The position numbers and the translations under genes are program-made. The notes beneath the pieces are model-generated. The model saw only the letters and a program-made list of their open reading frames with translations, searched no databases and was not told the DNA's origin. This document shows positions 1 to 64,000 of a stretch of 64,000 nucleotides of DNA, piece after piece. Origin of the DNA: Micavibrio sp. GTDB taxonomy: Bacteria > Patescibacteriota > Minisyncoccia > Moranbacterales > GCA-2747515. How positions within the stretch are numbered: the first letter of the stretch is position 1; each line of letters starts with the position of its first letter. The stretch is from assembly GCA_020718085.1 (NCBI GenBank), contig DYDB01000001.1, positions 218,891-282,890 of the forward strand, written 5' to 3'.

Positions 1-264
1 GGGGTTTATTTGTGCGGATGGTGCGATGGTCTCGTTTTTTTCATTTGAAAGAGCTTCTTTATCTGCGACAATATTTTCTGTGGCGGGCATGGGAAGATCT
101 TGATCCGAGGTTTGTGATTGTGTGGGTGATGCCTGATTATAAATGACGATCGGAGTAAATGCGTCAGAACGATTGATAAAACGAAAAAATACAATTGCAA
201 TGACGACAAAAAGACAGAGCAATGTAATGCTGACAGCTAAGGATAAAATCCATTTTTCTTTCAT
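1..264 (-). CDS. Hypothetical membrane-anchored protein, 3'-truncated by the window edge; ATG at 262-264 on the minus strand
   Basis: Manual minus-strand translation reads MKEKWILSLAVSITLLCLFVVIAIVFFRFINRSDAFTPIVIYNQASPTQSQTSDQDLPMPATENIVADKEALSNEKNETIAPSAQINP with no stop before position 1. N-terminal hydrophobic helix. The ORF runs off the window edge (no in-window stop), so it is absent from the track. Confidence 0.45.
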   Translation of the reverse strand, partial: MKEKWILSLAVSITLLCLFVVIAIVFFRFINRSDAFTPIVIYNQASPTQSQTSDQDLPMPATENIVADKEALSNEKNETIAPSAQINP

Positions 265-320
265 AAGTGTATTATACAATAAAAAACAGAGCATACATAT
301 CTATAAATAAATAATTTTGG

Positions 321-372
321 TCTTTACGCCTGTCCGCCTCTGGTGGAAGGAGCGTTGTGACGAAGCAATGGG
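321..372. repeat. Copy of the dispersed hairpin-module repeat (CGCCTGTCCGCCTCTGGTGGAAGG + ..GACGAAGCAATGG)
   Basis: The same modules recur at 34589, 37425 and 39140 (CCTGTCCGCCT(C/T)TGG(T/C/A)GGAAG) and in the GAAGCAATCC family. Confidence 0.5.
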
Positions 373-456
373 TAGTCGATAAATTTGCAGTGGTTTCAAG
401 GTTTACATTTTTGACCAAGATGTGTCATGATGGAATTGTTATAGTTGATATATTTT

Positions 457-975
457 ATGACAGTGAGCACAGACAAAAAGATTGTTATCGTACATGATAA
501 AATGCAAGACAATTATTCCTATCGGCTCACAGAGTCCATGGGTCGCAATTTTGATCCTGCATTTCAACCGGAACTCACACCAGAACAGATGCTTGCTTTG
601 GGAGTATTTGGTGGAAAATACATGACGGATTGTCGGGATGAGTTTCCTGCAAGTTGGTTTGCGCATGCAAAATTGTGTAGTGTAGAACATGATCCAATGC
701 TAAATTATTTTGGGGTAAATGCATCTCAACCGCTATCCGTGTGGCGCGCAAAAGGATGGATCTATCATGAAGATCCAAGAGGATGGTTCCAGTGGTATTG
801 TCGCTATTATATGGGACGGCGATCTGATGATGATGCGCGGCAAATTCGCAGATGGAGAGCGATGAAGCGACATGTGGCACAACTGATAAACGGTTGTCAG
901 AAGGGAGATTTTCTCTGTCGCACCAAACAACGTCAAGCGCTTTTGCATTGGGCATACGACAGTCGAAAAATGTGA
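457..975 (+). CDS. Conserved hypothetical protein
   Basis: ORF track 445..975 (TTG); first ATG at 457. Trp/Arg-rich C-terminus (GWFQWYCRYYMGRR). No family recognised. Confidence 0.5.
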   Translation: MTVSTDKKIVIVHDKMQDNYSYRLTESMGRNFDPAFQPELTPEQMLALGVFGGKYMTDCRDEFPASWFAHAKLCSVEHDPMLNYFGVNASQPLSVWRAKGWIYHEDPRGWFQWYCRYYMGRRSDDDARQIRRWRAMKRHVAQLINGCQKGDFLCRTKQRQALLHWAYDSRKM

Positions 976-982
976 TAAATAT

Positions 983-1011
983 TTGACAAATTATAAAAAA
1001 TACGTTAAATT
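983..1011 (+). promoter_or_regulatory. Sigma70-like promoter (TTGACA-17-TAAATT) upstream of the 1104-5713 operon
   Basis: TTGACA at 983-988, 17-nt spacer, TAAATT at 1006-1011. Confidence 0.3.
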
Positions 1012-1103
1012 TCTAAGTTGCAGATTGGGTCTGTAACGGAGGTTGTTCGTTGAAAATTTGGCCAAATTTTCAAATTCTGTCAAAAGAAAAAGGAGTTGAG
1101 ATC

Positions 1104-2681
1104 ATGAACATGAGCACAGCGGCAACGGCAGTAAAGGTCACGGAGGAACATGTGCAAGCTTTACGAGAGGGCACTGCAACAATTGAGACTGTTATGGAAA
1201 TGGGTGGCGTAGCGAATCTGGAAGAGCAGATCTCGCAGTTGACCATGGAAAAAACGGCGGAGTATTTCACGCGACGTACCGCATTGGAAGCGAGAATCCG
1301 CGAATTGACGGATCTCGATAATCAGGAAGGACTAGCAATGGCAAAGGCCGACCTGGAGTCAGTAGAGGTCGAGATTGCCAAGCGTGCAGAAAATGTTGGT
1401 ATGATCTTGTCTCAGATTGCTCAGAAGCTTGGGTATTTCAAGGATCTCGGAACAAAGCTGCTTGAGGATTCCCCTGAGGATGTTGCGAAACGGCAAGCGG
1501 CACTGGATGCCGTACAGGCAATCCGTGATCAAATTGCTAAAGCACAGGAACGTGCTGCAGCGGCTGAAACGGATAGAGCCACCGCTGAAACGAGCAAAAC
1601 AAATGCAGAAGCCGATCTGAAAAAAGCACAAGGCTCGTGGAATCTTTTAACCAAGGGCGGAAAGATCAATACTGCCAGAGCGGCAATTCAGTCGGCACAA
1701 CGGATCATCGATGCCAAACAAAGTGTCATCGATAATATGCCGGATGCCATTGCTGACCTCAACGAACAGTTTGAGACAGCACAGACCAACATCGTCTCCG
1801 TTGAGGAGCAAATCAAGGTTGATAAGGAGCATCGGATCCAGACATTGAGCCTTGATTCACTTTATGCAACCTTGACGGAGTGGGAGAGTAAGGTCTTTAA
1901 GATCATCGAAGCAGACATTGATGCAAATCAAGTCTGTATTGGTGACTCTGAAACAGCGCTTAAAGAATCTCGTGAGTTTGGTATTGCCGAAACTCGACGA
2001 CTCAAGGGCATTGAGGAGAGTATTGCAACTCTTGAAGTCGAGCTCGACGAGAAGCAGGCGGCATTGAAAGGCATTCTCGATCATGAGAGTGAAGAGTATT
2101 TCAAAGCTCGTGATGCGGCAAAAGACTGTGCAATGCGCCTTGATGAGCTTAACAAAGAATCTACGATCGTTCGTGGAAATCTGAGCAAGGCTGAGGTCAA
2201 GATCGCGGAACACGAGGCATCGCTGATGGCAATGAAAGCTGATCTGCAGTTACAGAAACGCAATTATAACGACTTTGCACTGGATGCCGAAGCGGCACGT
2301 AGCGTGGGTAACGCAATCGCCCAATTGATCAAAAATCAAACGGGAAAAACGGTCAGTGACTCATTGTCCAGAAGCAGAGATGCTATGACATTGACAGTAG
2401 TTGATGTATCGCTGCAAAATGCAACTGCAACAGTGAGGAGTCTTGCGGATCGTGCTGAGCGTGGTGTAACCTTGCTTGATAAGATCCAAAAGAAGCAAGT
2501 TGAAGGAGATGCGAACATTGCACTTCAGGAAGAACGGCTTGCCAAGGCTGAAGATCAATATCGGAAACAGTATGGTGGTGAGCAGGTTTTCCCCTCTTCA
2601 TCAGAACATGCTGCTCCAATAGAAACGATAGCGCCGGAAAAAAAACCGGCTGAAAGTGGTGGAAAAAGAACATTATTCTGA
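1104..2681 (+). CDS. Long coiled-coil protein (possibly TelA-like); first gene of a 3-gene operon
   Basis: ORF 1050..2681. Internal ATG at 1104 follows AAAGGAG with an 8-nt spacer. Sequence is dominated by heptad-like Ala/Glu/Lys/Gln repeats. Confidence 0.65.
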   Translation: MNMSTAATAVKVTEEHVQALREGTATIETVMEMGGVANLEEQISQLTMEKTAEYFTRRTALEARIRELTDLDNQEGLAMAKADLESVEVEIAKRAENVGMILSQIAQKLGYFKDLGTKLLEDSPEDVAKRQAALDAVQAIRDQIAKAQERAAAAETDRATAETSKTNAEADLKKAQGSWNLLTKGGKINTARAAIQSAQRIIDAKQSVIDNMPDAIADLNEQFETAQTNIVSVEEQIKVDKEHRIQTLSLDSLYATLTEWESKVFKIIEADIDANQVCIGDSETALKESREFGIAETRRLKGIEESIATLEVELDEKQAALKGILDHESEEYFKARDAAKDCAMRLDELNKESTIVRGNLSKAEVKIAEHEASLMAMKADLQLQKRNYNDFALDAEAARSVGNAIAQLIKNQTGKTVSDSLSRSRDAMTLTVVDVSLQNATATVRSLADRAERGVTLLDKIQKKQVEGDANIALQEERLAKAEDQYRKQYGGEQVFPSSSEHAAPIETIAPEKKPAESGGKRTLF

Positions 2682-2750
2682 TCCATCGCGTCCATCATGA
2701 GCGGCAGTCAATATTTGGCTGCCGCTCAATTGCTAGAAAGGAGTTTTTCC

Positions 2751-3785
2751 ATGAGAGAATTGATGATCACAGATCCAGAAAAATTGCATGCATACATGAG
2801 ATGTATGCATCAATCGATTGATGCGTGGGAAGATTCCTTGAAAAAACGCAATGGAGTTGACTGGCTATCATTCGATGAGATTCAGGTATGGCTTAAAAGA
2901 GTTCGTGTAACATTGGAGATCATGGAAAATGTCTATATCTTTGATGAGAAGCGATCTCTGATCGTAGAAACGTTGGGGTCAGGATTTCCAAAGAGACAAC
3001 ACTTTGATCATATCAATTTTACCAAAAGAACTGCGCGTTATGATAAAGGGCGCATACAAACGGTAAAGAGATCGTTTTTGAACGAGTTGTTCTCAAATGG
3101 CAATCAAATGCCGTCATTGGATCGTATCGCACGCTCACTGGCTTTTGATCTCCTTTTTCAAAATGAAGTTCTCGAAGCATTCCATTTTTCTGGAATTGAG
3201 AGAATCACAAACAATAATACGAGAGAGGATGCATTTGTATGTTCATGGGAACGCATCTCTGATGGCGTGCCTGTGAAGTACGTTATGTTATTTGACGTAT
3301 CGGATGGTTGGTCAATTCGAGAGCAAGATATGAATGAATTAGTGCTCATGTTACGTGAAAGGACGCTCTTTTTGGCACCAATGGAAAGAATTGCCAGAAG
3401 CATTGATGTGGCACATACTATGATCCATCCGAAATGGGTTGGACGCATCATACTTGGCCCTGTATTTATATCAGGCGTCACGTGTGATGATCATGCATTG
3501 CAATCAGCGCTGAACATTATTTCTTCCGAAGATATGATGAAAAGCGCATCGCGGATCATATACGAATACGTGATCTCGGAAAAAGAAGCTCCCGTTGATG
3601 GCGTGCATGATCAAAAGGGCAGGCTTCATACCACCATGCAGAAGTATGTTGTGCGATATGAACAGGAGCATTATCAGCGTGGTGTCACACATCTGGAAAA
3701 AATTCTTTTTGCAGAACATGACATTATACAAAAATTGGAGCCAGATTTTTTAAGAGAAATTGGCCATACGATATATGGTCATTGA
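2751..3785 (+). CDS. Hypothetical protein (operon member)
   Basis: ORF 2697..3785. ATG at 2751 is preceded by GAAAGGAG with a 7-nt spacer. Stop overlaps the next gene's start region. Confidence 0.6.
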   Translation: MRELMITDPEKLHAYMRCMHQSIDAWEDSLKKRNGVDWLSFDEIQVWLKRVRVTLEIMENVYIFDEKRSLIVETLGSGFPKRQHFDHINFTKRTARYDKGRIQTVKRSFLNELFSNGNQMPSLDRIARSLAFDLLFQNEVLEAFHFSGIERITNNNTREDAFVCSWERISDGVPVKYVMLFDVSDGWSIREQDMNELVLMLRERTLFLAPMERIARSIDVAHTMIHPKWVGRIILGPVFISGVTCDDHALQSALNIISSEDMMKSASRIIYEYVISEKEAPVDGVHDQKGRLHTTMQKYVVRYEQEHYQRGVTHLEKILFAEHDIIQKLEPDFLREIGHTIYGH

Positions 3786-3799
3786 CGGAGGAGATGAAG

Positions 3800-5713
3800 A
3801 TGAATAGCAAGTCACTGAACGCAGTTCCAATTACCCAAAAGGATCTGCGTGAAAAAATGTCAGGTGCCAAGGCTCTAATCAGATCGGCAAAATGGGAGAT
3901 CACGCCGACGGTAAATAAAAATGATCCGAATTACCATCAAAAAATGCTACGCAAACAGGAAGTTGAGGTGAGTATTCGTGGTTTGATAGAAAGGATCAAT
4001 GTTGAAGATGATCTTCTCAATGAAAGGCAGAATCACGTCATTCGTACTATTCGTGAAGCGTTGCAGTTGGCATTGCATGTTGCTGGCGACTACAGCAAAA
4101 GAGCGGGTGTGCCTGCGGTTATGCCAAAAGGTGCAACTTCTTTGCAAAAAACAGAGATCAAAGAAAAGGAGCAGACAGCAGCGGTTATCGCTTTGTTTGT
4201 CATGTGTCGATATATTATATGGAATTTGACCACGGACATCGGTAACAATTCTTTCCTTGCAACGGTCAGTCCTGAATTTACAGATCTTGATCTTTCAGGT
4301 GTGAATCAATCATTGATCTGCGGGACATTCTTTCTGGGAAGATCACTGGAAAAAGAGATGCAGGGAGATGATGCAAGGCTCATCGCGATTGTCTACAAGT
4401 ATGCAGATAGCTTGCAGCGTGACATGATCGATCGCACAATGTCTCTAAAGCACGGCGTGCCATTTACGGACATTTCGTATCAACTGGAAGAAACAGAATT
4501 TACCATTTCAGGTTTTGATACGATGCTGTCAAATGGGGAACGTATACAGGTCAGTGAAGTATATCCTGACCAGGTAATCGGCAATTCAAATGCGGTGGAT
4601 GGAACAGAAGATGGGATGAAAAAATTATTTCTGTATGATCCAATCGCACGTGAAAATCCCATCGGTGCTTTTGGCGGATTCCAAACTGTTAGATTGTATT
4701 CTGGCAGTCCAGGTAATGGTAAGACGCTTGTCCTTTCTGTGGCTCGAACGCTCGGAAGAGACTATGCGGAAGAATCAGGGCTGCCGTATCGAGATCTTGT
4801 TGTGCCAAATCTCGTGTCAAAAATGCAGGGTGAATCGTCGGATCTGGCAATTGAATTTTTAAGGAAATTGTTCGATCCAAACACGATCAATCTCGGCATC
4901 GGCGATGAATTTGAAGCAGTACTACCAGATCATGGAGGTGAACATATTTCAGAAGGTGACAAAAAAGTTGCAGTAGAATTTCTGAAAATGTTCAGTGGCG
5001 TCAGCAGTGTAGAACTTTATAACAAATTGTTCTTAGCTGCGACGAACTATCCGGAAAGTGTGGATCCAGCATTTATGAGCCGTATTAAGGTGCGGTATCA
5101 TGTTGTAGGAGCTGAGACCATCGATGATTACATCAGATTCATCATCTTGAATTTGAAGAAGGTCAACAAACAGCATCCAGGTCTGATCAATCTCAAAAAA
5201 GTAGATTGGGATCGAGACCTCCGAGGATCGCGTATACCAAATAGCTCAGTTATCAATGTTAATCCACTGGCAACAGTGCAAGACATTTATGATCAAGCGA
5301 TTGATATGTACGATCCCGATGACATCCGGTTTTTAGCGCATTTTTTCTATATGATGAAACTTCGCGAAGGAAAGTTCTCATTACGAGATTGTGCAAATAT
5401 CATTGATGCTGTGAAGGCAAGGATTGCTGGGTTTGATGTGCCAATGGAATTTATCAAAGCCAGTGGAGAATATCAGAATGGGAGCATTGAGGACAAACGA
5501 GGACTCATATCCGAGATCGCCTTCGGCCATGTCAAAAAGAGTGGCATTGACGTAGCAGCCCTTTTGGCACAAAATGCTCTGGAATATTCTGGAGAAGCAC
5601 TACGCATGGCAGAGACCAAGCGAGAACGTGATGCCGAGGCAATGGCAGAACAAATGGTTGTAAGTGAGCTTGCTCGGCAAAAGTTCAATAAAAAAATGGG
5701 TATGTCGTCATAA
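3800..5713 (+). CDS. Classic-clade AAA ATPase with a large N-terminal domain
   Basis: Walker A GSPGNGKT, Walker B IGDEFEA, second region of homology ATNYPESVDPAFMSRI. GGAGGA RBS 7 nt before the ATG at 3800 (ORF track 3782). Confidence 0.75.
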   Translation: MNSKSLNAVPITQKDLREKMSGAKALIRSAKWEITPTVNKNDPNYHQKMLRKQEVEVSIRGLIERINVEDDLLNERQNHVIRTIREALQLALHVAGDYSKRAGVPAVMPKGATSLQKTEIKEKEQTAAVIALFVMCRYIIWNLTTDIGNNSFLATVSPEFTDLDLSGVNQSLICGTFFLGRSLEKEMQGDDARLIAIVYKYADSLQRDMIDRTMSLKHGVPFTDISYQLEETEFTISGFDTMLSNGERIQVSEVYPDQVIGNSNAVDGTEDGMKKLFLYDPIARENPIGAFGGFQTVRLYSGSPGNGKTLVLSVARTLGRDYAEESGLPYRDLVVPNLVSKMQGESSDLAIEFLRKLFDPNTINLGIGDEFEAVLPDHGGEHISEGDKKVAVEFLKMFSGVSSVELYNKLFLAATNYPESVDPAFMSRIKVRYHVVGAETIDDYIRFIILNLKKVNKQHPGLINLKKVDWDRDLRGSRIPNSSVINVNPLATVQDIYDQAIDMYDPDDIRFLAHFFYMMKLREGKFSLRDCANIIDAVKARIAGFDVPMEFIKASGEYQNGSIEDKRGLISEIAFGHVKKSGIDVAALLAQNALEYSGEALRMAETKRERDAEAMAEQMVVSELARQKFNKKMGMSS

Positions 5714-5735
5714 TATGTGATACATCCATATAAAT

Positions 5736-5767
5736 GCGATAAGGAACATTTCCTTATCGCATTTTTA
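5736..5767 (+). terminator. Intrinsic terminator after the AAA ATPase gene
   Basis: GCGATAAGGAAC-ATT-TCCTTATCGC hairpin followed by ATTTTT. Confidence 0.6.
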
Positions 5768-5769
5768 AT

Positions 5770-5798
5770 TTGACAAATGATCTTATGTATAGTACTAT
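5770..5798 (+). promoter_or_regulatory. Sigma70-like promoter (TTGACA-17-TACTAT)
   Basis: TTGACA at 5770-5775, 17-nt spacer, TACTAT at 5793-5798, upstream of the 5877 gene. Confidence 0.3.
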
Positions 5799-5876
5799 GA
5801 GCAGTTGATATTTAAAAAAATATCATAATATTACATGTTATTTAACACTGTCACCATATAACGAGGGGATTAAAAG

Positions 5877-7118
5877 ATGCAAGAACTTATAGATGCTGGT
5901 CTGTATGGAAAGGGACTCATCTGCATTGATGACGCAGAACTTATTAGAAGATATAATGCATGTCTGGAGATGATTGGAGTGAAAAAAGTACGGCGAAAAA
6001 GAATTTGTATTGATCGCATGGGATGGAGTCCTGATGTTGCTGCGACGCTTGGTAATAATTTTTACTTGTCGAGAGGAGAGGCAAATCCATTCGCTATTAT
6101 CATCACGCCAAAACAAAAGTATGCGCCGATCTACTTTCCATGTCATTCGTTTGATTGGGAGCTCATGCATCAGTGGTTTGTGATATATGAACAAGAAGTT
6201 TCTGAGATCACAAAATATACTGGCATCTTGCTGGACATAGATCAGGAGGTTAATGCTTATGAAGATGAGAGAGATCTGATTATGGTTGATCATGTGATCG
6301 TTCGTGTGAGCACACCTGGTAGTTTAATAGAAGAAGCGCGATCACAAAAAGTGCTTGTGGAACGTTTTATGCAAGAAAGAAAGATCATCGAGATCCAACA
6401 TATTGCACGTGATCTCATGGTATCGCGTGCAAAGATTGGTGATATGCGCAATCAAAAAGTCTTCATTGACGATCTGCGTTTTGAGGGTTTATGTGTATAT
6501 TATACCAGAGCGTTTGGAGGCACATTTGTGCTTTGCCAAAATGGTGAACATGCATCCGATGAGTACTTTATTCTCAATAAGAGCATTGCTCGTAGTTCAT
6601 CTGGAATTAACTCAGTGATTGATAAGAATATTTTATCAAAGCTGGAATCTTTTCATTTGATCGATCTGGGAGTCACATTTTGGATCGATAATGTAACTTG
6701 TTTGGAATTAATAAGAGATTCCTTTTTGATGGAGTATTTAGACAAGTATGATCCTGATCTCAATTTTGTTGAGCTGAGCCCCGCACTCAAAAAGGGCATG
6801 ATCGCTGAGATTTCATCAGAATTGCCGATCGAATATCACGAGCTTGATATCTTGATACGGTCTATTCGTAGCAATCGTAGTCCGGCTAACATTCCTGACA
6901 TTATAAGACCATTTCTCATGTATCCGCGGAGGGAATTGTCGATCGTTACTATTGAAGTGATCTGGCATATCCTCACTCTGGTGTGTGATGGAAGAAATGT
7001 GCTCATGCTCTATCTGTATGATAAAGATAGTTTCATGCAAATGTTTGGAACGTGGAAAACTCCCCGTAAAACATGGGCGATAAAGGTCATCCAAAAATAT
7101 CATGTAAATCGGTTATAA
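5877..7118 (+). CDS. Hypothetical protein
   Basis: 413-aa ORF with a GAGGGGA RBS; no recognisable domain. Confidence 0.6.
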   Translation: MQELIDAGLYGKGLICIDDAELIRRYNACLEMIGVKKVRRKRICIDRMGWSPDVAATLGNNFYLSRGEANPFAIIITPKQKYAPIYFPCHSFDWELMHQWFVIYEQEVSEITKYTGILLDIDQEVNAYEDERDLIMVDHVIVRVSTPGSLIEEARSQKVLVERFMQERKIIEIQHIARDLMVSRAKIGDMRNQKVFIDDLRFEGLCVYYTRAFGGTFVLCQNGEHASDEYFILNKSIARSSSGINSVIDKNILSKLESFHLIDLGVTFWIDNVTCLELIRDSFLMEYLDKYDPDLNFVELSPALKKGMIAEISSELPIEYHELDILIRSIRSNRSPANIPDIIRPFLMYPRRELSIVTIEVIWHILTLVCDGRNVLMLYLYDKDSFMQMFGTWKTPRKTWAIKVIQKYHVNRL

Positions 7119-7128
7119 AGATCGAAAA

Positions 7129-7165
7129 GCAAGCATGTGCCCCAACAGGGACCATGCTTGTTTTC
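7129..7165 (+). terminator. Intrinsic terminator
   Basis: GCAAGCATG..CATGCTTG stem followed by TTTTC. Confidence 0.5.
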
Positions 7166-7274
7166 ATTTGACCGATTTTTGATATTATGGTAGAGTTATA
7201 TGATTTGTAAATTTGGAAATGAAATATGAGGCAAATCAAAACAGTTATTTAACATTACATGGAGGGTGGTCTGT

Positions 7275-7787
7275 ATGGTCAAATACGAGATGATCGGGGC
7301 AAGTATACTTCTTGTTTTGGGTATATTAATACTTGTGCCAGCTATTCAGAAAAATGTAGCACGACTAATCGGTAGTTTTATGCCGCGTCAGTGGCTTTCT
7401 TATGCAGGTGTCATATTCATCGTGACATGGATCTACGTTGTGGTTCCGCGACTCAATTTTGTTTTGGGACTGACATTCATATCTCTTTCGCTTGTCATGA
7501 TCTTTGCCGTACCGAATAATCCGCAGATCAGAGCATGGGTCAGTGAGATGTTCTTCACAGGAAATGACATTTTTGATGTAAATGCGCCGTATGCGGATGT
7601 TGTGGATCTTTTCAGGTGGCCACTATTCGGATTGGGCGTATATATTGTTTGTCAACAAATGCTCATTGTGTTGGATCTCATGCCTATTGCATTTGCATTG
7701 TATGTGTGGCGCAAGCGTGTGAAAAAAGCAGAGATCAAAATGCAACAAAGCAATTCAGGTGAAATGCAGTCAATGTATAATATTTGA
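7275..7787 (+). CDS. Integral membrane protein (4-5 TM helices), hypothetical
   Basis: ORF 7266..7787. ATG at 7275 follows a GGAGGG RBS. Hydrophobic helices throughout. Confidence 0.6.
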   Translation: MVKYEMIGASILLVLGILILVPAIQKNVARLIGSFMPRQWLSYAGVIFIVTWIYVVVPRLNFVLGLTFISLSLVMIFAVPNNPQIRAWVSEMFFTGNDIFDVNAPYADVVDLFRWPLFGLGVYIVCQQMLIVLDLMPIAFALYVWRKRVKKAEIKMQQSNSGEMQSMYNI

Positions 7788-7834
7788 TTTGGTCGTAACA
7801 CACAAAAAATCAGAACTGAAAAAAGGAGGAAGTG

Positions 7835-8371
7835 ATGCACAAGCTGACGTTCATTTTAGGACTCGTTGCAATCGTGATCGGTCTCGGAGCTATGATAGCG
7901 AAAAACAAGAAGGATGGACTGACGTTCCTGGCCGATAAGTTTGGTGATGGATGGGAATCCAGTCTTGCCGGCATTTGGCTGGGATGGCGACTGGTGGCAT
8001 TGGGTATGGTATGCTTGATGTTCTCCTGGCAACATCTGACTCTTGGGAGCTTGTTCTCAGGAGGTCATCTCGTCGGCACACTATCAATATTAGCCGGCAT
8101 CATTTTCATTATGATGCGACACAATCCTTCTGGTCTTGTATGGTTCGAAAAGTATTTCGGCGCAGGCTGGCGGACAAATATTTTTGCCAGGTTTTTTGAC
8201 TGGCCGCTCCTAGCAGCTGGAATTGCCATGTGGTTTCCCGACAAGGATTGGTACGATGTTCTGAAACTATTTGGATTCTTTATTGCGTTTTGGTTGTGGA
8301 CCATGTTTGGAGGCAAGCGAGCTTCCAAGAGCACTGGTGTACCGCCAGCCACGGATAAACAGCAAGCGTAG
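7835..8371 (+). CDS. Integral membrane protein, hypothetical
   Basis: ORF 7832..8371. AAGGAGG RBS. Multiple TM helices. Confidence 0.6.
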   Translation: MHKLTFILGLVAIVIGLGAMIAKNKKDGLTFLADKFGDGWESSLAGIWLGWRLVALGMVCLMFSWQHLTLGSLFSGGHLVGTLSILAGIIFIMMRHNPSGLVWFEKYFGAGWRTNIFARFFDWPLLAAGIAMWFPDKDWYDVLKLFGFFIAFWLWTMFGGKRASKSTGVPPATDKQQA

Positions 8372-8394
8372 CAACGCTTTTGCGTGAACGATGA

Positions 8395-8426
8395 AGGGCT
8401 CGAGAGTAATATTCTCGAGCCCTTTT
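8395..8426 (+). terminator. Intrinsic terminator
   Basis: GGGCTCGAGAGTAATATTCTCGAGCCC followed by TTTT. Confidence 0.6.
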
Positions 8427-8429
8427 ACA

Positions 8430-8458
8430 TTTGACAAATTGTGTAAAAGTTGATATTG
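8430..8458 (+). promoter_or_regulatory. Sigma70-like promoter (TTGACA-17-TATTGT)
   Basis: TTGACA at 8430-8435 and TATTGT at 8453-8458, upstream of the 8529 gene. Confidence 0.3.
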
Positions 8459-8528
8459 TGAAACGTTGTTCGTTACAAATTTAGAACAGGTTGTTCACTC
8501 ACATATCACTCAGACAATGGAGGTTGTC

Positions 8529-9746
8529 ATGGCAGAACTGAATGAAGAAATGGTAGAAGAGAGAAGAAGTGCGTTTGGGCATGTGCTCGACGAAATTGTG
8601 AGCATTTTCAATGCGGAAAAGCGTCAAAATGTCAAAGATCAACGTAAAGATGAGAAGATCGTCAAAAAGATCCTGTATTTTTTATGGGATTATCTGATCG
8701 CCGGTCCGTTGTATGGTTTCTTTTGTGCTGTTGTTTCAATTGGTAAAGCATCGTGGGATGCGGGGTCGTCGTATAATAGTTATGTCAAACAGGTGATCGC
8801 TCGCAAGGAAAAGCCACTCGTGCATTATCTGATGTATGCTGCGTATGTGCTATGGCCCGTTGCGTTGTTTATTATTCCAATAGGCATTTGTGTTATCACC
8901 ATAACTCTACTTGTTGTGGTGGATCAAGTTGTCTACCCGGAATTTCCGATCAATCCAAAATTTGACCAAAAATCAAATGCGGAACTGTCTTTGGATCGCA
9001 AAAGCGCACTGCTATTTGAGGCAGCGACTCATCAAATGAACAAAGAAATGCAGTCACTTACCGGTTGGACGCCGAATGACTTGTCTTGGATGCCGACGAA
9101 GTGGTTTGATAATAAACTGAATCGTCAAATAGGCGTGCGAAACGCAACGCGATTGTTGACTGCTGCGATGTCTGTAAAATTTACAAATCTCGGACATGGT
9201 ACGAAAGAAAATGATGATACGCGAGAAGGTAGCGCAAATCTCAGCTCACCAGAGAACAAATGGAACATGGGCTTTGGTGATACGGAAGTTAATTTCATTG
9301 ATGGGCTTAACCTCTTGCAAAAGTATATTACAGAGGCAAATGCGGCGAATGGAAAAAAAATGTCCAACATTAATCCACCTGATCTGCTTGATATCATGAA
9401 TGTGATTATTTATGATGTTCTGCGAGAACCCCTGGGACGATTGCAGGAACAGGAAAAGCCTCTTACGTTTAGTGAATTGGATGACGAAGTGTATTATGCA
9501 CAAGGTACGGCAATTGTAGTGCGTGATGTGCTTGTGGCACTGCGGTCTACATTTCCGAGTATCATGGTCAAAGGAGAGTCAGAGAATCTCAATATGGCAA
9601 TCGAAAAATTAAGCAAGATGGCTGATGATAATCCGTATTGCGTATATTCGATCATGGAATTGGGAGATACACGTGCGATCTTTGCAACGTTTTACAACAG
9701 CGCAATGGAGCAGTTGAAAGTTGTCGCAAGTTCCATCAAAGTGTGA
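8529..9746 (+). CDS. Hypothetical protein with an N-terminal TM segment
   Basis: ORF 8466..9746. ATG at 8529 follows GGAGG with a 5-nt spacer. Confidence 0.6.
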   Translation: MAELNEEMVEERRSAFGHVLDEIVSIFNAEKRQNVKDQRKDEKIVKKILYFLWDYLIAGPLYGFFCAVVSIGKASWDAGSSYNSYVKQVIARKEKPLVHYLMYAAYVLWPVALFIIPIGICVITITLLVVVDQVVYPEFPINPKFDQKSNAELSLDRKSALLFEAATHQMNKEMQSLTGWTPNDLSWMPTKWFDNKLNRQIGVRNATRLLTAAMSVKFTNLGHGTKENDDTREGSANLSSPENKWNMGFGDTEVNFIDGLNLLQKYITEANAANGKKMSNINPPDLLDIMNVIIYDVLREPLGRLQEQEKPLTFSELDDEVYYAQGTAIVVRDVLVALRSTFPSIMVKGESENLNMAIEKLSKMADDNPYCVYSIMELGDTRAIFATFYNSAMEQLKVVASSIKV

Positions 9747-9755
9747 GGAAAGACT

Positions 9756-10220
9756 ATGGAGCATATGACTGCTGAAGTACAAAAAATTGCGCACGCGCTC
9801 ATGGCATTGATCGATGGCGTTCGATGGACCGTTACACATATCGGCATTGAGAGGTATGTGGAAAACGGTCCGCAGTGGGTGCGTTTGGAAGTCGCGCTCG
9901 GTGATCAAAGGCATAAGTATCTGATTGCACGCAAGGAAATGGTTAGGGCATGGATTGCTTTGGATCAACGCGGAGAATCAATTGTTGAGGGTATGCAAAC
10001 ATTTGTCGATGGTCATGAATGGATACCTGTCGAGACGAATATCGTGCAGATCGATGGTGTACGGTGTGTACAATTGACCTTGCAGACCACGGATGCGATA
10101 ACTCGTCAAACAGTTATCATTGATCATCATGGTCTCGTGGATGCGTATTACGCACTACGAACTGGCATAGAGCTTCTTTCAGATGCACAAGAGGCAATGG
10201 GCTATCTTACCAGCTTTTAA
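9756..10220 (+). CDS. Hypothetical protein
   Basis: 154-aa ORF with a GAGGAAAG RBS. Confidence 0.55.
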   Translation: MEHMTAEVQKIAHALMALIDGVRWTVTHIGIERYVENGPQWVRLEVALGDQRHKYLIARKEMVRAWIALDQRGESIVEGMQTFVDGHEWIPVETNIVQIDGVRCVQLTLQTTDAITRQTVIIDHHGLVDAYYALRTGIELLSDAQEAMGYLTSF

Positions 10221-10248
10221 TCAAAAAACAGACAAGAGGAGGAAAGTG

Positions 10249-10605
10249 ATGGGACAGTTTATTGGTCCGGAAAATCTGGACTTTATCGTAAAACATTCAT
10301 GGACATGGTATCTGATTGGCGCCGTGTTCTTGCAGGCACTTCTCATTATTTGGGCAATGGTCGTGATCCGGCGTAAAACTGCTGAGATCAAGGAATTGGT
10401 TCTTGATGTTTTGGCAAAGGCAGAAAAAAATTCGTCTGCTGATGTAAATATCGCCAAATTACAGGCTGAGATTACCACAAAAGGAACCATGATCAGCGAT
10501 TTGAGACAGCAGCTTGCCAATACGAAACAACTGGTGATGGATGGAGTCGCAGCGTACTTCGATAAGAAGGAAGACGTTGCAATTCCACCGGCCACCCAAG
10601 AATAA
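10249..10605 (+). CDS. Small membrane-anchored coiled-coil protein
   Basis: ORF 10183..10605. ATG at 10249 follows GAGGAGGA. One TM helix then a coiled coil. Confidence 0.55.
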   Translation: MGQFIGPENLDFIVKHSWTWYLIGAVFLQALLIIWAMVVIRRKTAEIKELVLDVLAKAEKNSSADVNIAKLQAEITTKGTMISDLRQQLANTKQLVMDGVAAYFDKKEDVAIPPATQE

Positions 10606-10641
10606 CCGAGGGAAAACCCAAAGAGCACTCATGCGATCGCT

Positions 10642-10687
10642 ATCGCTGAGTGCTCTTTCTTTTTTTGTCATTCGTGAGATGATATAA
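10642..10687 (+). terminator. Intrinsic terminator
   Basis: AGAGCACTCATGCGATCGCTATCGCTGAGTGCTCT hairpin followed by TTCTTTTTTTG. Confidence 0.6.
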
Positions 10688-10724
10688 ATTATGAGAGGTG
10701 TATAAATAATAGCGAAAATGCATT

Positions 10725-11696
10725 ATGAAAAACATGATATGGAGCGCGATCTTCCTCTGTTTTGCGGGAATGGGTTTGGCGTGGGGATATGTGTTTTTGT
10801 ATCATCATGCGAAAGTTGAGACGACTCAAGAGATTGCAGAACCTGTGATACCTGTTACACGTCCGGCGACGATCATATTTGCCGGCGATATGAATTTTGA
10901 TCGGTATATTCGACAGACGGCAGAGCACAATGGTTACGACAGCATTTTTACACATATAAGAGATGTGATGTACGAAAGTGATTGCGTATTTGCAAATCTT
11001 GAAGGACCGATCACAGAACATGGGTCAGTGTCTCAGGGCTCAGCGTTCGGCTCTGCTCAAAATTATCAATTTACGTTTGATCCCGTCATACGTGATACAT
11101 TGAAAAATATGAATGTCTGTGCGGTGAATCTCGGCAACAACCACATACATAATTTTGGTGATGATGGCATTTATAGCACAAAGAAATTTTTGGAAGAGAA
11201 AGAGTTCTTGTATGTTGGTGATACCGGTCTTGCAGAGGAAAAGCGATATGATGTGATCACGATCAATGACATAAAAATTGGCGTAGTAAATTATAATGCA
11301 TTTGTCGTGCAGTCACCGGAGCATGCGCGTGCAGATATGATCGAAATTAAAGATCAGAGTGATTTTGTTATCGTGTATACGCATTGGGGCGTGGAATATG
11401 CTAGTGTCCCACGTAGTATGGAAAGAGCGTTGGCACATGAACTGATCGATGCCGGAGCAGATGCGATCATCGGGTCACATCCGCACGTCGTCCAAGAAAC
11501 GGAAGAGTATAAGGGAAAGATGATCTATTATTCCTTGGGCAATTTTGTCTTTGATCAATATTTTCGCGCAGAAACACAAAAAGGACTTTTGGTTGCCGTG
11601 ACTTTTGATAAAGAACATGATACACTGACGTTTCGCGATTACGCCGTGTGTATGAAAAACACCGGTCAAACAGTATTGTGTGACAGTAAAAAATAA
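10725..11696 (+). CDS. CapA/PgsA-family metallophosphatase (poly-gamma-glutamate synthesis-like)
   Basis: N-terminal TM. Motifs GNNHIHNFG, HWGVEY and GSHPHVVQ are typical of the CapA family. Confidence 0.8.
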   Translation: MKNMIWSAIFLCFAGMGLAWGYVFLYHHAKVETTQEIAEPVIPVTRPATIIFAGDMNFDRYIRQTAEHNGYDSIFTHIRDVMYESDCVFANLEGPITEHGSVSQGSAFGSAQNYQFTFDPVIRDTLKNMNVCAVNLGNNHIHNFGDDGIYSTKKFLEEKEFLYVGDTGLAEEKRYDVITINDIKIGVVNYNAFVVQSPEHARADMIEIKDQSDFVIVYTHWGVEYASVPRSMERALAHELIDAGADAIIGSHPHVVQETEEYKGKMIYYSLGNFVFDQYFRAETQKGLLVAVTFDKEHDTLTFRDYAVCMKNTGQTVLCDSKK

Positions 11697-11704
11697 GAAA
11701 TATT

Positions 11705-12733
11705 ATGGACATTGCATATTTATCACGTTATCTTACAGAACATAAATATCCTGCTTTTCGTACAAAACAGATCATTAAAGGTGTCATACAAGATGGCTGT
11801 GCGACATATGCAGAAATTACAACAATTCCGCGAGCCCTTCAAGAAGAATTGACGCGTGATGTACCAATTTTACCGTTCGCTGTGGTTTCTGTGCATACAT
11901 CACATGACGGGCAAGCAGTGAAAGCATTGCTTCAACTGACGGATGGAGGGCATATGATCGAAACGGTTCTGATCTCTCCAAAACCGGGCATGTGGTCTGC
12001 ATGCATCTCGTGCCAGGTGGGTTGTGCCATGGGCTGTGCTTTTTGTGCAACAGGAAAACTTGGATTGAAGCGCAATCTTACAACAGACGAGATCACATCA
12101 CAAGTGCTTTTCTGGCGACAATATTTAAAAAAGCAACAGATTGCTGGCACATTTGATAACATCGTCTATATGGGCATGGGAGAGCCATTTATGAATTGGA
12201 AAAATGTGAGAGAGAGCATCAGCATTTTGACAGATAAAACACTATTTAGTTTTTCCAATCGCGGACTTTCCGTATCAACTTCCGGCGTTGTTCCGGGAAT
12301 CAAAGATTTCGCGGACACGTGCCCGCAGGTCAACCTGGCGATCTCACTGCACTTTGCGTCAGATGAAAAGCGTACAATGTATATGCCTGTCAATACAGGA
12401 TATGATCTTTCTGCACTCAGAGAAGCATTGCAATATTACTTATCAAAAAACAAACGTAAAATATTTATTGAATATATCATGCTCAAAGGGATCAACGACA
12501 CGCCGGAAGATGCGCGACTACTTGCACAGTATGTGTCGTCGATCGGACACATGCAGCTCTTACATATCAATTTGATCCGCTATAATTCCATCGGAGAAAA
12601 TTTTATACCATCAGATCGTGATACAGTCAAAAAATTTCAATCTGTCATGCAAAAAATGCATATTCCCTGCACAATTCGCAAGAGCGTGGGAGATGATATT
12701 AGTGGTGCGTGTGGGCAACTTGCAGGGAAGTAG
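11705..12733 (+). CDS. rlmN: Radical SAM 23S rRNA/tRNA adenine C2-methyltransferase RlmN
   Basis: CxxxCxxC radical SAM cluster (CQVGCAMGCAFCATG) and RlmN-like length and motifs. Confidence 0.9.
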   Translation: MDIAYLSRYLTEHKYPAFRTKQIIKGVIQDGCATYAEITTIPRALQEELTRDVPILPFAVVSVHTSHDGQAVKALLQLTDGGHMIETVLISPKPGMWSACISCQVGCAMGCAFCATGKLGLKRNLTTDEITSQVLFWRQYLKKQQIAGTFDNIVYMGMGEPFMNWKNVRESISILTDKTLFSFSNRGLSVSTSGVVPGIKDFADTCPQVNLAISLHFASDEKRTMYMPVNTGYDLSALREALQYYLSKNKRKIFIEYIMLKGINDTPEDARLLAQYVSSIGHMQLLHINLIRYNSIGENFIPSDRDTVKKFQSVMQKMHIPCTIRKSVGDDISGACGQLAGK

Positions 12734-12755
12734 TCTGGAAAAATATAAAAATATA

Positions 12756-14750
12756 TTACACAATGGAGATTGGATCTACATCGATCGCCCATGCGAGATC
12801 GCAGTCGCGCAGAATATAATGAAGATGCTCAGGAATCTGCGCATGTGCACTGCGGATGACGATCTGACGATAGTACTTTGTGCGCACTTTATTTACGATC
12901 GGATCATGCGGTTCGGAAATGCGGATATTTTTATCATCTTTACATGCAATGCACAGTTGTCCATATTTTTCGTCTACGATTTTGTGAACTTTTTCTTTTA
13001 CATCACCCTTACAAGTGATCTTGATGATCTGTGCATAGGGAGGATAGGATAGAACTTTGCGCAGTGCCAATTCTTCCTCATAAAAACCGTTGAAGTCATA
13101 TGTGGTGGCAAAGAGCAGAGCCGGGTTTTCTGGTTGAAATGTTTGTACAAGTACAGTGCCGTGATTTGTGCGCGCAGTAAGTTGCATGATATATGAAAAA
13201 GCTTTCTCGTTCCCATCATATGTCGGCAGACTGAGCAAGTCGTCCATGTCAATGATCCCGCAGAGCGCAACATGATCACCATGCCAACCTTTTGTGATCA
13301 TTTGTGTGCCGATCACTACATCGATCTCTTTTTTACGAAAAGCATCATAGATATTTTTGTGGGCATCCGCTTTTTTCATCGTTGAAGAATCAACCACGGC
13401 GATGCGGGCATTGGGAAGTATTTTGTGCAATTCTTTTGCAATGCGTTGAGTGCCGATCCCAATGTGTTCGATTGGCGCTTTACATGCTGCACATTTTGCA
13501 TTGTCCGGTTTGGTAAAAGAACAATGTATGCACACGTATTTTTTGGATGTGTGATGAATGAGTGCGCGATTGCATGTGGGGCACAATACAACACTCCGAC
13601 ATTTGCTACAGATTGAAAAAGCACTCTCACCTTGACGATTGACGAATAGGAGCACCTGTTTGTTTTTTTGAATAGCTGTTTTGATCTGATATGTTAGCGT
13701 GCGTGACAAAGGAGATTTATTTTTATCCCATCGTTCTTTTTTCATATCTACGATCTCGATTTTTGCACAAGCGTTTTCCGGTGACTGTATGAATGTGAGA
13801 GAGTCGTCCTTGGTCAGCTTGTGGACATAATCAACCGCGCGCGGTGCGGCCGATGTAAGAATATGCGTTGCATTGTGCATTTGTGCGAGTGTGCGTGATA
13901 CTGTACGTGCATCATAAAGCGGATAGTGGTCCCACTGTTTATGCGAAGGATCGTGGGCTTCATCAACAATGACCATTTTGAGATCGGTGAATGGTGCAAA
14001 AAGTGCACTGCGTGTTCCAATGACAATACGCACTTTGCCGGCGCGAATGGCGCGCCATTTATGATAGAATTGCCCACGGGGAATTTTGCTGTGGAGGATG
14101 GCAATTTCTTCACTGGGAAAAAACTGATGAAAGAATTCAGAAATGTACGGTGTTTGCATGAGCTCGGGAAGAATGTAGATCGCTTGAGCAGTGTCATCGG
14201 CGCGGATCTCTTGCAAAAGCGCCAAGAGAATTGTCATTTTATCACGTACAACAGGCGCATGGAGAAAAAATGATCGCGATGACGCATGATCGGCAAGAAG
14301 TTTCTTGATGATCTTTTTTTGTGTCGGACCGGTTTCCACAATTTGTTTTTTTACGCGTGATGAAACCGGCATACCGCGCATCATGGTGCGTTGTGGAACG
14401 AAGTGCTTAAGGACGAGTCCCAAAGGTGCGTAATAATATGTGGATATATAATGCGCTAACTGTAATTGGCGCTCAGTTAAAAATGCGTTTTCAAGTACTT
14501 TGGCAATGCGTTTGAGTTGAAATTGACTGTCGCGAGGAAAATCTGGAGCGCTATTGGTCACAACACCTTCAATGGTGCGTCGTCCAATTGGGATAGTGAC
14601 CAGTGTGCCAACAGGCAAGGATTCATGCCAGAGATAGAAAAACGACTGATCACGCGTGAGAGAGATGCGCGTAAGCGGTGCCACGGATATGAGATATTTT
14701 TGATCTTCTTTATTCATGAGATTATTGTAGCATAATCGCCACTCATTCAT
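12756..14750 (-). CDS. priA: Primosomal protein N' (PriA helicase)
   Basis: DEAH-type helicase motifs (VIVDEAHD), Cys4 zinc-ribbon insertions (CSKCRSVVLCPTCN..CIHCS) and a 664-aa length. Confidence 0.9.
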   Translation of the reverse strand: MNEWRLCYNNLMNKEDQKYLISVAPLTRISLTRDQSFFYLWHESLPVGTLVTIPIGRRTIEGVVTNSAPDFPRDSQFQLKRIAKVLENAFLTERQLQLAHYISTYYYAPLGLVLKHFVPQRTMMRGMPVSSRVKKQIVETGPTQKKIIKKLLADHASSRSFFLHAPVVRDKMTILLALLQEIRADDTAQAIYILPELMQTPYISEFFHQFFPSEEIAILHSKIPRGQFYHKWRAIRAGKVRIVIGTRSALFAPFTDLKMVIVDEAHDPSHKQWDHYPLYDARTVSRTLAQMHNATHILTSAAPRAVDYVHKLTKDDSLTFIQSPENACAKIEIVDMKKERWDKNKSPLSRTLTYQIKTAIQKNKQVLLFVNRQGESAFSICSKCRSVVLCPTCNRALIHHTSKKYVCIHCSFTKPDNAKCAACKAPIEHIGIGTQRIAKELHKILPNARIAVVDSSTMKKADAHKNIYDAFRKKEIDVVIGTQMITKGWHGDHVALCGIIDMDDLLSLPTYDGNEKAFSYIMQLTARTNHGTVLVQTFQPENPALLFATTYDFNGFYEEELALRKVLSYPPYAQIIKITCKGDVKEKVHKIVDEKYGQLCIACKDDKNIRISEPHDPIVNKVRTKYYRQIVIRSAHAQIPEHLHYILRDCDLAWAIDVDPISIV

Positions 14751-14889
14751 GCAAATTTAATGTTCACTTAATGTAAATTTTCGTATTATTTTATTTTCGC
14801 ATGTTAGAGTAAAATATGACATTGTGCCATGATCGTGTGTGCATGGTTGAATTTGGCGTAAATAAATGATAGTCTAATGATATAACCCT

Positions 14890-15465
14890 ATGACAACAGA
14901 TACTATGCAGAGAAAGATCTTTATCGGTATTGACCTTGATGCACGCATTAAGCGTATGGCATCACGTGCGCTTGCACCATGGCAAGACCTGCCGATCAAA
15001 TGGCACAAAGAAGACAGTTTTCATATTGAATTGATCACCATAGGATGGATCGGGGAAAGCGATTTTTTGCGCATTGAAGATGTGATGACAGAGTTGAGTG
15101 CGCGAACACCAGCCTTCACATTGAACTTTTCACAGATCATTGCACGCAGTAAGGATATCACCGCAACTGCCCCGCGAGAGATGCAATTGGTACAATTGAT
15201 GGGAGAAGAAAGCGATGTTTTAAAAGAGTTGTATAACACAATTGGCAAATCATTGCAGATCCCTTGTGGAGAAAAGAGGTCTTTTCGTCCGGTGGTGACA
15301 CTGGGTCGCATGCGTGCGCAAAAATGGCAAGAGTTAGAAACCTATCCGGAAATGTTGTTGCCCCTTACTGCAGAGATGGATGTATCCGCACTGACACTTT
15401 TTGAGAGTGTGAATGTGGATGATACATGGCAATTTGAACCCGTGGAAATATTTGACTTACAATAA
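14890..15465 (+). CDS. 2H phosphoesterase family (LigT/ThpR-like RNA 2',3'-cyclic phosphodiesterase)
   Basis: The N-terminus (RKIFIGIDLD..FHIELITIG) resembles ThpR. The second HxT motif is degenerate (VVTLGR). Confidence 0.55.
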   Translation: MTTDTMQRKIFIGIDLDARIKRMASRALAPWQDLPIKWHKEDSFHIELITIGWIGESDFLRIEDVMTELSARTPAFTLNFSQIIARSKDITATAPREMQLVQLMGEESDVLKELYNTIGKSLQIPCGEKRSFRPVVTLGRMRAQKWQELETYPEMLLPLTAEMDVSALTLFESVNVDDTWQFEPVEIFDLQ

Positions 15466-15471
15466 AAAAAC

Positions 15472-15512
15472 CTCCCAAACAAAGAAATGCGATCTTTGTA
15501 AGGGAGGCTGTG
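15472..15512. terminator. Bidirectional hairpin terminator between convergent genes
   Basis: CCTCCCAAACAAAG..CTTTGTAAGGGAGG with A-run and T-run flanks. Confidence 0.4.
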
Positions 15513-15670
15513 GAGGCTCATTTGCGGACATTTCCTTTCAGAAAGTCCATTGCAACAACCTGCTCATTTTTATGAGATTTGCCGAGTTTATCAGCATGAT
15601 GTGCCAGAGTGATTCCGGCAAAGAACAATGATGAACAAAGGACAAAAATGGAAAGAACTTTTAATAACAT
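15509..15670 (-). CDS. Possible small secreted or membrane peptide (~50 aa)
   Basis: Manual minus-strand ORF MLLKVLSIFVLCSSLFFAGITLAHHADKLGKSHKNEQVVAMDFLKGNVRK. Below the track length cutoff. Confidence 0.25.
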
Positions 15671-15741
15671 GGCTCATCTCCGATATATAAGTTTTTGCTG
15701 GGATCTAAACTGAAGGTTAATTATAGCACAAATTAATACAT

Positions 15742-16458
15742 ATGTCAAGTATCAAAAGCGTCTATTTGTGTGGTGTGCATGTGTCAAATCACACGTGCAG
15801 AGAGATCGAGCAAACGATCGGTGGCTTTTTGCAAGGTGCAGAAGCACGACACATCGTCACGGTCAATCCAGAGTTTCTCTACAGGTCGGTGCATGACCCC
15901 ATTTTTCGCGAGGTGCTCAATACTGCAGATCTGCAGGTAATTGACGGTTTTGGCGTGACATGTGCATTCTTGTGGCATGGTCAACGTGCGCAGTGTCGTA
16001 TGACGGGTGTGGAGCTTATGTGGCAATTATTAGATCATGCAGATCGTAAAAACTTGTCTGTTTTTCTTGCTGCAAATGCATTTGGACTTACGCTATGGCA
16101 GGATATGCAAGATGTGATCCAATTGCGTTATCCGCACATCAGAATTTCAGGCGCAAATATCGATCCGCAAAAACCGCATATTGATGCGGATACAAAGGCA
16201 GATATCGTCCTCTGTAATTTTGGGGCACCATATCAAGAATTATTTTTACACGAACTCAAAAAGCGTCATGCATGCAAGGTGGGCATCGGCGTGGGTGGGG
16301 CATTTGATTTTGCATCTGGACGCATTGTGCGTGCGCCAAAATGGATGCGCATGTGCGGATGTGAATGGTTATGGCGACTGATCAGACAACCGAAGCGATG
16401 GCGACGGATCGTGCGAGCGGTCATTGTTTTTCCGATCTATGTTGTGTTGGGCAAATAA
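15742..16458 (+). CDS. WecB/TagA/CpsF-family glycosyltransferase
   Basis: Family-typical layout (VNPEF..DG.GV..) and a 238-aa length. Confidence 0.7.
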   Translation: MSSIKSVYLCGVHVSNHTCREIEQTIGGFLQGAEARHIVTVNPEFLYRSVHDPIFREVLNTADLQVIDGFGVTCAFLWHGQRAQCRMTGVELMWQLLDHADRKNLSVFLAANAFGLTLWQDMQDVIQLRYPHIRISGANIDPQKPHIDADTKADIVLCNFGAPYQELFLHELKKRHACKVGIGVGGAFDFASGRIVRAPKWMRMCGCEWLWRLIRQPKRWRRIVRAVIVFPIYVVLGK

Positions 16459-16531
16459 AGGCTTTTGTGGACGAATGAAGGGTTTTTGTGTTATGCTGTA
16501 AGTACGTTTTAATATCATTTTCACACCTCTT

Positions 16532-18034
16532 ATGACTGACCTCAAGGGTATTCGCGTACGTTTTGCACCGTCACCGACAGGAGAACTACATATTGGCAGT
16601 TTGCGTACAACGCTGACAAACTATCTTTTTGCACGCAAAAATAACGGTACATTTATATTGCGTATTGAAGATACTGACCAAAAACGTTTTGTAGATGGCG
16701 CAATTGAGCGCTTGATCGATTCTTTGGCATGGGCCGGCATGACGATCGATGAGGGTGTGAAGATCGATGAAAGTACCGGTGTGGTGATCGAAGACGGACC
16801 ATGTGGACCCTATATTCAATCCAAAAGACTTGCAATTTACAGAGAATATGTACAACAATTGCTAGATGAAGGCAAAGCATATCATTGCTTTTGTAGCGCA
16901 GAGCGTCTAGCTGAAATGCGTGCAGTGCAACAAGCGCGTAAAGAAGCACCAAAATACGATCGTCACTGTTGCGCACTTACCACAGAAGAAGTACAAGCAA
17001 AGATCGATGCAGGAGAATCGCACGTGGTACGCTTTAAAATTCCGGAAGGAATGACATCTTTTGATGATATGATCTTTGGACACATTGAAGTAAACAATGA
17101 CACGCTGGATGATCAGGTGCTCATGAAATCGGATGGATTTCCCACATATCACTTGGCAGTCGTGGTGGATGATCATCTTATGGAAATCTCCCATGTGATT
17201 CGCGCGACTGAGTGGTTGGCAAGTACGCCAAAACACGTTTTACTTTATGAAGCGTTTGGATGGAAAGAGACCATGCCTCAATTCTGTCATGTTGCGCCGA
17301 TTCTCAACCACAATCGCAAAAAACTCTCCAAGCGGGAGGGAAGTGTGAGCGTGCAGGATTTTCGAGACAAAGGTTATCCCAAAGAGGCAATTATCAATTT
17401 CATTGCACTTTTAGGATGGAATCCCAAAACAGAACAAGAGATCTTCACAATGGATGAGCTCATTTCACAATTTGATACTGCCAAGATGAATCGTGCAGGG
17501 GGCGTGTTCGACATGGATCGTCTCAATTGGATCTCACGTGAACATATCAAGCGCATGACGATCGAGGATCTGTATCGTGAGGGATTGCCTTTTTTGGAGC
17601 AGAAGGAATTTTTTGAAAAAGCAAAAGTTTCCAAACATAAAGAAGACTTCATTAAGAGATTGCTTACAGTGGAACAGGATCGTCTTGATACGTTTGTGCA
17701 AATCGGTGAAGAAAATCAATTCTTTTTTGCTGATGCTGTCACTGTGGATAAGGACGTTCTGCGTTGGAAAGAAAATACGGACACTGACACACAAGAGGTT
17801 CTTGCACGAGCACAAACAATTCTTGCAGCGGTATCGGAAGAGGACTGGACGCGAGAAAATGTGGAAAAAATTCTCATGGAAGCTGCTGGAGAAAAACGTG
17901 GAGATTTTCTGTGGCCTTTGCGCGCGGCACTTACCGGAGAGAAGCGTTCTCCAAGCCCCTTTGATTGTGCATGGGTACTTGGTAAAGACGAGACACTTGA
18001 GCGTATTACACATGCATTGACCTGCTATATGTAA
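16532..18034 (+). CDS. gltX: Glutamyl-tRNA synthetase
   Basis: HIGH motif (ELHIGSLRT) and KMSKS-like KLSKR. Class I GluRS architecture. Confidence 0.95.
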   Translation: MTDLKGIRVRFAPSPTGELHIGSLRTTLTNYLFARKNNGTFILRIEDTDQKRFVDGAIERLIDSLAWAGMTIDEGVKIDESTGVVIEDGPCGPYIQSKRLAIYREYVQQLLDEGKAYHCFCSAERLAEMRAVQQARKEAPKYDRHCCALTTEEVQAKIDAGESHVVRFKIPEGMTSFDDMIFGHIEVNNDTLDDQVLMKSDGFPTYHLAVVVDDHLMEISHVIRATEWLASTPKHVLLYEAFGWKETMPQFCHVAPILNHNRKKLSKREGSVSVQDFRDKGYPKEAIINFIALLGWNPKTEQEIFTMDELISQFDTAKMNRAGGVFDMDRLNWISREHIKRMTIEDLYREGLPFLEQKEFFEKAKVSKHKEDFIKRLLTVEQDRLDTFVQIGEENQFFFADAVTVDKDVLRWKENTDTDTQEVLARAQTILAAVSEEDWTRENVEKILMEAAGEKRGDFLWPLRAALTGEKRSPSPFDCAWVLGKDETLERITHALTCYM

Positions 18035-18095
18035 ATTTGTCCTCTAAATTTTTTGTTGCAATTGTTAAGTAACTGTCTGATGTAAAGGTAAACAT

Positions 18096-18725
18096 ATGCA
18101 CACACAGCAGTCTTTAGTTGACCATTTGGTGCGTAGCGGGGTATTGACGACACCGCATATCATACAGGCATTTAGAATTGTCGATCGAAAGCATTTTGTA
18201 TCGGAGGCATATAACGCTGAGACGGCATATGCAAATCAGGCATTGCCTCTCGGCTATGAACAAACGACCTCACAACCATCGGTTGTCGCATTTATGTGTG
18301 AATTATTACAACCGGAATCAGGCGAGAAGATCTTGGATGTGGGTAGCGGTTCCGGATGGACAACGGCAATTTTGGCACAGATCGTTGGTGAAAACGGTTC
18401 TGTGCATGGTGTGGAACTCGTGCCGGAGTTGGTAGCATATGGTTCAACAAATCTGGCACAATATCATTTTGCACAGGCATCGATCGTGCAAGCAACAGGA
18501 ACATACGGACTGCCTGCATATGCACCTTATGACAAAATTCTTGTTTCTGCCTCCAGTATGCATATCCCACAGGAATTGATCGATCAATTATCTATTGATG
18601 GTGTGTTGGTCATGCCCATGCACAATGAGATCATTCGTTATCAAAAGCGCAGTAATGGACATAGCACGATCGATCGATTTGGCGGATTTGTTTTTGTGCC
18701 ACTAATTGATCCAAGAAATTATTAA
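18096..18725 (+). CDS. pcm: Protein-L-isoaspartate O-methyltransferase
   Basis: SAM motif DVGSGSGW; PIMT length and layout. Confidence 0.8.
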   Translation: MHTQQSLVDHLVRSGVLTTPHIIQAFRIVDRKHFVSEAYNAETAYANQALPLGYEQTTSQPSVVAFMCELLQPESGEKILDVGSGSGWTTAILAQIVGENGSVHGVELVPELVAYGSTNLAQYHFAQASIVQATGTYGLPAYAPYDKILVSASSMHIPQELIDQLSIDGVLVMPMHNEIIRYQKRSNGHSTIDRFGGFVFVPLIDPRNY

Positions 18726-18864
18726 TCTTTCAGACATACCCACAACAGGTGATCGGAGCAGTGACGGTATACCCGTCATTTTTTATTATGGGATTACTCT
18801 CTCCAATATTTTCATATATTGAAAATTAAAAGAACCCCAATGAAATTACTTATATAACAGCAAT

Positions 18865-18926
18865 GCCCCCTCTCCCTACAGGGAGAGCCTGCCTGTCCGG
18901 TAGGCAGGGGCTGGGGTGAGGGTTGG
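18865..18926. repeat. Nested-hairpin miniature repeat (CCCCCTCTCCC-N-GGGAGAG..GGGGCTGGGGTGAGGG)
   Basis: Family copies at 26742, 31745, 37365 and 38996. Confidence 0.8.
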
Positions 18927-18974
18927 TAAAAATGTATAAGAATTAAATATGCGCGTGTTGGTGGTCAAAAAACA

Positions 18975-19003
18975 TTGACAAATTGACGATTTTGGTGTAT
19001 AAT
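18975..19003 (+). promoter_or_regulatory. Perfect consensus sigma70 promoter TTGACA-17-TATAAT
   Basis: TTGACA at 18975-18980, TATAAT at 18998-19003. Drives the 19061 gene. A TTATCCACA 9-mer lies at about 19028. Confidence 0.55.
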
Positions 19004-19060
19004 CGAAAGTTAGTCGTTATTTTACATTTATCCACACATTCAACCTGAAGAGGGAATGAC

Positions 19061-19885
19061 ATGATGAAATTTTTTGCAGTATGCATGATGTTCTTGTGTT
19101 TTTGTGGCAGCGTTTCTGCAGAAGTTAATTCATACGCAGAACGTACGGAAGTGTATGATCAATGGATGAAAGCCGCAAAAAACATCGCTGGTGACGATGA
19201 GGGAGCAAAAGATGTGCTTGATTTCATCATTGCCAATGAGCAAAAGTCCATGCCGATCTATACAGATGAAGGACTCGGAATTCGTCCACTATTAAATGGT
19301 GTGCAAAAAGAAGCAAAAAGTTTGCTGGTCATCTGTCTCATGCCTGGAGATGAGAATACATCTCCGGAATGGTTTGAAACGACGGATAATAGTTTTGCTG
19401 CAGGGTTCATGGGAGATGAAAGTATGTCTATCATCGTTTTGCGTGCACAAGCACAAATGAGCGATGTGTGGAAAGGTCTACTCTTTCTTCATGAAGGTTT
19501 TCACGCTATGGCACACGTCAAAAAATTCTTTGCAGAAGAAAAAGATCCCTTACGTCATCGTGTGATCGAGGAATACTTCGCATATGCCATGGAATTCAAT
19601 CTTTTGAGAAAGTATGGAGGCAAGGCGTATGAAACACTTCTCGATAAGGAGGTTGTCCGTATCAAAAAAACCGACAAAGTTGCACCAGAGTATGGTATGT
19701 ATGAAAAAGAGCTCACACGAATCTTTGGTAAGTCTGTTTCACAGCGTGAAACGTTTTTGCGAGAGACGATCTTTTGGCTCAATGCACAGTTTCAAAAGAT
19801 TGCCGATGAGGTGAAGCCGGAAAAGGTGGATGATGCCATTGCAACTTTTCTTCTTGGATGTTATCAAAATGAAATTTTGCAATAA
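19061..19885 (+). CDS. Secreted protein with an HExxH zinc-metallopeptidase-like motif
   Basis: N-terminal signal peptide (MMKFFAVCMMFLCFCGSVSA) and an HEGFH motif. Confidence 0.55.
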   Translation: MMKFFAVCMMFLCFCGSVSAEVNSYAERTEVYDQWMKAAKNIAGDDEGAKDVLDFIIANEQKSMPIYTDEGLGIRPLLNGVQKEAKSLLVICLMPGDENTSPEWFETTDNSFAAGFMGDESMSIIVLRAQAQMSDVWKGLLFLHEGFHAMAHVKKFFAEEKDPLRHRVIEEYFAYAMEFNLLRKYGGKAYETLLDKEVVRIKKTDKVAPEYGMYEKELTRIFGKSVSQRETFLRETIFWLNAQFQKIADEVKPEKVDDAIATFLLGCYQNEILQ

Positions 19886-19901
19886 GTGAAAATGAACGAC
19901 A

Positions 19902-19943
19902 AATACCCCGTAGATGTAAATCATCTGTGGGGTATTTTAATTT
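19902..19943 (+). terminator. Intrinsic terminator
   Basis: AATACCCCGTAGATG..CATCTGTGGGGTATT hairpin followed by TTAATTTT. It lies inside the GTG-extended recQ ORF, which argues for the later ATG start. Confidence 0.5.
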
Positions 19944-19986
19944 TGTCCGGTGGCAGAAAAGTGCAAAACGCGGTATATTAAAAGCT

Positions 19987-21762
19987 ATGAAAAAACTTCT
20001 CAAAAAACATTTCGGATATGATGATTTTCGCTCAATACAAGAGGAAGTGATCACGCAGTTTGTCAACGGTCGAGATGTTGTGGTGGTAATGCCGACTGGC
20101 GGGGGAAAATCTCTCTGTTTTCAGTTGCCTGCGCTCATGCGAGACGGTACGATGATCGTGATCTCCCCGCTTATTTCATTGATGAAAGATCAGGTGGACG
20201 CACTTCGCGCCAACGGTATTGCGGCGACTATGATCAATTCTTCCATTGCACCGGAAGAGATCGACATACGCATGCGCGATGCACAAAAAGGGAAATTCAA
20301 ACTGATCTATATCGCACCGGAACGACTTGCCAATGCCCGGGTACGCAATTGGTTGGAACAGATCAATGTAAATGCGCTTGCAGTGGATGAAGCACATTGT
20401 ATCTCGCAATGGGGCCATGATTTTCGGCCGGACTATCGTAATTTAAAACTCTTTCGTGAAAAATTTCCACAGATTCCGATCATAGCACTTACAGCATCAG
20501 CAACACAACATGTGCGTGATGATATTGTACGAGAATTAAATTTACATGATCCGGAGATCTTCGTATCCGGATTTTATCGAAACAATCTTCATCTGCGTGT
20601 CGTACCAAAAAGCGGGGCAACCGATACGATCATGCGATTGATCAAAAAACATGCGGGAGAATCTGTGATCGTCTATTGTTTTTCACGTAAAGAAACGGAA
20701 GAGCTGGCACGTATTCTCGTGGCGGAAGGTGTGAGCGCGGGAAGTTATCATGCAGGCATGAGCGTGGAAGATCGACACAACACACAAGATGCCTTTGTGC
20801 GTGATGAGATCAACGTGGTTGTTGCAACGATCGCTTTTGGCATGGGTATCGACAAGCCCGATGTGCGATTGGTCATCCATAAGACATTTTCCAAAACGAT
20901 CGAAGGCTATTATCAAGAGATTGGACGCGCCGGTCGTGACGGACTTACGAGTGAATGTGTGTTATTGTTTTCCGCGGGAGATAAAATGAAATTGGATTAT
21001 TTTCTCAACGATATTGCAGACGATGAACATCGCGCTCGTGAAGAAAAAAAGATCCGAGAAATGATGGATTATGCACAATCCCGTGTGTGTCGTTGGCAAT
21101 GGATCACGGCGTATTTTGGGCAAGCCGGCTTACCCGCATGTGAAACATGTGATGTCTGTATGAGTGCACATGATACGGAAGACGCTACTGAGATCGTACA
21201 GAAGATCCTCTCTGCTGTTGTGCGTACAGGCAATGTATTTGGCAAAGGGCATATTGTAAAAGTGTTACGCGGCTCGCAGGACAAAAGTGTTCTGGCACGC
21301 GGACATGAGAAGCTTTCTGTTTGGGGCATTGCCAAAGAATATTCTACGGCAACGCTGATGGAATACTTTGCACATATCGTGGCACGCGGTTTTGTTGTGC
21401 GTAATAGTGGAGAATTTGAAACATATCGCATTTCAGCAAAAGGCATCGTTTTTCTCACACAACATGAAAAGATCCAGCTGCCAAAAGTAAAAGAGATCGA
21501 TACACATGTGACACGTCGTGATCATGCGCTTTCGTATGATGCGGATGTGTTCAATGCACTGCGTGCACTGCGTAGGCACATTGCAGATGAGCAAAACGTT
21601 CCGGCATTTGTCATTTTTGGCGATGTGGCGCTTCGGGAGATGTCACACTATTTACCGACAACGCCGCATGAATTTGCCAAAATTTCCGGTGTAGGTAGTC
21701 AAAAACTGCAAAAATATGGTGATATTTTTACAGCACGCATCAAAGAATTGAAGGGTGAGTAA
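19987..21762 (+). CDS. recQ: ATP-dependent DNA helicase RecQ
   Basis: Helicase motifs (MPTGGGKS, DEAH, SAT), a zinc-binding domain and a C-terminal HRDC domain. ORF track starts at 19927 (GTG); ATG chosen at 19987. Confidence 0.9.
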   Translation: MKKLLKKHFGYDDFRSIQEEVITQFVNGRDVVVVMPTGGGKSLCFQLPALMRDGTMIVISPLISLMKDQVDALRANGIAATMINSSIAPEEIDIRMRDAQKGKFKLIYIAPERLANARVRNWLEQINVNALAVDEAHCISQWGHDFRPDYRNLKLFREKFPQIPIIALTASATQHVRDDIVRELNLHDPEIFVSGFYRNNLHLRVVPKSGATDTIMRLIKKHAGESVIVYCFSRKETEELARILVAEGVSAGSYHAGMSVEDRHNTQDAFVRDEINVVVATIAFGMGIDKPDVRLVIHKTFSKTIEGYYQEIGRAGRDGLTSECVLLFSAGDKMKLDYFLNDIADDEHRAREEKKIREMMDYAQSRVCRWQWITAYFGQAGLPACETCDVCMSAHDTEDATEIVQKILSAVVRTGNVFGKGHIVKVLRGSQDKSVLARGHEKLSVWGIAKEYSTATLMEYFAHIVARGFVVRNSGEFETYRISAKGIVFLTQHEKIQLPKVKEIDTHVTRRDHALSYDADVFNALRALRRHIADEQNVPAFVIFGDVALREMSHYLPTTPHEFAKISGVGSQKLQKYGDIFTARIKELKGE

Positions 21763-21879
21763 TGACAAATATCACTAAAAAGAGGTTTGACATCAGTAGA
21801 TATTTATATTATCATATAAGTTCGTTCTTTAATTATGCAAGAAGCATGAACATCAAAAATTCTTTCAGGGAGAGAGAAC

Positions 21880-23031
21880 ATGGCATTTACTTTCAAAGGT
21901 AAGGTTGCAGAAGTTGGTGATCTGGAGCAATTAGCTCGTGTAACTGAAAACATTGCGATATGGAATCGTATAAAACGTTGTGATGTTGTGATAGCGAAGG
22001 CAAGTGAGATTATGACACAGGATATTGATCAGATAATCGCCTTCATACGAAGTTGTAAGCACAATATTTTGATCTACGCTATTTTGCGCCTGTACATTGT
22101 AAGATATGGTGCAAAAGATTTTGCGAATGCTGATGCGATAGTTTCATTGATCAATGTTGTGAGGAATTTTTCACAAGAAGGCGCAGCACAATTGATCGAT
22201 CTGCTCTTTGCTCAAACCCCGCAATTTTTTGTTGTACCGGACAATGCAGACACATCGGTACTGACGGATTTATTGCGTAATGTCTCTCAGCTTATCACGA
22301 AAATAGATAACTTTGATCTTCTGCGAGATGGTGTCATACGTGAATGCGATCTTTTTGCAAGTGATATTGTCACATACATGGCGCAAGCGATCGTGAAGGG
22401 GCATCCTGTGAAAACGTTTTTTGAATCAACGATGGTTGTGAACTATGAATGCGACCTGATCGTTGCAGTGGCACTGACAGAGAATGTACGCGTTGCTGTG
22501 TTGATGGAATTGCTTGCCAGTGATGTTTTCACTGATCCGCGAAAAAGAACAATAAATTTCATCAGAAGCACGGTTCATTTTTTTATTGAATCTTTAATCG
22601 TCGCGGCCCGACGTGAGAAAACTATATTCACGTTGCATGAATTGTGCGTCATCGCGCAAAACATCATTGATGTGAAAAATGATGGCAAGTCATCAATGGT
22701 CGAGGAAATGTTCGTGATCACAGCAGCACTGCCACTCTTTTGTAAGGAAAATGATGTGATCACTTTAAGCAAGGCGTTTGGTACCGCATCGGGTAGGCAT
22801 GCATTGATATGTTCATTTTTATCCGCGTGTACGAGTCTTACCAATTACCAGCTGAAAATGCTTGCGGAGTTGGTGGGAACAACAAAATATGGTGGTAAAG
22901 AAGCAATGGATCAATTGCGTATCGCCAAAGAAAAATTCGGTTTAACAGCTGATATTGAGAAAGATCTTGATTTTGCAAATAACAGATTTCCACTTATGTC
23001 TGGTTTGTTTATCGAAATACGCGAAGTATGA
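21880..23031 (+). CDS. Hypothetical protein; paralog of the 26908..28203 protein
   Basis: Shared C-terminal block L(T)xxQLKxLAxxV..G.EAxxQ.xxAKExF.L..D.EK.L with the 26908 gene. Confidence 0.6.
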   Translation: MAFTFKGKVAEVGDLEQLARVTENIAIWNRIKRCDVVIAKASEIMTQDIDQIIAFIRSCKHNILIYAILRLYIVRYGAKDFANADAIVSLINVVRNFSQEGAAQLIDLLFAQTPQFFVVPDNADTSVLTDLLRNVSQLITKIDNFDLLRDGVIRECDLFASDIVTYMAQAIVKGHPVKTFFESTMVVNYECDLIVAVALTENVRVAVLMELLASDVFTDPRKRTINFIRSTVHFFIESLIVAARREKTIFTLHELCVIAQNIIDVKNDGKSSMVEEMFVITAALPLFCKENDVITLSKAFGTASGRHALICSFLSACTSLTNYQLKMLAELVGTTKYGGKEAMDQLRIAKEKFGLTADIEKDLDFANNRFPLMSGLFIEIREV

Positions 23032-23057
23032 GATCCAATCTTTCGGATGATGGGAAA

Positions 23058-23094
23058 CTGGCATGATCTCAAACAGATCTGCCAGTTTTTATTT
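23058..23094 (+). terminator. Intrinsic terminator
   Basis: CTGGCATGATCTCAAACAGATCTGCCAG followed by TTTTT. Confidence 0.6.
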
Positions 23095-23145
23095 TGTATG
23101 GATCATATAGTTCCATATTTTGTGTTTTTATGATTAAATATACAG

Positions 23146-23577
23146 ATGGCTACAGATCACTATACAACGCTTGGCGTACAGAGAACAGCAACGCAAAAAG
23201 AAATTAAGGCGGCTTTTCGTGCGCTTGCGCATACACATCATCCGGACAAGGGTGGTGATGAAAAGAAATTTCAAGAGATCAATCGTGCCTATCAAACGCT
23301 CTCCAACACAGAAAAGCGTTCGCAGTATGATCGTTATGGCGAGGCGGCACAAAGTTTCAATGGATTTGGCGGGGGTCAAGGTGGTTTTGAACATGCACAA
23401 TATTATACGCATTTCACACGAGGGTATACAGATCAACGATTTACAATGTCGTCACTCAAAAAGATCCCTTTTTTGACATGGATCATGCTCTCGCCGTTGA
23501 TCATTCTGGTTATATTTTTTGGTGCGATTATTTTGGGCGTGTCACTCATACGATCAGTGAGTCGCAGTTTGAAATAG
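23146..23577 (+). CDS. DnaJ (J-domain) protein with a C-terminal TM helix
   Basis: J-domain with an HPD motif ([23 protein letters not shown]). C-terminal hydrophobic segment. Confidence 0.75.
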
Positions 23578-23599
23578 TTGTATATGATAGAGAAATGTA

Positions 23600-23634
23600 A
23601 AAAGGATGAGAAGATCGATCTTCTCATCCTTTTA
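23600..23634. terminator. Bidirectional terminator between convergent genes
   Basis: AAAAGGATGAGAAGATCGATCTTCTCATCCTTTT. Confidence 0.6.
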
Positions 23635-23645
23635 TCTTTGGGTTA

Positions 23646-24851
23646 TTAGGATAAAACAACCATGCGGCGATTCTTGATCACTTGGCACAGATGTTCCGAC
23701 GTGAACAACACTGCATCAAACATGACATGCAACACGATCGCATAGATCAGTCCATGTGTGAATGCAACGTAGAACATATAGATCCCGATCACATAACTGT
23801 TCAACATCCCTGAAGGTCCTTGGTATTTATGACCATCGCGAAATTTTGCGTTGCTCCATAAAATCGCGCCAACATACAAGAGATACGTCCAGTGGTCGCT
23901 ATTTTCAGGCAGAATCGGCATGTGAGCAATTGCGCCAATTCCCAGTGGAATGCAGTAGGTGCTCCACGCTGAGAAAGATAACACGCGTGTGAAAAATTCA
24001 ACGATGCTCATCGAATAATTTTCCTTTGCGCGGCATACGGCTACTGTGATACCCAGACATACTGCCATAGACAGTCCAATGCTGATTGCAAGAGTTGATA
24101 TGTCGGAGGCGAGCCACTGGAAAAGCGCAAATATATATCCGTTGAATTGATAGATCACATTCTCCGGAATATATGCTTTCATTTTCAGCACAACAATGAA
24201 CGAAAAAAGAAAGACCGGTCCAGAGATCAAAAAGGGAACTTCAAATTTTGCCAGAATGAATACACAAAGACATACAGCCAGTGCAACGATGATCCATGGC
24301 AGAAATGCGTTTGAAAGATAGACCGAGATCAATCCAACAAATATCAATAAACTTCGGTGGTTAAACTCTTCGGTTACGCCAGCCTCAATTGATACGAGCC
24401 ATTTGAGTGGCAGGGATTCTGCCATAACGGTTCCGTCTTCATGGGCGTCATTACTTCCAAACCAGTCTAACTGACCACAAAAGAATGCATAGAGCGCCAT
24501 GGGTGTGCCGATTACAACAATCGCTTCCCAGAAATGTCCGTTAACATCCATATAGGAGAACGGATCAAATTCTGTGAAAAACCACTTGCTGAGAACATAC
24601 CAGAGTAAGATGTTGAATAGCATAAGTCCGACCTTGAGGAACATGTTCAAATAAATTCCTGCCCGGACTTTTGCATCTCCTTCGCGCGATGCTGTGAGAA
24701 AATGCTTCCATAAACGGAGTTGATTTTTTGTAAACTGTGCACCGGATACGACTGAATCAATGCCAGTGTTCAGCCAATTGATCCAGGTAATATTTCTGCC
24801 TTTTCGTTGCACGAGACTGCTGAGGATGTATTTTACAAGCATTTCTAACAT
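23646..24851 (-). CDS. Polytopic membrane protein, CPBP (CAAX protease / Abi)-like intramembrane protease family
   Basis: At least 8 TM helices, an EExxxR motif (EEFNHR) and a downstream conserved His. AAAGGAG RBS. Confidence 0.55.
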   Translation of the reverse strand: MLEMLVKYILSSLVQRKGRNITWINWLNTGIDSVVSGAQFTKNQLRLWKHFLTASREGDAKVRAGIYLNMFLKVGLMLFNILLWYVLSKWFFTEFDPFSYMDVNGHFWEAIVVIGTPMALYAFFCGQLDWFGSNDAHEDGTVMAESLPLKWLVSIEAGVTEEFNHRSLLIFVGLISVYLSNAFLPWIIVALAVCLCVFILAKFEVPFLISGPVFLFSFIVVLKMKAYIPENVIYQFNGYIFALFQWLASDISTLAISIGLSMAVCLGITVAVCRAKENYSMSIVEFFTRVLSFSAWSTYCIPLGIGAIAHMPILPENSDHWTYLLYVGAILWSNAKFRDGHKYQGPSGMLNSYVIGIYMFYVAFTHGLIYAIVLHVMFDAVLFTSEHLCQVIKNRRMVVLS

Positions 24852-25067
24852 GAGTACACTCCTTTGGTAGAGTTTTGCGATTGGATAATTAGTATCCTAA
24901 ATATTTTGGATAAAAAAGAACAACTGCGAATCATAACACAAACACAATAATATGTCAAAGATCTAAAATCACATGAAATTAGTCTAAAAGAAGAAATAAT
25001 TGTAGAATAAAAGGAGAAAAAGGCTTGTGTAATGATATGAGCTTTACAAATAATTCACAATAATATT

Positions 25068-25511
25068 ATGCATGTACAAGAATTTCGCAGAAAGATCTCA
25101 GCTGGAGCAACGATCATCGTAGACGGCAAAGAGCTCGATGTTTTGGAAGTGGTGTTATTTCGCTTTAAAGATAAAAGTTTTTATATCAAGTGTTTTCTTT
25201 CAGATGGCTATGTATTGGCCGATGATGCGCACAGTGATGCATTTGTACTTGTACGTGAAGTGACATGTGATATTACAGAACCATTCCCCAAGGAATTGAC
25301 ATTTGATGAAAAAAGCTTTACATTCCTTTTTGAAGCACATGCTGTAGCGGAACGCATCAGTGGCGAAGAAATTTTCAAAGAGGGTGATAGTGAGACTTTT
25401 TGGGATTATGAATCTGAGGATGGTTCCTATCTGAGTTTGGGCATACATGATCACAGTGGTGAAAGACAGGATTTTTACGGGAAAACCGTTCATGACATTG
25501 AATTTGTGTAA
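25068..25511 (+). CDS. Hypothetical protein
   Basis: 147-aa acidic ORF; no family recognised. Confidence 0.5.
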   Translation: MHVQEFRRKISAGATIIVDGKELDVLEVVLFRFKDKSFYIKCFLSDGYVLADDAHSDAFVLVREVTCDITEPFPKELTFDEKSFTFLFEAHAVAERISGEEIFKEGDSETFWDYESEDGSYLSLGIHDHSGERQDFYGKTVHDIEFV

Positions 25512-25553
25512 AAAATAGACGTTTATTTTACAATTGCAGAGAGGGGGAAAGTG

Positions 25554-25847
25554 ATGGAGAAAGAACTAAATTGTTTTGTTGTATCGGCATTGTTTAGCGC
25601 GCACACGTCGCAAGGAAGGTTTTTATGTCAGCAATATTTCAAAAAGTGCATTGAAGCACAAGGCGTGCGGGACGCAAAGGAGATCTTTGAACGATTATTT
25701 ACATCGCACATGGCAAAAAGATATCATCTCGCAGTGGAAGATATTCAATTGCTGCAACATGGATCAATGACCGTAAAAAAAGTGCCATTTGAAAGCTGTA
25801 TTAAAAGTAAAAAGCGTGCAGAAAAAAAATTAGCAAAAAAGAATTGA
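25554..25847 (+). CDS. Hypothetical small protein
   Basis: GAGGGGGAAAG RBS; 97 aa. Confidence 0.5.
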   Translation: MEKELNCFVVSALFSAHTSQGRFLCQQYFKKCIEAQGVRDAKEIFERLFTSHMAKRYHLAVEDIQLLQHGSMTVKKVPFESCIKSKKRAEKKLAKKN

Positions 25848-25859
25848 CTGCATACGCAT

Positions 25860-26197
25860 TTTTCTTGTATGATGTATGCAACCGGAATCAGTGCGTAATC
25901 CTGCTGTGCTGATTCGGCGACGAGATAACACCGGTTAACACTTGTCGTGCACCCATCCTGGCGGATTTTGCAGGGCCATTACTGCAGGGAGTTTCTCATC
26001 GGAGAACGTGCTTGTCTGATTCGGATGTTCTGAATTGTACATGAGACATGCAGTCTGTGAATGAATGGCACAACTCGTGTCCACAAACTACCGCGCGAAT
26101 ACGTGGGTTAGTAGCGGCGAGCGAACAGCACGGCGCATCTGTTGTGGATCACAAAAACAAGCAGCATATCTGCATAAGATATGCTGCTTTCTTTTTG
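25860..26197 (+). ncRNA. Candidate structured non-coding RNA of unassigned family
   Basis: About 330 nt with no ORF of 60 aa or more on either strand. GC-richer than its flanks. Several internal stems (e.g. CCGGAATCAG..CTGATTCGG) and a strong intrinsic terminator at 26159-26197. Contains the 17-mer AGTAGCGGCGAGCGAAC, identical to a conserved 23S rRNA segment. Confidence 0.3.
26159..26197 (+). terminator. Intrinsic terminator
   Basis: AAGCAGCATATCTGCATAAGATATGCTGCTT followed by TCTTTTTG. Confidence 0.6.
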
Positions 26198-26225
26198 ATA
26201 CATGTATAATATATTTTTGCAAATG

Positions 26226-26265
26226 AAAAACGGATCGGATATGAGTTCATATCGGATCCGTTTTT
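26226..26265 (-). terminator. Intrinsic terminator for the minus-strand gene 26288..26689
   Basis: AAAAACGGATCGGATATGAGTTCATATCGGATCCGTTTTT. Confidence 0.6.
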
Positions 26266-26287
26266 ATCGTAATGGGGTCATGATCGT

Positions 26288-26689
26288 CTATGGGAGAAAG
26301 TTGTCGATGATCAGTCTGCTTTCTACAACTACATCAACGGTTTTGAGGATTGTATACTCATTATCATCCTCACCATAGGCAATGAGCTTGATCGATAATT
26401 CACCACAGGCATCACATTTTACATAGGGTCTGATCTGGTATTTTCTACCAGCCATGAACACTCTCATGATAACTTCCTCCTGTAATTGCGGGTCTGGAGT
26501 GTTATCGGTCGTGAGGACACCTTTACTATGCGGTGTCTTGCGCCAATACAGATCTTTTTTACACAAAATTTCGGGTAACATAGAGAGGATCTCCTTTTGG
26601 TTGTGAATGAATCGAATAGTACAATTGAGAGAATATTGTCGTGCAAAATTGTAACAGAACATCGTAACAGAAATATCATGATCGGTCAA
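26288..26689 (-). CDS. Hypothetical protein
   Basis: 133-aa ORF followed by a terminator. Confidence 0.5.
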   Translation of the reverse strand: MTDHDISVTMFCYNFARQYSLNCTIRFIHNQKEILSMLPEILCKKDLYWRKTPHSKGVLTTDNTPDPQLQEEVIMRVFMAGRKYQIRPYVKCDACGELSIKLIAYGEDDNEYTILKTVDVVVESRLIIDNFLP

Positions 26690-26741
26690 TTGTAAAATTC
26701 AGCAATGTAAAAACTTAAAATATCACTAATATATCAAAAGA

Positions 26742-26790
26742 ACCCCCTCTCCCTCCGGGAGAGGGTTGGGGTGAGGGATAGCGTGAGGGT
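26742..26790. repeat. Nested-hairpin miniature repeat (CCCCCTCTCCCTCCGGGAGAGGGTTGGGGTGAGGG..)
   Basis: Member of the family seen at 18865, 31745, 37365 and 38996. Confidence 0.8.
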
Positions 26791-26907
26791 GAAATTGACT
26801 TTCAGTCAATTTTGACGTAGTATAATATGTTGTACATTAACAGGTTTATAAACTGCATATCTGTTTTTTGCATGTTATTTGGTAGATCAATCTATGGAGG
26901 AAATGAG

Positions 26908-28203
26908 ATGAGTAGATTAGCATACGTTGGTGGACAAGTGCGTGCAGCACAAAATATTTTGCAACTCGTAGCGATTGCAAATGGAATACAACCCACAATT
27001 AAGGACCTGACCGATCCGGAAAAGAAAAAGGAGTATGAAAAAAGTTTGGACGTTTTGCGTGCAGGGATCGATCGATTGATCCCAAGCAGTGCCAGGGTCG
27101 TGGGAAGTTTCGCTGTGGGATGTAATTATCCCGATCTCCGTCATTTTGCCATACGTACGTATATGAAAAAACATGGCATACAAGAACTCGAAGATGTGGA
27201 GATATTTCTCGCGGTACTTACCAAAGATCCATATCCGGAAAACGATATCGCGAGAACGCTTCTGCGTGATATTTTTATCGCTGCAAAGGATGTGCTTATC
27301 CTTCCATGTAATTCAACTGTGCTCGATCTGCAGCAGATAAGTGCAAAGATCGATAACATTCTGAGAGAGCTTGTCGCATTGAAGTTGAGACGATTTGATC
27401 ACATGCCGGCACTTGATATTTTCATTGCGGAAGTTGCCGATGCGATTGCACAAAGAGTTGAGGATGGTTTTTCTGTGGACTATTTTTTGAATGAGAGCAT
27501 ACGTACGGCAAGTTTCATTTGCAATATCGTTGTTGCAATTACGCAAAAAGAACGTGTAACCGTGGAAACGCTCCTCACTGCTCTGCAAACACCATTGTTT
27601 ACAAATGACGCATGCAAAGAAATGATGTTATACGAACCATACATCGGCGAAACCTACGATCTATTCTTGCAAAGATTCATTGCCTTGGTAGAACAGGAAG
27701 GCTACGATCTGACGCTCGATCACTTACGGCTTGTGGCGTTCAATATCATTGTTGATCCTGATCATGATGATCCGATTGTACGAATGCGAGAAGATTTTGT
27801 GATCTCGCGTGCGGTGCCCCTGCTTGTAAATGATGCAGAGGAATCTTATGCTGTTGCACGATCGTTTGTCTCCAGAATAAGTGCACATCGATTCATTGCT
27901 GCGTTCTTGCGACAGTGTAAAGTGCTTACAGATGCGCAACTGAAACACCTTGCCAATTGCGTCGACAAAAAAGAACCTTTTGGTGCAGAAGCCGCCGAGC
28001 AGGTCCTTGCAGCGAAGGAGAGATTTCTTCTGGATGTTGATGTAGAAAAGGTGCTCAAATCTGTGGAAGACGGTACAACAATGGGATTGGCGATCATTAT
28101 CGGTGGCCCGGAAGGTGTGCCAGGCTCTATCACCTTTGAACAAATGCAAGCGTTTATAAAAAAAATGCAGGACCTTGCAAATCCTGACAATACCGTGCAT
28201 TAA
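26908..28203 (+). CDS. Hypothetical protein; paralog of the 21880..23031 protein
   Basis: ORF 26827..28203. ATG at 26908 follows GGAGGA. Shares the C-terminal conserved block with the 21880 gene. Confidence 0.6.
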   Translation: MSRLAYVGGQVRAAQNILQLVAIANGIQPTIKDLTDPEKKKEYEKSLDVLRAGIDRLIPSSARVVGSFAVGCNYPDLRHFAIRTYMKKHGIQELEDVEIFLAVLTKDPYPENDIARTLLRDIFIAAKDVLILPCNSTVLDLQQISAKIDNILRELVALKLRRFDHMPALDIFIAEVADAIAQRVEDGFSVDYFLNESIRTASFICNIVVAITQKERVTVETLLTALQTPLFTNDACKEMMLYEPYIGETYDLFLQRFIALVEQEGYDLTLDHLRLVAFNIIVDPDHDDPIVRMREDFVISRAVPLLVNDAEESYAVARSFVSRISAHRFIAAFLRQCKVLTDAQLKHLANCVDKKEPFGAEAAEQVLAAKERFLLDVDVEKVLKSVEDGTTMGLAIIIGGPEGVPGSITFEQMQAFIKKMQDLANPDNTVH

Positions 28204-28223
28204 AAATGCGCAAAGGAGGTGAA

Positions 28224-28265
28224 AACCGGGTAGTTCTCAAAAGAGATCCACCCGGTTTTAATTTT
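28224..28265 (+). terminator. Intrinsic terminator
   Basis: AACCGGGTAGTTCTCAAAAGAGATCCACCCGGTT followed by TTAATTTT. Confidence 0.6.
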
Positions 28266-28486
28266 GCTTGCGAATACGTGTTCAGTATAAGAGTGAAATG
28301 GTTGTAGCTGGAAAATGAAAAATCGACATTACTATAAAAAGAAAACCACCACAGAAGTGGCAGCTCTTTTGGTGTTTGGCACCTTCTGATATTATACACC
28401 AAAAAATACCTTTTGTAAAGTATCGGATGTACATATGGCAGTTAGTGACTATTCACCATTTTTCAAAAAATACCTTTAAGATCATT

Positions 28487-28563
28487 GTCATTGCGAGGAG
28501 GAACGACGAAGCAATCTAATTCATCAGATATGCCGTTCGTCACCGTGTTCCTCGCGAAGACGC
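28487..28563. repeat. GTCATTGCGA..GAAGCAATC module repeat with a partial inverted partner
   Basis: GTCATTGCGAGGAGGAACGACGAAGCAATC; family copies at 31702, 36356, 37425 and 39048. Confidence 0.6.
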
Positions 28564-28593
28564 TACTCTTATGGCAGTTATGCTGGACAGTGA

Positions 28594-28618
28594 TATTAAG
28601 TAGTGATACAATATCACT
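28594..28618. promoter_or_regulatory. Palindromic candidate LexA operator upstream of lexA
   Basis: TAGTGATACAATATCACTATA (inverted AGTGATA/TATCACT) about 25 nt before the lexA start. Confidence 0.35.
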
Positions 28619-28641
28619 ATAATTATATAATAATACAAAAA

Positions 28642-29322
28642 ATGAATGAGACAAAAGAACTTACGCGCAAGCAACATATGATCATGGAGACGATCCGTGA
28701 GATCCTCGAGCAAGGATCCAAAAACCCCACAGCTTATAAAGTGCACAATGCACTCAAGACGGATGGACATGATGTGGGTTCGCTCAAAGGAACAGTGCAA
28801 GTTGTGGAAGCATTGGAAAAGAAGGGAATTCTCAAACGTGATGAGGATCGCAAGATCTACATTGTGAGAAATGAGACATTTATGGATCTGGACAACATCT
28901 TTTCGATTCCCACATACGGTCTTGCCTCATGTGGGGAAGCGTTGGCTTTTGCAGATAATAATGTAGAAGGATATGTGCAAGTATCCAAGAGTCTTTTTCG
29001 CAAAGAAAAACCCGCACAGCTTTTTGCGGTAAAGGCACTTGGAGATTCCATGAACAAAGCTGATATCAATGACAATGATTATGTCGTTTTTGCAAAATAT
29101 GATCATGGTGAAGATCTTGAAGGAAAAATTGTTGTTGCGGTGATCAACGGTATGGCAACGATCAAGATATATCAGAAACTCAAAGGAAATATGATTGGCT
29201 TATTCCCACAATCCAAAAACAAGAAACATCAGCCCATCTATCTTGACCGCTCAGATCAGATCCTCATCGCCGGTGTGTTTCGCAAGGTCCTGCCGACGTC
29301 GTACAGAAAGGGTCGCAAATAA
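28642..29322 (+). CDS. lexA: LexA-family repressor (wHTH plus S24 peptidase)
   Basis: C-terminal S24 domain with the catalytic Ser in GDSM and a Lys in TIKIYQ. N-terminal winged helix. ORF 28603; ATG at 28642. Confidence 0.8.
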   Translation: MNETKELTRKQHMIMETIREILEQGSKNPTAYKVHNALKTDGHDVGSLKGTVQVVEALEKKGILKRDEDRKIYIVRNETFMDLDNIFSIPTYGLASCGEALAFADNNVEGYVQVSKSLFRKEKPAQLFAVKALGDSMNKADINDNDYVVFAKYDHGEDLEGKIVVAVINGMATIKIYQKLKGNMIGLFPQSKNKKHQPIYLDRSDQILIAGVFRKVLPTSYRKGRK

Positions 29323-29350
29323 AAGATTGTTTTACATAAAAAATTAAAAA

Positions 29351-29383
29351 CCACTGTCTCCAGATAAAGGCAGTGGCTTTTTG
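29351..29383 (+). terminator. Intrinsic terminator
   Basis: CCACTGTCTCCAGATAAAGGCAGTGG followed by CTTTTTG. Confidence 0.6.
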
Positions 29384-29405
29384 TATGATGTGCAATATGC
29401 ATGTT

Positions 29406-29597
29406 TCATGATGCGCGTTTTCCCGCAATATATCCCATCGTTCGTTCATCGGGATTCAGACGATCAAAGATCCGATTGAGAATGTCTTCGAAATGATCAC
29501 CAAATGTTGCGGTGCCATCAGCACATTTTTTCTTGTACTCACAACCCTCCTTGAATCCTTTTTGAAATACAGTTTCAACATGAAAAATTGTGGTCAT
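29406..29597 (-). CDS. Possible small protein (63 aa)
   Basis: Isolated ORF in an otherwise empty 480-bp gap; weak support. Confidence 0.25.
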   Translation of the reverse strand: MTTIFHVETVFQKGFKEGCEYKKKCADGTATFGDHFEDILNRIFDRLNPDERTMGYIAGKRAS

Positions 29598-29807
29598 ATG
29601 CAGTCTCCAAAAGTATTTTCATCAATATGTGATGAATTCATGAAATTTATTAATGAACGATGATCAAATTAGTTTATAAATATAACACAAATCTATGCCC
29701 TAATCAATTGACATTATGTGGTTTGCTGAATTAGAATGAAAGACCGCAAAGAGAAGAAGTATATTAACTGTGCATTGTACTTTTATACATGAAGGAGGTA
29801 AATCCCA

Positions 29808-30203
29808 ATGATACGTACCAAATGCATTATATTACCACCATCCGCAGGGGATGGACTGCGCATATCTGTGATGTCACGACACACATTAAATGATGGTGTT
29901 ACACCAGATCCACGCATATGGCCATCGTCATATGATCTGTGGCTCAAAGATGTCGCACCGCCGGACGCGATCGTTGGTAAATATTATCGTGGAGAGATCA
30001 CTTTTGATCAGTATTACAACCTGTATCAAGCGCATTTGCGTAAAGACCATATTGCAGTGATCGTACAAACGATCGCACGCTACGCTCTGCACAAGAGGAT
30101 TACTTTTCTGTGCATCGATTGGATGCCGGTCATGTGCCATCGCACACAATTGGCATACGAGTGCTTGTATTATGAGCCAACGCTCCATATCCAAAACTTC
30201 TAA
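29808..30203 (+). CDS. DUF488-family protein
   Basis: C-terminal ..FLCIDWMPVMCHRTQLAYECL matches the DUF488 C.E.....CHR motif. GAAGGAGGT RBS. Confidence 0.5.
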   Translation: MIRTKCIILPPSAGDGLRISVMSRHTLNDGVTPDPRIWPSSYDLWLKDVAPPDAIVGKYYRGEITFDQYYNLYQAHLRKDHIAVIVQTIARYALHKRITFLCIDWMPVMCHRTQLAYECLYYEPTLHIQNF

Positions 30204-30237
30204 AAAGCCGGATGTTCCAAAAGGAACACCGGCTTTT
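30202..30237 (+). terminator. Intrinsic terminator
   Basis: AAAAAGCCGGATGTTCCAAAAGGAACACCGGCTTTT. Confidence 0.6.
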
Positions 30238-30319
30238 ACTCTATAAAATTCACATAATTAAATTAGCAAAATGTGAAAATTGGGAATAGAATAAATAGAG
30301 AGAACATTTATACACACAC

Positions 30320-31678
30320 ATGGAGCATAACGATCTGACAAAAGGTAATATCTCCAAGCAGATAAAAATGATCGCAGTACCCGCGAGCATCGGCTTCTTT
30401 TTTAACACGATGTACAATGTTGTGGATACCTATTTTGGCGGACTCGTGTCAACCGATGCTCTGGCGGCATTATCTTTATCCTTTCCTGTGTTTTTTATTA
30501 TCATTGCACTTGGATCAGGCGTGTCAACTGGAGCAACTGTTCTTATTGCAAATGCACTTGGCGCCAAAGACGAAGACCGTTCACGATTGTATGCATTGCA
30601 AGCATTGAGTTTTTCTGTGATCACAAGTGTGATTTTGACAGTCGCCGGATACTTTGTTGCACCTTTTCTATTTACTGTTTTGGGCGCAACAGGTGATTAT
30701 CTTGCAATCTCGGTATCATATATCAATATCATATTACTGGGGTCGGTATTTTTTGGATTGACATTTGTAATGAATGGTATCTTGAATGCACGAGGGGATA
30801 CCAAAACGTTTCGGAATTTTTTGATCTTTGGATTTTTTCTCAATTGCATTTTGGATCCAGTATTTTTATTTGGCCTATGGGGCTTTCCGGAGCTTGGTCT
30901 TCCGGGTGTTGCGTGGGCTACATTTTTGATACAAGTGATTGGTGTTGTATATATGGGAAGCGTTCTTATAAAAAAAGATATTTTTTGCAAAGGTTGTTTT
31001 CATATGTTCTATCCGAAAGTGCAATATTTCAAAGAGATCGCACAACAAGGATTTCCCGCAAGCTTGAACATGTTGACGATCGCTGTTGGTATTTTCATCA
31101 TCACGTATTTTGTTGCACCGTTTGGAAAAACCGCAGTCGCTGCATATGGCATTGCAACAAGGATCGATCAGATCGCATTATTACCGACAATTGGACTAAA
31201 TATTGCAGCATTGACTCTTGTGGGGCAAAACAACGGTGCTAAGAAATTTGATCGATGCGTCACGGTCTTCCAGACGTCGTTGCGATACGGGTTTTATGTT
31301 TGTGTGATTGGCATGATCGGTGTGTATTTTTTTGCGAGTCAACTTATGGGATTATTTACACATGATGCAGATGTATTGCATGTAGGTATACATTATTTGC
31401 GCATCTCCGTTTTCATCTATTGGGCATATATGATCTTGTTTATCACCGTATCGGTGTTACAAGGTCTCAAAAAGCCGAACTTTGCTCTATGGATCGGTGT
31501 GTATCGTCAAATTCTTGCACCTGTATTGTTTTTCTACGTGTTTAGCAAAATGCTCGGATGGGGAGCTGATGGTGTGTGGTGGGGAATCTTTGCGATCAAC
31601 TGGACAGCTGTTGCAATCACACTTTTGTATGCGCGACATGTAATGAAAAATATTTTATCAGTTACTGCCAAAGAGTAG
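30320..31678 (+). CDS. MATE-family efflux transporter
   Basis: 12-TM profile, 452 aa and MATE-like conserved loops. Confidence 0.8.
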   Translation: MEHNDLTKGNISKQIKMIAVPASIGFFFNTMYNVVDTYFGGLVSTDALAALSLSFPVFFIIIALGSGVSTGATVLIANALGAKDEDRSRLYALQALSFSVITSVILTVAGYFVAPFLFTVLGATGDYLAISVSYINIILLGSVFFGLTFVMNGILNARGDTKTFRNFLIFGFFLNCILDPVFLFGLWGFPELGLPGVAWATFLIQVIGVVYMGSVLIKKDIFCKGCFHMFYPKVQYFKEIAQQGFPASLNMLTIAVGIFIITYFVAPFGKTAVAAYGIATRIDQIALLPTIGLNIAALTLVGQNNGAKKFDRCVTVFQTSLRYGFYVCVIGMIGVYFFASQLMGLFTHDADVLHVGIHYLRISVFIYWAYMILFITVSVLQGLKKPNFALWIGVYRQILAPVLFFYVFSKMLGWGADGVWWGIFAINWTAVAITLLYARHVMKNILSVTAKE

Positions 31679-31701
31679 TTTTATCACCATCTCTCCCTAA
31701 A

Positions 31702-31785
31702 CGTCATTGCGATCCGCCTCGGGCGGAGAAGCAATCAGAAAGATTTTTAACCCCCTCTCCCTATGGGAGAGGGTTGGGGTGAGGG
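31702..31785. repeat. Composite miniature repeat (GTCATTGCGATCCGCCTCGGGCGGAGAAGCAATC + CCCCCTCTCCCTATGGGAGAGGGTTGGGGTGAGGG)
   Basis: The two hairpin modules are juxtaposed. Its translation gives the spurious ORF ending PSPYGRGLG. Confidence 0.8.
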
Positions 31786-31941
31786 ACAATACCATAAAAA
31801 CGAAGGTAAATAAAAATGTAATGAACTCTTTAATTCATTGTTGACAGCGCAATGCAACTACGGTACGGTCTCAGTATACAGAGTTCTTTAATTGGGTGTA
31901 GAAACATATCAACAATCACGGCCAAAAAGGAGACGATGATC

Positions 31942-32808
31942 ATGCAAAAAAGAGAAGTTGTTGTGGCGATGAGCGGACTGCCTGGGAACATGCCCACAAA
32001 GATCGTTGAGCACATTTTGCGAGCGGATAAAGAAAAATATCCATTCATATTATGTCCGCATGCATTGACTGGTCCCGAGGTCACACAAAAAACGGTGACC
32101 ATATATAGGAAAAAGATCAAGCTATATCAACCTGATCGTGCAGAAGAATTTTTTGATGCAGTAGAGCGTTTCGAAGATACGCGTCCCGTGGTCATTGTGG
32201 ATTACACGCATGCATCGGCAATTGAAAAAAACGTGCAGCTGTATTGTGCTGAGGGAATCCCGTTTGTTATGGGAACAACTGGTGGAGATGAAAAGTGGAT
32301 CAAAAAGATCGTAAAAGAAACGACCAACTGCGCCATTGTCGGCCCGAATGCATCCGCACAGATCGTTGTCTTTCAAGCGATGATGACCTATGTGGCTACA
32401 ACGTTTCCCGATATTTTTCGTGGATTCACACTTGAAGTTGTAGAGAGTCATCAAAAAGGGAAAAAGGACACCAGCGGTACTGCCAAGGCCATTGTAAAGA
32501 ATTTCAATGCCATGGGCATTCCGTTTACGTTCGATCAGATCAGAAAGATCCGCGAACCCAATGAACAACGTGCCATTGGCGTACCCGAAGAATATCTTAC
32601 CGGACACGCATGGCATACATATACTGTGCGTGCGCCGGATGATAGTGTATTCTTTCAATTCACGCACAATGTCAACGGCAGAGATACGTACGCTCTCGGC
32701 ACATTGGACCTTATCAATTTTTTGATGAATAATATCAAGATCGGAAAAACCTATTCCGTGATCGACTGTGCAAAAAAAGCACAAAAAATGAACACGATGG
32801 TCAATTGA
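31942..32808 (+). CDS. dapB: Dihydrodipicolinate reductase (DapB) family protein
   Basis: Motif ESHQKGKKDTSGTAKAI matches the DapB E(x)HHxxKxDAPSGTA signature. N-terminal Rossmann GxxG. ORF 31852; ATG at 31942 follows AAAGGAG. Confidence 0.65.
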   Translation: MQKREVVVAMSGLPGNMPTKIVEHILRADKEKYPFILCPHALTGPEVTQKTVTIYRKKIKLYQPDRAEEFFDAVERFEDTRPVVIVDYTHASAIEKNVQLYCAEGIPFVMGTTGGDEKWIKKIVKETTNCAIVGPNASAQIVVFQAMMTYVATTFPDIFRGFTLEVVESHQKGKKDTSGTAKAIVKNFNAMGIPFTFDQIRKIREPNEQRAIGVPEEYLTGHAWHTYTVRAPDDSVFFQFTHNVNGRDTYALGTLDLINFLMNNIKIGKTYSVIDCAKKAQKMNTMVN

Positions 32809-32828
32809 GAAGATCAGATCTCACGAAC

Positions 32829-32872
32829 CAAAACAGCACATGACGACACCGTCACTGTGCTGTTTTCTTTTT
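32829..32872 (+). terminator. Intrinsic terminator
   Basis: ACAGCACATGACGACACCGTCACTGTGCTGT followed by TTTCTTTTTTTT. Confidence 0.6.
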
Positions 32873-33057
32873 TTACGTGGCGGTATTGCCAAAAATAATT
32901 ACATCAAGACCGCTTTCATTTTGACATTTTCTCTATTTCCTATACTCTTCAGAGTAAGAAAAAAGGTTTAAACAACAGTAAAGAATAAACTTTTTTGAGC
33001 ATAAAAGTCCATTAACAATGCTTCATAACCGATCAATCACATCTGGAGGAGATTGCC

Positions 33058-34479
33058 ATGAGCAAAGTGCAAGAAGAATTGTTGAAATTACCTGACTTTG
33101 TACAATTGCCAACGTTAGAAAGCCAATTATGTGCTCTGACACCGCACGATGGCCGCTATGCCGAATCGACATATTTACTGGCAAACTATTGTTCCGAAGC
33201 CGGTCTGCAGAGACTGCGTCTTTTGACGGAGATCGAATATCTGATCTATCTCAACCCGCATTTGATCAACAAAGTGGACGAACAGCAATTACGCAATATC
33301 TATGGAGGTTACGACGTAAGCGCCGCCATGCGGATCAAGGAGATCGATCGAAAGATCAATCACGATGTCAAAGCGGTCGAATATTTCATTTGCGACCGCT
33401 TAGATCAATTGAACAAGGGACATCTCAAACCGCATGTACATAAATTTCTCACCTCGGAAGACGTGACCAACGCGGCGATCGGTATGATGTTCTCCTTGGT
33501 GTATGACAAGATCATGCGTCCCGAAATGATGAAACTTCTGCAGATGATTTCTGCCCATGCAAAAATGTGGCAGGGTCAGCCAATGCTTGCTCGTACACAC
33601 GGTCAACCGGCAAGTCCGACAACTGTGGGAAAAGAATTTGCGATCTATGCATCGCGCATTGGTCAGATCATGCAAAAACTGGATGAACTGCCCATCACGA
33701 TCAAATGGAATGGCGCAAGCGGTAACTACAATGCGCACATTGCTGCAGATCCTGCACGTGACTGGTTTGATTTCAGCATCAATTTTGTGGAAATTCATCT
33801 CGGTTTTACGGTTGAGTTGTACACCGCACAGACAAATCATTATCTGTATGTTGCGGACATTTTACATCAATACAAAAATCTGTGCTCTGTTCTGATCGAT
33901 CTGTGCCAAGATATCTGGCTCTACATTTCCTACGACAATTTCAAATTGAAACCAAAGGATGGGGAAGTGGGCTCATCGGTGATGCCACACAAGGTCAATC
34001 CCATTGATTTTGAGAACGGGGAAGGTAACCTGGGACTTGCAGAGATCAATTTTGGCTACTTGGCGAGTAAATTGCAAAAATCCCGTATGCAACGCGATCT
34101 TTCTGATAGTACCACTTTGCGCAATCTGGGTGTGCATTTTGGTTCGTTTCTCATTGCGATCAAAAGTATCATGCGCGGTTTGGGAAAGATCGATATCAAT
34201 GAGCAGAAACTTCTGGAAGATCTCGAAAGAAATCCTGCCATACTTTCAGAAGCGATCCAATCTGTGATGAGAGGGCATAATATCCCAAATGGCTATGAGC
34301 GACTCAAAGAGATCACCAGGGGCAAAGTCGTGGATCTGGATATATTGCGAACGTTCGTTGCTTCACTGAAAGGAGAGCTGCCTGCGGGAGCTTTTGATTA
34401 TCTCTTTCATACAGTTCCCAGTGCATATACCGGACTAGCCGAGCAGTTAGTGGAAAATTGTTTGGATGAAGTGACCTGA
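33058..34479 (+). CDS. purB: Adenylosuccinate lyase
   Basis: Fumarate-lyase signature GSSVMPHKVNP. 473 aa. GGAGGAG RBS. Confidence 0.9.
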   Translation: MSKVQEELLKLPDFVQLPTLESQLCALTPHDGRYAESTYLLANYCSEAGLQRLRLLTEIEYLIYLNPHLINKVDEQQLRNIYGGYDVSAAMRIKEIDRKINHDVKAVEYFICDRLDQLNKGHLKPHVHKFLTSEDVTNAAIGMMFSLVYDKIMRPEMMKLLQMISAHAKMWQGQPMLARTHGQPASPTTVGKEFAIYASRIGQIMQKLDELPITIKWNGASGNYNAHIAADPARDWFDFSINFVEIHLGFTVELYTAQTNHYLYVADILHQYKNLCSVLIDLCQDIWLYISYDNFKLKPKDGEVGSSVMPHKVNPIDFENGEGNLGLAEINFGYLASKLQKSRMQRDLSDSTTLRNLGVHFGSFLIAIKSIMRGLGKIDINEQKLLEDLERNPAILSEAIQSVMRGHNIPNGYERLKEITRGKVVDLDILRTFVASLKGELPAGAFDYLFHTVPSAYTGLAEQLVENCLDEVT

Positions 34480-34513
34480 TAATAATCACTGTGTCAAAGA
34501 CACGCAAAAATGA

Positions 34514-34549
34514 ACAGCATATAGCCGCGCTATATGCTGTTTTCCTTTT
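34514..34549 (+). terminator. Intrinsic terminator
   Basis: ACAGCATATAGCCGCGCTATATGCTGT followed by TTTCCTTTT. Confidence 0.6.
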
Positions 34550-34588
34550 ATTCGATATTTTTTCTCATGCTATAAATAACTATAAATT

Positions 34589-34635
34589 GTCATTTCGGAC
34601 ATGCCTGTCCGCCTCTGGTGGAATCCGGAATCTAG
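34589..34635. repeat. Miniature repeat modules (GTCATTTCGGACATGCCTGTCCGCCTCTGGTGGAATCCGGAATCTAG)
   Basis: Shares modules with 321, 37425, 39100 and 39140. Confidence 0.7.
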
Positions 34636-34786
34636 AAAAATTTAATATGTAATGCAAAAATGTTAGTAAAAAATATATTTTAGTCATATCTTGTCGTCCT
34701 GATTTTGTTATAGTATAGTTCCATGTAGAAGTTGAAAGTGAAAAAATTAGTACCTACACAACCATTTTCCAAGAAGGAGACATCGT

Positions 34787-35479
34787 ATGAATTTACTGGC
34801 AAAGGAACAGGAACGGACAGTACAAATATCAGCATTCATGAGTGGTGTATATCTGTGGATGAGCATAGGTCTTCTCATTACCGGCATGATCGCACATTGG
34901 TTCGGCACGACGGGAGAATTGAGCCAGTTCGCACAAAAGAACATGTTTCTCTTATGCATTGCAGAACTGGGTATCGTATTTTACCTGTGTGCACGTATTG
35001 AACGCATGACCGCATTAACCGCACAGATGGCATTTGTCATCTATGCAGCGCTCAACGGCATCACGTTGTCAACGATCTTCATGATATATACACAACAGTC
35101 GATTGCGACCACCTTCATGATCTGTGCAGCAACATTTGCAATGTGCAGTGTCTATGGGTATACCACAAAAAAAGATCTGACGTCCTGGGGAAGCTTTTTG
35201 TTCATGGGGCTCATCGGTCTTGTGATCGCTACGTTTGTGAACGTTTTACTGCAAAGTCCGGCCATACATTTTGCCACATCAGCCATCGGTGTTATTGTTT
35301 TCGTTGGGTTAACGGCATATGATACGCAAAAACTCAAAGCGATGTCTGGCGTGGAAGGTTATCTCGTTCGCAACAAGCAGGTCAGCAACGCGGCGATCAT
35401 GGGCGCATTGGCTCTGTACCTTGATTTCATCAACCTCTTCTTGTTCTTCCTACGATTCTTTGGTGTTTCTCGAGACTGA
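34787..35479 (+). CDS. Bax inhibitor-1 / YccA-family membrane protein
   Basis: 7-TM profile with BI-1-family conserved residues. AAGGAG RBS. Confidence 0.8.
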   Translation: MNLLAKEQERTVQISAFMSGVYLWMSIGLLITGMIAHWFGTTGELSQFAQKNMFLLCIAELGIVFYLCARIERMTALTAQMAFVIYAALNGITLSTIFMIYTQQSIATTFMICAATFAMCSVYGYTTKKDLTSWGSFLFMGLIGLVIATFVNVLLQSPAIHFATSAIGVIVFVGLTAYDTQKLKAMSGVEGYLVRNKQVSNAAIMGALALYLDFINLFLFFLRFFGVSRD

Positions 35480-35506
35480 GATCATTCCACGTAGAAGATG
35501 AATATG

Positions 35507-35545
35507 TGGCGGCAAATCACCGAGTTGATTTGCCGCCATTTAAAT
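35507..35545 (+). terminator. Probable terminator hairpin
   Basis: TGGCGGCAAATCACCGAGTTGATTTGCCGCCA followed by a weak T-tract. Confidence 0.4.
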
Positions 35546-35664
35546 TGTCTTCGCGAGCCCGCTATATGCGGGCGTGGCGATCTATACAAAATTTTGATTA
35601 TTTGATCTGCACATGCTACAGTACAAACATTATTTGGGATCTGTAAACAATCATATTTTTGTGT

Positions 35665-36336
35665 ATGTCACCGATCCTACATCTTCCAAAACATGCTATG
35701 CCGCGTGAAAAACTCATTGAAAAAGGCCCTGAAAATCTCAGAGACAGCGAGCTTTTGGCAATCCTTCTCCGTACGGGTGTAAGAGGGAAGAACGTCATCG
35801 AACTGTCGCGAACTATTTTACAAGATCATCCGACCAAAAAACTGTTGTCACGAAATTACAAAGATCTCGCAAAGATCAAGGGCATCGGCCCGGCAAAGGC
35901 GTGCAATATGTTGGCAGCATTTGAACTGACCAAGCGCGCATTGGACGTGCAAGACAATAATCTTCCATCACTTACGCGCGCGATCGATGCCGTAGCACAA
36001 CTTCAAGAATTACGTCATGCAAAACGTGAGTATTTTGTTGCGCTCTATCTCAATGCACGCAATCAATTGGTGCACAAGGAAACGATCTCGATCGGCACAC
36101 TGAACGCCAGTCTCATCCATCCGCGCGAGATCTTCAAACCGGCAGTGGATCATCTTGCTGCCTCACTGATCGTTGCGCACAATCATCCCTCAGGTGACAC
36201 AGAACCGTCACATGACGATATGATGGTCACCAAAAGGATCACAGAAGCAGGACATATCATGGGCGTGGAGCTCATCGATCACATCATCATCACCCACAAC
36301 GCATTTTACAGTTTTCAAGAAAGAAACATTTTATAG
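35665..36336 (+). CDS. radC: RadC-family (UPF0758) JAMM-motif protein
   Basis: HNHPSGDTEPSHDD JAMM motif and MPREKL..ELLAILLRTG at the N-terminus. ORF 35659 (TTG); ATG at 35665. Confidence 0.85.
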   Translation: MSPILHLPKHAMPREKLIEKGPENLRDSELLAILLRTGVRGKNVIELSRTILQDHPTKKLLSRNYKDLAKIKGIGPAKACNMLAAFELTKRALDVQDNNLPSLTRAIDAVAQLQELRHAKREYFVALYLNARNQLVHKETISIGTLNASLIHPREIFKPAVDHLAASLIVAHNHPSGDTEPSHDDMMVTKRITEAGHIMGVELIDHIIITHNAFYSFQERNIL

Positions 36337-36355
36337 TGCCATACCGATTCGATAT

Positions 36356-36390
36356 GTCATTGCGATCCGCCTCGGGCTGAGAAGTAATCC
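36356..36390. repeat. GTCATTGCGATCCGCCTCGGGCTGAGAAGTAATCC module repeat
   Basis: Family copy. Confidence 0.7.
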
Positions 36391-36490
36391 AGAACCCTTA
36401 AAGATTGAAAAAGCAATATTTTTACAGGTTTCAATAAAAGAATATAATCATATTAACAAGTAATAAATCAATAAATACGGCAATACTTTT

Positions 36491-37261
36491 ATGAAAAATA
36501 ATCTAAACACGATATTATCGCAAATATTAAAAATCATGATGATCTTCTTTTTACTGATCTCTTCCGTCTATATATTTATGCATCTCTTTTTCTACAAGTC
36601 ACATACATTTATCATTGTAGATAACGTTCAAGATGACAGAGCCTCTTTTATTACCAAAAGCCTCAAAAAAATTGCTGAATCATCCGCATTCACCAAAGTC
36701 ATGGATAGTCAGGATGTTTTGCAACTGATAAGTATCTTTGCGATTTTCGGTGGTGTGTTGGCATACATCTTTCAAACCATCGTTAAAGCCGATTTGATCA
36801 ATGAAAATGAGAAGGCAAAATTGGATAATAGAAGATTTACAGAAGCACAAGCATTTAAGACTATAGGACTCGTGGGATATTATCACTATGAGATGGTTAG
36901 AGAAATTGATGAGAAGGACGAGGAAGAAGAAAATGAAGATGATGATGATATTTGTGGAAAGGAAGATCTTTTGAATAAAAATGTACTACTTGATGATGCA
37001 ATAAAACAGACGTACAAAGCTATGGAGTTTGCAAGTGAACTTAACGAAAAAGATTTCAATCATGGACCGCTGTTGTACATCTGCAAAAATAATCTAGCAT
37101 GGTATCTGGCAGAGCGAAAAAATGAAAACGATGCCGAAGAGGCGTGTGCACTTATAAATGATTGCATAGAAAAACTGCACACATACCCCACACATGCGCA
37201 TGCTTGGAAATCAACTTTATGTTTCGTGAATGAAAGATTCAAAAAACAAACAAAATGCTAG
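36491..37261 (+). CDS. Hypothetical membrane-anchored protein with an acidic stretch
   Basis: N-terminal TM helices and an acidic EEEENEDDDD run. Confidence 0.55.
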   Translation: MKNNLNTILSQILKIMMIFFLLISSVYIFMHLFFYKSHTFIIVDNVQDDRASFITKSLKKIAESSAFTKVMDSQDVLQLISIFAIFGGVLAYIFQTIVKADLINENEKAKLDNRRFTEAQAFKTIGLVGYYHYEMVREIDEKDEEEENEDDDDICGKEDLLNKNVLLDDAIKQTYKAMEFASELNEKDFNHGPLLYICKNNLAWYLAERKNENDAEEACALINDCIEKLHTYPTHAHAWKSTLCFVNERFKKQTKC

Positions 37262-37364
37262 AATTCTGGAATAAATTTCATATTTAAAAGCCTGTTTATT
37301 TTTACATTAGTAACTACGTACAGTATATCATAATACTTTCAATATTCAAACATAGAAGAATGAT

Positions 37365-37471
37365 GCCCCCTCTCCCTCTGGGAGAGGGCTGGGGTGAGGG
37401 AAATATTTTCATCCTAACCAAACACGTCATTGCGCCTGTCCGCCTTTGGCGGAAGCATAGAGAAGCAATCC
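37365..37471. repeat. Composite miniature repeat (CCCCCTCTCCCTCTGGGAGAGGGCTGGGGTGAGGG .. CGTCATTGCGCCTGTCCGCCTTTGGCGGAAGC..GAAGCAATCC)
   Basis: All three module types are combined. Confidence 0.8.
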
Positions 37472-37583
37472 ATGATCCGAATTGACACCAATCAGTATTC
37501 CTGCTTTTATTATGGCAAGATATTTTTGTTGTTTTGACAATTACATATAATACACGAAACCACTACACAGGAGGTAAAAAGAG

Positions 37584-38930
37584 ATGGAAAAAAAAGCATT
37601 CACTTCTGCACAAACATTTTTACAATGTATCAATTGTCAGCATACCGCCGATCTGCTGGATGAGCGCACGTTCTCTTGTCCGAAATGTGGCAGTCTCTAT
37701 GATGTTGTGCATAACTCAGATGTGAGCAAGTTACTCGATTTTAACGCATATACAAAGATCTTTGACGAACGCGCGCAATCAAAACATCATCTGTACCTCA
37801 ATCCACGTTCGCGATCCGGCGTATGGCGTTTTCAGGAATGGATCATGCCATATCTGCCAACGCAATACATCACGACGCTTGGCGAAGGTAATGTGCCGAT
37901 CGTTCGTGCCGGCAGATATTTACAGGCATGGATCGGTGATATTGAATTGTGGATCATTTTGGAAGGCATGACACCGACAGGATCTTTCAAAGATTTTGGC
38001 GGTACGGTCATGATCTCTGTAGCCAAGGCTGCCGGGATCAACGCAATCGGATGTGCTTCCACCGGTGATACGTCCGCTATGGCCGCTGCATATGCATCAG
38101 CAGCGGGTATGAGATGTGTCGTTGTATTGCCAAAAAATTTGGTGACTGCGGCACAAATCGCACAACCACTTGTACACGGTGCAACAGTGATCATGCTCCC
38201 GGGAACTTTCGACGTATGCATGCGTGTTGTACGTGAACTTGTGCAAGCAGGTTTACTTTTTCCGGCAAACAGTCTCAACCCCACACGCATTGAGGGACAT
38301 CAGGCGACAGTATTTCTCACAGCACAATTCTTCAATTGGGAATTGCCCGATTTCTTTGGAGTACCGGTAGGCAACGGCAGTAATGGCAGTTCCATTGGTA
38401 AAGGTATTCGTACCATGCAATCGTTCGGCTATACAGGAAAAATTCCGCATATTTTAGGTTGTCAGTCAGAAGCAGCGCATCCGTTATCACTGTCATGGCT
38501 CAAAGCATGTGATGCACGACAAAAGAACGTAGAATCAGCATGGCGTGAAATTTACAAGCCCCAGATGAGCGTTGGCGTTACGACCGCAACTGCTGCATTG
38601 ATTGGTAATCCGGTATCGTGGCAGAAAGTCATTCGCGAAGTGGTTCACACTGACGGGATGATGAACATCGTACCGGAAGCTATGCTCAATGAGGCGGTAG
38701 CTGTATGTGGTAAAGATGGACACTTTGTCTGTCCGCAAACCGGCACAGTTCTTGCAGGCATCAAACAGGCTGTAGAAAGTGGGCAAATCGCCAAGGGATC
38801 ACGCGTTGTCGCTGTGTCCACAGCAAATGGTCTCAAATTCACAGAGTCAGCGACAATGGGGTTGCAGGATACGATCATTCATGCACAGGACTGTAACACA
38901 GAAACAGTTGCAAAGATCATGGGTTTCTAG
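37584..38930 (+). CDS. thrC: Threonine synthase (long form with an N-terminal zinc ribbon)
   Basis: PLP-lysine motif (GSFKD). N-terminal CxxC..CxxC. AGGAGGT RBS. Confidence 0.85.
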   Translation: MEKKAFTSAQTFLQCINCQHTADLLDERTFSCPKCGSLYDVVHNSDVSKLLDFNAYTKIFDERAQSKHHLYLNPRSRSGVWRFQEWIMPYLPTQYITTLGEGNVPIVRAGRYLQAWIGDIELWIILEGMTPTGSFKDFGGTVMISVAKAAGINAIGCASTGDTSAMAAAYASAAGMRCVVVLPKNLVTAAQIAQPLVHGATVIMLPGTFDVCMRVVRELVQAGLLFPANSLNPTRIEGHQATVFLTAQFFNWELPDFFGVPVGNGSNGSSIGKGIRTMQSFGYTGKIPHILGCQSEAAHPLSLSWLKACDARQKNVESAWREIYKPQMSVGVTTATAALIGNPVSWQKVIREVVHTDGMMNIVPEAMLNEAVAVCGKDGHFVCPQTGTVLAGIKQAVESGQIAKGSRVVAVSTANGLKFTESATMGLQDTIIHAQDCNTETVAKIMGF

Positions 38931-38945
38931 AGAACACTCTACAAA

Positions 38946-38985
38946 AACAGTAGTGTCACACAATGTGATACTACTGTTTTCTTTT
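38946..38985 (+). terminator. Intrinsic terminator
   Basis: ACAGTAGTGTCACACAATGTGATACTACTGT followed by TTTCTTTT. Confidence 0.6.
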
Positions 38986-38995
38986 ACTCCAAATT

Positions 38996-39180
38996 CCCCC
39001 TCTCCCTATGGGAGAGGGTTGGGGTGAGGGCATTTTTTATCCCAACTAAACACGTCTTTGCGATCCGCCTCGGGTGGAGAAGCAATCCAGCCCCTTTTGT
39101 CATTCCGGACTTGATCCGGAATCTAGTCTTATGTCATCCCGCCTGTCCGCCTTTGGAGGAAGCGAAATCGAGGAATCCAG
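38996..39180. repeat. Largest composite miniature repeat: all four hairpin modules in tandem
   Basis: CCCCCTCTCCCTATGGGAGAGGGTTGGGGTGAGGG; CGTCTTTGCGATCCGCCTCGGGTGGAGAAGCAATCC; TCATTCCGGACTTGATCCGGAATCTAG; CGCCTGTCCGCCTTTGGAGGAAGCGAAATCGAGGAATCC. Confidence 0.85.
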
Positions 39181-39256
39181 AGAACAAAATCAACATGTTC
39201 CAAGATGAAAACAGTTGGAAATTATAGCAACTATCCGGAAACTCCGAATAGTTCAC

Positions 39257-39280
39257 AAAACCCCATCAAATTGGCAAAAA
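39257..39280. repeat. Direct repeat AAAACCCCATCAAATTGGCAAAAA (left copy)
   Basis: 23 of 24 nt identical to 40377-40400. The pair brackets the promoter + ORF-free transcript + HD gene. Confidence 0.7.
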
Positions 39281-39293
39281 TGAATAAAAACAT

Positions 39294-39321
39294 TGATTTA
39301 TTGGTGAAAATGTGCTATAAT
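39294..39321 (+). promoter_or_regulatory. Near-consensus sigma70 promoter with an extended -10 (TTGATT-16-TGcTATAAT)
   Basis: TTGATT at 39294-39299, TGC + TATAAT at 39313-39321. Confidence 0.5.
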
Positions 39322-39329
39322 AAGGGTGT

Positions 39330-39510
39330 AGAGAACTTAACAATATTACAAAATACGGATCTTTTCTTGTGAAATACACAGGATGGGCAAACTGGGAAAT
39401 CTGCGGTGCGCCTTACGGGATCTGTAACTGACATGCTTTACAAAGCGGTTGGGAGATTTCATTCAGTTGTCGAACTGGATCAAAACTCTTAGCCGCTTTT
39501 TTTGTTTGGT
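39330..39510 (+). ncRNA. Candidate small RNA or 5' leader transcribed from the consensus promoter
   Basis: ORF-free stretch of about 180 nt ending in ..GCCGCTTTTTTTG. Downstream HD-domain gene at 39587. Family not identified. Confidence 0.25.
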
Positions 39511-39586
39511 TAAGAGATAATCAAAGAAAGTGAGGCACGCCTATGATATATCGCACAAAACATTTTAATCAGTAATAATATTCATT

Positions 39587-40378
39587 ATGACAATTTACAC
39601 ACCAAAGATCCAAAAAGCGATTCAATTCGCGATCCAAACGCATGAGATCGATCAAAAACAAAAAAGAAAAGGTAAAGACATTGCGTACATCATCCATCCG
39701 TTGACTGTGGGACTGATCCTCGCACGTGCAGGTGCATCGGAAGATGTCATTGTTGCGGGCATTTTACATGATACGATCGAGGATTCGCTGGAACAGCATA
39801 AAGTCACAGCAGAAACAGTAGAAAAACTGTTTGGCAAAGAGGTGGCAACGTATGTGCTGAGCGTGACAGAAACAAACAAGGCATTGCCGTGGGAGGAACG
39901 CAAAGAACACGCCCTGGCACACATCGCGACATTATCAGAAGGATCCCTGCTAATCAAATCTGCAGATATCCTGGTAAATGGTACAGAACTTCTCGATGAC
40001 CATGCACAGCATGGTGATGCTGTATTTAAACGATTCAACGCCCCGAGCAAGGAACTGCTCATCAAAAATCAATTGCGTCTCATTACGGCGATCATAAAGA
40101 AGTGGGCTGATAACCCATTGGCACAGGACTTGAAATTCTTGGCGTATAGTTTATTTGGGATCTGTGAGTTGGCATTTATGATGGCTGAGCCGGCACGGAG
40201 CATTCCACACAGAGAATATGATGAGAATGCTGTGATCTCATGTCCAGTGTGTTTATGGCAGGGAATGGGGAGGGATGCATTATCGGAATCTGGGCATGTA
40301 TGTGTTGAGTTACGATGCCCAATCTGCGATAAGATGATCATTGTGGCTGAATTCGCGATGTTGAATAAAGCTTTATAA
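39587..40378 (+). CDS. HD-domain phosphohydrolase (RelA/SpoT-type HD) with a C-terminal zinc ribbon
   Basis: HPLTVGLILARAGASEDVIVAGILHDTIED matches the HD motif of (p)ppGpp hydrolases. C-terminal CPVC..CPIC. Confidence 0.7.
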   Translation: MTIYTPKIQKAIQFAIQTHEIDQKQKRKGKDIAYIIHPLTVGLILARAGASEDVIVAGILHDTIEDSLEQHKVTAETVEKLFGKEVATYVLSVTETNKALPWEERKEHALAHIATLSEGSLLIKSADILVNGTELLDDHAQHGDAVFKRFNAPSKELLIKNQLRLITAIIKKWADNPLAQDLKFLAYSLFGICELAFMMAEPARSIPHREYDENAVISCPVCLWQGMGRDALSESGHVCVELRCPICDKMIIVAEFAMLNKAL

Positions 40379-40400
40379 AACCCCATAAAATTGGCAAAAA
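40377..40400. repeat. Direct repeat AAAACCCCATAAAATTGGCAAAAA (right copy)
   Basis: Partner of 39257-39280, at the left border of the defense island. Confidence 0.7.
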
Positions 40401-40458
40401 GGGAAGAAAAGGGGTAGAATTATAATTATGTATTATAGAAATTTGAAAGAAATTAATT

Positions 40459-43400
40459 ATGACCTCCAAAAATAGCATTATCGACAATCATAGTCATAAT
40501 AACCTCTATCGAGCCATATCCGACGCAATAGGGTCTGACACAATAGGCATAGATATTGAGGTCGGATATTTTTATCTCTGTGGTTTTGAACTTTTGTCAA
40601 AAAAACTCAGTAAAATCAAAGTGCGATTATTAGTTGGTTCTTATATTGACCCAGAAGCTATGCCAACTTTGATAATGGAGTCGATGAAAAAATCAACGAT
40701 AAATCTTGATCCTTTTCAGCCTAGAAGCATTCCGTCATCAAAACAAGAAAGAGTCCGAGCTTTTAGCGAAGGCATTAAAAAACTTGCAAACCAAACGTCA
40801 ATATTTGACGCGCCGGAAGCACAGGAATCATACTCAATTCTCGAAAAAAAACTCGAGGATGGCTCCCTTGAAATTAAAATGACCGAAACACAAGCACATG
40901 GAAAATATTATGTGATCCATAATAAAAATGTAGGCAAAGTCTTTATGGGCTCGAGCAATTTTACGTATAATGGCCTAATTGGACAACAGGAAATAAACGA
41001 ATCTTTTGATTCAGAAGAAAAATATATAGAATATTCAAATAAATTTTCTGATCGATGGTCTGATGCTCGCAATATTGTCATTCAAGAAAAAGGAAAATCA
41101 GACATGTTTTTGAGAAAATTTAAAGATGAGCTGTGGATGAATGTGGTGCCGACCCCGTATCTTATGTATATTCGACTTCTTAATGAAATATTTGGTGCCG
41201 AATATGAAATTGATGTAACTAGCGCCTCGCAGGCAACACGAGGACAATATTTAAATCTTTCATATCAGATGGACGCGGTGAAGATGGCACTTGAAAGATT
41301 AAAAAATTATGATGGTGCTATTATTGCAGATGTTGTTGGTTTAGGGAAAAGTGTTATAGCTACTACTATTGCTGTAAACTGTCCTGACTTAAAAACGATC
41401 ATTATTGCTCCGCCACATTTAGTTCCGATGTGGGAGGATTATGTTGAAGAATTTAAACTTCGAGGACCAAAGGTTTTTAGTTCTGGGAAAATTGATGATG
41501 TTTATAATAAATACAAAAATTCTACAGAGCCTATATTATTTATCTTTGATGAAGCCCATAGATATAGAAATGAGGACACACAAGACTATCAGTCACTTCA
41601 TCAATTGACTCGCAGCAATAGTGAAAATAAGGTTCTAATATTATCCGCAACACCTTTTAATAATGATCCGAGTGATATCTTTGCGTTGATTAAACTTTTT
41701 CAAACCCCTGGTGCAGCTACACTCCGAACAGTGGAAAATTTATCAGCAAAGTTTGCAGATCTTGCAAATAGATACAAAATGCTGCGACGATTTCAAGCAA
41801 AGGGAGCCGTAACCGCAGATCAACGTAAAGAATTGGATATCAAGCGCGACGACATTGCTTCTGAACTTCGACGATTGCTCGAACCTATTATAATTAGACG
41901 TTCAAGGATAGATCTTGAAAAAATTACTCGATACCGAGAGGATTTAAAAGCTCAAGAAATTGAATTTTCAAAGATGAACGATCCAATTATCCGGGAGTAT
42001 GAGTTAGGTGAATTTACCAGCATATATCTGGATACTATAGAGCGAATTGTGCCAAATTCTAAAATCGCGGGTGGTTTAACTGGTGCGCGATATATGCCAA
42101 CGACCTACGCATTAGATATTGTTGAATTTGCTGAGAAGTATCCAGAATTGGAGGATATCAGAACTGCTCAAATGAACGTGGCTTCTTTTATGCGCAAACT
42201 TTTGGTAATGCGCTTTGAAAGTTCAAGAGCGGCGTTCAAAAGCACTCTGCAAAAATTTATCGATTCACATCAAAAAATTCTTGATTGGGTAGAAAAGAAA
42301 CAATTAGTACCGATTTCCAAGAAAGCCTACATTCCCTCTCCAGATGAGATGCCGGAAGAGGATACCGAAGAAATCAATTTGGAAGAACATGCTGAATTTG
42401 CAAACACTGAAGTTAAAAATAGTAAAAAGATTGTTTTCGTCAAACTTGAAGATCTGAATGAAAATTTTGTACCTGAGCTTAAGCGCGATATCAGTGTACT
42501 AAGAGATATTTACGAAAAATGGTTTGGTTCGCGATCGCCATTTTTATCGATGCCAGACCCAAAATTAAAACAACTCACGCTAGATATTCAAGAACATCTA
42601 GAAAATGATCCCCATCGAAAAATAATTATTTTTAGCATGTATGCTGATACTGTTGTTTATGTGGGAGAATCTCTGCAAAAGTCTGGAATTTCAACATTAG
42701 TTTATACTGCCCAGAATAGCAGAAATGATCGCAAAATAGTGAGAGAGAATTTTGACGCCGGTATCCCGGACAATAAACAATCTGATGATTTTAGAGTTCT
42801 TGTTGCAACTGATGCTTTGAGCGAGGGCGTAAATCTAAATAGAGCAGGACGAATTATTAATTATGATATTCCATATAACCCAACCAGAGTCATACAGCGA
42901 GTGGGCAGAATAAACCGCATAGATAAAAAAATGTTTAATGAGCTTTTTATTGATAATTATTTTCCTACCGAACACGGCGAGAAGGAAACAAATATTAGAG
43001 GGGTATCAACATTAAAGATGCAGATATTTAATTCCGTGGTAGGAAATGACTCGCGCACTCTCACGAAAGATGAAACCCCAGAATCATTTTTTATCGATGA
43101 ATTTAGAAAAGCAACGACTGAAGAAGAGAGTTGGGACACTACTCATAGAGAAGCATATGAGCAAGCAAAGAAAAATATTGAAGTAATTGAGCTTGCAAAA
43201 AAAATACCGATGCGAGCGCGAATTATTAGAAAAAATAAACAAGTTCAATTGGGAGTTGGCGTTGGTATTCGCGGCGAAAATAAAATTTATGCTCTTGAAA
43301 ATAGTGGACAGGCTGAGTTGGTTGATGCAGAAAAAGTATTAAATCATTTTGCGGCGAAGCAAGATGAAATTGGCGAGAAAGCCGATGATCAGTTTGGTGT

Positions 43401-43746
43401 TGTATTTGATGCAATTAAAGAAAAATTATTTGAAAAACCGCCGATGGGAAGAATGTCAAAAAACCGAACTGATGTTGTAAATATATTACGAAGCGTTCAA
43501 GAATCTCAGTATCAGAATTATTGTGATGATTTATTGCAAGTTGTGAGTGATCTTGACGATCTTTCAGAAGGTCAACTCAAGGCAATAATAAGGCTCGCAA
43601 AAAATACAGACGTATCTGATGATAAATTGCTGGAAGGCATTATTGAAATAGCGCCAGAACAGCAGATAAGAGTTAGTTTAGAAAGACAAAGCAATGAAAC
43701 AAAATCAGCAAATCTTCTATTATTCACTCAAGAGCACCGAGTATGA
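40459..43746 (+). CDS. PLD-family nuclease domain fused to an SNF2/SF2 helicase (restriction-type motor-nuclease)
   Basis: N-terminal PLD-like HxK..GSxN (HGKYYVIHNKNVGKVFMGSSNF). Helicase motifs I (DVVGLGKS), II (DEAHRYRN), III (LSATPFNN) and VI (QRVGRINR). Confidence 0.85.
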   Translation: MTSKNSIIDNHSHNNLYRAISDAIGSDTIGIDIEVGYFYLCGFELLSKKLSKIKVRLLVGSYIDPEAMPTLIMESMKKSTINLDPFQPRSIPSSKQERVRAFSEGIKKLANQTSIFDAPEAQESYSILEKKLEDGSLEIKMTETQAHGKYYVIHNKNVGKVFMGSSNFTYNGLIGQQEINESFDSEEKYIEYSNKFSDRWSDARNIVIQEKGKSDMFLRKFKDELWMNVVPTPYLMYIRLLNEIFGAEYEIDVTSASQATRGQYLNLSYQMDAVKMALERLKNYDGAIIADVVGLGKSVIATTIAVNCPDLKTIIIAPPHLVPMWEDYVEEFKLRGPKVFSSGKIDDVYNKYKNSTEPILFIFDEAHRYRNEDTQDYQSLHQLTRSNSENKVLILSATPFNNDPSDIFALIKLFQTPGAATLRTVENLSAKFADLANRYKMLRRFQAKGAVTADQRKELDIKRDDIASELRRLLEPIIIRRSRIDLEKITRYREDLKAQEIEFSKMNDPIIREYELGEFTSIYLDTIERIVPNSKIAGGLTGARYMPTTYALDIVEFAEKYPELEDIRTAQMNVASFMRKLLVMRFESSRAAFKSTLQKFIDSHQKILDWVEKKQLVPISKKAYIPSPDEMPEEDTEEINLEEHAEFANTEVKNSKKIVFVKLEDLNENFVPELKRDISVLRDIYEKWFGSRSPFLSMPDPKLKQLTLDIQEHLENDPHRKIIIFSMYADTVVYVGESLQKSGISTLVYTAQNSRNDRKIVRENFDAGIPDNKQSDDFRVLVATDALSEGVNLNRAGRIINYDIPYNPTRVIQRVGRINRIDKKMFNELFIDNYFPTEHGEKETNIRGVSTLKMQIFNSVVGNDSRTLTKDETPESFFIDEFRKATTEEESWDTTHREAYEQAKKNIEVIELAKKIPMRARIIRKNKQVQLGVGVGIRGENKIYALENSGQAELVDAEKVLNHFAAKQDEIGEKADDQFGVVFDAIKEKLFEKPPMGRMSKNRTDVVNILRSVQESQYQNYCDDLLQVVSDLDDLSEGQLKAIIRLAKNTDVSDDKLLEGIIEIAPEQQIRVSLERQSNETKSANLLLFTQEHRV

Positions 43747-46700
43747 AAAATCCTATTTTTGAAAATAAATTCAACGAAGAGGCTTTTAATGACTTTATTC
43801 ATGGCATTATTCCAAATCTTTCCTTGGGAAAAAAACGAGCCGAGGTTCGCACTGGCTTCAAATCAATTCAACAAATCGCTGAAGCCGGCGGAAATACACT
43901 AGATTTAGTCGTTTTTGTTGCAAAAATTGAATCATCACTTCATGCTCGTGTCGAAATTACAAAAAATACATACTCGATACTAAAAAGTCATGCCCGGTCT
44001 AATGCTTTAGTTGCCTATATTTCAGATGATTCTTCAGAATGGCGCCTCTCTCTTATTACGACAAAAGTTACGAGGACAAAAGACGGGATAAGGGAATCAA
44101 TATCAAATCCTCGCAGATTTTCATATGTCTTAGGGCCAGATGCAAAAGTGGCAACCCCTTCAAAAATGCTCCAAGGACATGTTGATTCAATTATTGATCT
44201 GGAAAATAAGTTTTCTTTGGCAGTGGTTAGCAAGGAATTTTTTACTCAAATAGCAACACAATATTCTAAACTTGTTGGAGGTACGAGGGGTGCAGGCAAA
44301 AAGGCAATAGTTTTCAAAAGAACGCTTAAGCTTGGGGATGAAAATGATGCCGTCAATGCAAATTTTGCCATTCGACTTATTGGTCGATTAGTTTTTTGTT
44401 GGTTTTTGAAACAAAAGAAAGGACATGCGGACAATCCGCTTATACCGTCTGAGATTCTATCTGTTTCCGCAGTAAAAACAATTAGTGATTATTATCATTC
44501 AGTTTGTGTGCCACTTTTTTTTGAAGTGTTAAATAAACCACAATCATCTAGACCGACATTTTATTCTCATGCTGAATTATTTGATAAAGTTCCTTTCTTG
44601 AATGGTGGTTTGTTCCAAGACCATGTCGAAGATAATCACAAATTCAATCGTGCCACCGGGATGAGTGAACGTCGCGGTGTGGTAGATGTGCCGGATGTTT
44701 GGTTTTCTGAATTATTTCAAATTTTTGAGGAGTATAACTTTACTATAGACGAAAACACTTCAATTGATACCGAGCTTTCAATCGATCCGGAAATGTTAGG
44801 ACGAATTTTTGAAAATTTATTGGCAGAGGTAAACCCGGAGACGGGCGCAAGCGCTCGCAAATCAACTGGCAGTTTCTACACACCTAGAGAGATTGTGGAT
44901 TTTATGGTGGAAGAATCACTCATCGCTCACCTAAAAACACAAATTAATATATCCGAAGATAAGTTACGTGCTCTTTCATCTTACGATTTGGACGATGATG
45001 TATCACAACCAATAGACCCGCAAGAACGAAAACTTATAGTTGAAGCAATTCATAATACCACAGTTTTAGATCCGGCCTGTGGCTCGGGCGCATTCCCAAT
45101 AGGAGTTCTCCAGAGATTGGTTCATATGCTCGGTGTTCTTGACCCGGAATGTTCAATTTATTTAAGCAAGATTCCGCCCGAAGTTCGCAGGGAATTACAA
45201 AAACATAGCCTTACTTATGTGCGGAAACTTGGAGTAATTAGAGAGTGTATTCACGGAGTAGATATTCAGCCCATCGCTATAGATATTTCGCGTCTGCGAT
45301 GTTTTCTGACGCTTGTAGTAGATCAGCAAGTTGATGACAGCGCTCCAAACAGAGGCATTGAACCATTGCCAAACCTTGATTTTAAGTTTGTTTGCGCCAA
45401 CACTCTTGTTAAACCACCAGTTCATGAAGGTCCGCTATTTGGTGATGAGTTTGCGACTGCTTTAGGCGAGCTTATTGATGAATATTTTGCGCCGGTTGAC
45501 CAGTTGCACAAACTGGAGACGGCGCGAAAATTGCAGCAATTGATTAGTGATAAAACAAAAAAAGAGTTAGAAAATATTTTGAAGTCATATAGTTACATAA
45601 AAGATGAAAAATACAAAAAAGCACTGGCTCAGAAAAATGAAAAATCAGACGCTGAAAGAATGCGCATAAATAATTTGTGGGGAAGTTATGAAAATATTTT
45701 TCAAAATAAACCAGTTGGCTTTTTTGATACCAGATATTTTTTCCCCACAGTATTTCGCAATGGTGGATTTGATATTGTGATTGGAAATCCACCTTATGTT
45801 GGAGAAAAAGGACATAAAGAGATGTTTAGGGAAATTAAATATTCACCACTGGGAAAGAGATTTTATCAAGGAAAGATGGATTTTTTCTATTTTTTCTTTC
45901 ATGTAGCTTTGGATAATTTACAGGATGATGGGGTGCTGGCGTATATAACCACTAATTATTACTTAACAGCATTGGGTGCGCGGAAACTTCGGGAAGATTT
46001 TAAAAACCGTACTATTATCAAAAAACTTGTTAATTTTAACGAGCTTAAAATTTTTAAATCGGCTGCGGGTCAACATAACATGGTTACAATTTTAACTAAA
46101 AGACAAAACAACGGAACATTAGTTAAAACATGTATAACGAAAAATACAGGCGATACAACTCCTGCTGTACTAGAAAGTATTATTGGTTGGAAAGACAATA
46201 ATACAGACTACTATGAAGTTGCTCAAAAAGATTTATATGATGGGGAAGAGAATTATTTGCGTCTAGCTGGAACAAATAGTGAGCGTAATCCTCTACAGTT
46301 CTTATTGAATAAGATAAAAGAGAAGGGTGAATTATTAGAGAATATTTGCAATATTAATACTGGAATAATGGGAGGCTGCGATTATATAAATAAAAGTAAT
46401 ATTGAATATTGCACACAAAGAGAAAGGTTACAAAAAGATATTCAGGTAGGAGATGGTGTTTTTGTTCTTGATATAAAAAATGATCGAGATAAAAAAGTAT
46501 TTGATATTATTCAAAACAATAAATCTCTAGTGAAATTTTTTAAAAATTCAGATATTGTTAAGTATCATACAAGCTATTCAACAACAAAATATATCATTTT
46601 CTCATCTAGAGAAAATGATGCAGTAAAAGATAGCAATGTAATGAAGCATCTGGATAAATTCAAACAAGTTCTTATAAAAATTCGTGAAATAAATAATGAG

Positions 46701-47201
46701 AAAACTTCAGATTACCCATTTCTTAGACGAGGAACTTCTCATCAGGAAATATTTGTATCGCCTAAAATAGTTACTCCATATCGATGTTCTGTAAACTTGT
46801 TCGCATATAATGATATTCCTTGGTATGCGAGAACTGATGTGTATTATTTATCTGAAAAAGACAAGAGAATATCTCTTAAATATATACTCGGCTTGTTAAA
46901 TTCAAAACTTTATTATTTATGGCTCTATCATCGTGGAAAAAGAAAAGGAGAGCTTTTAGAAATATTACAAAAACCTTTATCTGAAATTCCAATTAAAAAA
47001 ATACCAGAGCTAGAACAAAAACCCTTCATCGAAATTGTTGATAAAATTTTGACAATTACCAAATCCAGCGATTATTTAGAAAATCCAGCAAAAAAAGCAG
47101 AAGTCGAAAAGTACGAAGAGGATATTGATAAGCTTGTTTATAAGCTCTATGACCTTACGTATGAAGAAATTGAAATTGTGAAAAAATCAATTAAAAAATA
47201 A
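43743..47201 (+). CDS. Gamma-class N6-adenine DNA methyltransferase (Eco57I/PglX-like) with large N- and C-terminal (TRD-like) regions
   Basis: SFYTPREIV, DPACGSGAFP (motif I) and NPPY (motif IV, IGNPPYVGE). Start overlaps the upstream stop (ATGA), so translationally coupled. Confidence 0.85.
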   Translation: MKNPIFENKFNEEAFNDFIHGIIPNLSLGKKRAEVRTGFKSIQQIAEAGGNTLDLVVFVAKIESSLHARVEITKNTYSILKSHARSNALVAYISDDSSEWRLSLITTKVTRTKDGIRESISNPRRFSYVLGPDAKVATPSKMLQGHVDSIIDLENKFSLAVVSKEFFTQIATQYSKLVGGTRGAGKKAIVFKRTLKLGDENDAVNANFAIRLIGRLVFCWFLKQKKGHADNPLIPSEILSVSAVKTISDYYHSVCVPLFFEVLNKPQSSRPTFYSHAELFDKVPFLNGGLFQDHVEDNHKFNRATGMSERRGVVDVPDVWFSELFQIFEEYNFTIDENTSIDTELSIDPEMLGRIFENLLAEVNPETGASARKSTGSFYTPREIVDFMVEESLIAHLKTQINISEDKLRALSSYDLDDDVSQPIDPQERKLIVEAIHNTTVLDPACGSGAFPIGVLQRLVHMLGVLDPECSIYLSKIPPEVRRELQKHSLTYVRKLGVIRECIHGVDIQPIAIDISRLRCFLTLVVDQQVDDSAPNRGIEPLPNLDFKFVCANTLVKPPVHEGPLFGDEFATALGELIDEYFAPVDQLHKLETARKLQQLISDKTKKELENILKSYSYIKDEKYKKALAQKNEKSDAERMRINNLWGSYENIFQNKPVGFFDTRYFFPTVFRNGGFDIVIGNPPYVGEKGHKEMFREIKYSPLGKRFYQGKMDFFYFFFHVALDNLQDDGVLAYITTNYYLTALGARKLREDFKNRTIIKKLVNFNELKIFKSAAGQHNMVTILTKRQNNGTLVKTCITKNTGDTTPAVLESIIGWKDNNTDYYEVAQKDLYDGEENYLRLAGTNSERNPLQFLLNKIKEKGELLENICNINTGIMGGCDYINKSNIEYCTQRERLQKDIQVGDGVFVLDIKNDRDKKVFDIIQNNKSLVKFFKNSDIVKYHTSYSTTKYIIFSSRENDAVKDSNVMKHLDKFKQVLIKIREINNEKTSDYPFLRRGTSHQEIFVSPKIVTPYRCSVNLFAYNDIPWYARTDVYYLSEKDKRISLKYILGLLNSKLYYLWLYHRGKRKGELLEILQKPLSEIPIKKIPELEQKPFIEIVDKILTITKSSDYLENPAKKAEVEKYEEDIDKLVYKLYDLTYEEIEIVKKSIKK

Positions 47202-47278
47202 TTATATTAACGCTGGTTTTTCATATCTCAAATATTATTAGTAGACTTGGGGGAATAACATAATTAATAATTAAAAAG

Positions 47279-47680
47279 ATGAATTACAATAATTTTTATC
47301 AACCAAAGAAACGCGTATTTATTAGCTTTGATTTTGACAACGATCAATTTCTCAGGGATTCTCTTATTGGTCAATGTAAAAACAATGGCACGCCGTTTGA
47401 TATGGAGGATTGGTCAGTGAAAGAGCCATGGAGCCAATGTGATTGGAAAGAAAAATGTTTGTCTAAAATCAAGAGATGTAATTTAGTTATTGTTATGGTG
47501 GGAGAGAAAACACATACTTGTAGCGGAGTGTTAGCTGAAATAGCAATGGCGAAAGAAGCTCGTGTTCCAGTTGTTGGATTAAAAGGCTATTCTAATAAAA
47601 ATTGCCCCAGACCGGAAGGATTGGATGGTTACTATAATTGGGCATGGGAAAATGTAAAAAAACTAGTTAATAGATATTAG
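47279..47680 (+). CDS. Short TIR-like (ThsB / DUF1863-type) domain protein
   Basis: RVFISFDFDND..CNLVIVMVGEKTHTCSGVLAEIAMAKEARVPVVGLKG parallels ThsB SVTVVLIGAETSNRRWVKYEIEESYKRGNGLLGIYI. Confidence 0.65.
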   Translation: MNYNNFYQPKKRVFISFDFDNDQFLRDSLIGQCKNNGTPFDMEDWSVKEPWSQCDWKEKCLSKIKRCNLVIVMVGEKTHTCSGVLAEIAMAKEARVPVVGLKGYSNKNCPRPEGLDGYYNWAWENVKKLVNRY

Positions 47681-47685
47681 ATAAT

Positions 47686-48168
47686 ATGGATAAAAAGCTT
47701 CTTAATAGGTCTGTGCAAGAATACGGTGAGAATTATTATGCTCATTATTTCGAACAATACAAAATGTATATTGAAAGCACCGAAAGAATTAGCGATAGAA
47801 GGCAGAATGCAAATAATTTCTTTTTAACTATTAATACCGTTCTTATATCCGCATTTGGATTGTCTTTTCAACTTAAAGTACTAGAAAATCTTAATTGGAT
47901 AAAAATGATTTTAGCATTACTCGGGCTTGTTATTTGTGTGATATTTTGGTTTCTGCTTAGGGCTTATAAGCAGTTAAATTCTGGCAAATTTAAAGTTATT
48001 CACGAAATAGAACAAAATTTGCCATTAGGATTATATGATTATGAATGGGAGCTTCTTGAAAAAGGAAAAAATAAAAAAATTTATTATCCATTTTCTCATA
48101 TCGAATTGTTAATACCGTGGGTATTTGGTTTATTCTATTTTGTTTTAGGAGTTATTTTTATAGTATAA
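47686..48168 (+). CDS. Small 2-TM (SLATT-like) membrane protein, putative effector partner of the TIR protein
   Basis: 5-nt gap after the TIR gene. 160 aa with a soluble N-terminal helix, two adjacent TM helices, a helical C-terminus and a terminal hydrophobic segment. Confidence 0.45.
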   Translation: MDKKLLNRSVQEYGENYYAHYFEQYKMYIESTERISDRRQNANNFFLTINTVLISAFGLSFQLKVLENLNWIKMILALLGLVICVIFWFLLRAYKQLNSGKFKVIHEIEQNLPLGLYDYEWELLEKGKNKKIYYPFSHIELLIPWVFGLFYFVLGVIFIV

Positions 48169-48227
48169 AGGTTTCGCCTAAATGAATAATGCTGTTCATT
48201 TATTAATTACTTACATAATTTTAAAAT

Positions 48228-49652
48228 ATGGCAAAAAAAGAAGCTACAAACGAGCTGGTAAATTACGATAGGCAAATGGCTCAACATCAAGAGCAATTTT
48301 TGACTTTGCTTGGTAGCAAGGGTTTGCCAACAGAGAATATATTTGTTCCAATCAAAGAAAGATCCACTGTTTTTTCAAATGCTAATTCTTTGTTAGATAA
48401 TATTGATGATACAAGAAGATTTGAAGCAGTTTACGTTTCTAAATTTTTTGCTGCAGTTGCCGTTGGTTTATTTGATGCTGCATTGAATTATCTTTGGGAT
48501 GAGACGGTCGTTCATTTACGAAAAAGAGTTGAAACATATGATCTTGAATATTTTTATGACATAGCAACTTCAGCTGACAAAAGAAAAGAGCTCAAAACCA
48601 TAGATGATATTTCTAAGCTTACAGATGATGAACTGTTGAGAGGATCACTTACAATTGAGCTTATATCTGAGGTTGGATTTAGGAATATGGATCTTGTAAG
48701 GCATATGAGAAATAATGCTAGTGCAGCACATCCAAACCAAATGAATATTACGGGCCTCAAGTTAATTTCGATGGCAGAAGATTGTCTGAGGGAAGTTATC
48801 TCAACACCAATTCCGCCTGCAGCTATAGCTGTCCAGAAGCTACTTGAGAACATAAAAACTACCACAATGAAAACTGGCGATGCACAAGACGTGTCAGTGC
48901 ATTTTTCTAGTATGGGGCCAGTTCGAACACAAAGATTGGTCGAAGGGTTATTTGGAATTTTTTATAAAAGAGAAACAACTGAGGCCGTAAGACAAAATAT
49001 TAGACTACTCGCACCAATGCTTTGGCCTTACGTGGATGAACCTACTAGAAAGAATTTAGGCCTAAAGCATGCATATTTTAGTGCAAATAATCATATTGTA
49101 GAAAAGAATTTTTCCAAAGAGTTCTTGGCTGTTGTTGATGGTCTTCAATATATAACTGATCAGCATAGAGCAATAGAAGTTTCTACAGTTCTTGAGGAGC
49201 TAAAAAATGCGCATTATGGTTTAAATAATTTTTATAATGAAGTGTTGCCTGCACGGAGACTTAAATCAATAATTGGAGATGTGCCCAGTGTTCCCATGGG
49301 GATTCAAAATAAGTATATAGAAACCTTAATTGATGTATTTCTGACGAATGGATATGGCGAAGCGCGATCTGCAAATGACATATATTTCGAATTAATAAAT
49401 GGCTTTACCCCAAAACAAGCCGTTTATGCGATAACCTTAATATTTGATGAGGGAATTTCGAGTAAATTAAGAATTAAATTGTGTGCAGAAAAATATTACG
49501 AAATGATTAAAATTGTTGAACCAAAAATATCTACACATGCTGCCAAGCAGTTAATCGAACAGATAAAATTAAAAAAAACACAGGCAGGAGATATTAGGTC
49601 TGATGAAAAATTAAAGCAAGTCGTAAAATTAGCGCTAGAGGAAATTAGATGA
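48228..49652 (+). CDS. Hypothetical 474-aa protein with an Rx6H (HEPN-like) motif
   Basis: RNNASAAH within LVRHMRNNASAAHPN. No other recognisable domain. Confidence 0.55.
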   Translation: MAKKEATNELVNYDRQMAQHQEQFLTLLGSKGLPTENIFVPIKERSTVFSNANSLLDNIDDTRRFEAVYVSKFFAAVAVGLFDAALNYLWDETVVHLRKRVETYDLEYFYDIATSADKRKELKTIDDISKLTDDELLRGSLTIELISEVGFRNMDLVRHMRNNASAAHPNQMNITGLKLISMAEDCLREVISTPIPPAAIAVQKLLENIKTTTMKTGDAQDVSVHFSSMGPVRTQRLVEGLFGIFYKRETTEAVRQNIRLLAPMLWPYVDEPTRKNLGLKHAYFSANNHIVEKNFSKEFLAVVDGLQYITDQHRAIEVSTVLEELKNAHYGLNNFYNEVLPARRLKSIIGDVPSVPMGIQNKYIETLIDVFLTNGYGEARSANDIYFELINGFTPKQAVYAITLIFDEGISSKLRIKLCAEKYYEMIKIVEPKISTHAAKQLIEQIKLKKTQAGDIRSDEKLKQVVKLALEEIR

Positions 49653-49692
49653 AAAATTATAATAATTTCATTAATATTTATAAACAAAAACT

Positions 49693-49726
49693 GTAACATA
49701 ATCCAACGGCCGTGGAATTATGTTAC
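49693..49726. repeat. 34-bp palindromic cassette-boundary repeat, copy A (GTAACATAATccaACGGCCGTggaATTATGTTAC)
   Basis: 10-bp AT-rich arms, ACGGCCGT core, followed by TTTTAGAGAATAATTTA. The next start codon lies 29 nt downstream. Confidence 0.9.
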
Positions 49727-49754
49727 TTTTAGAGAATAATTTAAAAACAAAATT

Positions 49755-50477
49755 ATGACGAAAAAAATATCGTTTAGTGATAAATTAATTGAGTTTTATC
49801 TGACTGTTTTTGTTGTTACTCTCATTTATCTTTATTTACATCACGAATATTTTGCAATGGGTGTTTTAGTCGTTACAATGCCTTGGCCAGTAGTTGCATA
49901 TATTTTATATAAAAAGAGAAAAAAGCGATCTTTTTTTGAAAGTAATAATTCACTGGAAAAAATTAGAGCGTTGACTCCGATGCAGTTTGAGGATTTTATC
50001 TGTCACTTGTTTGATAAATTGGGTTATGTGACGGAAAGGGTGGGTGGCTCGAGTGATGGTGGTATTGATGTGATTGCAACAAAAAATGGGGTGAAGCACT
50101 ATATTCAATGTAAAAAATTTATTACTAGTCAGGTAAGTGTTGGTGCGATGCGTGATTTTTATGGTGCTGTGACAGATAAACTTACAGATGCAAAATCATT
50201 TTTTATCACAACAAATATTTTCACGCTTGAAGCAGAACAGTTTGCTGAAGGGAAGTCGATAGAGTTAATTGATGGGAAAAAACTGATGGACTATGTAAAA
50301 CTGGCAGGTATCGATGCGCCAGCATCGGATCAGACAAGTTCCAGTGGTGATACTGCAGAAAAGTGTCCAAATTGTGGAAACGATTTGATTCTAAGAACTG
50401 CACGAAAAGGCACTCACGCCGGAAAAACTTTCCTCGGTTGCACAAACTACCCCCACTGCCGATTTGTCAAAAAGTAA
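49755..50477 (+). CDS. Membrane-anchored Mrr-type (PD-D/ExK) restriction endonuclease with a C-terminal topoisomerase-type C4 zinc ribbon
   Basis: Mrr_cat signature GGSSDGGIDVIATKNGVKHYIQCKK..FITTNIFT..LIDG; CPNCG..GCTNYPHCRF. Its stop codon lies inside repeat B. Confidence 0.75.
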   Translation: MTKKISFSDKLIEFYLTVFVVTLIYLYLHHEYFAMGVLVVTMPWPVVAYILYKKRKKRSFFESNNSLEKIRALTPMQFEDFICHLFDKLGYVTERVGGSSDGGIDVIATKNGVKHYIQCKKFITSQVSVGAMRDFYGAVTDKLTDAKSFFITTNIFTLEAEQFAEGKSIELIDGKKLMDYVKLAGIDAPASDQTSSSGDTAEKCPNCGNDLILRTARKGTHAGKTFLGCTNYPHCRFVKK

Positions 50478-50507
50478 CATAATCCCACGGCCGTAGAATT
50501 ATGTTAC
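50474..50507. repeat. 34-bp palindromic cassette-boundary repeat, copy B
   Basis: GTAACATAATCCCACGGCCGTAGAATTATGTTAC followed by TTTTAGAGAATAATTTA. Confidence 0.9.
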
Positions 50508-50537
50508 TTTTAGAGAATAATTTATAATATAAGAAAT

Positions 50538-50762
50538 ATGATAAAAAATAGCACTGCACTGATCAAACCAAACAAATATATCTCAATAGCGATTTCATTA
50601 TTATTTGCTGGTGTATTTCTCTATCTATGTGGAAGAGATGTTAAGATGATTCTGGACAGTCAGGTGACTCTTGAGCCGATAAAATATGTGGCTGCAGTAA
50701 TATGGGGCGCGGCTACAGTCGCAATGGTTGTACGGGCATTTAAGACGATCTTTGCCAAATAA
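50538..50762 (+). CDS. Small 2-TM membrane protein
   Basis: 74 aa with two hydrophobic helices; starts 31 nt after repeat B. Confidence 0.4.
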   Translation: MIKNSTALIKPNKYISIAISLLFAGVFLYLCGRDVKMILDSQVTLEPIKYVAAVIWGAATVAMVVRAFKTIFAK

Positions 50763-50775
50763 TAACAAACCACAT

Positions 50776-51129
50776 ATGACTGATGCAGTACGAAAATATA
50801 TAGCTAAACAAGATCCCCAGAAAAAAGCGATATTGGAGAAATTACGCACATTGATCCAAAAGGCTGCACCGTTGGCGCAGGAGTGTATGAGCTATGGTGT
50901 ACCGGCTTTTAAAATTAATGGTGGCAATCTGGTCATGTACGCCGCATTCAAAAACCATATTGGCATCTATCCCGAGCCCGATACGATTCTGGCATTTACC
51001 AAAGAGCTTGCGGGATACAAAACCGCCAAAGGGTCGATCAAATTCATGTTGGATGAGCCGATCCCTTATCCTTTGATCAAAAAGATCATCACATATAAGT
51101 ACAAAAAACTCAAGGAAAATTCTAATTGA
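50776..51129 (+). CDS. DUF1801 (YdhG-like) family protein
   Basis: ORF 50728; internal ATG at 50776. Sequence resembles the YdhG/DUF1801 family. Confidence 0.55.
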   Translation: MTDAVRKYIAKQDPQKKAILEKLRTLIQKAAPLAQECMSYGVPAFKINGGNLVMYAAFKNHIGIYPEPDTILAFTKELAGYKTAKGSIKFMLDEPIPYPLIKKIITYKYKKLKENSN

Positions 51130-51145
51130 GTAAAATGCAAAATAT

Positions 51146-51394
51146 ATGACAAAAATCGCCACTGGCGTTGTGCATAAAGTCCCAAAAGATCTAAAAGAAA
51201 TGTTGATAGGAAATCCAGACATTTTGACAATATGGAATAGTTTAACCCCGCTTGCACGCAATGAATGGATCTGTTTTCTCGTAAGTGTAAAGCAGGAAGA
51301 AACACGAAGAAAACATCTGACTCGAATACAAGAGGATCTTAGCAAAGGAAAGAAACGTCCCTGTTGCTGGGCCGGATGTCCACATAGAAAATAA
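51146..51394 (+). CDS. YdeI/OmpD-associated family small protein
   Basis: C-terminal ..KQEETRRKHLTRIQEDLSKGKKR matches the YdeI-family ETRxxRi..L..GKK motif. Confidence 0.5.
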   Translation: MTKIATGVVHKVPKDLKEMLIGNPDILTIWNSLTPLARNEWICFLVSVKQEETRRKHLTRIQEDLSKGKKRPCCWAGCPHRK

Positions 51395-51411
51395 GTAAAA
51401 AACACTCAAAA

Positions 51412-51445
51412 GTAACATATTCCCACGGCCGTAGAATTATGTTAC
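51412..51445. repeat. 34-bp palindromic cassette-boundary repeat, copy C
   Basis: GTAACATATTCCCACGGCCGTAGAATTATGTTAC. Confidence 0.9.
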
Positions 51446-51474
51446 TTATTAAAATTTAATAAGATTTACATTTT

Positions 51475-52029
51475 ATGAATATTGACAATAGAAATAATCA
51501 CAACGCACGTGAAAAATCGCACGCAACGACAACTCGATCTTCCTATTTTATGATGTGGATCATTGTTGGTATCGTAGTGTTCTTAATATTTTTTATAATA
51601 CTTGTTTTTGGTATATTTTTGTTTCAAAAGAATGGGGATAATATGACAACATATGTTTCCACGTCGACTACTGATAAAAAAAACAACCATACATCACTGA
51701 AACCACATGATCCATGTCAAGATTTACTTGCAGGCATGTATCCAGACGGACGGGTTGAGATTAGGGATGAGTCAGACCTGCGCATCATATTGAATGAAAC
51801 TATGCAAAGATTGGCGCAAGTCAACAAAGACCTTTTAATTACATATGACGAGTCCTGCTTGATTTATATAATCACGACTAAATCACTTGTACACAATGAA
51901 AATGATAGCCTAGATGTAGCATACTACAATACGATTGCAAATGAATATATTACTTACTATGACATGGATTCTGATAATCTAAGAAAGGCTCTGGAAATAT
52001 TATTCAATGGAACTCCCAGATCAAAATAA
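51475..52029 (+). CDS. Hypothetical membrane-anchored protein
   Basis: 184 aa with an N-terminal TM helix; single-gene cassette between repeats C and D. Confidence 0.5.
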   Translation: MNIDNRNNHNAREKSHATTTRSSYFMMWIIVGIVVFLIFFIILVFGIFLFQKNGDNMTTYVSTSTTDKKNNHTSLKPHDPCQDLLAGMYPDGRVEIRDESDLRIILNETMQRLAQVNKDLLITYDESCLIYIITTKSLVHNENDSLDVAYYNTIANEYITYYDMDSDNLRKALEILFNGTPRSK

Positions 52030-52116
52030 TACGTCAAGAGAATCAGGTCAAGAACTTTGTGTTTTTGTGCCATATTACCTAATGATATAATATAGCCGCT
52101 ACAAAATTTCAAAAAA

Positions 52117-52150
52117 GTAACATATTCCCACGGCCGTATAATTATGTTAC
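52117..52150. repeat. 34-bp palindromic cassette-boundary repeat, copy D
   Basis: GTAACATATTCCCACGGCCGTATAATTATGTTAC. Confidence 0.9.
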
Positions 52151-52162
52151 GCTTGGTATGTT

Positions 52163-52726
52163 ATGTACAAAATAGGGAAGGTACAAAAAAAGATCCTTAT
52201 TTCACTTTTTGGTGGTGTCGCACTTGGTCTTTCACATTCGCCACGACAGTATTTTGCAACACTTTCGGTTATCCATAAAGATTGGCAAAAGATCAATCAA
52301 CGCAGTTTTGCGCGATCACTCAAGAGACTATCTCAAGAAAAACTCATCAAAGAATGTAAGATGCCGAATGGGTCATATAAACTTGTTTTGACTGCAGAGG
52401 GGAAAAAGATAGCGCATCAGTTAGACCTCTTTGGATCGGTCAAAACATTTATAAAACCCAAGAAATGGGATGGAAAGTGGCGCATTGTGATCTTTGATAT
52501 ACCGGAAAATGATCGTGTATTTCGTGATATTTTGCGCAAGCATCTCTATACATTGGAATTCAAACAATTACAGCAAAGTGTTTTTGTCTCACCGTATCCG
52601 TGTGAAAAAACGATATTAGATCTCGTGCGTCTATACAATGCAGGCAAATATGTTCGAGTAATTACAGCATCAGACATCGACAACGCTTCTGATCTCAAAA
52701 AACATTTTTTCAAAAAGGTAAAGTAA
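52163..52726 (+). CDS. PaaX-like regulator with a Cas2-fold C-terminal domain
   Basis: WRIVIFDIPENDRVFRDILRKHLYTLEFKQLQQSVFVSP resembles the Cas2/PaaX C-terminal fold. N-terminal wHTH-like. Confidence 0.5.
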   Translation: MYKIGKVQKKILISLFGGVALGLSHSPRQYFATLSVIHKDWQKINQRSFARSLKRLSQEKLIKECKMPNGSYKLVLTAEGKKIAHQLDLFGSVKTFIKPKKWDGKWRIVIFDIPENDRVFRDILRKHLYTLEFKQLQQSVFVSPYPCEKTILDLVRLYNAGKYVRVITASDIDNASDLKKHFFKKVK

Positions 52727-52756
52727 CATAATTATACGGCCGTGAGATTATGTTAC
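52723..52756. repeat. 34-bp palindromic cassette-boundary repeat, copy E
   Basis: GTAACATAATTATACGGCCGTGAGATTATGTTAC; the preceding gene's stop is in the repeat's left edge. Confidence 0.9.
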
Positions 52757-52808
52757 AATAAATAAATTATAAGTATTGTATCAATAAATTATATTAAATT
52801 GTGAATTT

Positions 52809-53309
52809 ATGAGTAAAGTTATTTGTACAGATAGAGATGGTAATACACATGAGGTTTCATCTGAAGAGTTGCGTTTTCGTCCCTCTGTGTATGGTGTGAT
52901 CATAAAAGACGGCGCACTACTTTTGTCCAAACAGTGGGATGGCTATGATTTTCCCGGAGGAGGTATTGAGATTGGTGAGGAAATCAAAAGCGCTCTTGTG
53001 CGAGAAGTCAAAGAGGAAACCGGCATGGATGTGACGGTGGGAGAAATTGTGGCATGTGAAAATTCTTTTTATAAGCCCCTTTTAGATGATTCACATAATA
53101 ACGGTTGTTTACATTCTATCCTGATCTATTATCTGTGTAATGTTATAGGCGGGGAACTCTCTATTGATCATATTGCAGATAATGAAAAAAAATACATCTC
53201 CATGCCGGAATGGATTCCCCTTGAAAATGTTGACAAGGTCAAATTTTATAATTCAATTGATAGCATGCAAATCATTCAACAAGCGCAACATGTTCTAAAT
53301 TCAATTTAA
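52809..53309 (+). CDS. NUDIX hydrolase
   Basis: Nudix box GGGIEIGEEIKSALVREVKEETG. Confidence 0.8.
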   Translation: MSKVICTDRDGNTHEVSSEELRFRPSVYGVIIKDGALLLSKQWDGYDFPGGGIEIGEEIKSALVREVKEETGMDVTVGEIVACENSFYKPLLDDSHNNGCLHSILIYYLCNVIGGELSIDHIADNEKKYISMPEWIPLENVDKVKFYNSIDSMQIIQQAQHVLNSI

Positions 53310-53330
53310 AAATTTATTAGTATACTTAAT

Positions 53331-54131
53331 ATGGATAAAGATAAAAATAAAGTTGCAATAGTTACTGGAGGTGCCTTGGGGTATATGAATGGTGGCCCAT
53401 CTATTGGTGGTTCTATAGCAATGCGCTTGGCTAATGATGGATACAGGGTGGTTGTGGTCGATCTCGGAGAGATGGGTCAAAGAACTGTAGATGTCATTGG
53501 CAAAAATGGTGGCGAGGCCATTTTCTTGCAGTTGGATGTCACAAAAACAGAAGATGTAAGGAAGATCGTGGAAACAACAGTGGACACGTTTGGTGGTGTG
53601 ACCTGTTTGGTAAATTGTGTTGCACGGTATAGTCCTGGTATGGCCAAGAATGTGGTTGATATTTCCGAAGAAGAATGGGATGAGACGCTCAAAGTAAATC
53701 TCACAGGATATTTTTTGATGGCGAAATATACTATCCCGGAAATACTGAAAACTGGAGGTGGTACGATCATAAACATCTCTTCAATCGAAAGTGACATTGC
53801 ATTGCCGAACTTTAGTGTATATTCAGTTTCAAAAGGTGCAATTGATGCACTGACACGAACTGTTGCAACTGATTTTGCCCCGCTTATCAGATGCAATTCT
53901 GTATTACCAGGGTTTGTAAAGATCGCAAATTCTGAAAATGATCGTTCGGAGCACGAATTAGAGGAATGGTATCAAAACATTGCAAAAAAATATCCGATGA
54001 AAAGAGTGTGTGAAACACATGAAGTGGCCAATGTCGTTTCCTTTCTTGCTGGCGATGAATCGTCATATATAAATGGTCAATCAATTGTTGTGGATGGTGG
54101 AAAAGGAATTGCAGATGCACATGAGTTTTAA
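53331..54131 (+). CDS. Short-chain dehydrogenase/reductase (SDR)
   Basis: TGGALG cofactor motif, YSVSK catalytic YxxxK and a 266-aa length. Confidence 0.85.
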   Translation: MDKDKNKVAIVTGGALGYMNGGPSIGGSIAMRLANDGYRVVVVDLGEMGQRTVDVIGKNGGEAIFLQLDVTKTEDVRKIVETTVDTFGGVTCLVNCVARYSPGMAKNVVDISEEEWDETLKVNLTGYFLMAKYTIPEILKTGGGTIINISSIESDIALPNFSVYSVSKGAIDALTRTVATDFAPLIRCNSVLPGFVKIANSENDRSEHELEEWYQNIAKKYPMKRVCETHEVANVVSFLAGDESSYINGQSIVVDGGKGIADAHEF

Positions 54132-54190
54132 AAAATGAAATAATTCAAGATGCTTTAGAGTACTACATAACAAGTAACTTATTAACTTTT

Positions 54191-54397
54191 ATGCATATGC
54201 AAGTCAATGAAAGCGCTATGGACCGTGTTTTGCGAGCAATCGGTGGTGTTGTGGTGTTATATTTCTCCTATATGGCATTCACAGGATGGATACAGATCGT
54301 AGGTTATGTGATCGCTGCAGTGCTCATTTTCACCGCTATTACGGGGTTTTGCGCGCTATATAAAGTACTTGGTATCAATACCAACAAGGCTGAATAG
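54191..54397 (+). CDS. DUF2892 (YgaP-like) small 2-TM protein
   Basis: RAIGGVVVLYFSYMAFTGW..IAAVLIFTAITGFCALYKVLG. Confidence 0.5.
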   Translation: MHMQVNESAMDRVLRAIGGVVVLYFSYMAFTGWIQIVGYVIAAVLIFTAITGFCALYKVLGINTNKAE

Positions 54398-54429
54398 AAG
54401 AAGTATTTTTGTTATTAAGATCATAGAGT

Positions 54430-54924
54430 ATGGTTATCGAAGCAATTCAAAAACGCAGAAGTATGCGTATGTACAAAACCGATGCGGTTTCTGAAGATGT
54501 GATCAATGAGATCATCAAAGCCGGGCAGTTTGCGCCAACAGCACATGGTACTGGAGCTGTTGAATTTCTAGTAATTACCGATGCAAAAATGAAGAAAGAT
54601 ATTTTTGACATTGTGGGTCAAGATTATGTTACAGAAGCGCCTGTGCTTATCATACCTGTTGCAACTGATGCAACAGTGCTTCCTGTGCAAGATATCTCCG
54701 TAGCAACGCAAAATATGCTTTTACAAGCGACCGATCTGGGACTAGGCAGCGTATGGAAGCATGTCGTACCTGAATGGGCAGGAAAGATCAAAGAAATGCT
54801 TTCTATTCCAGAAGGTTATCATGTGATCAATATGGTACCCATTGGATTGCCAAATGATCCGGATGTTATAGAACATGCAGATGATGATTTCAAGATCGAA
54901 AAAATTCATCGAGAAAAATGGTAA
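54430..54924 (+). CDS. Nitroreductase-family protein
   Basis: IQKRRSMRMYK..QFAPTAHGTGAVEFLVI is a typical nitroreductase N-terminus. Confidence 0.7.
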   Translation: MVIEAIQKRRSMRMYKTDAVSEDVINEIIKAGQFAPTAHGTGAVEFLVITDAKMKKDIFDIVGQDYVTEAPVLIIPVATDATVLPVQDISVATQNMLLQATDLGLGSVWKHVVPEWAGKIKEMLSIPEGYHVINMVPIGLPNDPDVIEHADDDFKIEKIHREKW

Positions 54925-54952
54925 GGATGGTGCACTTTTGAAGAATAAAATT

Positions 54953-54983
54953 AAAAGCTCCAGGAGTTATCCGGGAGCTTTTT
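54953..54983. terminator. Bidirectional terminator between convergent genes
   Basis: AAAAGCTCCAGGAGTTATCCGGGAGCTTTT. Confidence 0.6.
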
Positions 54984-55009
54984 GTGATACAAGATATAAA
55001 CGAATCAGA

Positions 55010-55510
55010 TCATTCACTGAAAAACGTGAATAGTACTTCTTTGGTGAGTCGCTTTGGAAGTCCGAAACAATGTTTCAAAATTTCGGCGACACGTTTCTGA
55101 TCCTGCTTATTGTTGAAATGCGTGATGGAGGAAAATGTGATCGGCAGAAATGTCGGCACTTTTTCAATTCCTTGTGCACTCAAGCGAGATACACATTCTT
55201 TGTCGTCGCAACACGTGTATGCCGCACTCATCGAATAACCAAATCGTTCAGAACCAAGATATGAAAAGAAAGAAACCGTTTTTTTGTTGCACTGCGGACA
55301 AATCATTTTTGGTATACGACTGCTGCCTTGTGCAAGCACCCACTCAATGTGCTTGTGCAGTTTATTTTTGGCTCCGGCACTTTTTTCGTTGAGCAAATTT
55401 TTCATGAACACTAACCAACCATAGTCAGTGAACATGAGTTGCTCGATACTTTTTCCTTTTTTCTTGCCACTTTCAATTACATATGGTGCACACGGGTTAT
55501 ATGCTGTCAC
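55010..55510 (-). CDS. Hypothetical Cys-rich protein
   Basis: 166 aa with CPQC..CCDDKEC. Confidence 0.5.
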   Translation of the reverse strand: MTAYNPCAPYVIESGKKKGKSIEQLMFTDYGWLVFMKNLLNEKSAGAKNKLHKHIEWVLAQGSSRIPKMICPQCNKKTVSFFSYLGSERFGYSMSAAYTCCDDKECVSRLSAQGIEKVPTFLPITFSSITHFNNKQDQKRVAEILKHCFGLPKRLTKEVLFTFFSE

Positions 55511-55668
55511 TGGTCAATCCTCCTGTATTTTTCTGATATGTTGCTGTTAAATTACGTTTACCAATTGTCTATTTTACTACTTTTTAAGGTCTTTGTCAAT
55601 CATTACTGCAATAAAAATCGTGCTATACTATCAAAAAAGCATGACTTTATTATAGAATTTCAACTTTT

Positions 55669-56652
55669 ATGCATAAAAGAAAAATTATCACATTACTGGG
55701 TGGCAGTCTGTGTATTATCATCATTTCAACAATGATATACTTTTTCCTTTTTAGTAAAAATCACGAGGAGGAGAGTGTATTTGTGGTGGGAAGAAATCAA
55801 ACGGAATCAGAGATCATTGCTAAATTGTACGCGCAAAATTTGATAAAAAACAAAACGATCTTTTCGGCAGCGCTTTTTCTCAGAGGAAAGCATGATAAGA
55901 TCGAACCTGGCGGTTATTATATGTCACAAACAATGACCTCTTGGCAGATCATTGATAAAGTCACTTCTTCGCCTGATATGAAATGGGTGATTGTACGTGA
56001 GGGATTACGCAAAGAACAGATCGGAGAATTACTGGCAGAAACATTTGGATGGAATACTGAGGATGTGGAAAAATGGAATACAATATACACAAAGATGGAC
56101 ATTGATCATGTGGAAGGAACATATTTTCCTGACACCTATTTGATCCCAATCGATGAAGATGGTTTGGCAATTGCAAAAAGAATGACGCGACGATTCAATG
56201 AACAGTTTGAACCATACATCACCCAATTTGCCGAGCAAAACATCAAATGGACAACTGGTCTCACATTGGCATCGATCATTCAAAGAGAAGCCGCTGGAAA
56301 AGAGGATATGTCACTTATCGCCGGTATTTTGTGGAATCGTTTGGAGAAAGATATGAAGTTGGAGATCGATGCAACCGTACAATATGCGCGAGGCAAGACA
56401 GAGGAAGGATGGTGGACACTTATATCATCAGAGGATATTCAAACGATCGATTCTCCATATAACACATATATGTATAACGGATTACCGCCACACCCAATTG
56501 CCAATCCGGGAATAGATGCCATTGACGCTGTTTTACATCCTACCCAAACAAATTGCTTGTATTATCTTCACGACAGTAACCGACAGATCCATTGTGCGGA
56601 AACATATGAAGGACATAAGGAAAATATTGAAAAGTATCTTCGCAATGAGTAA
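55669..56652 (+). CDS. mltG: Endolytic murein transglycosylase MltG (YceG-like)
   Basis: N-terminal TM and YceG-family conserved blocks (GLPPHPIANPG). Confidence 0.8.
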   Translation: MHKRKIITLLGGSLCIIIISTMIYFFLFSKNHEEESVFVVGRNQTESEIIAKLYAQNLIKNKTIFSAALFLRGKHDKIEPGGYYMSQTMTSWQIIDKVTSSPDMKWVIVREGLRKEQIGELLAETFGWNTEDVEKWNTIYTKMDIDHVEGTYFPDTYLIPIDEDGLAIAKRMTRRFNEQFEPYITQFAEQNIKWTTGLTLASIIQREAAGKEDMSLIAGILWNRLEKDMKLEIDATVQYARGKTEEGWWTLISSEDIQTIDSPYNTYMYNGLPPHPIANPGIDAIDAVLHPTQTNCLYYLHDSNRQIHCAETYEGHKENIEKYLRNE

Positions 56653-56654
56653 AT

Positions 56655-56693
56655 AAAAAAGGCTCTATACAAACTGTGATTGTATAGAGCCTT
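56655..56693. terminator. Bidirectional terminator between convergent genes
   Basis: AAAAAAGGCTCTATACAAACTGTGATTGTATAGAGCCTT. Confidence 0.6.
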
Positions 56694-56723
56694 CCGCCTA
56701 TCATGATAGGGAAAATCCTCTCC

Positions 56724-57044
56724 TTACTTTTTTTCTTCTTTTCTGAAAATGTCCGTGGTGATGCCAAGAGCATCTGCAAAATCCATTACATTTTTTTCGG
56801 TACCCTCGACCATGTAAATGATCTGCATGTCTGCGCCAATTTCCAGTGAAATTCTCAGAAAATCTATATTCTCCTCGAATTCTGCTGCATCATCATCCCT
56901 CATAATGCTCCATTTGACTCGATCCAAGGGTATTTTTACCGGAAGACCTGAGATACGGTGTATTGTGACGATGTCGGAATCATGTAAGACCGAACGGTCA
57001 ATGCCAAAGATCTCTTCCTTTAAAATTTCAATTTTTTCACTCAT
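56724..57044 (-). CDS. Hypothetical small protein
   Basis: ORF 56724..57140; internal ATG at 57044 preceded by AAAGGAG with an 8-nt spacer. Confidence 0.5.
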   Translation of the reverse strand: MSEKIEILKEEIFGIDRSVLHDSDIVTIHRISGLPVKIPLDRVKWSIMRDDDAAEFEENIDFLRISLEIGADMQIIYMVEGTEKNVMDFADALGITTDIFRKEEKK

Positions 57045-57271
57045 AGAAAGTTCTCCTTTTGTGAGAGGTGATATCATTTGGTGATGAAAAATTAACGAAC
57101 TGCGAAAAATCAATATAGCATAATATAAGTACATTGTCAATCATACACCAAAGGAATTGACAAGCGTGACATGCGGGATTTTTGATATGCTCAAAATGTC
57201 TACTTTTATGCTTTGTATTTCGCGTATTTATGACATACAATGAAAATGGTTCGACATGTGTGAATAAATTT

Positions 57272-57802
57272 ATGGAGAAAAATATTCTCAAAGAATTACA
57301 GAAAATTCCCGGAGTGGGGAAGAGCATTGCGGCTGATCTCTATGAAATTGGCATAAGATCTGTGAGTGATCTGCGCAATAAAGATCCGGAGGATCTCTAC
57401 GAAAGATCAAATATGATCGCAGGCCAACAGCAAGATCGCTGTTTGTTATATGTTTTTCGCTGTGCCATATATTTTGCCAAAACAAAAAAACCTATCCCAG
57501 AGAAATTACAGTGGTGGTATTGGAAAGATCCTCAAAAAAGGAAACGTTCCTCCTATTATCTTTATATCCTTCAGTGTGCAGATAAAACGCTCTACACAGG
57601 TATCACAACAGATGTCTCGCGTCGTGTGACTGAACATAACAAGAGTGTGCTAGGAGCAAAATACACGACTTCGCGCAGACCGGTAAAACTCCTTTACACA
57701 CAAAAATTCACGGATCGCTCTTCTGCATCTGTAGCAGAAGCAAAGATCAAAAAAATGAAACGGAAGGAGAAACTGAAACTTATTATTTCTTCACATCCAT
57801 AA
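57272..57802 (+). CDS. HhH plus GIY-YIG nuclease-domain protein
   Basis: LQKIPGVGKSIAADL (helix-hairpin-helix) and YYLYILQCADKTLYTGITTDVSRRVTEHN (GIY-YIG). Start uncertain (ORF 57182). Confidence 0.55.
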   Translation: MEKNILKELQKIPGVGKSIAADLYEIGIRSVSDLRNKDPEDLYERSNMIAGQQQDRCLLYVFRCAIYFAKTKKPIPEKLQWWYWKDPQKRKRSSYYLYILQCADKTLYTGITTDVSRRVTEHNKSVLGAKYTTSRRPVKLLYTQKFTDRSSASVAEAKIKKMKRKEKLKLIISSHP

Positions 57803-57818
57803 ATCTTATTATTTCGTT

Positions 57819-58928
57819 ATGACAACTTTTCTTTTTATATTAACGATATTCTTTGCCATCCTATGCGCAGGACACTATTTTTTGTATATTTCCACAATTA
57901 CATTTTTTACAATCAAAAATACTTGCACCAAAAGGATATTGATGACCATTTTTTTACTTGGTTGTGTGAGTTTTGTAATTTCTACATTTCTTGTACATTA
58001 CAGTGATAACACTATCACACGATTAATATACATTGCTTCTGGTTTGTGGCTGGCCATAGGCTGGCATGTGATTATGGCATTTACCCTTGTGTGGCTGATC
58101 ATTGGTATGAACATGCGCATGCATTATGCTCTGAATTTCAAAAAAATCGCTGTAATATTGCTCTCATGTGCACTTATATGGTCTGGCTATGGCTTATGGT
58201 GTGCTTTTCATCCAAAGGTCGTCCATGTCACCGTAAAGATCAAAGACCTTCCAGACTCTTGGAAAGATAAGACGGCAGTGCAACTATCGGATATACATTT
58301 AGGCAATATCTATGGTGCAAAATTTATTGAAAATGTGATCTCAAAAGTAAATGCTGAGCATCCTGATATTGTATTCATCACAGGAGATCTGTTTGACGGT
58401 ATGGACGGTGCACGTGAACACTTGCTCACACCGATCAAGAATCTACACACAACTGACGGTATATTTTTCATTACCGGTAATCATGAAATGTATGTTGGCG
58501 TAGATGCCGTGTATAAAACGATCGAGAACACGTCCATACATGTTTTAAATGATGAAATGAGATCTGTTGATGATATGCAAATTGTTGGAATAGCCTATCC
58601 TGAACGGGGTGCAGTAAAAAATATACGAGAAACACTACAAAATATCCAAGATTTTGATCCACAAAAACCAAATATTTTACTTTATCATACACCGGCTGGT
58701 GCATCGGAAGCGCAACAAGCGGGGATAGATCTTCAATTGGCCGGACATACACATCGAGGACAATTATTCCCATTTCAATTGATCACGCGATACATTTATG
58801 GTCCATATTTTTATGGGCAAACTAAAGAAGATGATTTTACGATGTATACATCTGGTGGTGTAGGTACATGGGGACCGCCGATGCGCACATCAGGACGTCC
58901 GGAAATTGTGATCATTCATTTTAAATAA
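57819..58928 (+). CDS. Membrane-anchored calcineurin-like metallophosphoesterase
   Basis: 5 N-terminal TM helices plus GDLFDG, GNHE and GHTHRG motifs. Confidence 0.8.
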   Translation: MTTFLFILTIFFAILCAGHYFLYISTITFFTIKNTCTKRILMTIFLLGCVSFVISTFLVHYSDNTITRLIYIASGLWLAIGWHVIMAFTLVWLIIGMNMRMHYALNFKKIAVILLSCALIWSGYGLWCAFHPKVVHVTVKIKDLPDSWKDKTAVQLSDIHLGNIYGAKFIENVISKVNAEHPDIVFITGDLFDGMDGAREHLLTPIKNLHTTDGIFFITGNHEMYVGVDAVYKTIENTSIHVLNDEMRSVDDMQIVGIAYPERGAVKNIRETLQNIQDFDPQKPNILLYHTPAGASEAQQAGIDLQLAGHTHRGQLFPFQLITRYIYGPYFYGQTKEDDFTMYTSGGVGTWGPPMRTSGRPEIVIIHFK

Positions 58929-58946
58929 ATTAAAATATACAAAATT

Positions 58947-59654
58947 ATGCCAACAAAAAAATGTCCGCATTGCAAAAAAGATATGCATGGTATCGACATG
59001 CTTTCACATTATGGTATCAATATCAGCATTGATCAATGTACGATCTGCGGTGGTATGTGGTTTGATAATGCGGAATTGTATCAAATTGATCCGGCGGAAT
59101 CTGCAAGAGCTGATCTGGCGCAACTAACATACAACACGACTTTGACACAAAAAATTACCTGCCCGAATGATGGCACGCCGCTTGAATCCTTTCATGACCC
59201 ACAATATCCAAAAACACTTACAATCAAGCAATGCTCCGTATGCTTTGGCACATGGCTCAATAGGGGGGAGTTTCATACATTTAGCTCTGAGCGACAAAAG
59301 ATCGTTGCACAACATACGCCGGAAATAAGCCCTGAGGACAAAGAATATCAAGAAACTCTACGACAGATCATGCATGACAGTGTTGATAAAAAAGATATGA
59401 AACGCGTACAGCACCTTGTAGATTTCTTAGCAGGACCAAAACCGAATGTTTTGCAAAAAGAAGAATATACAGATGAAATGTCCCATGCAATGAATCTCTT
59501 TTCCTCTCGTGGCAAAACATTTATTCATGGCATGAGCATGATCGCAAAAACCGTGCCATTACCATATCAACCGATTGCCGGTCTCATCCTTTTAGTTGCT
59601 CTGATCCTGGACATGACATTTAAAACAATAATTGAAAAAGAAAAACAAATTTGA
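58947..59654 (+). CDS. Zinc-ribbon-containing hypothetical protein
   Basis: CPHC..CTIC and CPNDG..CSVC pairs; C-terminal TM. Confidence 0.5.
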   Translation: MPTKKCPHCKKDMHGIDMLSHYGINISIDQCTICGGMWFDNAELYQIDPAESARADLAQLTYNTTLTQKITCPNDGTPLESFHDPQYPKTLTIKQCSVCFGTWLNRGEFHTFSSERQKIVAQHTPEISPEDKEYQETLRQIMHDSVDKKDMKRVQHLVDFLAGPKPNVLQKEEYTDEMSHAMNLFSSRGKTFIHGMSMIAKTVPLPYQPIAGLILLVALILDMTFKTIIEKEKQI

Positions 59655-59869
59655 CAAAGATCTCTATTTTATGTTAAAAGAGAATCACAAATAGTAATTA
59701 AGATTTATGAGCCATCATAGATACACATACATGACAAAGCCATGTAGCGATCAAATCGTAGCGGATCGCGGGCTTTTTAGTGTGTGTGACCAAGCTTGTT
59801 TTTACAAGGATATCTATGTGCGTATAATTACATAAAAAATACTTTATTATCCTTCATTTTTGAATCAAA

Positions 59870-59902
59870 AACAATCTCGGTCAGACACTGACCGAGTTTT
59901 TG
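59870..59902 (+). terminator. Intrinsic terminator
   Basis: CTCGGTCAGACACTGACCGAG followed by TTTTTG. Confidence 0.5.
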
Positions 59903-60056
59903 TTTGTTGTCTGTTAATTAATCACTTCACATTTCAGTTCTTTCACAATTCCATACAAAGGAGGTATTTAGTCATGAAAACGTAAATGCGCACTATTTAA
60001 CTGACAACTGTTTTTTTCATCTGTCAAAATTACTGACCTTAAAAAGGAGAATCATC

Positions 60057-60593
60057 ATGTTACAAGATAATAACATCGTTTTACGGCCGTTATCTCTCAC
60101 TGATCTCGACGAGATCATGACATGGATCAACGATCTGGAAGTAAATCAATACATTCTTCGCGTTTTGCCAATTACCAAAGAGAGTGAATCCGCATGGATC
60201 ACATCTTTGTCGGACAGTAAGACTGATATTGTCTTTGGCATTTGCTATCAGGACAATGCCCAGGAAAAATTAGTTGGCACGTGCGGTCTGCACAAGGTCA
60301 ATTGGATCGATCGTTCAGCAATCACGGGCATTGCAATCGGAAATAAAGACTACTGGCAGAAAAAGATCGGATCGATCACCTTTCACCTGCTGATCACCTA
60401 CGCATTCGTGAATCTCAATCTTCATAGAATTTCTTCTAGTGCGTTATCATTCAATGTGCGAAGCATTGCAATGCATAAACGTCTTGGCTTCACAGAGGAG
60501 GGCAGGGAACGAGAAGGGGTATATCGTCATGGTGTCTATCATGACATAATCAACTTCGGACTTCTGCAAAAAGAATATATGGATAAGAAATAA
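60057..60593 (+). CDS. GNAT-family N-acetyltransferase (RimJ/RimL-like)
   Basis: GNAT fold motifs (..GTCGLHKV.. and HRLGFTEEG). AAAAGGAG RBS. Confidence 0.8.
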   Translation: MLQDNNIVLRPLSLTDLDEIMTWINDLEVNQYILRVLPITKESESAWITSLSDSKTDIVFGICYQDNAQEKLVGTCGLHKVNWIDRSAITGIAIGNKDYWQKKIGSITFHLLITYAFVNLNLHRISSSALSFNVRSIAMHKRLGFTEEGREREGVYRHGVYHDIINFGLLQKEYMDKK

Positions 60594-60596
60594 TAT

Positions 60597-60630
60597 TAAA
60601 AGACCTGTGTAAATAATTACGCAGGTCTTT
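60597..60630. terminator. Bidirectional terminator between convergent genes
   Basis: AAAAGACCTGTGTAAATAATTACGCAGGTCTTTT. Confidence 0.6.
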
Positions 60631-60674
60631 TCCTTTTATTCAAAATAATAGGGAAGAATGGAGCTGTTAATTCC

Positions 60675-61028
60675 CTAGTTCACTTTACGAAAACTCACTG
60701 TGTATACCGGTTCATATAATGCATCATATTCATCACGCACTTCTACTGTTTCCCCATCCATCATCGTTGAAAGGGAGATGTCAGAGATCATTTCCTGCAA
60801 TGCTTTTATTTCACCTTTCAATTCCTCCATGCGCTCCCATCGAGAACCCATGTCGCGTTGTGCACCAAGTTCATGTTGTCTTTTCATTTCTCTCACCTCA
60901 TTGGATTTTTCTACAATCTTTTGATATTCAGCATCTTGTGCGAGGATATCTTTGAATTCCTTACGAATTTCTTTCATTTCCTTTTTGATGTTCTGAAATT
61001 CACTGAATACTTCTTGAACGTCTTTCAT
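60675..61028 (-). CDS. Coiled-coil hypothetical protein
   Basis: 117-aa Glu/Lys-rich ORF. Confidence 0.5.
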   Translation of the reverse strand: MKDVQEVFSEFQNIKKEMKEIRKEFKDILAQDAEYQKIVEKSNEVREMKRQHELGAQRDMGSRWERMEELKGEIKALQEMISDISLSTMMDGETVEVRDEYDALYEPVYTVSFRKVN

Positions 61029-61182
61029 TGTGTTTTTTTTAATTTATTACGTATAAAACAGAAATAATTCTACCATATTTATTGTAAATTGACAAACAAC
61101 TATTTTTATGCTAAAATTTTGTTCAGTTGATACATTTATGTTCTTTTGTCATCATTTTTTCTAGCAAAGGAGAGCAGGAATT

Positions 61183-61638
61183 ATGAAAAAAATTCATTTT
61201 TTTGTGGGCATCTGTATGGTATGTTCTTTTTTAATGGTAGGATCATCATCGGCATTTGCAGAGGATCTATCACAAAAGATCGTTACTGTCTGCACGAACG
61301 ACACTACCGAAGTTTTTGTGACTTATCCTGTCATCGATACAATTGGTCCAGGATTTGGTTCAACTGCCGTTGATCTACCACGACAGATCGGTACAGTAAT
61401 TCGTCGCGCATGTTTCAATGAACAAGATCACGTGATCACTGGATGGTTCAATCAATATCCGCAAGGACTTCATGAACATTATGGTGGGGATGAGGAGGAA
61501 TTACCAGAAACTCTTTCATTGTTCAACATCGATCCTAAGCGTGATCACATCACAGATTTGAAAGTGAACGCACCAAAAGGGGGAAGGGATGTAGTGCCCT
61601 TCATCATAAGCATTTATCATCGCTTTATTCCTTCATGA
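61183..61638 (+). CDS. Secreted hypothetical protein
   Basis: Signal peptide MKKIHFFVGICMVCSFLMVGSSSAFA; AAAGGAGAG RBS. Confidence 0.6.
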   Translation: MKKIHFFVGICMVCSFLMVGSSSAFAEDLSQKIVTVCTNDTTEVFVTYPVIDTIGPGFGSTAVDLPRQIGTVIRRACFNEQDHVITGWFNQYPQGLHEHYGGDEEELPETLSLFNIDPKRDHITDLKVNAPKGGRDVVPFIISIYHRFIPS

Positions 61639-61684
61639 GAGCATAAGAAAGTAAATAACTTTTTGTCACTAAAAGAATTACAAC

Positions 61685-61736
61685 AAACGCCACCTGAACT
61701 TCATAAAGAAGTATTCCATGTGGCGTTTTTATTTTT
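61685..61736 (+). terminator. Intrinsic terminator
   Basis: AACGCCAC..GTGGCGTT followed by TTTATTTTTG. Confidence 0.5.
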
Positions 61737-62066
61737 GTTAAATATTATAAAGATACACGCTATCAACCAACTTTATGTCGCACAATGTAGAGTATACATT
61801 TTACATAAAAACAGGGGACTTTAATAATTTTTTATAATACATTCAGACTCTCCCCAAGAAATCTTATAATTATTTAAATCCAAACGACGTATCGACGATG
61901 TTACTAAATTTTTTTTATACTATTCTTTAATCATATAAATAAATTTTTTTGCAATCATAAACTATAAAATCCAAATTTAAATTCTTATAGATTTTGTTAA
62001 GCGCACATTGATATATGATTCATATCGAACTCAATTTAATATGTAAATTTTTGTCCATACAACGCG

Positions 62067-62099
62067 TAACATAATTCTACGGCCGTCAGATTATGTTAC
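62067..62099. repeat. Palindromic repeat copy F (GTAACATAATTCTACGGCCGTCAGATTATGTTAC)
   Basis: Same family as the cassette-boundary repeats A-E, located 9.3 kb away in a non-coding region. Confidence 0.9.
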
Positions 62100-63039
62100 T
62101 GCTTTTAGATTGTTTCAGTATAGGTGAGCACAAAATAATATACTTATGCAATATCACGCAGTTTAGTACCACATATAGTTTTTATCATAATACTTTATGT
62201 ACATACCATACTGCATATAGTGCTTTTGCGTTGTTTCCAGTGGTACATGTATACCACTTAGTTCATGTCGCACAATGTAGACTCTATTTTTCACAAAAAG
62301 GTGAGAGGGTTATTGCTGCAACTTATATATGTATCGTGTGCGCCCTTACACATAAATTACAAATCACATTACCATGCTATGCAATACATATGATCCACAG
62401 ATATACGTATTGAATTAATAAGTTATAGATCAATATATTTTGATCAATGAAAGTTCATTCTAATCTAATATAATATTAATAAAGATTGGACACGGATAAA
62501 TATTCATATAAGCAGTGAAGGGTGTATAAGAGAAACATCTGTGTGATGTATATAATCAAAAGATATGCGAAAAGTAAAGAAATGAGAGATGAGATCTTAT
62601 GTATATGATCAGACGCTTTTTACTGCCTATGTCGCATAATATACATTGTGCGACGTATTATCACATAAACCTTATTGTCACCTTTTTGTACAACAAATGC
62701 AATATTTACAGCATTTATCGTATCTTATGATACATTATTTACATGATTCACTCTTCTACTGCTCTGCAACTATAAAGTGAATACAGTGTAACATTTTGAA
62801 AATGGTTTTCATGAACTTTTTCTAATAGGGGTTTTGTATGCTAGTAGTGTATCAATAAATTTTAAATGAAAATCTGCAGATACATATAAAAGGATCTTAT
62901 AAACACAATTGAAAAGAACAAGTATTTAATTTTTTAATCAACGACCACAACTATATATATGGGAATTGATTCTATACCCCCTACCCCTTTAAAAGTTATC
63001 CACAGTTGCCTTTTTACACTTAAAACAAATAACCACTCA

Positions 63040-63068
63040 AAAGAACATTTGAGTGGTTATAAATATAT
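63040..63068 (-). terminator. Terminator for the minus-strand gene 63086..63793
   Basis: AACCACTCAAA..TTTGAGTGGTT with a T-run on the minus strand. Confidence 0.5.
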
Positions 63069-63085
63069 AAGATGTAACTATATTT

Positions 63086-63793
63086 CTAATTATTTTTGAT
63101 CAATGTGCCTTCAAATTTTTCTCCGTTAAGATACGCGCGTAAATTATCAAGGTTTGTTCCCTTCAATGTTACTGCTTCCAGATCTTCTTTTTCCGCAAAT
63201 TGTGCAGCTACTGGATCAAATGGCGCATTCATACCTGGTGTCCATTCGTCAGTTGTCATTTCACGATATTGTGCCCACGACATTTCCTCGATCTTCTGTG
63301 CATCTGGAAATTGACTTGGGTCCTTATCATACACATATGCGATGTTGGATAGATTCACAACTTTTTTAATGCCCAAATAACGTGCCAATAATGCGGAATC
63401 ATAATCTGTAGAAAATCCAGGTTTCCATCCTGCAGCGATCATGATTGGTTGTGTACACTGATGAAAATCTTCCAGATCATGAGGGTTTGTATTGATACGC
63501 GGATGTGCCACATCGCGAAATATTGTGCGAATCAAGTGTGCATTTAATCGTGTAGAGTGAATGCCGAGCCAATCTTTATCTTCATTATTAACATCTTCCA
63601 GGATCTCTTGCGCAGCTTGTGCATAGCGACGCGCCGTTCTTCCGCCTCCTGTAATAAAAACAAATCGCTGCTCTTGTTCTGTGATCTGTTGAATGATCAA
63701 TGCGCGAAAATCTCTCAAAAATTCAATGTTTATTTCATCTGGCACGATAAGTGATCCACCCAAGTTCACGATAAATGTTTTTTTTGCATCCAT
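63086..63793 (-). CDS. pyrH: Amino-acid-kinase-family protein, UMP-kinase-like (archaeal/short type)
   Basis: FVFITGGGRTARRY and GFSTDYDSALLA..VYDKDP resemble PyrH motifs. Confidence 0.65.
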   Translation of the reverse strand: MDAKKTFIVNLGGSLIVPDEINIEFLRDFRALIIQQITEQEQRFVFITGGGRTARRYAQAAQEILEDVNNEDKDWLGIHSTRLNAHLIRTIFRDVAHPRINTNPHDLEDFHQCTQPIMIAAGWKPGFSTDYDSALLARYLGIKKVVNLSNIAYVYDKDPSQFPDAQKIEEMSWAQYREMTTDEWTPGMNAPFDPVAAQFAEKEDLEAVTLKGTNLDNLRAYLNGEKFEGTLIKNN

Positions 63794-63834
63794 ATTTTAT
63801 TAAATTAATTTATATTAATTGATTTTATTATACA

Positions 63835-64000
63835 CTAAGTTCCGCAAGAAGTGGATTTTGTATAACCCTTATCGATCGCATCTTGATCTGAGCGAAAGCA
63901 TCGCAGATTCTCAGGATCAATTTTAGTTGCATATGAACAGTCCGGTGTATAATATTTTGTGCCTTTTGTACTACCAACATAGACACAATCCTCTGGGCGT
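63835..64000 (-). CDS. Partial CDS (C-terminal end only) with an Ada-like Cys-rich metal-binding tail
   Basis: Minus-strand translation ..PEDCVYVGSTKGTKYYTPDCSYATKIDPENLRCFRSDQDAIDKGYTKSTSCGT*. Runs off the window edge. Confidence 0.4.
   Translation of the reverse strand, partial: RPEDCVYVGSTKGTKYYTPDCSYATKIDPENLRCFRSDQDAIDKGYTKSTSCGT

Follow-up and report, generated by a model that had tools for sequence, protein, structure and literature searches.

The two overlapping genes described here (Table 1) probably form a self-contained, two-subunit, ATP-dependent restriction-modification (R-M) system, with the PLD-SNF2 protein (protein 1) as its R subunit and the methyltransferase-TRD protein (protein 2) as its M/S subunit. 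The evidence comes from the domain identities of both proteins, the conservation of their catalytic residues, the exclusive conservation of the two genes with each other, their operon coupling, the swapping of the TRD and an M/S subunit without nuclease residues. Both ORFs are long, have strong profile matches and have thousands of homologues, which is far beyond chance, and a sequence-only reading had given their coordinates, lengths and strands exactly.

Table 1. Features of the gene pair and its upstream region, in coordinates of the window (the whole 64-kb stretch of DNA that was analysed)
Feature	Position	Strand	Remarks
39-nt direct repeat, second copy	40372-40410		Overlapped by the promoter-like site
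Promoter-like site TTGGCA-18-TAGAAT	40391..40420	+	Upstream of operon; consensus scan
R subunit gene	40459..43746	+	1095-aa PLD(HKD) nuclease-Swi2/Snf2 translocase fusion; ORF, Pfam, PADLOC, homologues, AF2, fold match
PLD-like nuclease domain, aa 32-200	40552..41058	+	Single HKD motif; PLDc_2 (Pfam, aa 32-200, E=9.8e-10)
HKD motif H147-G-K149...G164-S-S-N167	40897-40959	+	PLD domain of protein 1
Swi2/Snf2 ATPase core, aa 268-821	41260..42921	+	
C-terminal alpha+beta/helical domain, aa 850-1095	43006..43743	+	Conserved; R subunit
ATGA stop/start overlap	43743..43746	+	Joins R and M/S genes
M/S subunit gene	43743..47201	+	1152-aa Type IIG/PglX-like gamma-class N6-adenine methyltransferase, one TRD
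N-terminal domain, aa 1-150	43743..44192	+	At Type IIG PD-ExK nuclease position (relative to MmeI)
Helical spacer/connector, aa 152-430	44196..45032	+	Homologous to MmeI helical spacer
Methyltransferase catalytic domain, aa 431-800	45033..46142	+	
Catalytic NPPY, aa 682-685	45786-45797	+	Protein 2
Hypervariable TRD, TaqI_C type, aa 801-1090	46143..47012	+	
C-terminal helices flanking TRD, aa 1091-1152	47013..47198	+	Conserved

Gene organization and distribution

The tight coupling proposed for the two genes is evident both in the window and in relatives, in which the junction is kept: the 4-nt overlap is identical at 22 related loci, and gene junctions fall within -23..+23 nt at 55 of 71 loci. 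The number of sites found by the promoter consensus scan is not above shuffle expectation, which makes the promoter-like site upstream weak evidence.

Species-representative genomes contain at least 553 loci that encode the helicase. Around the 82 loci examined, which span more than 15 phyla, the pair are the sole conserved genes, with the methyltransferase adjoining the helicase in 73; the other 9 are mostly contigs that end too early to show the methyltransferase, plus one locus (L042) whose contig ends after an AbiEi-like gene located behind the helicase, and the only clear orphan, a helicase without methyltransferase (L079). This orphan is a counterpoint to obligate pairing. Three helicase homologues examined likewise show the two-gene pairing and, in the reciprocal check, two divergent methyltransferase homologues have a PLD-SNF2 gene immediately upstream. 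The pair always consists of two ORFs and is not fused into one polypeptide in any relative examined.

A third conserved gene cluster next to the pair is found nowhere across the 82 loci, and DrmA/DrmB, DUF499, DUF3780, PglZ and BrxC are absent from the 64-kb window and from the conserved neighbours of these loci; for drmA/drmB, the absence had been anticipated, and for DUF499 and DUF3780, Pfam scans of the window gave no match. The longest window ORF besides the pair is at most 664 aa. In the window, as in the family, a PLD-SNF2 gene lies directly beside an Eco57I-type MTase-TRD gene in the same orientation, and the two share no further conserved partner. The loci of relatives carry embedded defence genes, as do Type I R-M and Hma loci.

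The PLD-SNF2 protein

The domain composition claimed for both proteins was borne out by Pfam matches, which in protein 1 include, besides PLDc_2, RE_NgoFVII in the PLD domain (E=4.4e-4), SNF2-rel_dom (E=7.7e-14) and Helicase_C (aa 710-821, E=1.1e-18). The predicted HxK...GSxN motif is present and invariant across the family: the translation reads HGK...GSSN at aa 147-167, and H147, G148, K149, G164, S165 and N167 are invariant in an alignment of 38 homologues, in which a second invariant HxK motif is absent. All helicase motifs are invariant among homologues, including ATPase motifs I (GLGKS, aa 294-298), II (DEAH, aa 364-367) and VI (QRVGRINR, aa 813-820). The best fold match of the AF2 model (pLDDT 79) is RapA, aligned over the full length, and the motor is a RapA-like Swi2/Snf2 ATPase. 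Invariant residues of the C-terminal domain include R919, R921, R924, G936 and G939, and this domain might be where the methyltransferase subunit makes contact. Pfam found no modified-base reader of the SRA or DUF3427 type in protein 1.

The methyltransferase-TRD protein

Protein 2 matches Eco57I methylase (aa 501-771, E=1.4e-32), N6_Mtase (E=1.2e-11) and TaqI_C (aa 932-1084, E=1.1e-11) in Pfam. AdoMet motif I (VLDPACGSGAFP, aa 441-452) is followed by NPPY and then by a C-terminal TRD, and because of this order the protein is an N6-adenine methyltransferase of the gamma class, as the first reading had it. D443, P444, G447, S448, N682, P683 and P684 are invariant in the homologue alignment; indeed, the catalytic residues of both proteins are all invariant among homologues of 43-88% identity. 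The catalytic domain is matched by CamA, BseCI and TaqI, full-length Foldseek matches are to BrxX/PglX, MmeI and BpuSI, and the best PADLOC model is REase_MTase_IIG (2.4e-67). The Foldseek and PADLOC matches place it among Type IIG/IIL/PglX-type enzymes.

Identity to close relatives is 69-90% in aa 1-430, 59-81% in aa 431-800 and 15-46% in the TRD, with the C-terminal helices at 37-73% (61-73% for most). The TRD is exchanged between proteins otherwise 69-90% identical, as expected of a specificity module under diversifying selection.

Target recognition had been suggested for both long extensions of the methyltransferase; the C-terminal one does hold the TRD, while the N-terminal one is a degenerate domain followed by the MmeI-like helical spacer. 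In a profile comparison, positions 152-295 align with residues 121-264 of MmeI (E=2.1e-7), and PF20465 MmeI_hel and DUF7814 are present in homologues. The N-domain has the conserved motifs WRLSL and SNPRRxSYxLG, and across 39 homologues its only invariant residues are A88, R101, S103, S121, N122, R125 and T138; in this alignment, aa 1-150 contain no invariant D, E or K, and residue 59 is V in the window's protein and E in most relatives. No Pfam match to a nuclease domain was found in the 1152-aa protein. Judged by residue conservation, the N-domain, which takes the place of the Type IIG nuclease, is degenerate; it is conserved for some function, of which a non-canonical nuclease is, going by sequence, still a conceivable one.

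Discussion

Type ISP enzymes (LlaGI and LlaBIII) carry a nuclease, an SF2 motor, a gamma-class methyltransferase and a TRD, in that order, on one polypeptide; their nuclease is of the Mrr/PD-(D/E)xK type, and they cleave when enzymes translocating towards each other from head-to-head sites collide. The pair has equal functional parts in equal order and, by analogy, would share hemimethylation and long-range, translocation-coupled cleavage. The sequence-only reading had described it as a split Type ISP system, of which the idea of one R-M machine divided over two polypeptides is best supported, whereas the family assignment reduces to analogy: a stop codon separates the two ORFs, the nuclease is PLDc_2/HKD in place of Mrr/PD-ExK, and no Type ISP structure is among the sequence or fold matches listed for either protein. 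We therefore do not place the pair in Type ISP.

The proposed R-M system can be envisaged to operate as follows: (i) the M/S subunit, which would have lost a functional N-terminal nuclease or never had one, would recognise a short asymmetric site and probably methylate one adenine, marking self DNA; (ii) at an unmethylated site, M/S would recruit or activate R, which would supply in trans a single-HKD PLD nuclease mounted on a RapA-like Swi2/Snf2 dsDNA translocase; (iii) ATP hydrolysis would drive translocation away from the site; and (iv) since a PLD active site takes two HKD halves, cleavage would be confined to points at which one R subunit pairs with another, either within a constitutive dimer of the SauUSI kind or between two converging complexes. 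The presumed outcome is breaks far from the recognition site and activity against phages or plasmids. Gene linkage is what suggests a physical interaction of R with M/S.

Several multigene defence systems use similar proteins. Class 1 DISARM (DrmD, DrmMI, DrmA, DrmB, DrmC) likewise combines an SNF2 helicase, a PLD nuclease and an N6-adenine methyltransferase, but the DISARM-like assignment made at first did not hold: the DrmD equivalogs NF038317 and NF038318 score 139.4 bits (cutoff 610) and 60.6 bits (cutoff 950) against protein 1, the core DrmA/DrmB (DUF1998) is missing, the 82 loci share no third gene, and the pair's PLD and SNF2 are fused. PADLOC DrmMI gives a partial match to the methyltransferase (aa 600-738, E=5.8e-19), far poorer than the Type IIG models. 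BREX was rejected as well, since PglX (BREX-1) reaches 58.5 bits where the cutoff is 500, and neither PglZ nor BrxC was found. Among described systems, the HKD-Snf2 Type-2 BREX-related/Hma systems come closest; they comprise an HKD-Swi2/Snf2 helicase, an N6-MTase, a DUF499 ATPase and DUF3780, the last present in 98% of taxa (PMC12839542), and of which HmaA is a Snf2-nuclease giving phage defence (PMC11232893). They share with the pair the N-terminal HKD nuclease on a RapA-like Swi2/Snf2 helicase, a large PglX/BrxXI-like N6-adenine methyltransferase and loci that are hotspots for embedded defence genes; the pair, however, has neither the DUF499 AAA+ ATPase nor DUF3780 in the window or at the 82 loci, and was not assigned to them. 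Of protein 1, the HmaA model covers the helicase C-lobe and nothing else (79 bits).

It is conceivable, though unlikely, that the pair is a minimal exclusion module of the BREX/DISARM/Hma type, in which the methyltransferase would mark self and PLD-SNF2 would block or remodel invading DNA, with reliance on unlinked host factors or without classical site-directed cleavage. In favour of this are the resemblance of the methyltransferase to BrxX/PglX along its whole structure, weak matches to DrmD, HmaA, BrxHII, PglX and DrmMI, and the RapA-like motor, a feature also reported of BrxHII and BREX-related helicases (PMC12839542); against it, all scores are far under family cutoffs, the 82 loci hold no BrxC/DUF499, PglZ, DrmA/B, DUF3780 or other third conserved gene, and the invariant nuclease active site argues for cleavage as the selected function. 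As a counterpoint to two-gene sufficiency, BREX, DISARM and Hma need extra components, and some of these relatives do not obviously cleave DNA; the minimal pair alone might not be sufficient.

The M/S subunit resembles Type IIG/IIL enzymes (Eco57I, MmeI, BpuSI, Cj0031) in its succession of N-domain, helical spacer, gamma-class methyltransferase and single C-terminal TRD. That it is itself a self-sufficient Type IIG enzyme, with PLD-SNF2 as an accessory or an independent second-line nuclease-helicase, is improbable: an endonuclease on the same polypeptide is not indicated by residue conservation (as distinct from activity), since the N-domain lacks the conserved PD-ExK triad, having no invariant D/E/K in 39 homologues and V59 in the window, Pfam detects no nuclease domain, and nothing would then account for why its gene is almost always linked to, and overlaps in a conserved way, that of a PLD nuclease on a separate ATP-dependent motor protein. 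These points outweigh, in our view, the rank of REase_MTase_IIG among the PADLOC models, the N-domain at the MmeI nuclease position, the reported homology of the same pair's methyltransferase to the Cj0031 family and the ability of Cj0031 to restrict phage alone. Type III R-M was rejected, the methyltransferase being gamma-class and not a beta-class Mod, and the nuclease an N-terminal PLD and not a C-terminal PD-ExK on Res.

Protein 1 shares with SauUSI (Type IV) the placing of a single-HKD PLD nuclease ahead of an SF2 translocase. SauUSI, which dimerises through its PLD domains and whose ATPase and translocation are switched on by the target (PMC7913695), is a mechanistic precedent for such a combination. 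It works without a partner methyltransferase, however, and reads modified cytosines through a C-terminal TRD of its own; in the pair, specificity must lie in the methyltransferase-TRD subunit. The shared layout, the effect of Cj0031-type methyltransferases on gene expression (PMC4889913) and an Mrr-type gene nearby in the window would fit a modification-dependent (SauUSI-like) or DNA-repair/remodelling PLD-SNF2 enzyme merely co-transcribed with an epigenetic or phase-variable regulator, but this is very improbable, as Pfam detects no SRA or DUF3427-type reader in protein 1, a nuclease that depends on methylation would be suicidal beside an active methyltransferase, and the pair is co-inherited across phyla while its neighbours vary.

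The pair occurs widely among bacteria and had already been mentioned in passing; its novelty was at first overestimated. HKD-SWI2/SNF2 fusions in R-M systems are already in the literature (PMC3417536), and the exact pair stands in a table as 'PLD (cd09178)+SNF' and a Cj0031-like MTase, in a study reporting homologous pairs as targets of programmed inversions (PMC9881135). A pair on Synechocystis pSYSX is distant (26-27% identity), its helicase aligning with protein 1 at 26% identity over 942 aa (E=1e-65) and its methyltransferase, slr6050, with protein 2 at E=3e-20. The two-gene architecture in both reports equals that of the window, with no mechanism or name assigned, although in pSYSX the two genes are separated by an inserted VapC toxin gene and one small ORF. 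slr6050 was tentatively assigned to the asymmetric motif GAm6AGGC, and its knockout could not be segregated, the authors drawing no link to the helicase gene (PMC6105098); such behaviour would be expected of a methyltransferase that protects against an active cognate nuclease. The window's pair is located in a low-GC defence island.

Organization and domains of the gene pair

The two ORFs described in the sequence-only reading were recovered at the same positions, with the same lengths, domains and ATGA overlap, and Pfam matches together with translated motifs confirmed that the pair is real and its domain-level description correct. The first protein, R (PLD-SNF2), carries HGK...GSSN at aa 147-167 as well as GLGKS, DEAH and QRVGRINR, and its top PADLOC match is 'C3a139 HKD+Snf2', a label behind which no named system was traced. 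In the second, M/S, the AdoMet motif VLDPACGSGAFP (aa 441-452) is followed by NPPY (aa 682-685) and then by the target-recognition domain (TRD); since the AdoMet motif precedes NPPY and the TRD is C-terminal, M/S is a gamma-class enzyme.

Coordinates of the gene pair, its domains, the conservation segments of M/S and insertions at related loci (locus coordinates are local)
Feature	Position	Strand	Evidence
PLD-SNF2 gene (R), 1095 aa	40459..43746	+	ORF call
Methyltransferase gene (M/S), 1152 aa	43743..47201	+	ORF call
Stop/start overlap of both ORFs, ATGA	43743-43746	+	
PLDc_2 in R	aa 32-200		Pfam E=9.8e-10
SNF2-rel_dom in R			Pfam E=7.7e-14
Helicase_C in R	aa 710-821		Pfam E=1.1e-18
Eco57I methylase in M/S	aa 501-771		Pfam E=1.4e-32
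N6_Mtase in M/S			Pfam match
TaqI_C in M/S	aa 932-1084		Pfam E=1.1e-11
M/S segment	aa 1-430		69-90% identity to close relatives
M/S segment	aa 431-800		59-81% identity to close relatives
M/S segment	aa 801-1090		15-46% identity to close relatives
M/S segment	aa 1091-1152		37-73% identity to close relatives
Insertion, L029	13195-15141		
Insertion, L032	13169-14005		
Insertion, L038	4075-4914		
Insertion, L033	3300-4304		
Insertion, L056	13226-14254		
Insertion, L070	13263-14297		
Insertion, L088	12409-13042		
Insertion, L042	10429-12329		

Conservation and spread

Full-length homologues of R at 44-89% identity occur in many lineages, and the closest relatives of the pair are CPR/Patescibacteria. 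A helicase locus scan, with one genome per species, returned at least 553 loci from CPR, Bacteroidota, Bacillota, Spirochaetota, Cloacimonadota, Elusimicrobiota, Planctomycetota, Pelagibacteraceae, Thermaceae, Aquificota and others, and the pair is also present in gut Bacteroidales and on Synechocystis plasmids. Clustering all 905 ORFs of 82 loci yielded only two conserved clusters, the PLD-SNF2 gene (82/82 loci) and the methyltransferase gene (73/82); no third conserved component was found among these ORFs, the next commonest clusters being a serine recombinase (8 loci) and an ABC ATPase (7 loci). Nearly all methyltransferase-less loci lie on contigs that end too soon to show the gene. At L042, the helicase is followed by an AbiEi-like gene, after which the contig runs out, and a single locus of the 82, L079, is a clear orphan helicase. 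The identical 4-nt overlap recurs at 22 junctions, and 55 of 71 junctions fall within -23..+23 nt. A reciprocal check from the methyltransferase side gave the same arrangement, two divergent M/S homologues (P0228 and P0209) both having a PLD-SNF2 gene immediately upstream, while the genes flanking the pair are different in every locus. The pair is a conserved, autonomous two-gene module, and its class appears to be especially common in small-genome CPR/Patescibacteria. RefSeq labels the two proteins 'SNF2-related/helicase-related protein' and 'N-6 DNA methylase' and nothing more; because annotation pipelines stop at such labels, censuses of defence systems probably under-count the pair.

Relatives carry other defence genes inserted between R and M or directly behind them, namely, genes for a pAgo-like protein, PDC-S13, PDC-S05 and DUF1016/YhcG nucleases, AbiEi-like genes, and a VapC toxin gene preceded by a small ORF. 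In this respect the pair acts as a hotspot for the insertion of defence genes, as has been reported for Type I RM and Hma loci. A variant order was observed in Thermaceae (L072 5778-13402, L075 4260-11262 and L085 3843-11384), where a methyltransferase of about 790-810 aa without TaqI_C is placed upstream and is followed by a 327-386-aa ORF without a Pfam match and then by the PLD-SNF2 gene; the ORF in between may encode a specificity subunit of its own, in which case this form would comprise three genes.

Assignment of cleavage, modification and specificity

An alignment of 38 helicase homologues showed that H147, G148, K149, G164, S165 and N167 are invariant, as are the Walker A motif, DEAH and motif VI, and many residues of the C-terminal domain of R (aa 850-1095). 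In PLD-family nucleases, two HKD motifs make up one active site, as established for Nuc and BfiI, and each PLD-SNF2 chain has only one such motif. SauUSI is a dimer held together by its PLD domains (PMC7913695). The AF2 model of R (pLDDT 79) gave bacterial RapA as the best full-length fold alignment, followed by eukaryotic Snf2 remodellers, and a PDB sequence search with R returned generic SF2/Snf2 proteins only, with no PLD-nuclease structure.

The AF2 model of M/S (pLDDT 79, pTM 0.76) matched CamA, BseCI and TaqI in Foldseek over its methyltransferase and TRD part, and BrxX/PglX, MmeI, BpuSI and DrdV over the whole chain. Aligned by the family profile, aa 152-295 correspond to the helical spacer of MmeI (residues 121-264), which puts aa 1-150 at the position of a Type IIG nuclease domain. 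A nuclease within M/S itself was rejected on inspection of the homologue alignment, the catalytic triad being absent: across 39 homologues, no Asp, Glu or Lys of aa 1-150 is invariant (the invariant residues are A88, R101, S103, S121, N122, R125 and T138), and the sole Glu of the N-domain that is semi-conserved in most relatives is Val in the M/S protein of the window. The simplest reading of these alignments is that the PLD domain on the motor would serve as the restriction nuclease and that the methyltransferase subunit has none of its own.

The fall in identity at aa 801-1090 of M/S is the signature of TRD exchange, as in specificity domains of restriction-modification (R-M) systems. Shufflons or silent TRD cassettes have been reported for relatives; in a search for them near the methyltransferase of the window, no inversion cassettes and no convincing inverted repeats inside or beside the TRD were found.

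Relation to known systems

In BREX, DISARM and Hma-type systems alike, a PglX-like methyltransferase occurs together with SF2/SNF2 motors, and how these systems discriminate self from non-self and arrest phages is still debated. The pair is best explained by a split restriction system of a nuclease-motor and a methyltransferase-TRD, as first proposed. Of the systems described, the 'Type-2 BREX-related' ones stand nearest; they share the N-terminal HKD-Snf2 helicase and N6-MTase and additionally have a DUF499 ATPase and DUF3780 (PMC12839542). Hma/BREX-related membership was rejected because the defining extra genes are absent from the window and from among the conserved genes of the 82 loci. 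M/S falls within the broad Type IIG/IIL/PglX-like clade, yet lacks the cis nuclease that defines it. Type ISP, the other label initially applied, is an analogy only, as is Type III. Membership of DISARM, likewise suggested at first, or of BREX was rejected on model cutoffs (DrmD, 139 bits versus a cutoff of 610; PglX, 58 versus 500; PLD anti-phage protein, 117 versus 1100) and missing core genes: no ORF of the window matches DrmA/DrmB, whose absence had been noted from sequence, or DUF499, DUF3780, PglZ or BrxC, and none besides the pair exceeds 664 aa. Nor is the architecture unique or previously unseen. Comparative genomics has recorded fusions of HKD domains with SWI2/SNF2 ATPases in bacterial R-M systems since 2006 (cited in PMC3417536). 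The pair is best placed among ATP-dependent R-M systems, as a widespread, uncharacterised variant made up of two genes.

Although unsurprising to specialists, the pair offers an attractive minimal model for BREX/DISARM/Hma systems: its nuclease is unambiguous, and it does without an accessory ATPase, phosphatase or sensor. This makes it a much simpler system for asking how a Snf2 motor-nuclease is controlled by a methyltransferase-TRD of the PglX/Type IIG-like kind.

The Synechocystis pSYSX pair

One homologous locus (L088; Synechocystis PCC 6803 pSYSX 43696-51129) lends indirect experimental support to the mechanism proposed below. The product of its PLD-SNF2 gene is 26% identical to R over 942 aa (E=1e-65). 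Three genes further downstream lies slr6050, which encodes a 1100-aa Eco57I-type methyltransferase (M.Ssp6803IV) matching M/S (E=3e-20). Between the two lie the gene of a VapC toxin and a small ORF. The asymmetric motif GAm6AGGC has been tentatively assigned to slr6050, and its knockout never segregated, a phenotype that the authors did not link to the helicase gene (PMC6105098). Such non-segregation is expected of a methyltransferase that shields the DNA from an active nuclease partner; the published 'essentiality' of slr6050 may simply reflect restriction by an unrecognised PLD-SNF2 partner.

Proposed mechanism

Our observations comprise the parts list and its conservation. The R-M/S interaction, the role of hemimethylation, translocation and the dimerisation trigger are what we infer from SauUSI and HmaA precedents and from Type ISP, Type III and MmeI logic, and the pair might operate as follows: (i) M/S would recognise a short, probably asymmetric site and methylate one adenine; (ii) R would dock on M/S where sites are unmethylated, possibly through the R C-terminal domain and the methyltransferase N-domain, both of which are conserved; (iii) docked R would hydrolyse ATP and translocate; and (iv) the cut would be made where two HKD halves come together. 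It is conceivable, though we lean against it, that the pair represents a distinct, unnamed ATP-dependent R-M class, a minimal two-protein core that Hma/BREX-related and DISARM-like systems grew out of or arose beside. The PLD active site would then be split, and an encounter of two Snf2 motors, each launched from an unmethylated asymmetric site, would be needed to complete it. If true, this would be a new way of telling self from non-self where sites are hemimethylated.

Genomic surroundings

The window derives from a groundwater metagenome. Genes upstream of the pair are housekeeping genes (PriA, GluRS, RecQ, MatE, adenylosuccinate lyase, threonine synthase, Bax1-I and RadC), and from roughly 40 kb on, GC content is 0.30-0.38, down from about 0.43. 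Neither tRNA genes nor integration-site markers were found in the window, and promoter and terminator scans gave site numbers not above shuffle expectation. A 39-nt direct repeat, 82% identical (39252-39290 and 40372-40410), flanks an HD-domain gene (39587-40378); its second copy overlaps a promoter-like site upstream of the PLD-SNF2 gene, near the onset of the GC drop.

Defence-type genes follow downstream, encoding a ThsB-like TIR protein, 8xMP, a 474-aa protein, a Mrr_cat plus zinc-ribbon protein and a PaaX/Cas2-like protein. The 474-aa ORF (48228-49652) matches nothing in Pfam, NCBIfam or PADLOC. The PaaX-central/Cas2-like protein (52163-52726; PaaX_M 2.1e-23, weak Cas2 match) has no CRISPR-Cas genes near it. 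Three intergenic copies of a 44-59-nt palindromic element (GTAACATAATCCnACGGCCGTnGAATTATGTTAC; 49688-51465) lie on either side of the Mrr_cat plus Top1-zinc-ribbon gene (49755-50477) and of the genes that follow it, and could be REP-like, a terminator or a mobile-element end. The ThsB-like TIR protein (133 aa; Pfam ThsB_TIR 8.7e-7, PADLOC ThsB 2.9e-8) and, 5 nt after its gene, the 8xMP 'octameric membrane protein' (160 aa, 1.4e-42) are encoded at 47279-48168; no ThsA is present, and the two may form a TIR-plus-membrane-effector defence pair. On a Parabacteroides distasonis plasmid (L084), a TIR-domain gene lies two genes downstream of the homologous pair.

Follow-up and report, generated by a model that had tools for sequence, protein, structure and literature searches.

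The 133-aa and 160-aa proteins encoded at positions 47279 to 48168 of the window, by which we mean the whole 64,000-nt stretch of DNA that was analysed, probably form a two-gene Thoeris-type anti-phage module, in which a TIR enzyme would make a signal, an oligomeric membrane effector of the 8xMP family would respond to it, and abortive infection would follow. The initial annotation had described a minimal Thoeris-like or TIR-SLATT pair. The Thoeris-like appearance of a TIR beside a membrane effector, the co-inheritance of the two genes and their position in a defence island were supported by the analysis, but the SLATT assignment was not. The source of the window is a groundwater candidate-phyla bacterium.

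The TIR gene and the 8xMP gene

The features of the locus were as follows:

47202..47278, + strand: AT-rich 77-nt stretch upstream of the TIR gene, probable promoter region of a two-gene operon
47279..47680, + strand: thsB-like gene, ATG start, 133 aa, single-domain TIR, predicted signal-producing enzyme
47537..47539, + strand: codon of Glu87, predicted catalytic glutamate of the TIR from its conservation and its alignment to known ThsBs
47686..48168, + strand: 8xMP-family gene, ATG start, 160 aa, three transmembrane (TM) segments, predicted signal-gated effector
47686..47820, + strand: 8xMP residues 1-45, N-terminal helix, predicted to be cytoplasmic, with the conserved juxtamembrane motif 'SDRRQxANN' at its end
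47821..47958, + strand: 8xMP residues 46-91, a helical hairpin of TM1 (46-62), short external loop and TM2 (72-91), from hydropathy peaks and model helices
47959..48105, + strand: 8xMP residues 92-140, conserved cytoplasmic linker, candidate signal-sensing region
48106..48165, + strand: 8xMP residues 141-160, third (C-terminal) TM helix, with a hydropathy peak at 145-151, no charges and a model helix

Both reading frames and the 5-nt spacing between them were as originally annotated, and this short gap between two genes on the + strand implies co-transcription. Scans for promoters and terminators near the two genes did not rise above shuffled expectation; the count of sigma-70-like matches at 47170-47293 (three weak ones, 9 of 12) was likewise within it.

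The 133-aa protein contained both of the motifs singled out earlier, VFISFDFDND and LVIVMVGEKTHTCSGVLAEIAMAKEARVPVVGL. It scored 29.7 bits against Pfam ThsB_TIR PF08937 (gathering cut-off 21.2, E 8.7e-7) and was also matched by the PADLOC ThsB model (E 2.9e-8). The AF2 model (pLDDT 78) showed a Rossmann-like fold of alternating strands and helices, and the fold search placed it among bacterial TIR and ThsB structures, with the B. cereus TIR 8fz9 as the best Foldseek match (E 3e-8, TM 0.75). EcThsB, ThsB-Tad3, SARM1 and the SPARTA TIR were among the other top matches, and 8wcf and 9b7d were among the best structures. The protein is a stand-alone ThsB-type TIR, in agreement with the initial annotation, and has the single-domain form of ThsBs known to produce signals.

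Glu87 was unchanged throughout 33 TIR homologs and lined up with the glutamate within 'GQKWEI' of the type IV ThsB from Pseudomonas sp. 1-7 and with that within 'VRYEI' of B. cereus ThsB. The E79Q mutation of the Pseudomonas TIR abolished defence (10.1101/2024.10.24.620036). The window TIR shared 45-52% identity with TIR domains that Table S1 of Yirmiya et al. (bioRxiv December 2025, 10.64898/2025.12.03.692087) assigns to type IV or type V Thoeris, 31% with the ThsB characterised from Pseudomonas sp. 1-7 (E 1e-14), about 28% with a type VII ThsB and about 21% with B. cereus ThsB. It is of the cluster-2635319349 type, with the pattern 'ISFDFDND...DWSVKEP...WTW'. It also matched PDC-M50B of the PADLOC candidate system PDC-M50 (2.7e-6); the other part of that system, PDC-M50A, was not matched by the 160-aa protein at E<=1.

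The 160-aa protein matched Pfam PF24838 '8xMP' with 145.2 bits (cut-off 30, E 1.4e-42), residues 22-159 covering model positions 1-135 of 136, and is a full-length member of this family. The same model matched 63 out of 63 diverse relatives. The protein had been taken for a SLATT-type effector, but no SLATT family of Pfam matched it at E<=1 or the 63 members at E<=10. The HMMs SLATT_1-6 and SLATT_fungal were all without a match, PF24838 is curated as a family of its own, and we rejected the SLATT assignment. One of the 63 members gave a weak S_4TM match (0.0017), and weak PADLOC matches to the CBASS '2TM effector' (0.0053) and to PycTM (0.067) lay over the TM hairpin of 8xMP. Pfam domains other than PF24838 (SLOG, Macro, SAVED or similar) were absent from the 160-aa protein and the 63 relatives, so that it carries no recognised signal-binding domain of a Thoeris effector. 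The absence of a classical sensor domain does not exclude membership of Thoeris, since types V, VI and X, all of them validated, are likewise without one.

The family is large, with 586 close homologs of the window protein and about 2,817 representative clusters at 50% identity. In longer 8xMP proteins the extensions were additional TM segments that matched no Pfam domain, and fusions of a TIR to 8xMP were not observed. Sequence, profile and fold searches found no solved structure for 8xMP; the monomer model had moderate confidence (pLDDT 68), and its fold search against the PDB gave nothing informative. Literature searches on '8xMP', octameric membrane protein, PF24838, and Patescibacteria with Thoeris and TIR returned nothing relevant.

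Hydropathy and the model gave three hydrophobic segments in 8xMP (residues 46-62, 72-91 and 141-160) in place of the two TM helices first described, and the helices of the AF2 model spanned 10-62, 70-110 and 137-159. Charged residues were absent from 46-62. The N-terminal segment 1-45 carries 7 K+R, consistent with the cytoplasmic side, and the linker 92-140 carries 8. Conservation among the 63 diverse members was concentrated in the cytoplasmic segments, not in the TM helices, as expected for a ligand-sensing effector. Tyr25 was invariant and Arg38 and Arg39 nearly so; most of the residues conserved family-wide lay in the linker (pattern 'RxYKQLNxGKFxVIHEIExxLP...YEW...YYPFSHIE'), namely Y94, K101, F102, E109, L112, P113, E120, W121, Y133 and E140. 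P144 in the third TM helix was nearly invariant as well. Judging from this distribution, the likely sensor of 8xMP consists of its N-terminal helix and the linker joining TM2 to TM3, with ligand binding as a candidate role of the N-terminal helix, and the earlier picture of a bare module lacking any sensor does not fit.

Co-inheritance, genomic context and the '3TM' configuration

Among 43 species-representative GTDB loci, the TIR gene lay directly upstream of the 8xMP gene in 39 by a strict rule and in one more with a 246-nt gap, in samples fetched by sequence patterns from close homologs, which are not an unbiased census. The adjacency is far above chance, and the co-inheritance is near-obligate across phyla. 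The set covered Patescibacteria, Bdellovibrionota, Aquificota, Ignavibacteriota, Bacteroidota, Proteobacteria, Elusimicrobia, Spirochaetes, Bathyarchaeia and Pacearchaeota. Homologs of the pair were 53-78% identical across phyla, which together with the low GC is a strong signature of horizontal transfer. A phage-borne origin was rejected: 2.9 million viral contigs gave one match, on a contig that looks cellular.

We also examined six distant 8xMP members (34-43% identity) by single look-ups. Five of the six had an adjoining TIR, including a TIR of the TIR_2 type and a reversed gene order; the sixth (P0381) adjoins gidB, and no TIR was seen on its short contig. Overall, the TIRs found with 8xMP come from at least three different clades, and some operons hold two TIR genes. 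The TIR clade of the window dominates in Patescibacteria and extends to archaea.

The pair lies in a low-GC island (0.35 vs 0.42), with a GC of 0.28 in the 8xMP gene. An R-M-like PLD-SNF2/MTase pair flanks the island on one side and an Mrr-type nuclease on the other. In other genomes the neighbours were mostly R-M genes and recombinases, and at one locus (L052) an integrase, Abi_C and ResIII adjoin. Several genomes have LexA genes beside the pair. The PLD-SNF2 helicase/MTase and the Mrr nuclease were rejected as parts of the system; they are not conserved beside the pair elsewhere. The neighbouring 474-aa gene, which had been suggested for cloning with the pair, had no family match, was absent beside the pair in all other genomes and occurred alone in unrelated contexts; it was rejected as a third component.

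The combination of a TIR with a protein labelled '3TM' is given by Yirmiya et al. (10.64898/2025.12.03.692087) as a putative Thoeris configuration (Fig. 1C, Table S1), and the tested set of that preprint does not include '3TM'. In 73 of 80 metagenome loci encoding TIRs of the listed '3TM' rows, a PF24838/8xMP gene directly adjoined the TIR. In one operon (L133) the TIR sequence matches the Table S1 row ga0208694_100224518 and the neighbouring 8xMP gene scored 155 bits. The '3TM' putative Thoeris effector is therefore the 8xMP family. With this listing and the size of the family, the architecture can no longer be called an unusual reduced one, as had been supposed.

Both configurations are two-gene operons of a TIR and a membrane protein of the same effector family. 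The approximately 100 '3TM' rows, however, carry TIRs of another clade (clusters 2734565194/2556961318, 'FISHSW...YSKWINIEI'), and a TIR of the window's type was absent from all of them, although the combination may stand under other labels in the rows of Table S1 after 'DUF2270'. Gene order differs too: it is mostly 8xMP then TIR for the '3TM' rows, and TIR then 8xMP for the window's combination, which occurs mainly in Patescibacteria. The pairing of TIR with '3TM' had thus already been predicted, and what is new is the window member with another TIR clade. Within the sources searched, three facts are newly joined here: that 8xMP is '3TM', that at least three TIR clades serve 8xMP, and that the window clade dominates Patescibacteria and reaches archaea, two groups in which signalling immunity is poorly documented.

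Proposed mechanism and alternative readings

In the mechanism that we favour, infection would be sensed and the TIR, through its catalytic Glu87, would turn NAD+ into an ADP-ribose-derived second messenger. A cyclic ADPR isomer is the candidate, with N7-cADPR as the leading guess. This isomer is favoured because characterised type IV members are known from both of the TIR clades found with 8xMP and because the product of the E. coli TIR activates the Pseudomonas caspase (10.1101/2024.10.24.620036). The same TIR clusters hold type I, IV and V partners (10.64898/2025.12.03.692087), so a cluster does not reliably predict the signal, and N7-cADPR is to be read as a guess. The 8xMP protein would form a membrane-embedded homo-oligomer to which each subunit contributes three TM helices; the term octamer comes solely from the Pfam family name, and the structure predicted here is a monomer. 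The messenger would bind its conserved cytoplasmic parts, the N-terminal helix together with the linker between TM2 and TM3, and the ligand-bound protein would open or disrupt the membrane, so that abortive infection would halt the replication of the phage.

A reading with the roles reversed is unlikely in our view. It would make the TIR a toxic NADase that depletes NAD+ and 8xMP a sensor, regulator or membrane anchor that would detect infection, for example by the membrane perturbation of phage DNA injection or of holin action, and switch the TIR on. TIR domains serve as NADases on the effector side of CBASS, Pycsar, SPARTA and Avs, Yirmiya et al. (10.64898/2025.12.03.692087) caution that the TIR of unverified types may be an NAD+-depleting effector, and 8xMP has no known nucleotide-binding domain. 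On the other hand, the window TIR clade shares 45-52% identity with ThsBs whose partner is a caspase or DUF2270 effector and is homologous to the signal-producing Pseudomonas type IV ThsB, and the use of at least three TIR clades, sometimes two TIRs per operon, fits one effector with interchangeable signal generators better than a single sensor that touches unrelated TIR surfaces. A function outside defence is less probable again, whether as a selfish addiction (toxin-antitoxin-like) cassette or as a physiological membrane-signalling pair of host-dependent CPR bacteria that hitch-hikes in mobile islands. The horizontal-transfer signature would suit it, as would the distant member beside gidB with no TIR seen on its short contig and the LexA flanks, but R-M genes, Abi genes and recombinases dominate the neighbourhoods, the catalytic Glu is invariant, and the TIR clusters of the preprint were chosen for enrichment beside known defence genes.

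The reading closest to the initial annotation, a type VII Thoeris in which 8xMP would be a divergent SLATT protein responding to canonical cADPR, seems very improbable. A small helical membrane protein beside a TIR, its TM hairpin set between soluble helices, does recall that type; TIR with SLATT is now validated as type VII Thoeris, and the weak matches to the CBASS '2TM effector' and PycTM point the same way. Against it stand the missing SLATT matches, the full-length match to a separate Pfam family, three TM segments instead of two, the identity of about 28% to a type VII ThsB, and the treatment of '3TM' and 'SLATT' as separate effector classes in the preprint (10.64898/2025.12.03.692087).

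The signal-and-effector module remains our preferred reading. A wider proposal, which we put forward tentatively and with slightly more doubt than confidence, is that TIR with 8xMP may be a distinct functional Thoeris type deserving a new number and the main TIR-signalling immunity of ultra-small CPR/Patescibacteria and DPANN-like archaea. The 160-aa protein would then be a ring-forming pore gated by a ligand, N7-cADPR or another TIR product, which it would sense at a previously unrecognised nucleotide-binding site that the N-terminal helix would form together with the linker between TM2 and TM3 (R38, R39, Y94, K101, W121). If functional, the pair would be among the most compact signalling immune systems known, with 133 and 160 aa in less than 900 bp, and its effector belongs to a large family that comprises about 2,800 clusters when grouped at 50% identity. 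Both partner TIR clades have N7-cADPR-producing relatives, which makes the pair a candidate second receptor of N7-cADPR, of a membrane type. It also offers a minimal construct for how a TIR signal may gate a membrane effector without a classical sensor domain.

Comparison with numbered Thoeris types

Type IV Thoeris combines ThsB with the caspase-like ThsE and uses N7-cADPR (Rousset et al., 10.1101/2024.10.24.620036). The window TIR belongs to the type IV-associated TIR clade and its catalytic Glu is aligned. However, the effector there is a caspase-like protease and here a 160-aa membrane protein, and no Peptidase_C14/CHAT gene adjoins the pair in the window. Type V (ThsB with DUF2270/ThsF, 3'cADPR) likewise has a small three-TM effector, for which the model is a homo-oligomeric ring with charged pockets where protomers meet, and DUF2270 is the partner of some TIRs from the window's clade. 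A relationship of 8xMP to DUF2270/ThsF was rejected: PF10028 matched neither the window protein nor the 63 relatives at any threshold tried, and by sequence the two are different families. The caspase or DUF2270 neighbours of the same TIR clade mark the neighbour as a swappable part, which is how Yirmiya et al. (10.64898/2025.12.03.692087) defined Thoeris effectors within one TIR clade; with the several TIR clades that serve 8xMP, partners are swapped on both sides.

Type VII (ThsB with SLATT/ThsH, cADPR) and the TM effectors of CBASS and Pycsar share the concept of a nucleotide-signal generator combined with a small helical membrane-disrupting effector. In contrast to type VII, 8xMP has no SLATT HMM match and three TM segments, and its TIR belongs to another clade (28% identity). 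Like types I and II (ThsA SIR2-SLOG; TM-Macro ThsC), the pair has a ThsB-type TIR that presumably generates the signal, whereas SLOG, SIR2 and Macro are absent here and the TIR is about 21% identical to B. cereus ThsB. Type II also kills via a membrane protein, and small membrane effectors are found in the validated types II, V, VII and X. In the broad sense of Thoeris, the pair has a stand-alone ThsB-type TIR, a conserved catalytic Glu and an operonic, co-inherited neighbour gene.

The gene pair and its protein families

Both ORFs of the pair were confirmed at exactly the positions given by the initial annotation, with a gap of 5 nt between them. The pair and its flanking genes are as follows.

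40459-47201, plus strand: PLD (HKD) + SNF2-helicase protein of 1095 aa, upstream of the pair, and, overlapping it by 4 nt, an Eco57I/TaqI_C-type N6-adenine methyltransferase (MTase) of 1152 aa
47279..47680, plus strand: TIR gene, ORF of 133 aa
47686..48168, plus strand: 8xMP gene, ORF of 160 aa
48228-49652, plus strand: 474-aa protein, downstream of the pair
49755-50477, plus strand: 240-aa protein with N-terminal TM helices, Mrr_cat and a C-terminal topoisomerase-type zinc ribbon

The first protein had been called a ThsB-type TIR, and this call held. It scored 29.7 bits against Pfam ThsB_TIR (PF08937; gathering cut-off 21.2), matched the PADLOC ThsB models (2.9e-8), and stayed under the respective cut-offs of DUF4062, Nuc_deoxyrib_tr and TIR_2. 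Its AF2 model (33 homologs as input, pLDDT 78) showed the expected alternating strand/helix fold, with B. cereus TIR 8fz9 as the top PDB match (E 3e-8, TM 0.75), followed by EcThsB 8wcf, ThsB-Tad3 9b7d, and then the SARM1, SPARTA and MyD88 TIRs. Residue E87 was invariant throughout the family alignment. Its aligned counterparts are the Glu in the 'GQKWEI' motif of the type IV ThsB from Pseudomonas sp. 1-7 and the Glu in the 'VRYEI' motif of the B. cereus ThsB. The predicted active-site mutation E79Q of the Pseudomonas sp. 1-7 protein abolished defence (10.1101/2024.10.24.620036).

The 160-aa protein is a full-length member of PF24838, the 'octameric membrane protein family (8xMP)', with 145 bits (E 1.4e-42) over positions 1-135 of the 136-position model. 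SLATT, DUF2270 and other effector families gave no match to it at E<=1, nor to 63 diverse 8xMP relatives at E<=10, and the SLATT identity proposed initially was rejected on this basis. Hydropathy and an AF2 monomer model (pLDDT 68) indicated three TM helices rather than the two first described: a long N-terminal helix is followed by a TM hairpin (46-62 / 72-91), then a charged linker of 49 residues, and last the third TM helix (141-160). The architecture had been taken as unusual and reduced; the family is large and widespread, with 2,817 representatives at 50% identity (E<=1e-3). We found no literature under the name 8xMP or the accession PF24838. The residues conserved family-wide (Y25, R38, R39, N50, Y94, K101, F102, E109, L112, P113, E120, W121, Y133, E140, P144) are found mainly in the N-helix and the linker, both predicted to be cytoplasmic, rather than in the membrane helices, a clustering that fits a candidate ligand-binding surface.

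Copies of the region in independent assemblies of groundwater metagenome ERR628383 (L001, L002) were identical, and a near-identical copy was found in NCBI assembly GCA_017973895.1 (L003). Among the contigs that carry the membrane protein, the longest measures 389 kb. In the L003 copy, from the same population, the TIR ORF (2639-2938) is just 99 aa (98% identical, 74% coverage) and a 107-nt gap separates it from 8xMP, which reflects either a truncated allele or a fault in the assembly.

Co-inheritance and genomic surroundings

One genome per GTDB species was scanned with patterns from close 8xMP homologs, which yielded 43 loci. In 39 of them an HMM of the window TIR family identified a same-strand TIR ORF directly upstream, and in one more it did so with a 246-nt gap; of the remaining loci, one was cut off by the contig end, one was degraded and one was fragmentary. 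The 474-aa protein, the PLD-SNF2 helicase and the Mrr-type nuclease had no homologs at the 43 loci, and a distant MTase relative occurred at one only. The flanking genes are not shared, and therefore the conserved unit is the two-gene pair of TIR and 8xMP; the 474-aa gene, considered alongside the pair in the initial annotation, drops out of it. Most hosts were Patescibacteria, and the others were Bdellovibrionota, Persephonella, Smithella, Rosettibacter, Sphingobacteriaceae, Gamma- and Alphaproteobacteria, Elusimicrobia, Brevinema, one Bathyarchaeia archaeon and one Pacearchaeota archaeon. Across such hosts the 8xMP proteins were 53-78% identical to the window protein, which points to horizontal spread of the pair.

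Six more distant 8xMP members (34-43% identity) were looked up singly. A ThsB_TIR gene lay upstream in three, one of which carries two TIR genes and one of which adjoins integrase, ResIII, Abi_C and methylase genes. Two had a TIR_2-type gene downstream, and the sixth lies after gidB on a short contig that ends on the downstream side. Two TIR genes precede a single 8xMP in loci L047 (2283-3692), L133 (5191-6516) and L042 (1122-2239), and in L047 and L133 they belong to different clades. These operons are reminiscent of the multi-TIR type III Thoeris.

The GC content was 0.349 over 40459-50477 (0.282 in the 8xMP gene) versus 0.423 in the first 40 kb. This fall from 0.42 (1-40000) to 0.35 (40400-50500) suggests that one or more islands, beginning just past the HD_4 gene at 39587-40378, were acquired horizontally. 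After 50500 the GC content is still lower (0.37) through the window end. The 64-kb window yielded no tRNA genes. The MTase best matched PADLOC type IIG REase-MTase models, and the helicase matched DISARM DrmD and the PADLOC 'HKD+Snf2' candidate C3a139, both under NCBIfam cut-offs; the two genes look like an R-M-like defence unit that fully matches no curated system. The 240-aa protein matched PADLOC PDC-S02 and type IV methyl-directed REase models and is probably a membrane-anchored Mrr-like nuclease. The 474-aa protein had no match in Pfam, PADLOC or NCBIfam. It has >1,500 homologs across Patescibacteria, Cyanobacteria, Bacteroidota, Ignavibacteria, Acidobacteria and others. In L134 and L135 it stands alone amid unrelated neighbouring genes, with no link to TIR-8xMP, and it may be an independent island gene.

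Pfam searches of 136 ORFs around the pair in the 43 genomes showed that R-M components dominate (N6_N4_Mtase 14, the commonest neighbour family overall; ResIII 6; Methylase_S 5; N6_Mtase 4; Eco57I 4), together with recombinases. Loci L008, L010 and L034 (3694-5578), from different phyla (Patescibacteria, Ignavibacteriota), carry ORFs of ~285 and 348 aa ahead of the pair at equal coordinates and sizes, and L023 (1-1573) has a matching 348-aa ORF preceded by a truncated one. The pair may travel with a small R-M cassette. LexA-like repressors (LexA_DNA_bind + Peptidase_S24) adjoin it in 6-7 of the 43 genomes (L005-L045 flanks) and in L133 (4538-5185), which could reflect an integration hot spot or SOS-linked regulation. 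L133 (IMGVR_UViG_3300009666_001272) was the single match among 2.9 million viral contigs. It is filed as viral in IMG/VR. Its TIR-TIR-8xMP operon is surrounded by ftsZ, lexA and a thioredoxin-reductase-like gene, and the contig probably represents a prophage edge or a cellular (CPR-like) fragment; the module is therefore cellular rather than phage-borne.

Effector class and TIR clades

In a preprint of December 2025, Yirmiya et al. listed 29 putative types of Thoeris and validated types V-XI (10.64898/2025.12.03.692087). The validated systems include some with membrane effectors: DUF2270 in type V, which has three TM helices, SLATT in type VII and an ion channel in type X. The listed rows of their Table S1 include a putative, predicted-only effector class '3TM' of about 100 rows, all with TIRs of clusters 2734565194/2556961318 ('FISHSW...YSKWINIEI' type). 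Eight TIR sequences from these rows retrieved 80 metagenome loci, and 73 of these had an 8xMP ORF directly adjacent (E 1e-21 to 1e-51), in the order 8xMP then TIR. The TIR of L133 matching listed row ga0208694_100224518 by sequence also lies beside an 8xMP (155 bits on PF24838). On this evidence the '3TM' class is the 8xMP family.

The window TIR clade differs from the '3TM' TIRs and matches cluster 2635319349 ('ISFDFDND...DWSVKEP...WTW'), where, among the rows listed, the label 'Caspase - Type IV' predominates and 'DUF2270 - Type V' also occurs (10.64898/2025.12.03.692087). Among the Table S1 rows listed (through 'DUF2270'), none of the '3TM' rows has the window TIR type, and its combination with 8xMP may stand in the table under another label.

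Table. Identity of the window TIR to other TIR proteins
Cluster 2635319349 TIRs labelled type IV/V, among the rows listed: 45-52%
Characterised Pseudomonas sp. 1-7 type IV ThsB: 31% (E 1e-14)
A type VII ThsB: ~28%
B. cereus type I ThsB: ~21%

The closest structural match, 8fz9, is an unannotated crystal structure entitled 'Bacillus cereus TIR protein'. Because it is visibly homologous to the validated type VII (SLATT-partnered) ThsB of listed row m1t6bs2105n_136545923, a structure of the type VII ThsB clade may already exist.

Roles of the two proteins and relation to known Thoeris systems

In the rows listed and the window, the neighbour of this TIR clade varies between caspase, DUF2270 and 8xMP, while 8xMP partners TIRs from three or more clades, and some operons hold two. 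Such a modular partner pattern is what defines Thoeris effectors (10.64898/2025.12.03.692087). Because partners swap on both sides, the comparison best supports a Thoeris-type module with the TIR as predicted signal generator and 8xMP as predicted membrane effector. The main rival reverses these roles, with the TIR as an NADase effector under 8xMP control, an arrangement that Yirmiya et al. explicitly allow for unverified types (10.64898/2025.12.03.692087); however, the swapping on both sides matches the Thoeris effector pattern. With the TIR as generator, its signal would be one to which 8xMP responds, and by analogy with ring models of ThsF and ThsG the ligand site may form between protomers. 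The leading candidate for this signal would be N7-cADPR, since both partner TIR clades of 8xMP have characterised type IV representatives and an E. coli TIR product activates a Pseudomonas caspase (10.1101/2024.10.24.620036). This indication is weak because single TIR clusters hold partners from systems with different signal molecules (10.64898/2025.12.03.692087).

The initial annotation is right in outline, a Thoeris-like pair of ThsB-like TIR and membrane effector, and was amended in the effector's family, topology and rarity and with regard to the 474-aa gene, which is unlinked. Its TIR-SLATT model is now a known system, as SLATT was validated as type VII, and TIR+'3TM' is already a predicted Thoeris type (10.64898/2025.12.03.692087). 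Judged by its effector family, the window configuration belongs to this predicted type. It differs in having another TIR clade and the order TIR then 8xMP, and so adds to the type a different TIR clade, a different gene order and a CPR/archaeal distribution.

Follow-up and report, generated by a model that had tools for sequence, protein, structure and literature searches.

The window analysed here is a 64-kb stretch of DNA from Candidatus Moranbacteria, a member of the CPR. Small accessory genes on one strand of the window are separated by copies of a 34-bp palindrome. The locus raises the question of what these palindromes are: attC-like sites that delimit integron cassettes, operators of a regulator encoded among the genes, or repeats of another kind.

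Six copies of a 34-bp palindrome

The window contains six copies of the pattern GTAACATAWT-N3-ACGGCCGT-N3-ATTATGTTAC, designated sites A–F, against a chance expectation of 0. No match occurs in dinucleotide shuffles of the window. The sequence-only reading had listed the same six copies; its coordinates hold for sites A–E, while site F starts at 62066 and not at 62067. The sites are as follows.

49693..49726, no strand: site A, a near-palindrome of 34 bp, GTAACATAATCCAACGGCCGTGGAATTATGTTAC; a 474-aa gene ends 40 nt before it and the Mrr ATG lies 28 nt after it
49727..49748, + strand: extension after site A, 22 nt (TTTTAGAGAATAATTTA...) common to A and B, on the side of the next gene start
50474..50507, no strand: site B, with the Mrr stop codon inside
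51412..51445, no strand: site C, whose left half is that of D, including the rare ATATT variant
52117..52150, no strand: site D, 12 nt upstream of the PaaX-like ATG, with orthologous sites in the related loci L035, L021, and L036
52723..52756, no strand: site E, overlapping the stop codon of the PaaX-like gene
62066..62099, no strand: site F, a solo copy within a 1.45-kb AT-rich non-coding region (61640-63085)

Sites A, B, E, and F fit the pattern without a mismatch; sites C and D each contain one, with ATATT in place of ATAAT in the left arm. The 64 kb were scanned with a position matrix derived from 18 sites of the window's clade. The six sites score 50–58 bits and any other position at most 12 bits, indicating that the window contains no decayed copies of the site. 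The strict pattern is present in one or two copies per genome in seven representative genomes, compared with six in the 64 kb of the window. The site sequence is nearly constant among species with a GC content of 37–55%, and identical 34-mers with unrelated flanks are found in L003, L005, and L008 (two MAGs).

Genes between the palindromes

The array carries the following genes.

49755..50477, + strand: 240-aa nuclease with an Mrr_cat domain and a Zn-ribbon, type IV REase-like by PADLOC
50538..51394, + strand: three-gene unit between sites B and C
50538-50762, + strand: 74-aa TM protein of this unit
50776-51129, + strand: DUF1801 protein of this unit
51146-51394, + strand: YdeI/OmdA protein of this unit
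51475..52029, + strand: 184-aa ORFan
52163..52726, + strand: 187-aa short PaaX-family protein with a predicted N-terminal winged helix and a Cas2-like domain, lacking PaaX_C; candidate site binder
52809..54924, + strand: NUDIX, SDR, YgaP-like TM, and nitroreductase genes, downstream of site E

Both the Mrr gene (49755-50477) and the PaaX-like gene (52163-52726) have their stop codon in the left arm (GTAAC) of the repeat, as had been observed previously. The next start codon was described as following about 30 nt later, which is the case for sites A–C (28, 30, and 29 nt) but not for D and E (12 and 52 nt). The intervals were also described as single-gene cassettes. A single gene indeed lies in each of the A–B, C–D, and D–E intervals, but the B–C interval holds three, and no further site follows E for 9 kb.

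The reported conservation beyond the palindrome in A and B is present as the TTTTAGAGAATAATTTA extension downstream of the site, whereas only about 5 nt are shared upstream. The site therefore appears to travel with the 5′ regulatory region and not with the 3′ end of a gene. No convincing −35/−10 pair occurs at a fixed place relative to the sites. Site D contains TATAAT at positions 21–26, oriented toward the PaaX-like gene.

The ORFan has itself as its sole match among 5.8 billion proteins. A 60% identical Mrr homologue in L023 is followed by a diverged site, and the DUF1801-YdeI pair is found in L035 with 76% nucleotide identity, bounded by sites there as well. DUF1801 genes also adjoin sites in L004 and L005. 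DUF1801, TspO, UbiA, NUDIX, and YgaP families recur beside sites in different genomes.

Comparison with integrons

The locus resembles an integron array in that small accessory or ORFan genes on the same strand are separated by a repeated imperfect palindrome starting at or near the stop codon, and in that gene content varies among relatives. The proposal of attC-delimited cassettes nevertheless fails on several grounds. No tyrosine or serine recombinase domain, Phage_integrase included, and no transposase domain was found in any window ORF of at least 100 aa, and no recombinase is present beside the module among the called genes of related loci. No IntI is seen. The site is 34 bp long, compared with 57–141 bp for attC, and lacks the R'' (RYYYAAC) and R' (GTTRRRY) boxes. 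Its 7-mers (AAGTAAC/CTGTAAC and GTTACTT/GTTACGC) each fail two of the four degenerate attC-box positions, in agreement with the earlier remark that the R''/L''/L'/R' pattern does not obviously fit. When folded as single-stranded DNA, the sites form weak hairpins (−3.5 to −11.4 kcal/mol) without conserved bulges or extrahelical bases, and site D folds no better than shuffles (z = −0.85). Moreover, attC sites conserve structure, whereas the sequence here is near-identical across seven MAGs. Some intervals also hold several genes, unlike integron cassettes.

A short PaaX-family protein

The middle, Cas2-like domain of the 187-aa protein matches Pfam PaaX_M (PF20803) with an E-value of 2.1e-23 and 82.6 bits, against a cutoff of 24. 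The NCBIfam PaaX model (TIGR02277) aligns with residues 44-169 at 33 bits, against a cutoff of 264. The protein is not a PaaX equivalog: it stops after the Cas2-like domain, and paa genes are absent from the window. No Pfam match to the PaaX N-terminal domain was obtained. In the AF2 model, whose overall confidence is modest (pLDDT 63.7), the N-terminal region is arranged as H-H-H-β-β, with a pLDDT of 40–60 there. The best PDB matches of the model are E. coli PaaX (8a39) and Rv0674, followed by Cas2 and VapD. The core of the proposed Cas2-like dimer contains many invariant arginines. HUH/Y1, DDE, and tyrosine or serine recombinase domains are absent from the protein. A database search identified at least 790 homologues in the CPR.

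A site-gene-site module across lineages

In 16 of 16 lineages examined, one site is located 0–98 nt upstream of the PaaX-like start and another at or just after the stop codon; every complete copy of the gene possesses both. By tblastn and gene calls, the gene adjoins a site in L002, L004, L007, L009, L010, L011, L019, L021, L023, L026, L030, L033, L035, and L036, and also in the distant classes represented by L037, L041, and L043. The architecture is kept over several candidate phyla, and the genomic position of the module varies among classes. In close relatives the gene is syntenic and vertically inherited. Nucleotide homology between the window and L021, L035, or L036 extends from site D to site E and no further.

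Most genomes have just the two gene-flanking sites. Upstream sites are arranged in tandem in L009, L010, L021, and L033. The stop-proximal site is present even when the next gene is convergent (L041, L043). Solo copies (L006, L012, L013, L018) are located directly behind stop codons or in the interval between convergent genes; the L006 copy is 12 nt past a stop codon, ahead of a canonical terminator, with convergent genes on either side.

The arms of the site vary by lineage (GTAAC.., GTATC.., CACTC.., TACCA.., TGTAATAATC..) yet remain inverted-symmetric, with agreement between the two sites of any one genome. Most lineages have CGGCCG as the core; distant ones have CGATCG or GCTATAGC. In a set of 35 distinct sites, arm positions are complementary in 80% of cases, compared with 59% in shuffles. 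Double changes are seen in 14 of 15 pairs, G-U intermediates are very rare, and sense-strand mismatches are more often A.C (46) than G.T (16). The double changes and the scarcity of G-U intermediates point to a symmetry maintained at the DNA level. Many solo sites are perfect 34-bp palindromes in which the N3 segments are also complementary, and the two L043 sites differ by one symmetric compensated pair. The window and L023 contain half-sites in mixed combinations. The L023 genome contains five arm types around the same core, an observation that we counted against the operator reading discussed below.

Gene gain and loss at the sites

Genes do come and go exactly at the palindromes. The window contains a segment, made up of the ORFan and one site copy (51446-52150), that the syntenic L035 lacks, and both breakpoints fall at sites. 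Between conserved sites, the window has the Mrr gene and the ORFan, whereas L035 has genes for a 327-aa protein and a cupin. L021 contains site-to-site intervals without genes (9741/9955 and 11291/11419). The intuition that sites mark points of gene turnover is borne out by the ORFan as one clean example, but not by other indels: NUDIX-SDR (52757-54171), which L035 lacks, and the 74-aa gene are not bounded by sites at both ends. Since site C shares the D-specific left half, a local duplication, or a deletion by homologous recombination between 34–40-bp repeats, would explain the ORFan indel equally well.

A putative repressor/operator system

We put at roughly one in two the probability that the short PaaX-family protein (52163-52726) recognizes the 34-bp palindromes as its cognate sites in double-stranded DNA. 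Operator sites for a regulator encoded in the array had been mentioned as an alternative to cassettes, and it is this alternative that the comparative evidence supports best. Besides gene linkage, arm co-variation, and family membership, the D-to-E extent of the homology, the 22 nt common to A and B on the start-codon side, the tandem upstream sites, the recurrence of gene families beside sites, and the lack of decayed copies speak for it; the lack of a −35/−10 pair at a fixed place and the modest AF2 model speak against it. E. coli PaaX recognizes TGATTC-N27-GAATCA and acts as a repressor of its own promoter (PMC9493321), and an operator reading of the palindromes fits this behavior. The equivalent geometry here is GTAACA-N22-TGTTAC, located 12 nt upstream of the PaaX-like ATG. 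Judged from sequence comparison, the system would be an undescribed variant of a repressor/operator system.

One dimer of the PaaX-like protein would cover one site. It would place its two winged helices on the outer inverted arms (GTAACA...TGTTAC) and its Cas2-like dimer core on the invariant ACGGCCGT centre. Site-gene-site was probably the ancestral arrangement. The upstream site overlaps or abuts the gene's presumed promoter and start and would mediate autorepression, as in E. coli PaaX; repression may be controlled by a ligand. In the window's clade, the site and about 20 nt of downstream leader would have multiplied, so that four adjacent accessory or stress transcription units, the regulator gene, and one remote locus each carry a site.

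The stop-proximal site is universal, even before convergent genes, and so cannot be an operator for a downstream promoter. The simple operator model consequently needs an extra assumption: this site may be a second operator for looping, or an insulating roadblock. Together with the obligatory stop-proximal site, the perfect solo palindromes at gene 3′ ends and the ORFan indel between sites go beyond a simple operator, which leaves these three facts unexplained. A promoter is not expected at the solo L006 site, between convergent genes, and a plain operator does not require perfect palindromes with complementary N3 segments or the compensated pair in L043.

The resemblance to PaaX of the phenylacetate catabolon of E. 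coli and Pseudomonas includes the winged helix (here predicted) followed by a Cas2-like middle domain, inverted hexamers with a long spacer, and a site upstream of the protein's own gene, whose repression is likewise predicted here. Unlike PaaX, the protein is 187 aa long without PaaX_C and belongs to a CPR host with no paa genes nearby. Its site has an additional invariant GC-rich centre, is obligatorily repeated at the stop codon, and has multiplied between variable accessory genes. The B. subtilis RTP/Ter system is also similar, comprising a small winged-helix dimer (predicted here) whose gene adjoins sites of about 30 bp, with more sites scattered in one chromosomal region; the RTP gene, next to inverted-repeat sites, is autoregulated. 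The protein folds differ, however, and the symmetric sites here would be non-polar and do not lie at skew switches.

Alternative explanations

The sites could instead be recombination or insertion points where single genes are gained and lost, an explanation we consider unlikely. The catalyst would be a recombinase of the host whose gene lies elsewhere, as for Xer-dependent pdif modules; alternatively, cleavage of the CGGCCG core by the Cas2-fold protein would promote the reaction. The PaaX-like gene would represent a resident site-flanked module beside a growing array. This would account for the different genes between conserved sites in the syntenic window and L035, the ORFan indel with both ends at sites, the gene-free L021 intervals, and the mixed half-sites; the cargo is small, same-strand, accessory, and partly ORFan, the site follows the upstream gene's stop codon as in cassette-plus-site units, and the invariant core is a possible crossover region. 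However, a recombinase is found neither in the 64 kb nor beside the module in any related locus, and the left-half identity of C and D leaves duplication or homologous recombination as an equal explanation of the indel. The NUDIX-SDR and 74-aa-gene indels without sites at both ends, the mere two gene-flanking sites of most genomes, the A/B similarity running toward the next gene and not into the preceding one, and a palindromic core without directionality also argue against exchange. Distinctly unlikely, in our view, is a domesticated mobile module of the RAYT/REP or minimal IS type, in which the protein would occasionally copy its flanking palindrome to new intergenic places and the solo perfect palindromes and arrays are dispersed copies. 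A single-copy gene flanked by cognate co-varying palindromes is the hallmark of RAYT/REP (REPIN) systems, and many IS elements have a stop codon inside or beside the distal repeat; both features recur here, the former in every lineage. Solo copies past stop codons or between convergent genes (L006, L012, L013, L018), identical 34-mers with unrelated flanks (L003, L005, L008), the different genomic places of the module in different classes, and site F, which is missing from the matching region of L035, fit as well. Like a RAYT gene, the PaaX-like gene is single-copy, vertically inherited, and co-evolving with its own palindromes, although its synteny in close relatives speaks against mobility. 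RAYT/REP systems have tens to hundreds of copies per genome, against 1–6 per locus in the loci examined here; the sequence is common to several species and not species-specific, decayed copies and a definable target-site duplication are lacking, and HUH/Y1, DDE, and tyrosine or serine recombinase domains are missing from the protein. Taken jointly, a previously unknown system for marking and exchanging single-gene cassettes within variable islands of the CPR, recombinase-independent or dependent on a host recombinase, or a RAYT/REP-like domesticated element on the Cas2 fold, is conceivable though doubtful. The protein would then bind, and possibly nick, the CGGCCG core, with the site-gene-site unit as the resident module.

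We regard as very unlikely that the transcribed palindrome acts as an RNA hairpin, serving as a terminator, a stabilizer, or a processing site of the mRNA and perhaps as a target that the Cas2-fold protein binds or cuts. In favor of this, the sites lie behind stop codons, many copies are preceded by A-runs and followed by T-runs, folding is better than in shuffles for several copies (z = −3 to −6.6), and the Cas2 and VapD relatives identified as fold matches include RNases. In many lineages, however, gene-adjacent sites are poor hairpins (7–10 of 14 pairs in L026, L030, and L033), and the folding of site D, the near absence of G-U intermediates, and the excess of A.C over G.T all speak against an RNA element. 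The stem base is AT-rich, unlike that of intrinsic terminators, a scan for terminators gave no hit at any site, L006 and L007 have a canonical GC-rich terminator after the site, and the exact sequence is constant across the 37–55% GC range. No Rfam match was found in the window. It is hardly credible that the palindrome is a dif-like Xer site marking the replication terminus, with IMEX-type modules lined up next to it. The arms contain AACATAA/TTATGTT, the inner part of bacterial dif arms, and GC skew and gene strand switch at about 56–62 kb of the window, near site F. As in the pdif modules of Acinetobacter plasmids and XerC/D-dependent IMEX, gene modules are delimited by short palindromic sites of recombinase type and lack a recombinase gene in the vicinity. 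Xer sites consist of two 11-bp arms on either side of a 6–8-bp centre. The arm motifs here (ATAA/TTAT) are 16 bp apart, however, compared with 6 bp in pdif/IMEX and the 6–8 bp needed by tyrosine recombinases; CATAA-N5-9-TTATG is absent from the window, and XerC/XerD arm alternation is lacking. Genomes have several sites each, and these invariably surround the PaaX-like gene. GC skew largely refutes the dif reading: in 20 of 22 other loci its sign does not change across the site, and a terminus-type plus-to-minus switch is seen in none of the 22.

Implications

Transcriptional regulation in CPR/Patescibacteria is almost unexplored. A family of at least 790 members with a clearly defined, co-evolving DNA site makes the proposed repressor/operator system directly testable. 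Known PaaX regulators show neither the strict site-gene-site architecture nor a spread of the site among accessory genes with fast turnover. Should the sites have a purely regulatory role, they would constitute the first portable operator, or regulon, for Moranbacteria. Should they mediate the gain and loss of genes as well, they would represent a new kind of cassette system with a Cas2-fold protein outside CRISPR.

Six palindromic sites in the window

The window contains six copies of a 34-bp palindrome, designated sites A–F. A pattern scan locates GTAACATAAT-N3-ACGGCCGT-N3-ATTATGTTAC exactly at 49693 (A), 50474 (B), 52723 (E) and 62066 (F), and with one mismatch each, a left-arm ATATT, at 51412 (C) and 52117 (D). 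Shuffled sequence gives no match. Scored with a position matrix derived from 18 sites of the clade, the six copies reach 50–58 bits, and no other position of the window exceeds 12 bits. The copies are thus sharply delimited and none is decaying, which confirms the conserved palindromes described in the sequence-only reading. Two details of that reading are also borne out: the stop codons of the Mrr and PaaX-like genes lie in the left arm, within GTAAC, and the likeness of sites A and B extends beyond the palindrome. They have 22 additional bases in common downstream (TTTTAGAGAATAATTTA...) but only about 5 upstream.

Sites A–E end 28, 30, 29, 12 and 52 nt before the next ATG, respectively. About half of the array sites carry a −10-like TAnAAT in the right half, reading toward the next gene. 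A search for a fixed sigma-70 promoter position relative to the sites reveals no consistent −35.

Gene content of the array and its flanks
40459–49652, directly upstream of the array: PLD(HKD)-SNF2 helicase (PADLOC 'HKD+Snf2'/DrmD-like) and type IIG-like methyltransferase
40459–49652: ThsB-like TIR gene, then an 8xMP membrane protein gene
40459–49652: 474-aa protein with no family match
Site A to site B: one gene, Mrr
Site B to site C: three genes, 74-aa TM protein, DUF1801 and YdeI/OmdA
Site C to site D: one gene, a 184-aa ORFan
Site D to site E: one gene, PaaX-like
Downstream of the array: NUDIX, SDR, YgaP, nitroreductase, YceG and others

The upstream region constitutes a defence-type cluster. 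The window contains no tRNA and no match to an Rfam family, and no recombinase or transposase domain was detected in its ORFs of at least 100 aa. At 57182–57802, a Cdd1/helix-hairpin-helix domain is fused to a GIY-YIG nuclease domain; a related locus (L033) has the nuclease part on its own. A non-coding stretch at 39284–39535, at the left margin of the variable island, is 76% conserved in the syntenic locus L035 (1672–1920). It contains a TTGATT-17-TATAAT promoter-like motif, ends in a stem and a T-run, and matches no Rfam family up to E = 1. It is a candidate for a small RNA, or for a leader, preceding an HD-domain gene.

Site F lies within a 1.45-kb AT-rich non-coding region (61640–63085), parts of which are conserved in L035 and which has no Rfam match. 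The box TGTCGCACAATGTAGA occurs twice there, at 61777 and 62267, and a related palindrome lies near 62631; at 62999 there is a perfect DnaA-box-like TTATCCACA. GC skew and gene strand flip sign around 56–62 kb, so the region may represent a replication terminus or some other landmark of the chromosome. The corresponding part of L035 fails to align, and site F shows no clean insertion boundary against it.

The identical 34-mer occurs at nine loci in seven representative genomes, six of which are Candidatus Moranbacteria/Moraniibacteriota (CPR) MAGs. The MAGs have a GC content of 42–55% and one or two copies apiece. The 34-mer is also present in 11 metagenome contigs, and no viral contig with it was found. 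One groundwater contig (L024) is 99.95% identical to the window. The 34-mer GTAACATAATCTCACGGCCGTGAGATTATGTTAC is identical at three loci with unrelated flanks (L003, L005 and L008) in a MAG labelled Bdellovibrionales and a Moraniibacteriota MAG; either the binning or labelling is faulty or the site has been transferred.

The PaaX-like gene and its flanking sites

In a tblastn comparison of the window proteins with all fetched loci, the sole gene recurring beside a site encodes the PaaX_M/Cas2-like protein. The protein has 790 homologues at E ≤ 0.001, annotated, where at all, as PaaX or Cas2. The contexts examined comprise homologues at 88, 87, 84, 65, 63, 62 and 61% identity, further loci at 67–46%, and distant contexts in Vogelbacteria, Paceibacterota and Niyogibacteria. 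In every one, a palindromic site lies 0–98 nt before the PaaX-like start, and a second site starts within the stop codon or at most about 40 nt past it. Four lineages have tandem upstream sites. In the loci whose PaaX-like proteins are 84–88% identical (L021, L035 and L036), nucleotide homology to the window extends from site D as far as site E. As the homology ends at the sites, the unit is site-gene-site. No phage match was found for this module; the only homologue in IMG/VR is an N-terminally shortened gene on a 'viral' contig (L044, 5001–5482), with the stop-proximal site present and the upstream site absent.

In another Moranbacteria lineage (L026–L029, 771–12021), the module is part of an accessory island of about 10 kb that splits the normally adjacent scpA and scpB. 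In Vogelbacteria, Paceibacterota and Niyogibacteria (L037–L043), it adjoins DNA replication and repair genes, namely rnhB and dnaE; recJ, rnhA and comEC; and 3-methyladenine glycosylase and rmuC. These neighbours may hint at the physiological role of the regulator.

The protein matches Pfam PaaX_M (2e-23) and, weakly, Cas2. The NCBIfam PaaX equivalog covers residues 44–169 with a score far under cutoff, and PADLOC gives weak Cas2 matches only. An AF2 model of modest quality (pLDDT 63.7) is composed of three helices and a β-hairpin followed by a β-α-β-β-α-β domain. The PDB structures it resembles most are E. coli PaaX (8a39) and Rv0674 (3kfw); Cas2 and VapD come next, ahead of MarR-type winged-helix proteins. 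The C-terminal domain of PaaX is absent. Invariant residues of the CPR family, including five arginines, concentrate in the Cas2-like domain.

Arm and core variation

The arms differ between lineages, being of the types GTAACATAAT, GTATCAYCTA, CACTCACTCA, TACCAYATTCC and TGTAATAATC. Moranbacteria and Niyogibacteria have the core CGGCCG (at times CGGTCG), Vogelbacteria have CGATCG, and one Paceibacterota genome has GCTATAGC. The two flanking sites are alike within a genome. In a set of 35 distinct sites, complementarity holds at 80% of arm positions, compared with 59% after shuffling; both-sided changes occur in 14 of 15 pairs, and single-sided (G-U type) intermediates are nearly absent. Recognition-helix residues display no readable correlation with arm type, 11 sequences being too few. 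A diverged PaaX-like gene with CACTC-type flanking sites (L007, 5210–5983) and two GTAAC-type solo sites (L007, 7523–7556; L006, 3343–3376) occur together in the genome RIFCSPHIGHO2_01_FULL_54_31. This combination implies a second paralogue with GTAAC specificity or sites lacking a cognate protein.

Gene turnover at the sites

In L035, whose PaaX-like protein is 87% identical, synteny with the window spans YgaP to an amino-acid kinase gene. Five sites separate a 90-aa gene, a 327-aa gene, a cupin gene, DUF1801-OmdA, the PaaX-like gene and YgaP. A single site at 9955 aligns both with site C, where the DUF1801-YdeI block ends, and with site D, where the PaaX block starts. Comparison with a relative thus identifies window 51446–52150 as an indel bounded by sites: 705 bp, consisting of the ORFan and one site copy, are present here and missing in L035. 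A search of 5.8 billion proteins finds no homologue of the ORFan, so the cassette is untraceable elsewhere. Sites C and D have a common left half, including ATATT, a variant characteristic elsewhere of the site that precedes the PaaX-like gene. The indel may therefore have arisen by local duplication of a site with insertion between the copies or by deletion in L035 through recombination between two repeats. Nearby indels without a site at both ends involve NUDIX-SDR (52757–54171) and the 74-aa gene. Two other loci (L021 and L023) possess arrays of 5–6 sites with different genes, L021 having two gene-free intervals.

Interpretation of the sites

The sequence-only reading favoured integron cassettes, which is unsupported. 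The sites are 34 bp long and lack attC boxes, and Pfam scans detect no IntI. As single-stranded DNA, the six copies fold weakly (−3.5 to −9.9 kcal/mol on the plus strand; −3.4 and −11.4 kcal/mol for two copies on the minus strand), site D no better than shuffled sequence, and bulged bases are not conserved.

The dif/Xer reading was prompted by the arm motif AACATAA/TTATGTT together with the switch in skew at 56–62 kb. It is highly improbable, because skew has the same sign on either side of the site at 20 of 22 other loci, a terminus-type switch occurs at none of the 22, and the motif spacing is 16 bp instead of 6–8 bp. An element acting as RNA is improbable: the sites have no Rfam or terminator-like match, gene-adjacent sites in many lineages are poor hairpins (7–10 of 14 pairs), and sense-strand mismatches do not favour G-U (A.C 46, G.T 16). 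A canonical GC-rich terminator follows the site in L006 and L007.

The best-supported reading, which the sequence-only reading had listed as an alternative, is that the sites are operators of the PaaX-like protein, the predicted binder in a site-gene-site regulator (probability about 0.5). It is favoured by the protein family, the linkage, the upstream site position with TAnAAT facing the next gene, the tandem upstream sites, the A/B likeness extending toward the next start codon and the absence of decayed copies. In addition, DUF1801, TspO, UbiA, NUDIX and YgaP recur beside sites across genomes. According to a review (PMC9493321), PaaX of E. coli recognises TGATTC(N27)GAATCA and represses the promoter of its own gene. 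Widely spaced inverted hexamers upstream of the own gene are therefore typical of the family, and GTAACA(N22)TGTTAC here is laid out alike. A Cas2-like dimer would sit over the conserved centre, with two winged helices reaching the arms.

However, several features do not fit an operator alone. All lineages examined have the stop-proximal site, including L041 and L043, in which the next gene is convergent, and a solo site in L006 lies between convergent genes, 12 nt past a stop codon. Many solo sites are perfect palindromes with variable yet complementary N3 (TCC/GGA, CTC/GAG, CCC/GGG), the two sites of L043 differ by one symmetric compensated pair, and L023 has five arm types around one common core. 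These features keep alive cassette exchange at the sites, which is unlikely, and a domesticated RAYT/REP-like or IS-like module whose protein occasionally copies its own palindrome, which is slightly less likely still.

A literature search found no paper that deals with the repeat or with short PaaX-like proteins of CPR bacteria. The system is classed as a putative PaaX-type repressor/operator, distinguished by its strict, deeply conserved site-gene-site architecture and its link to gene turnover.
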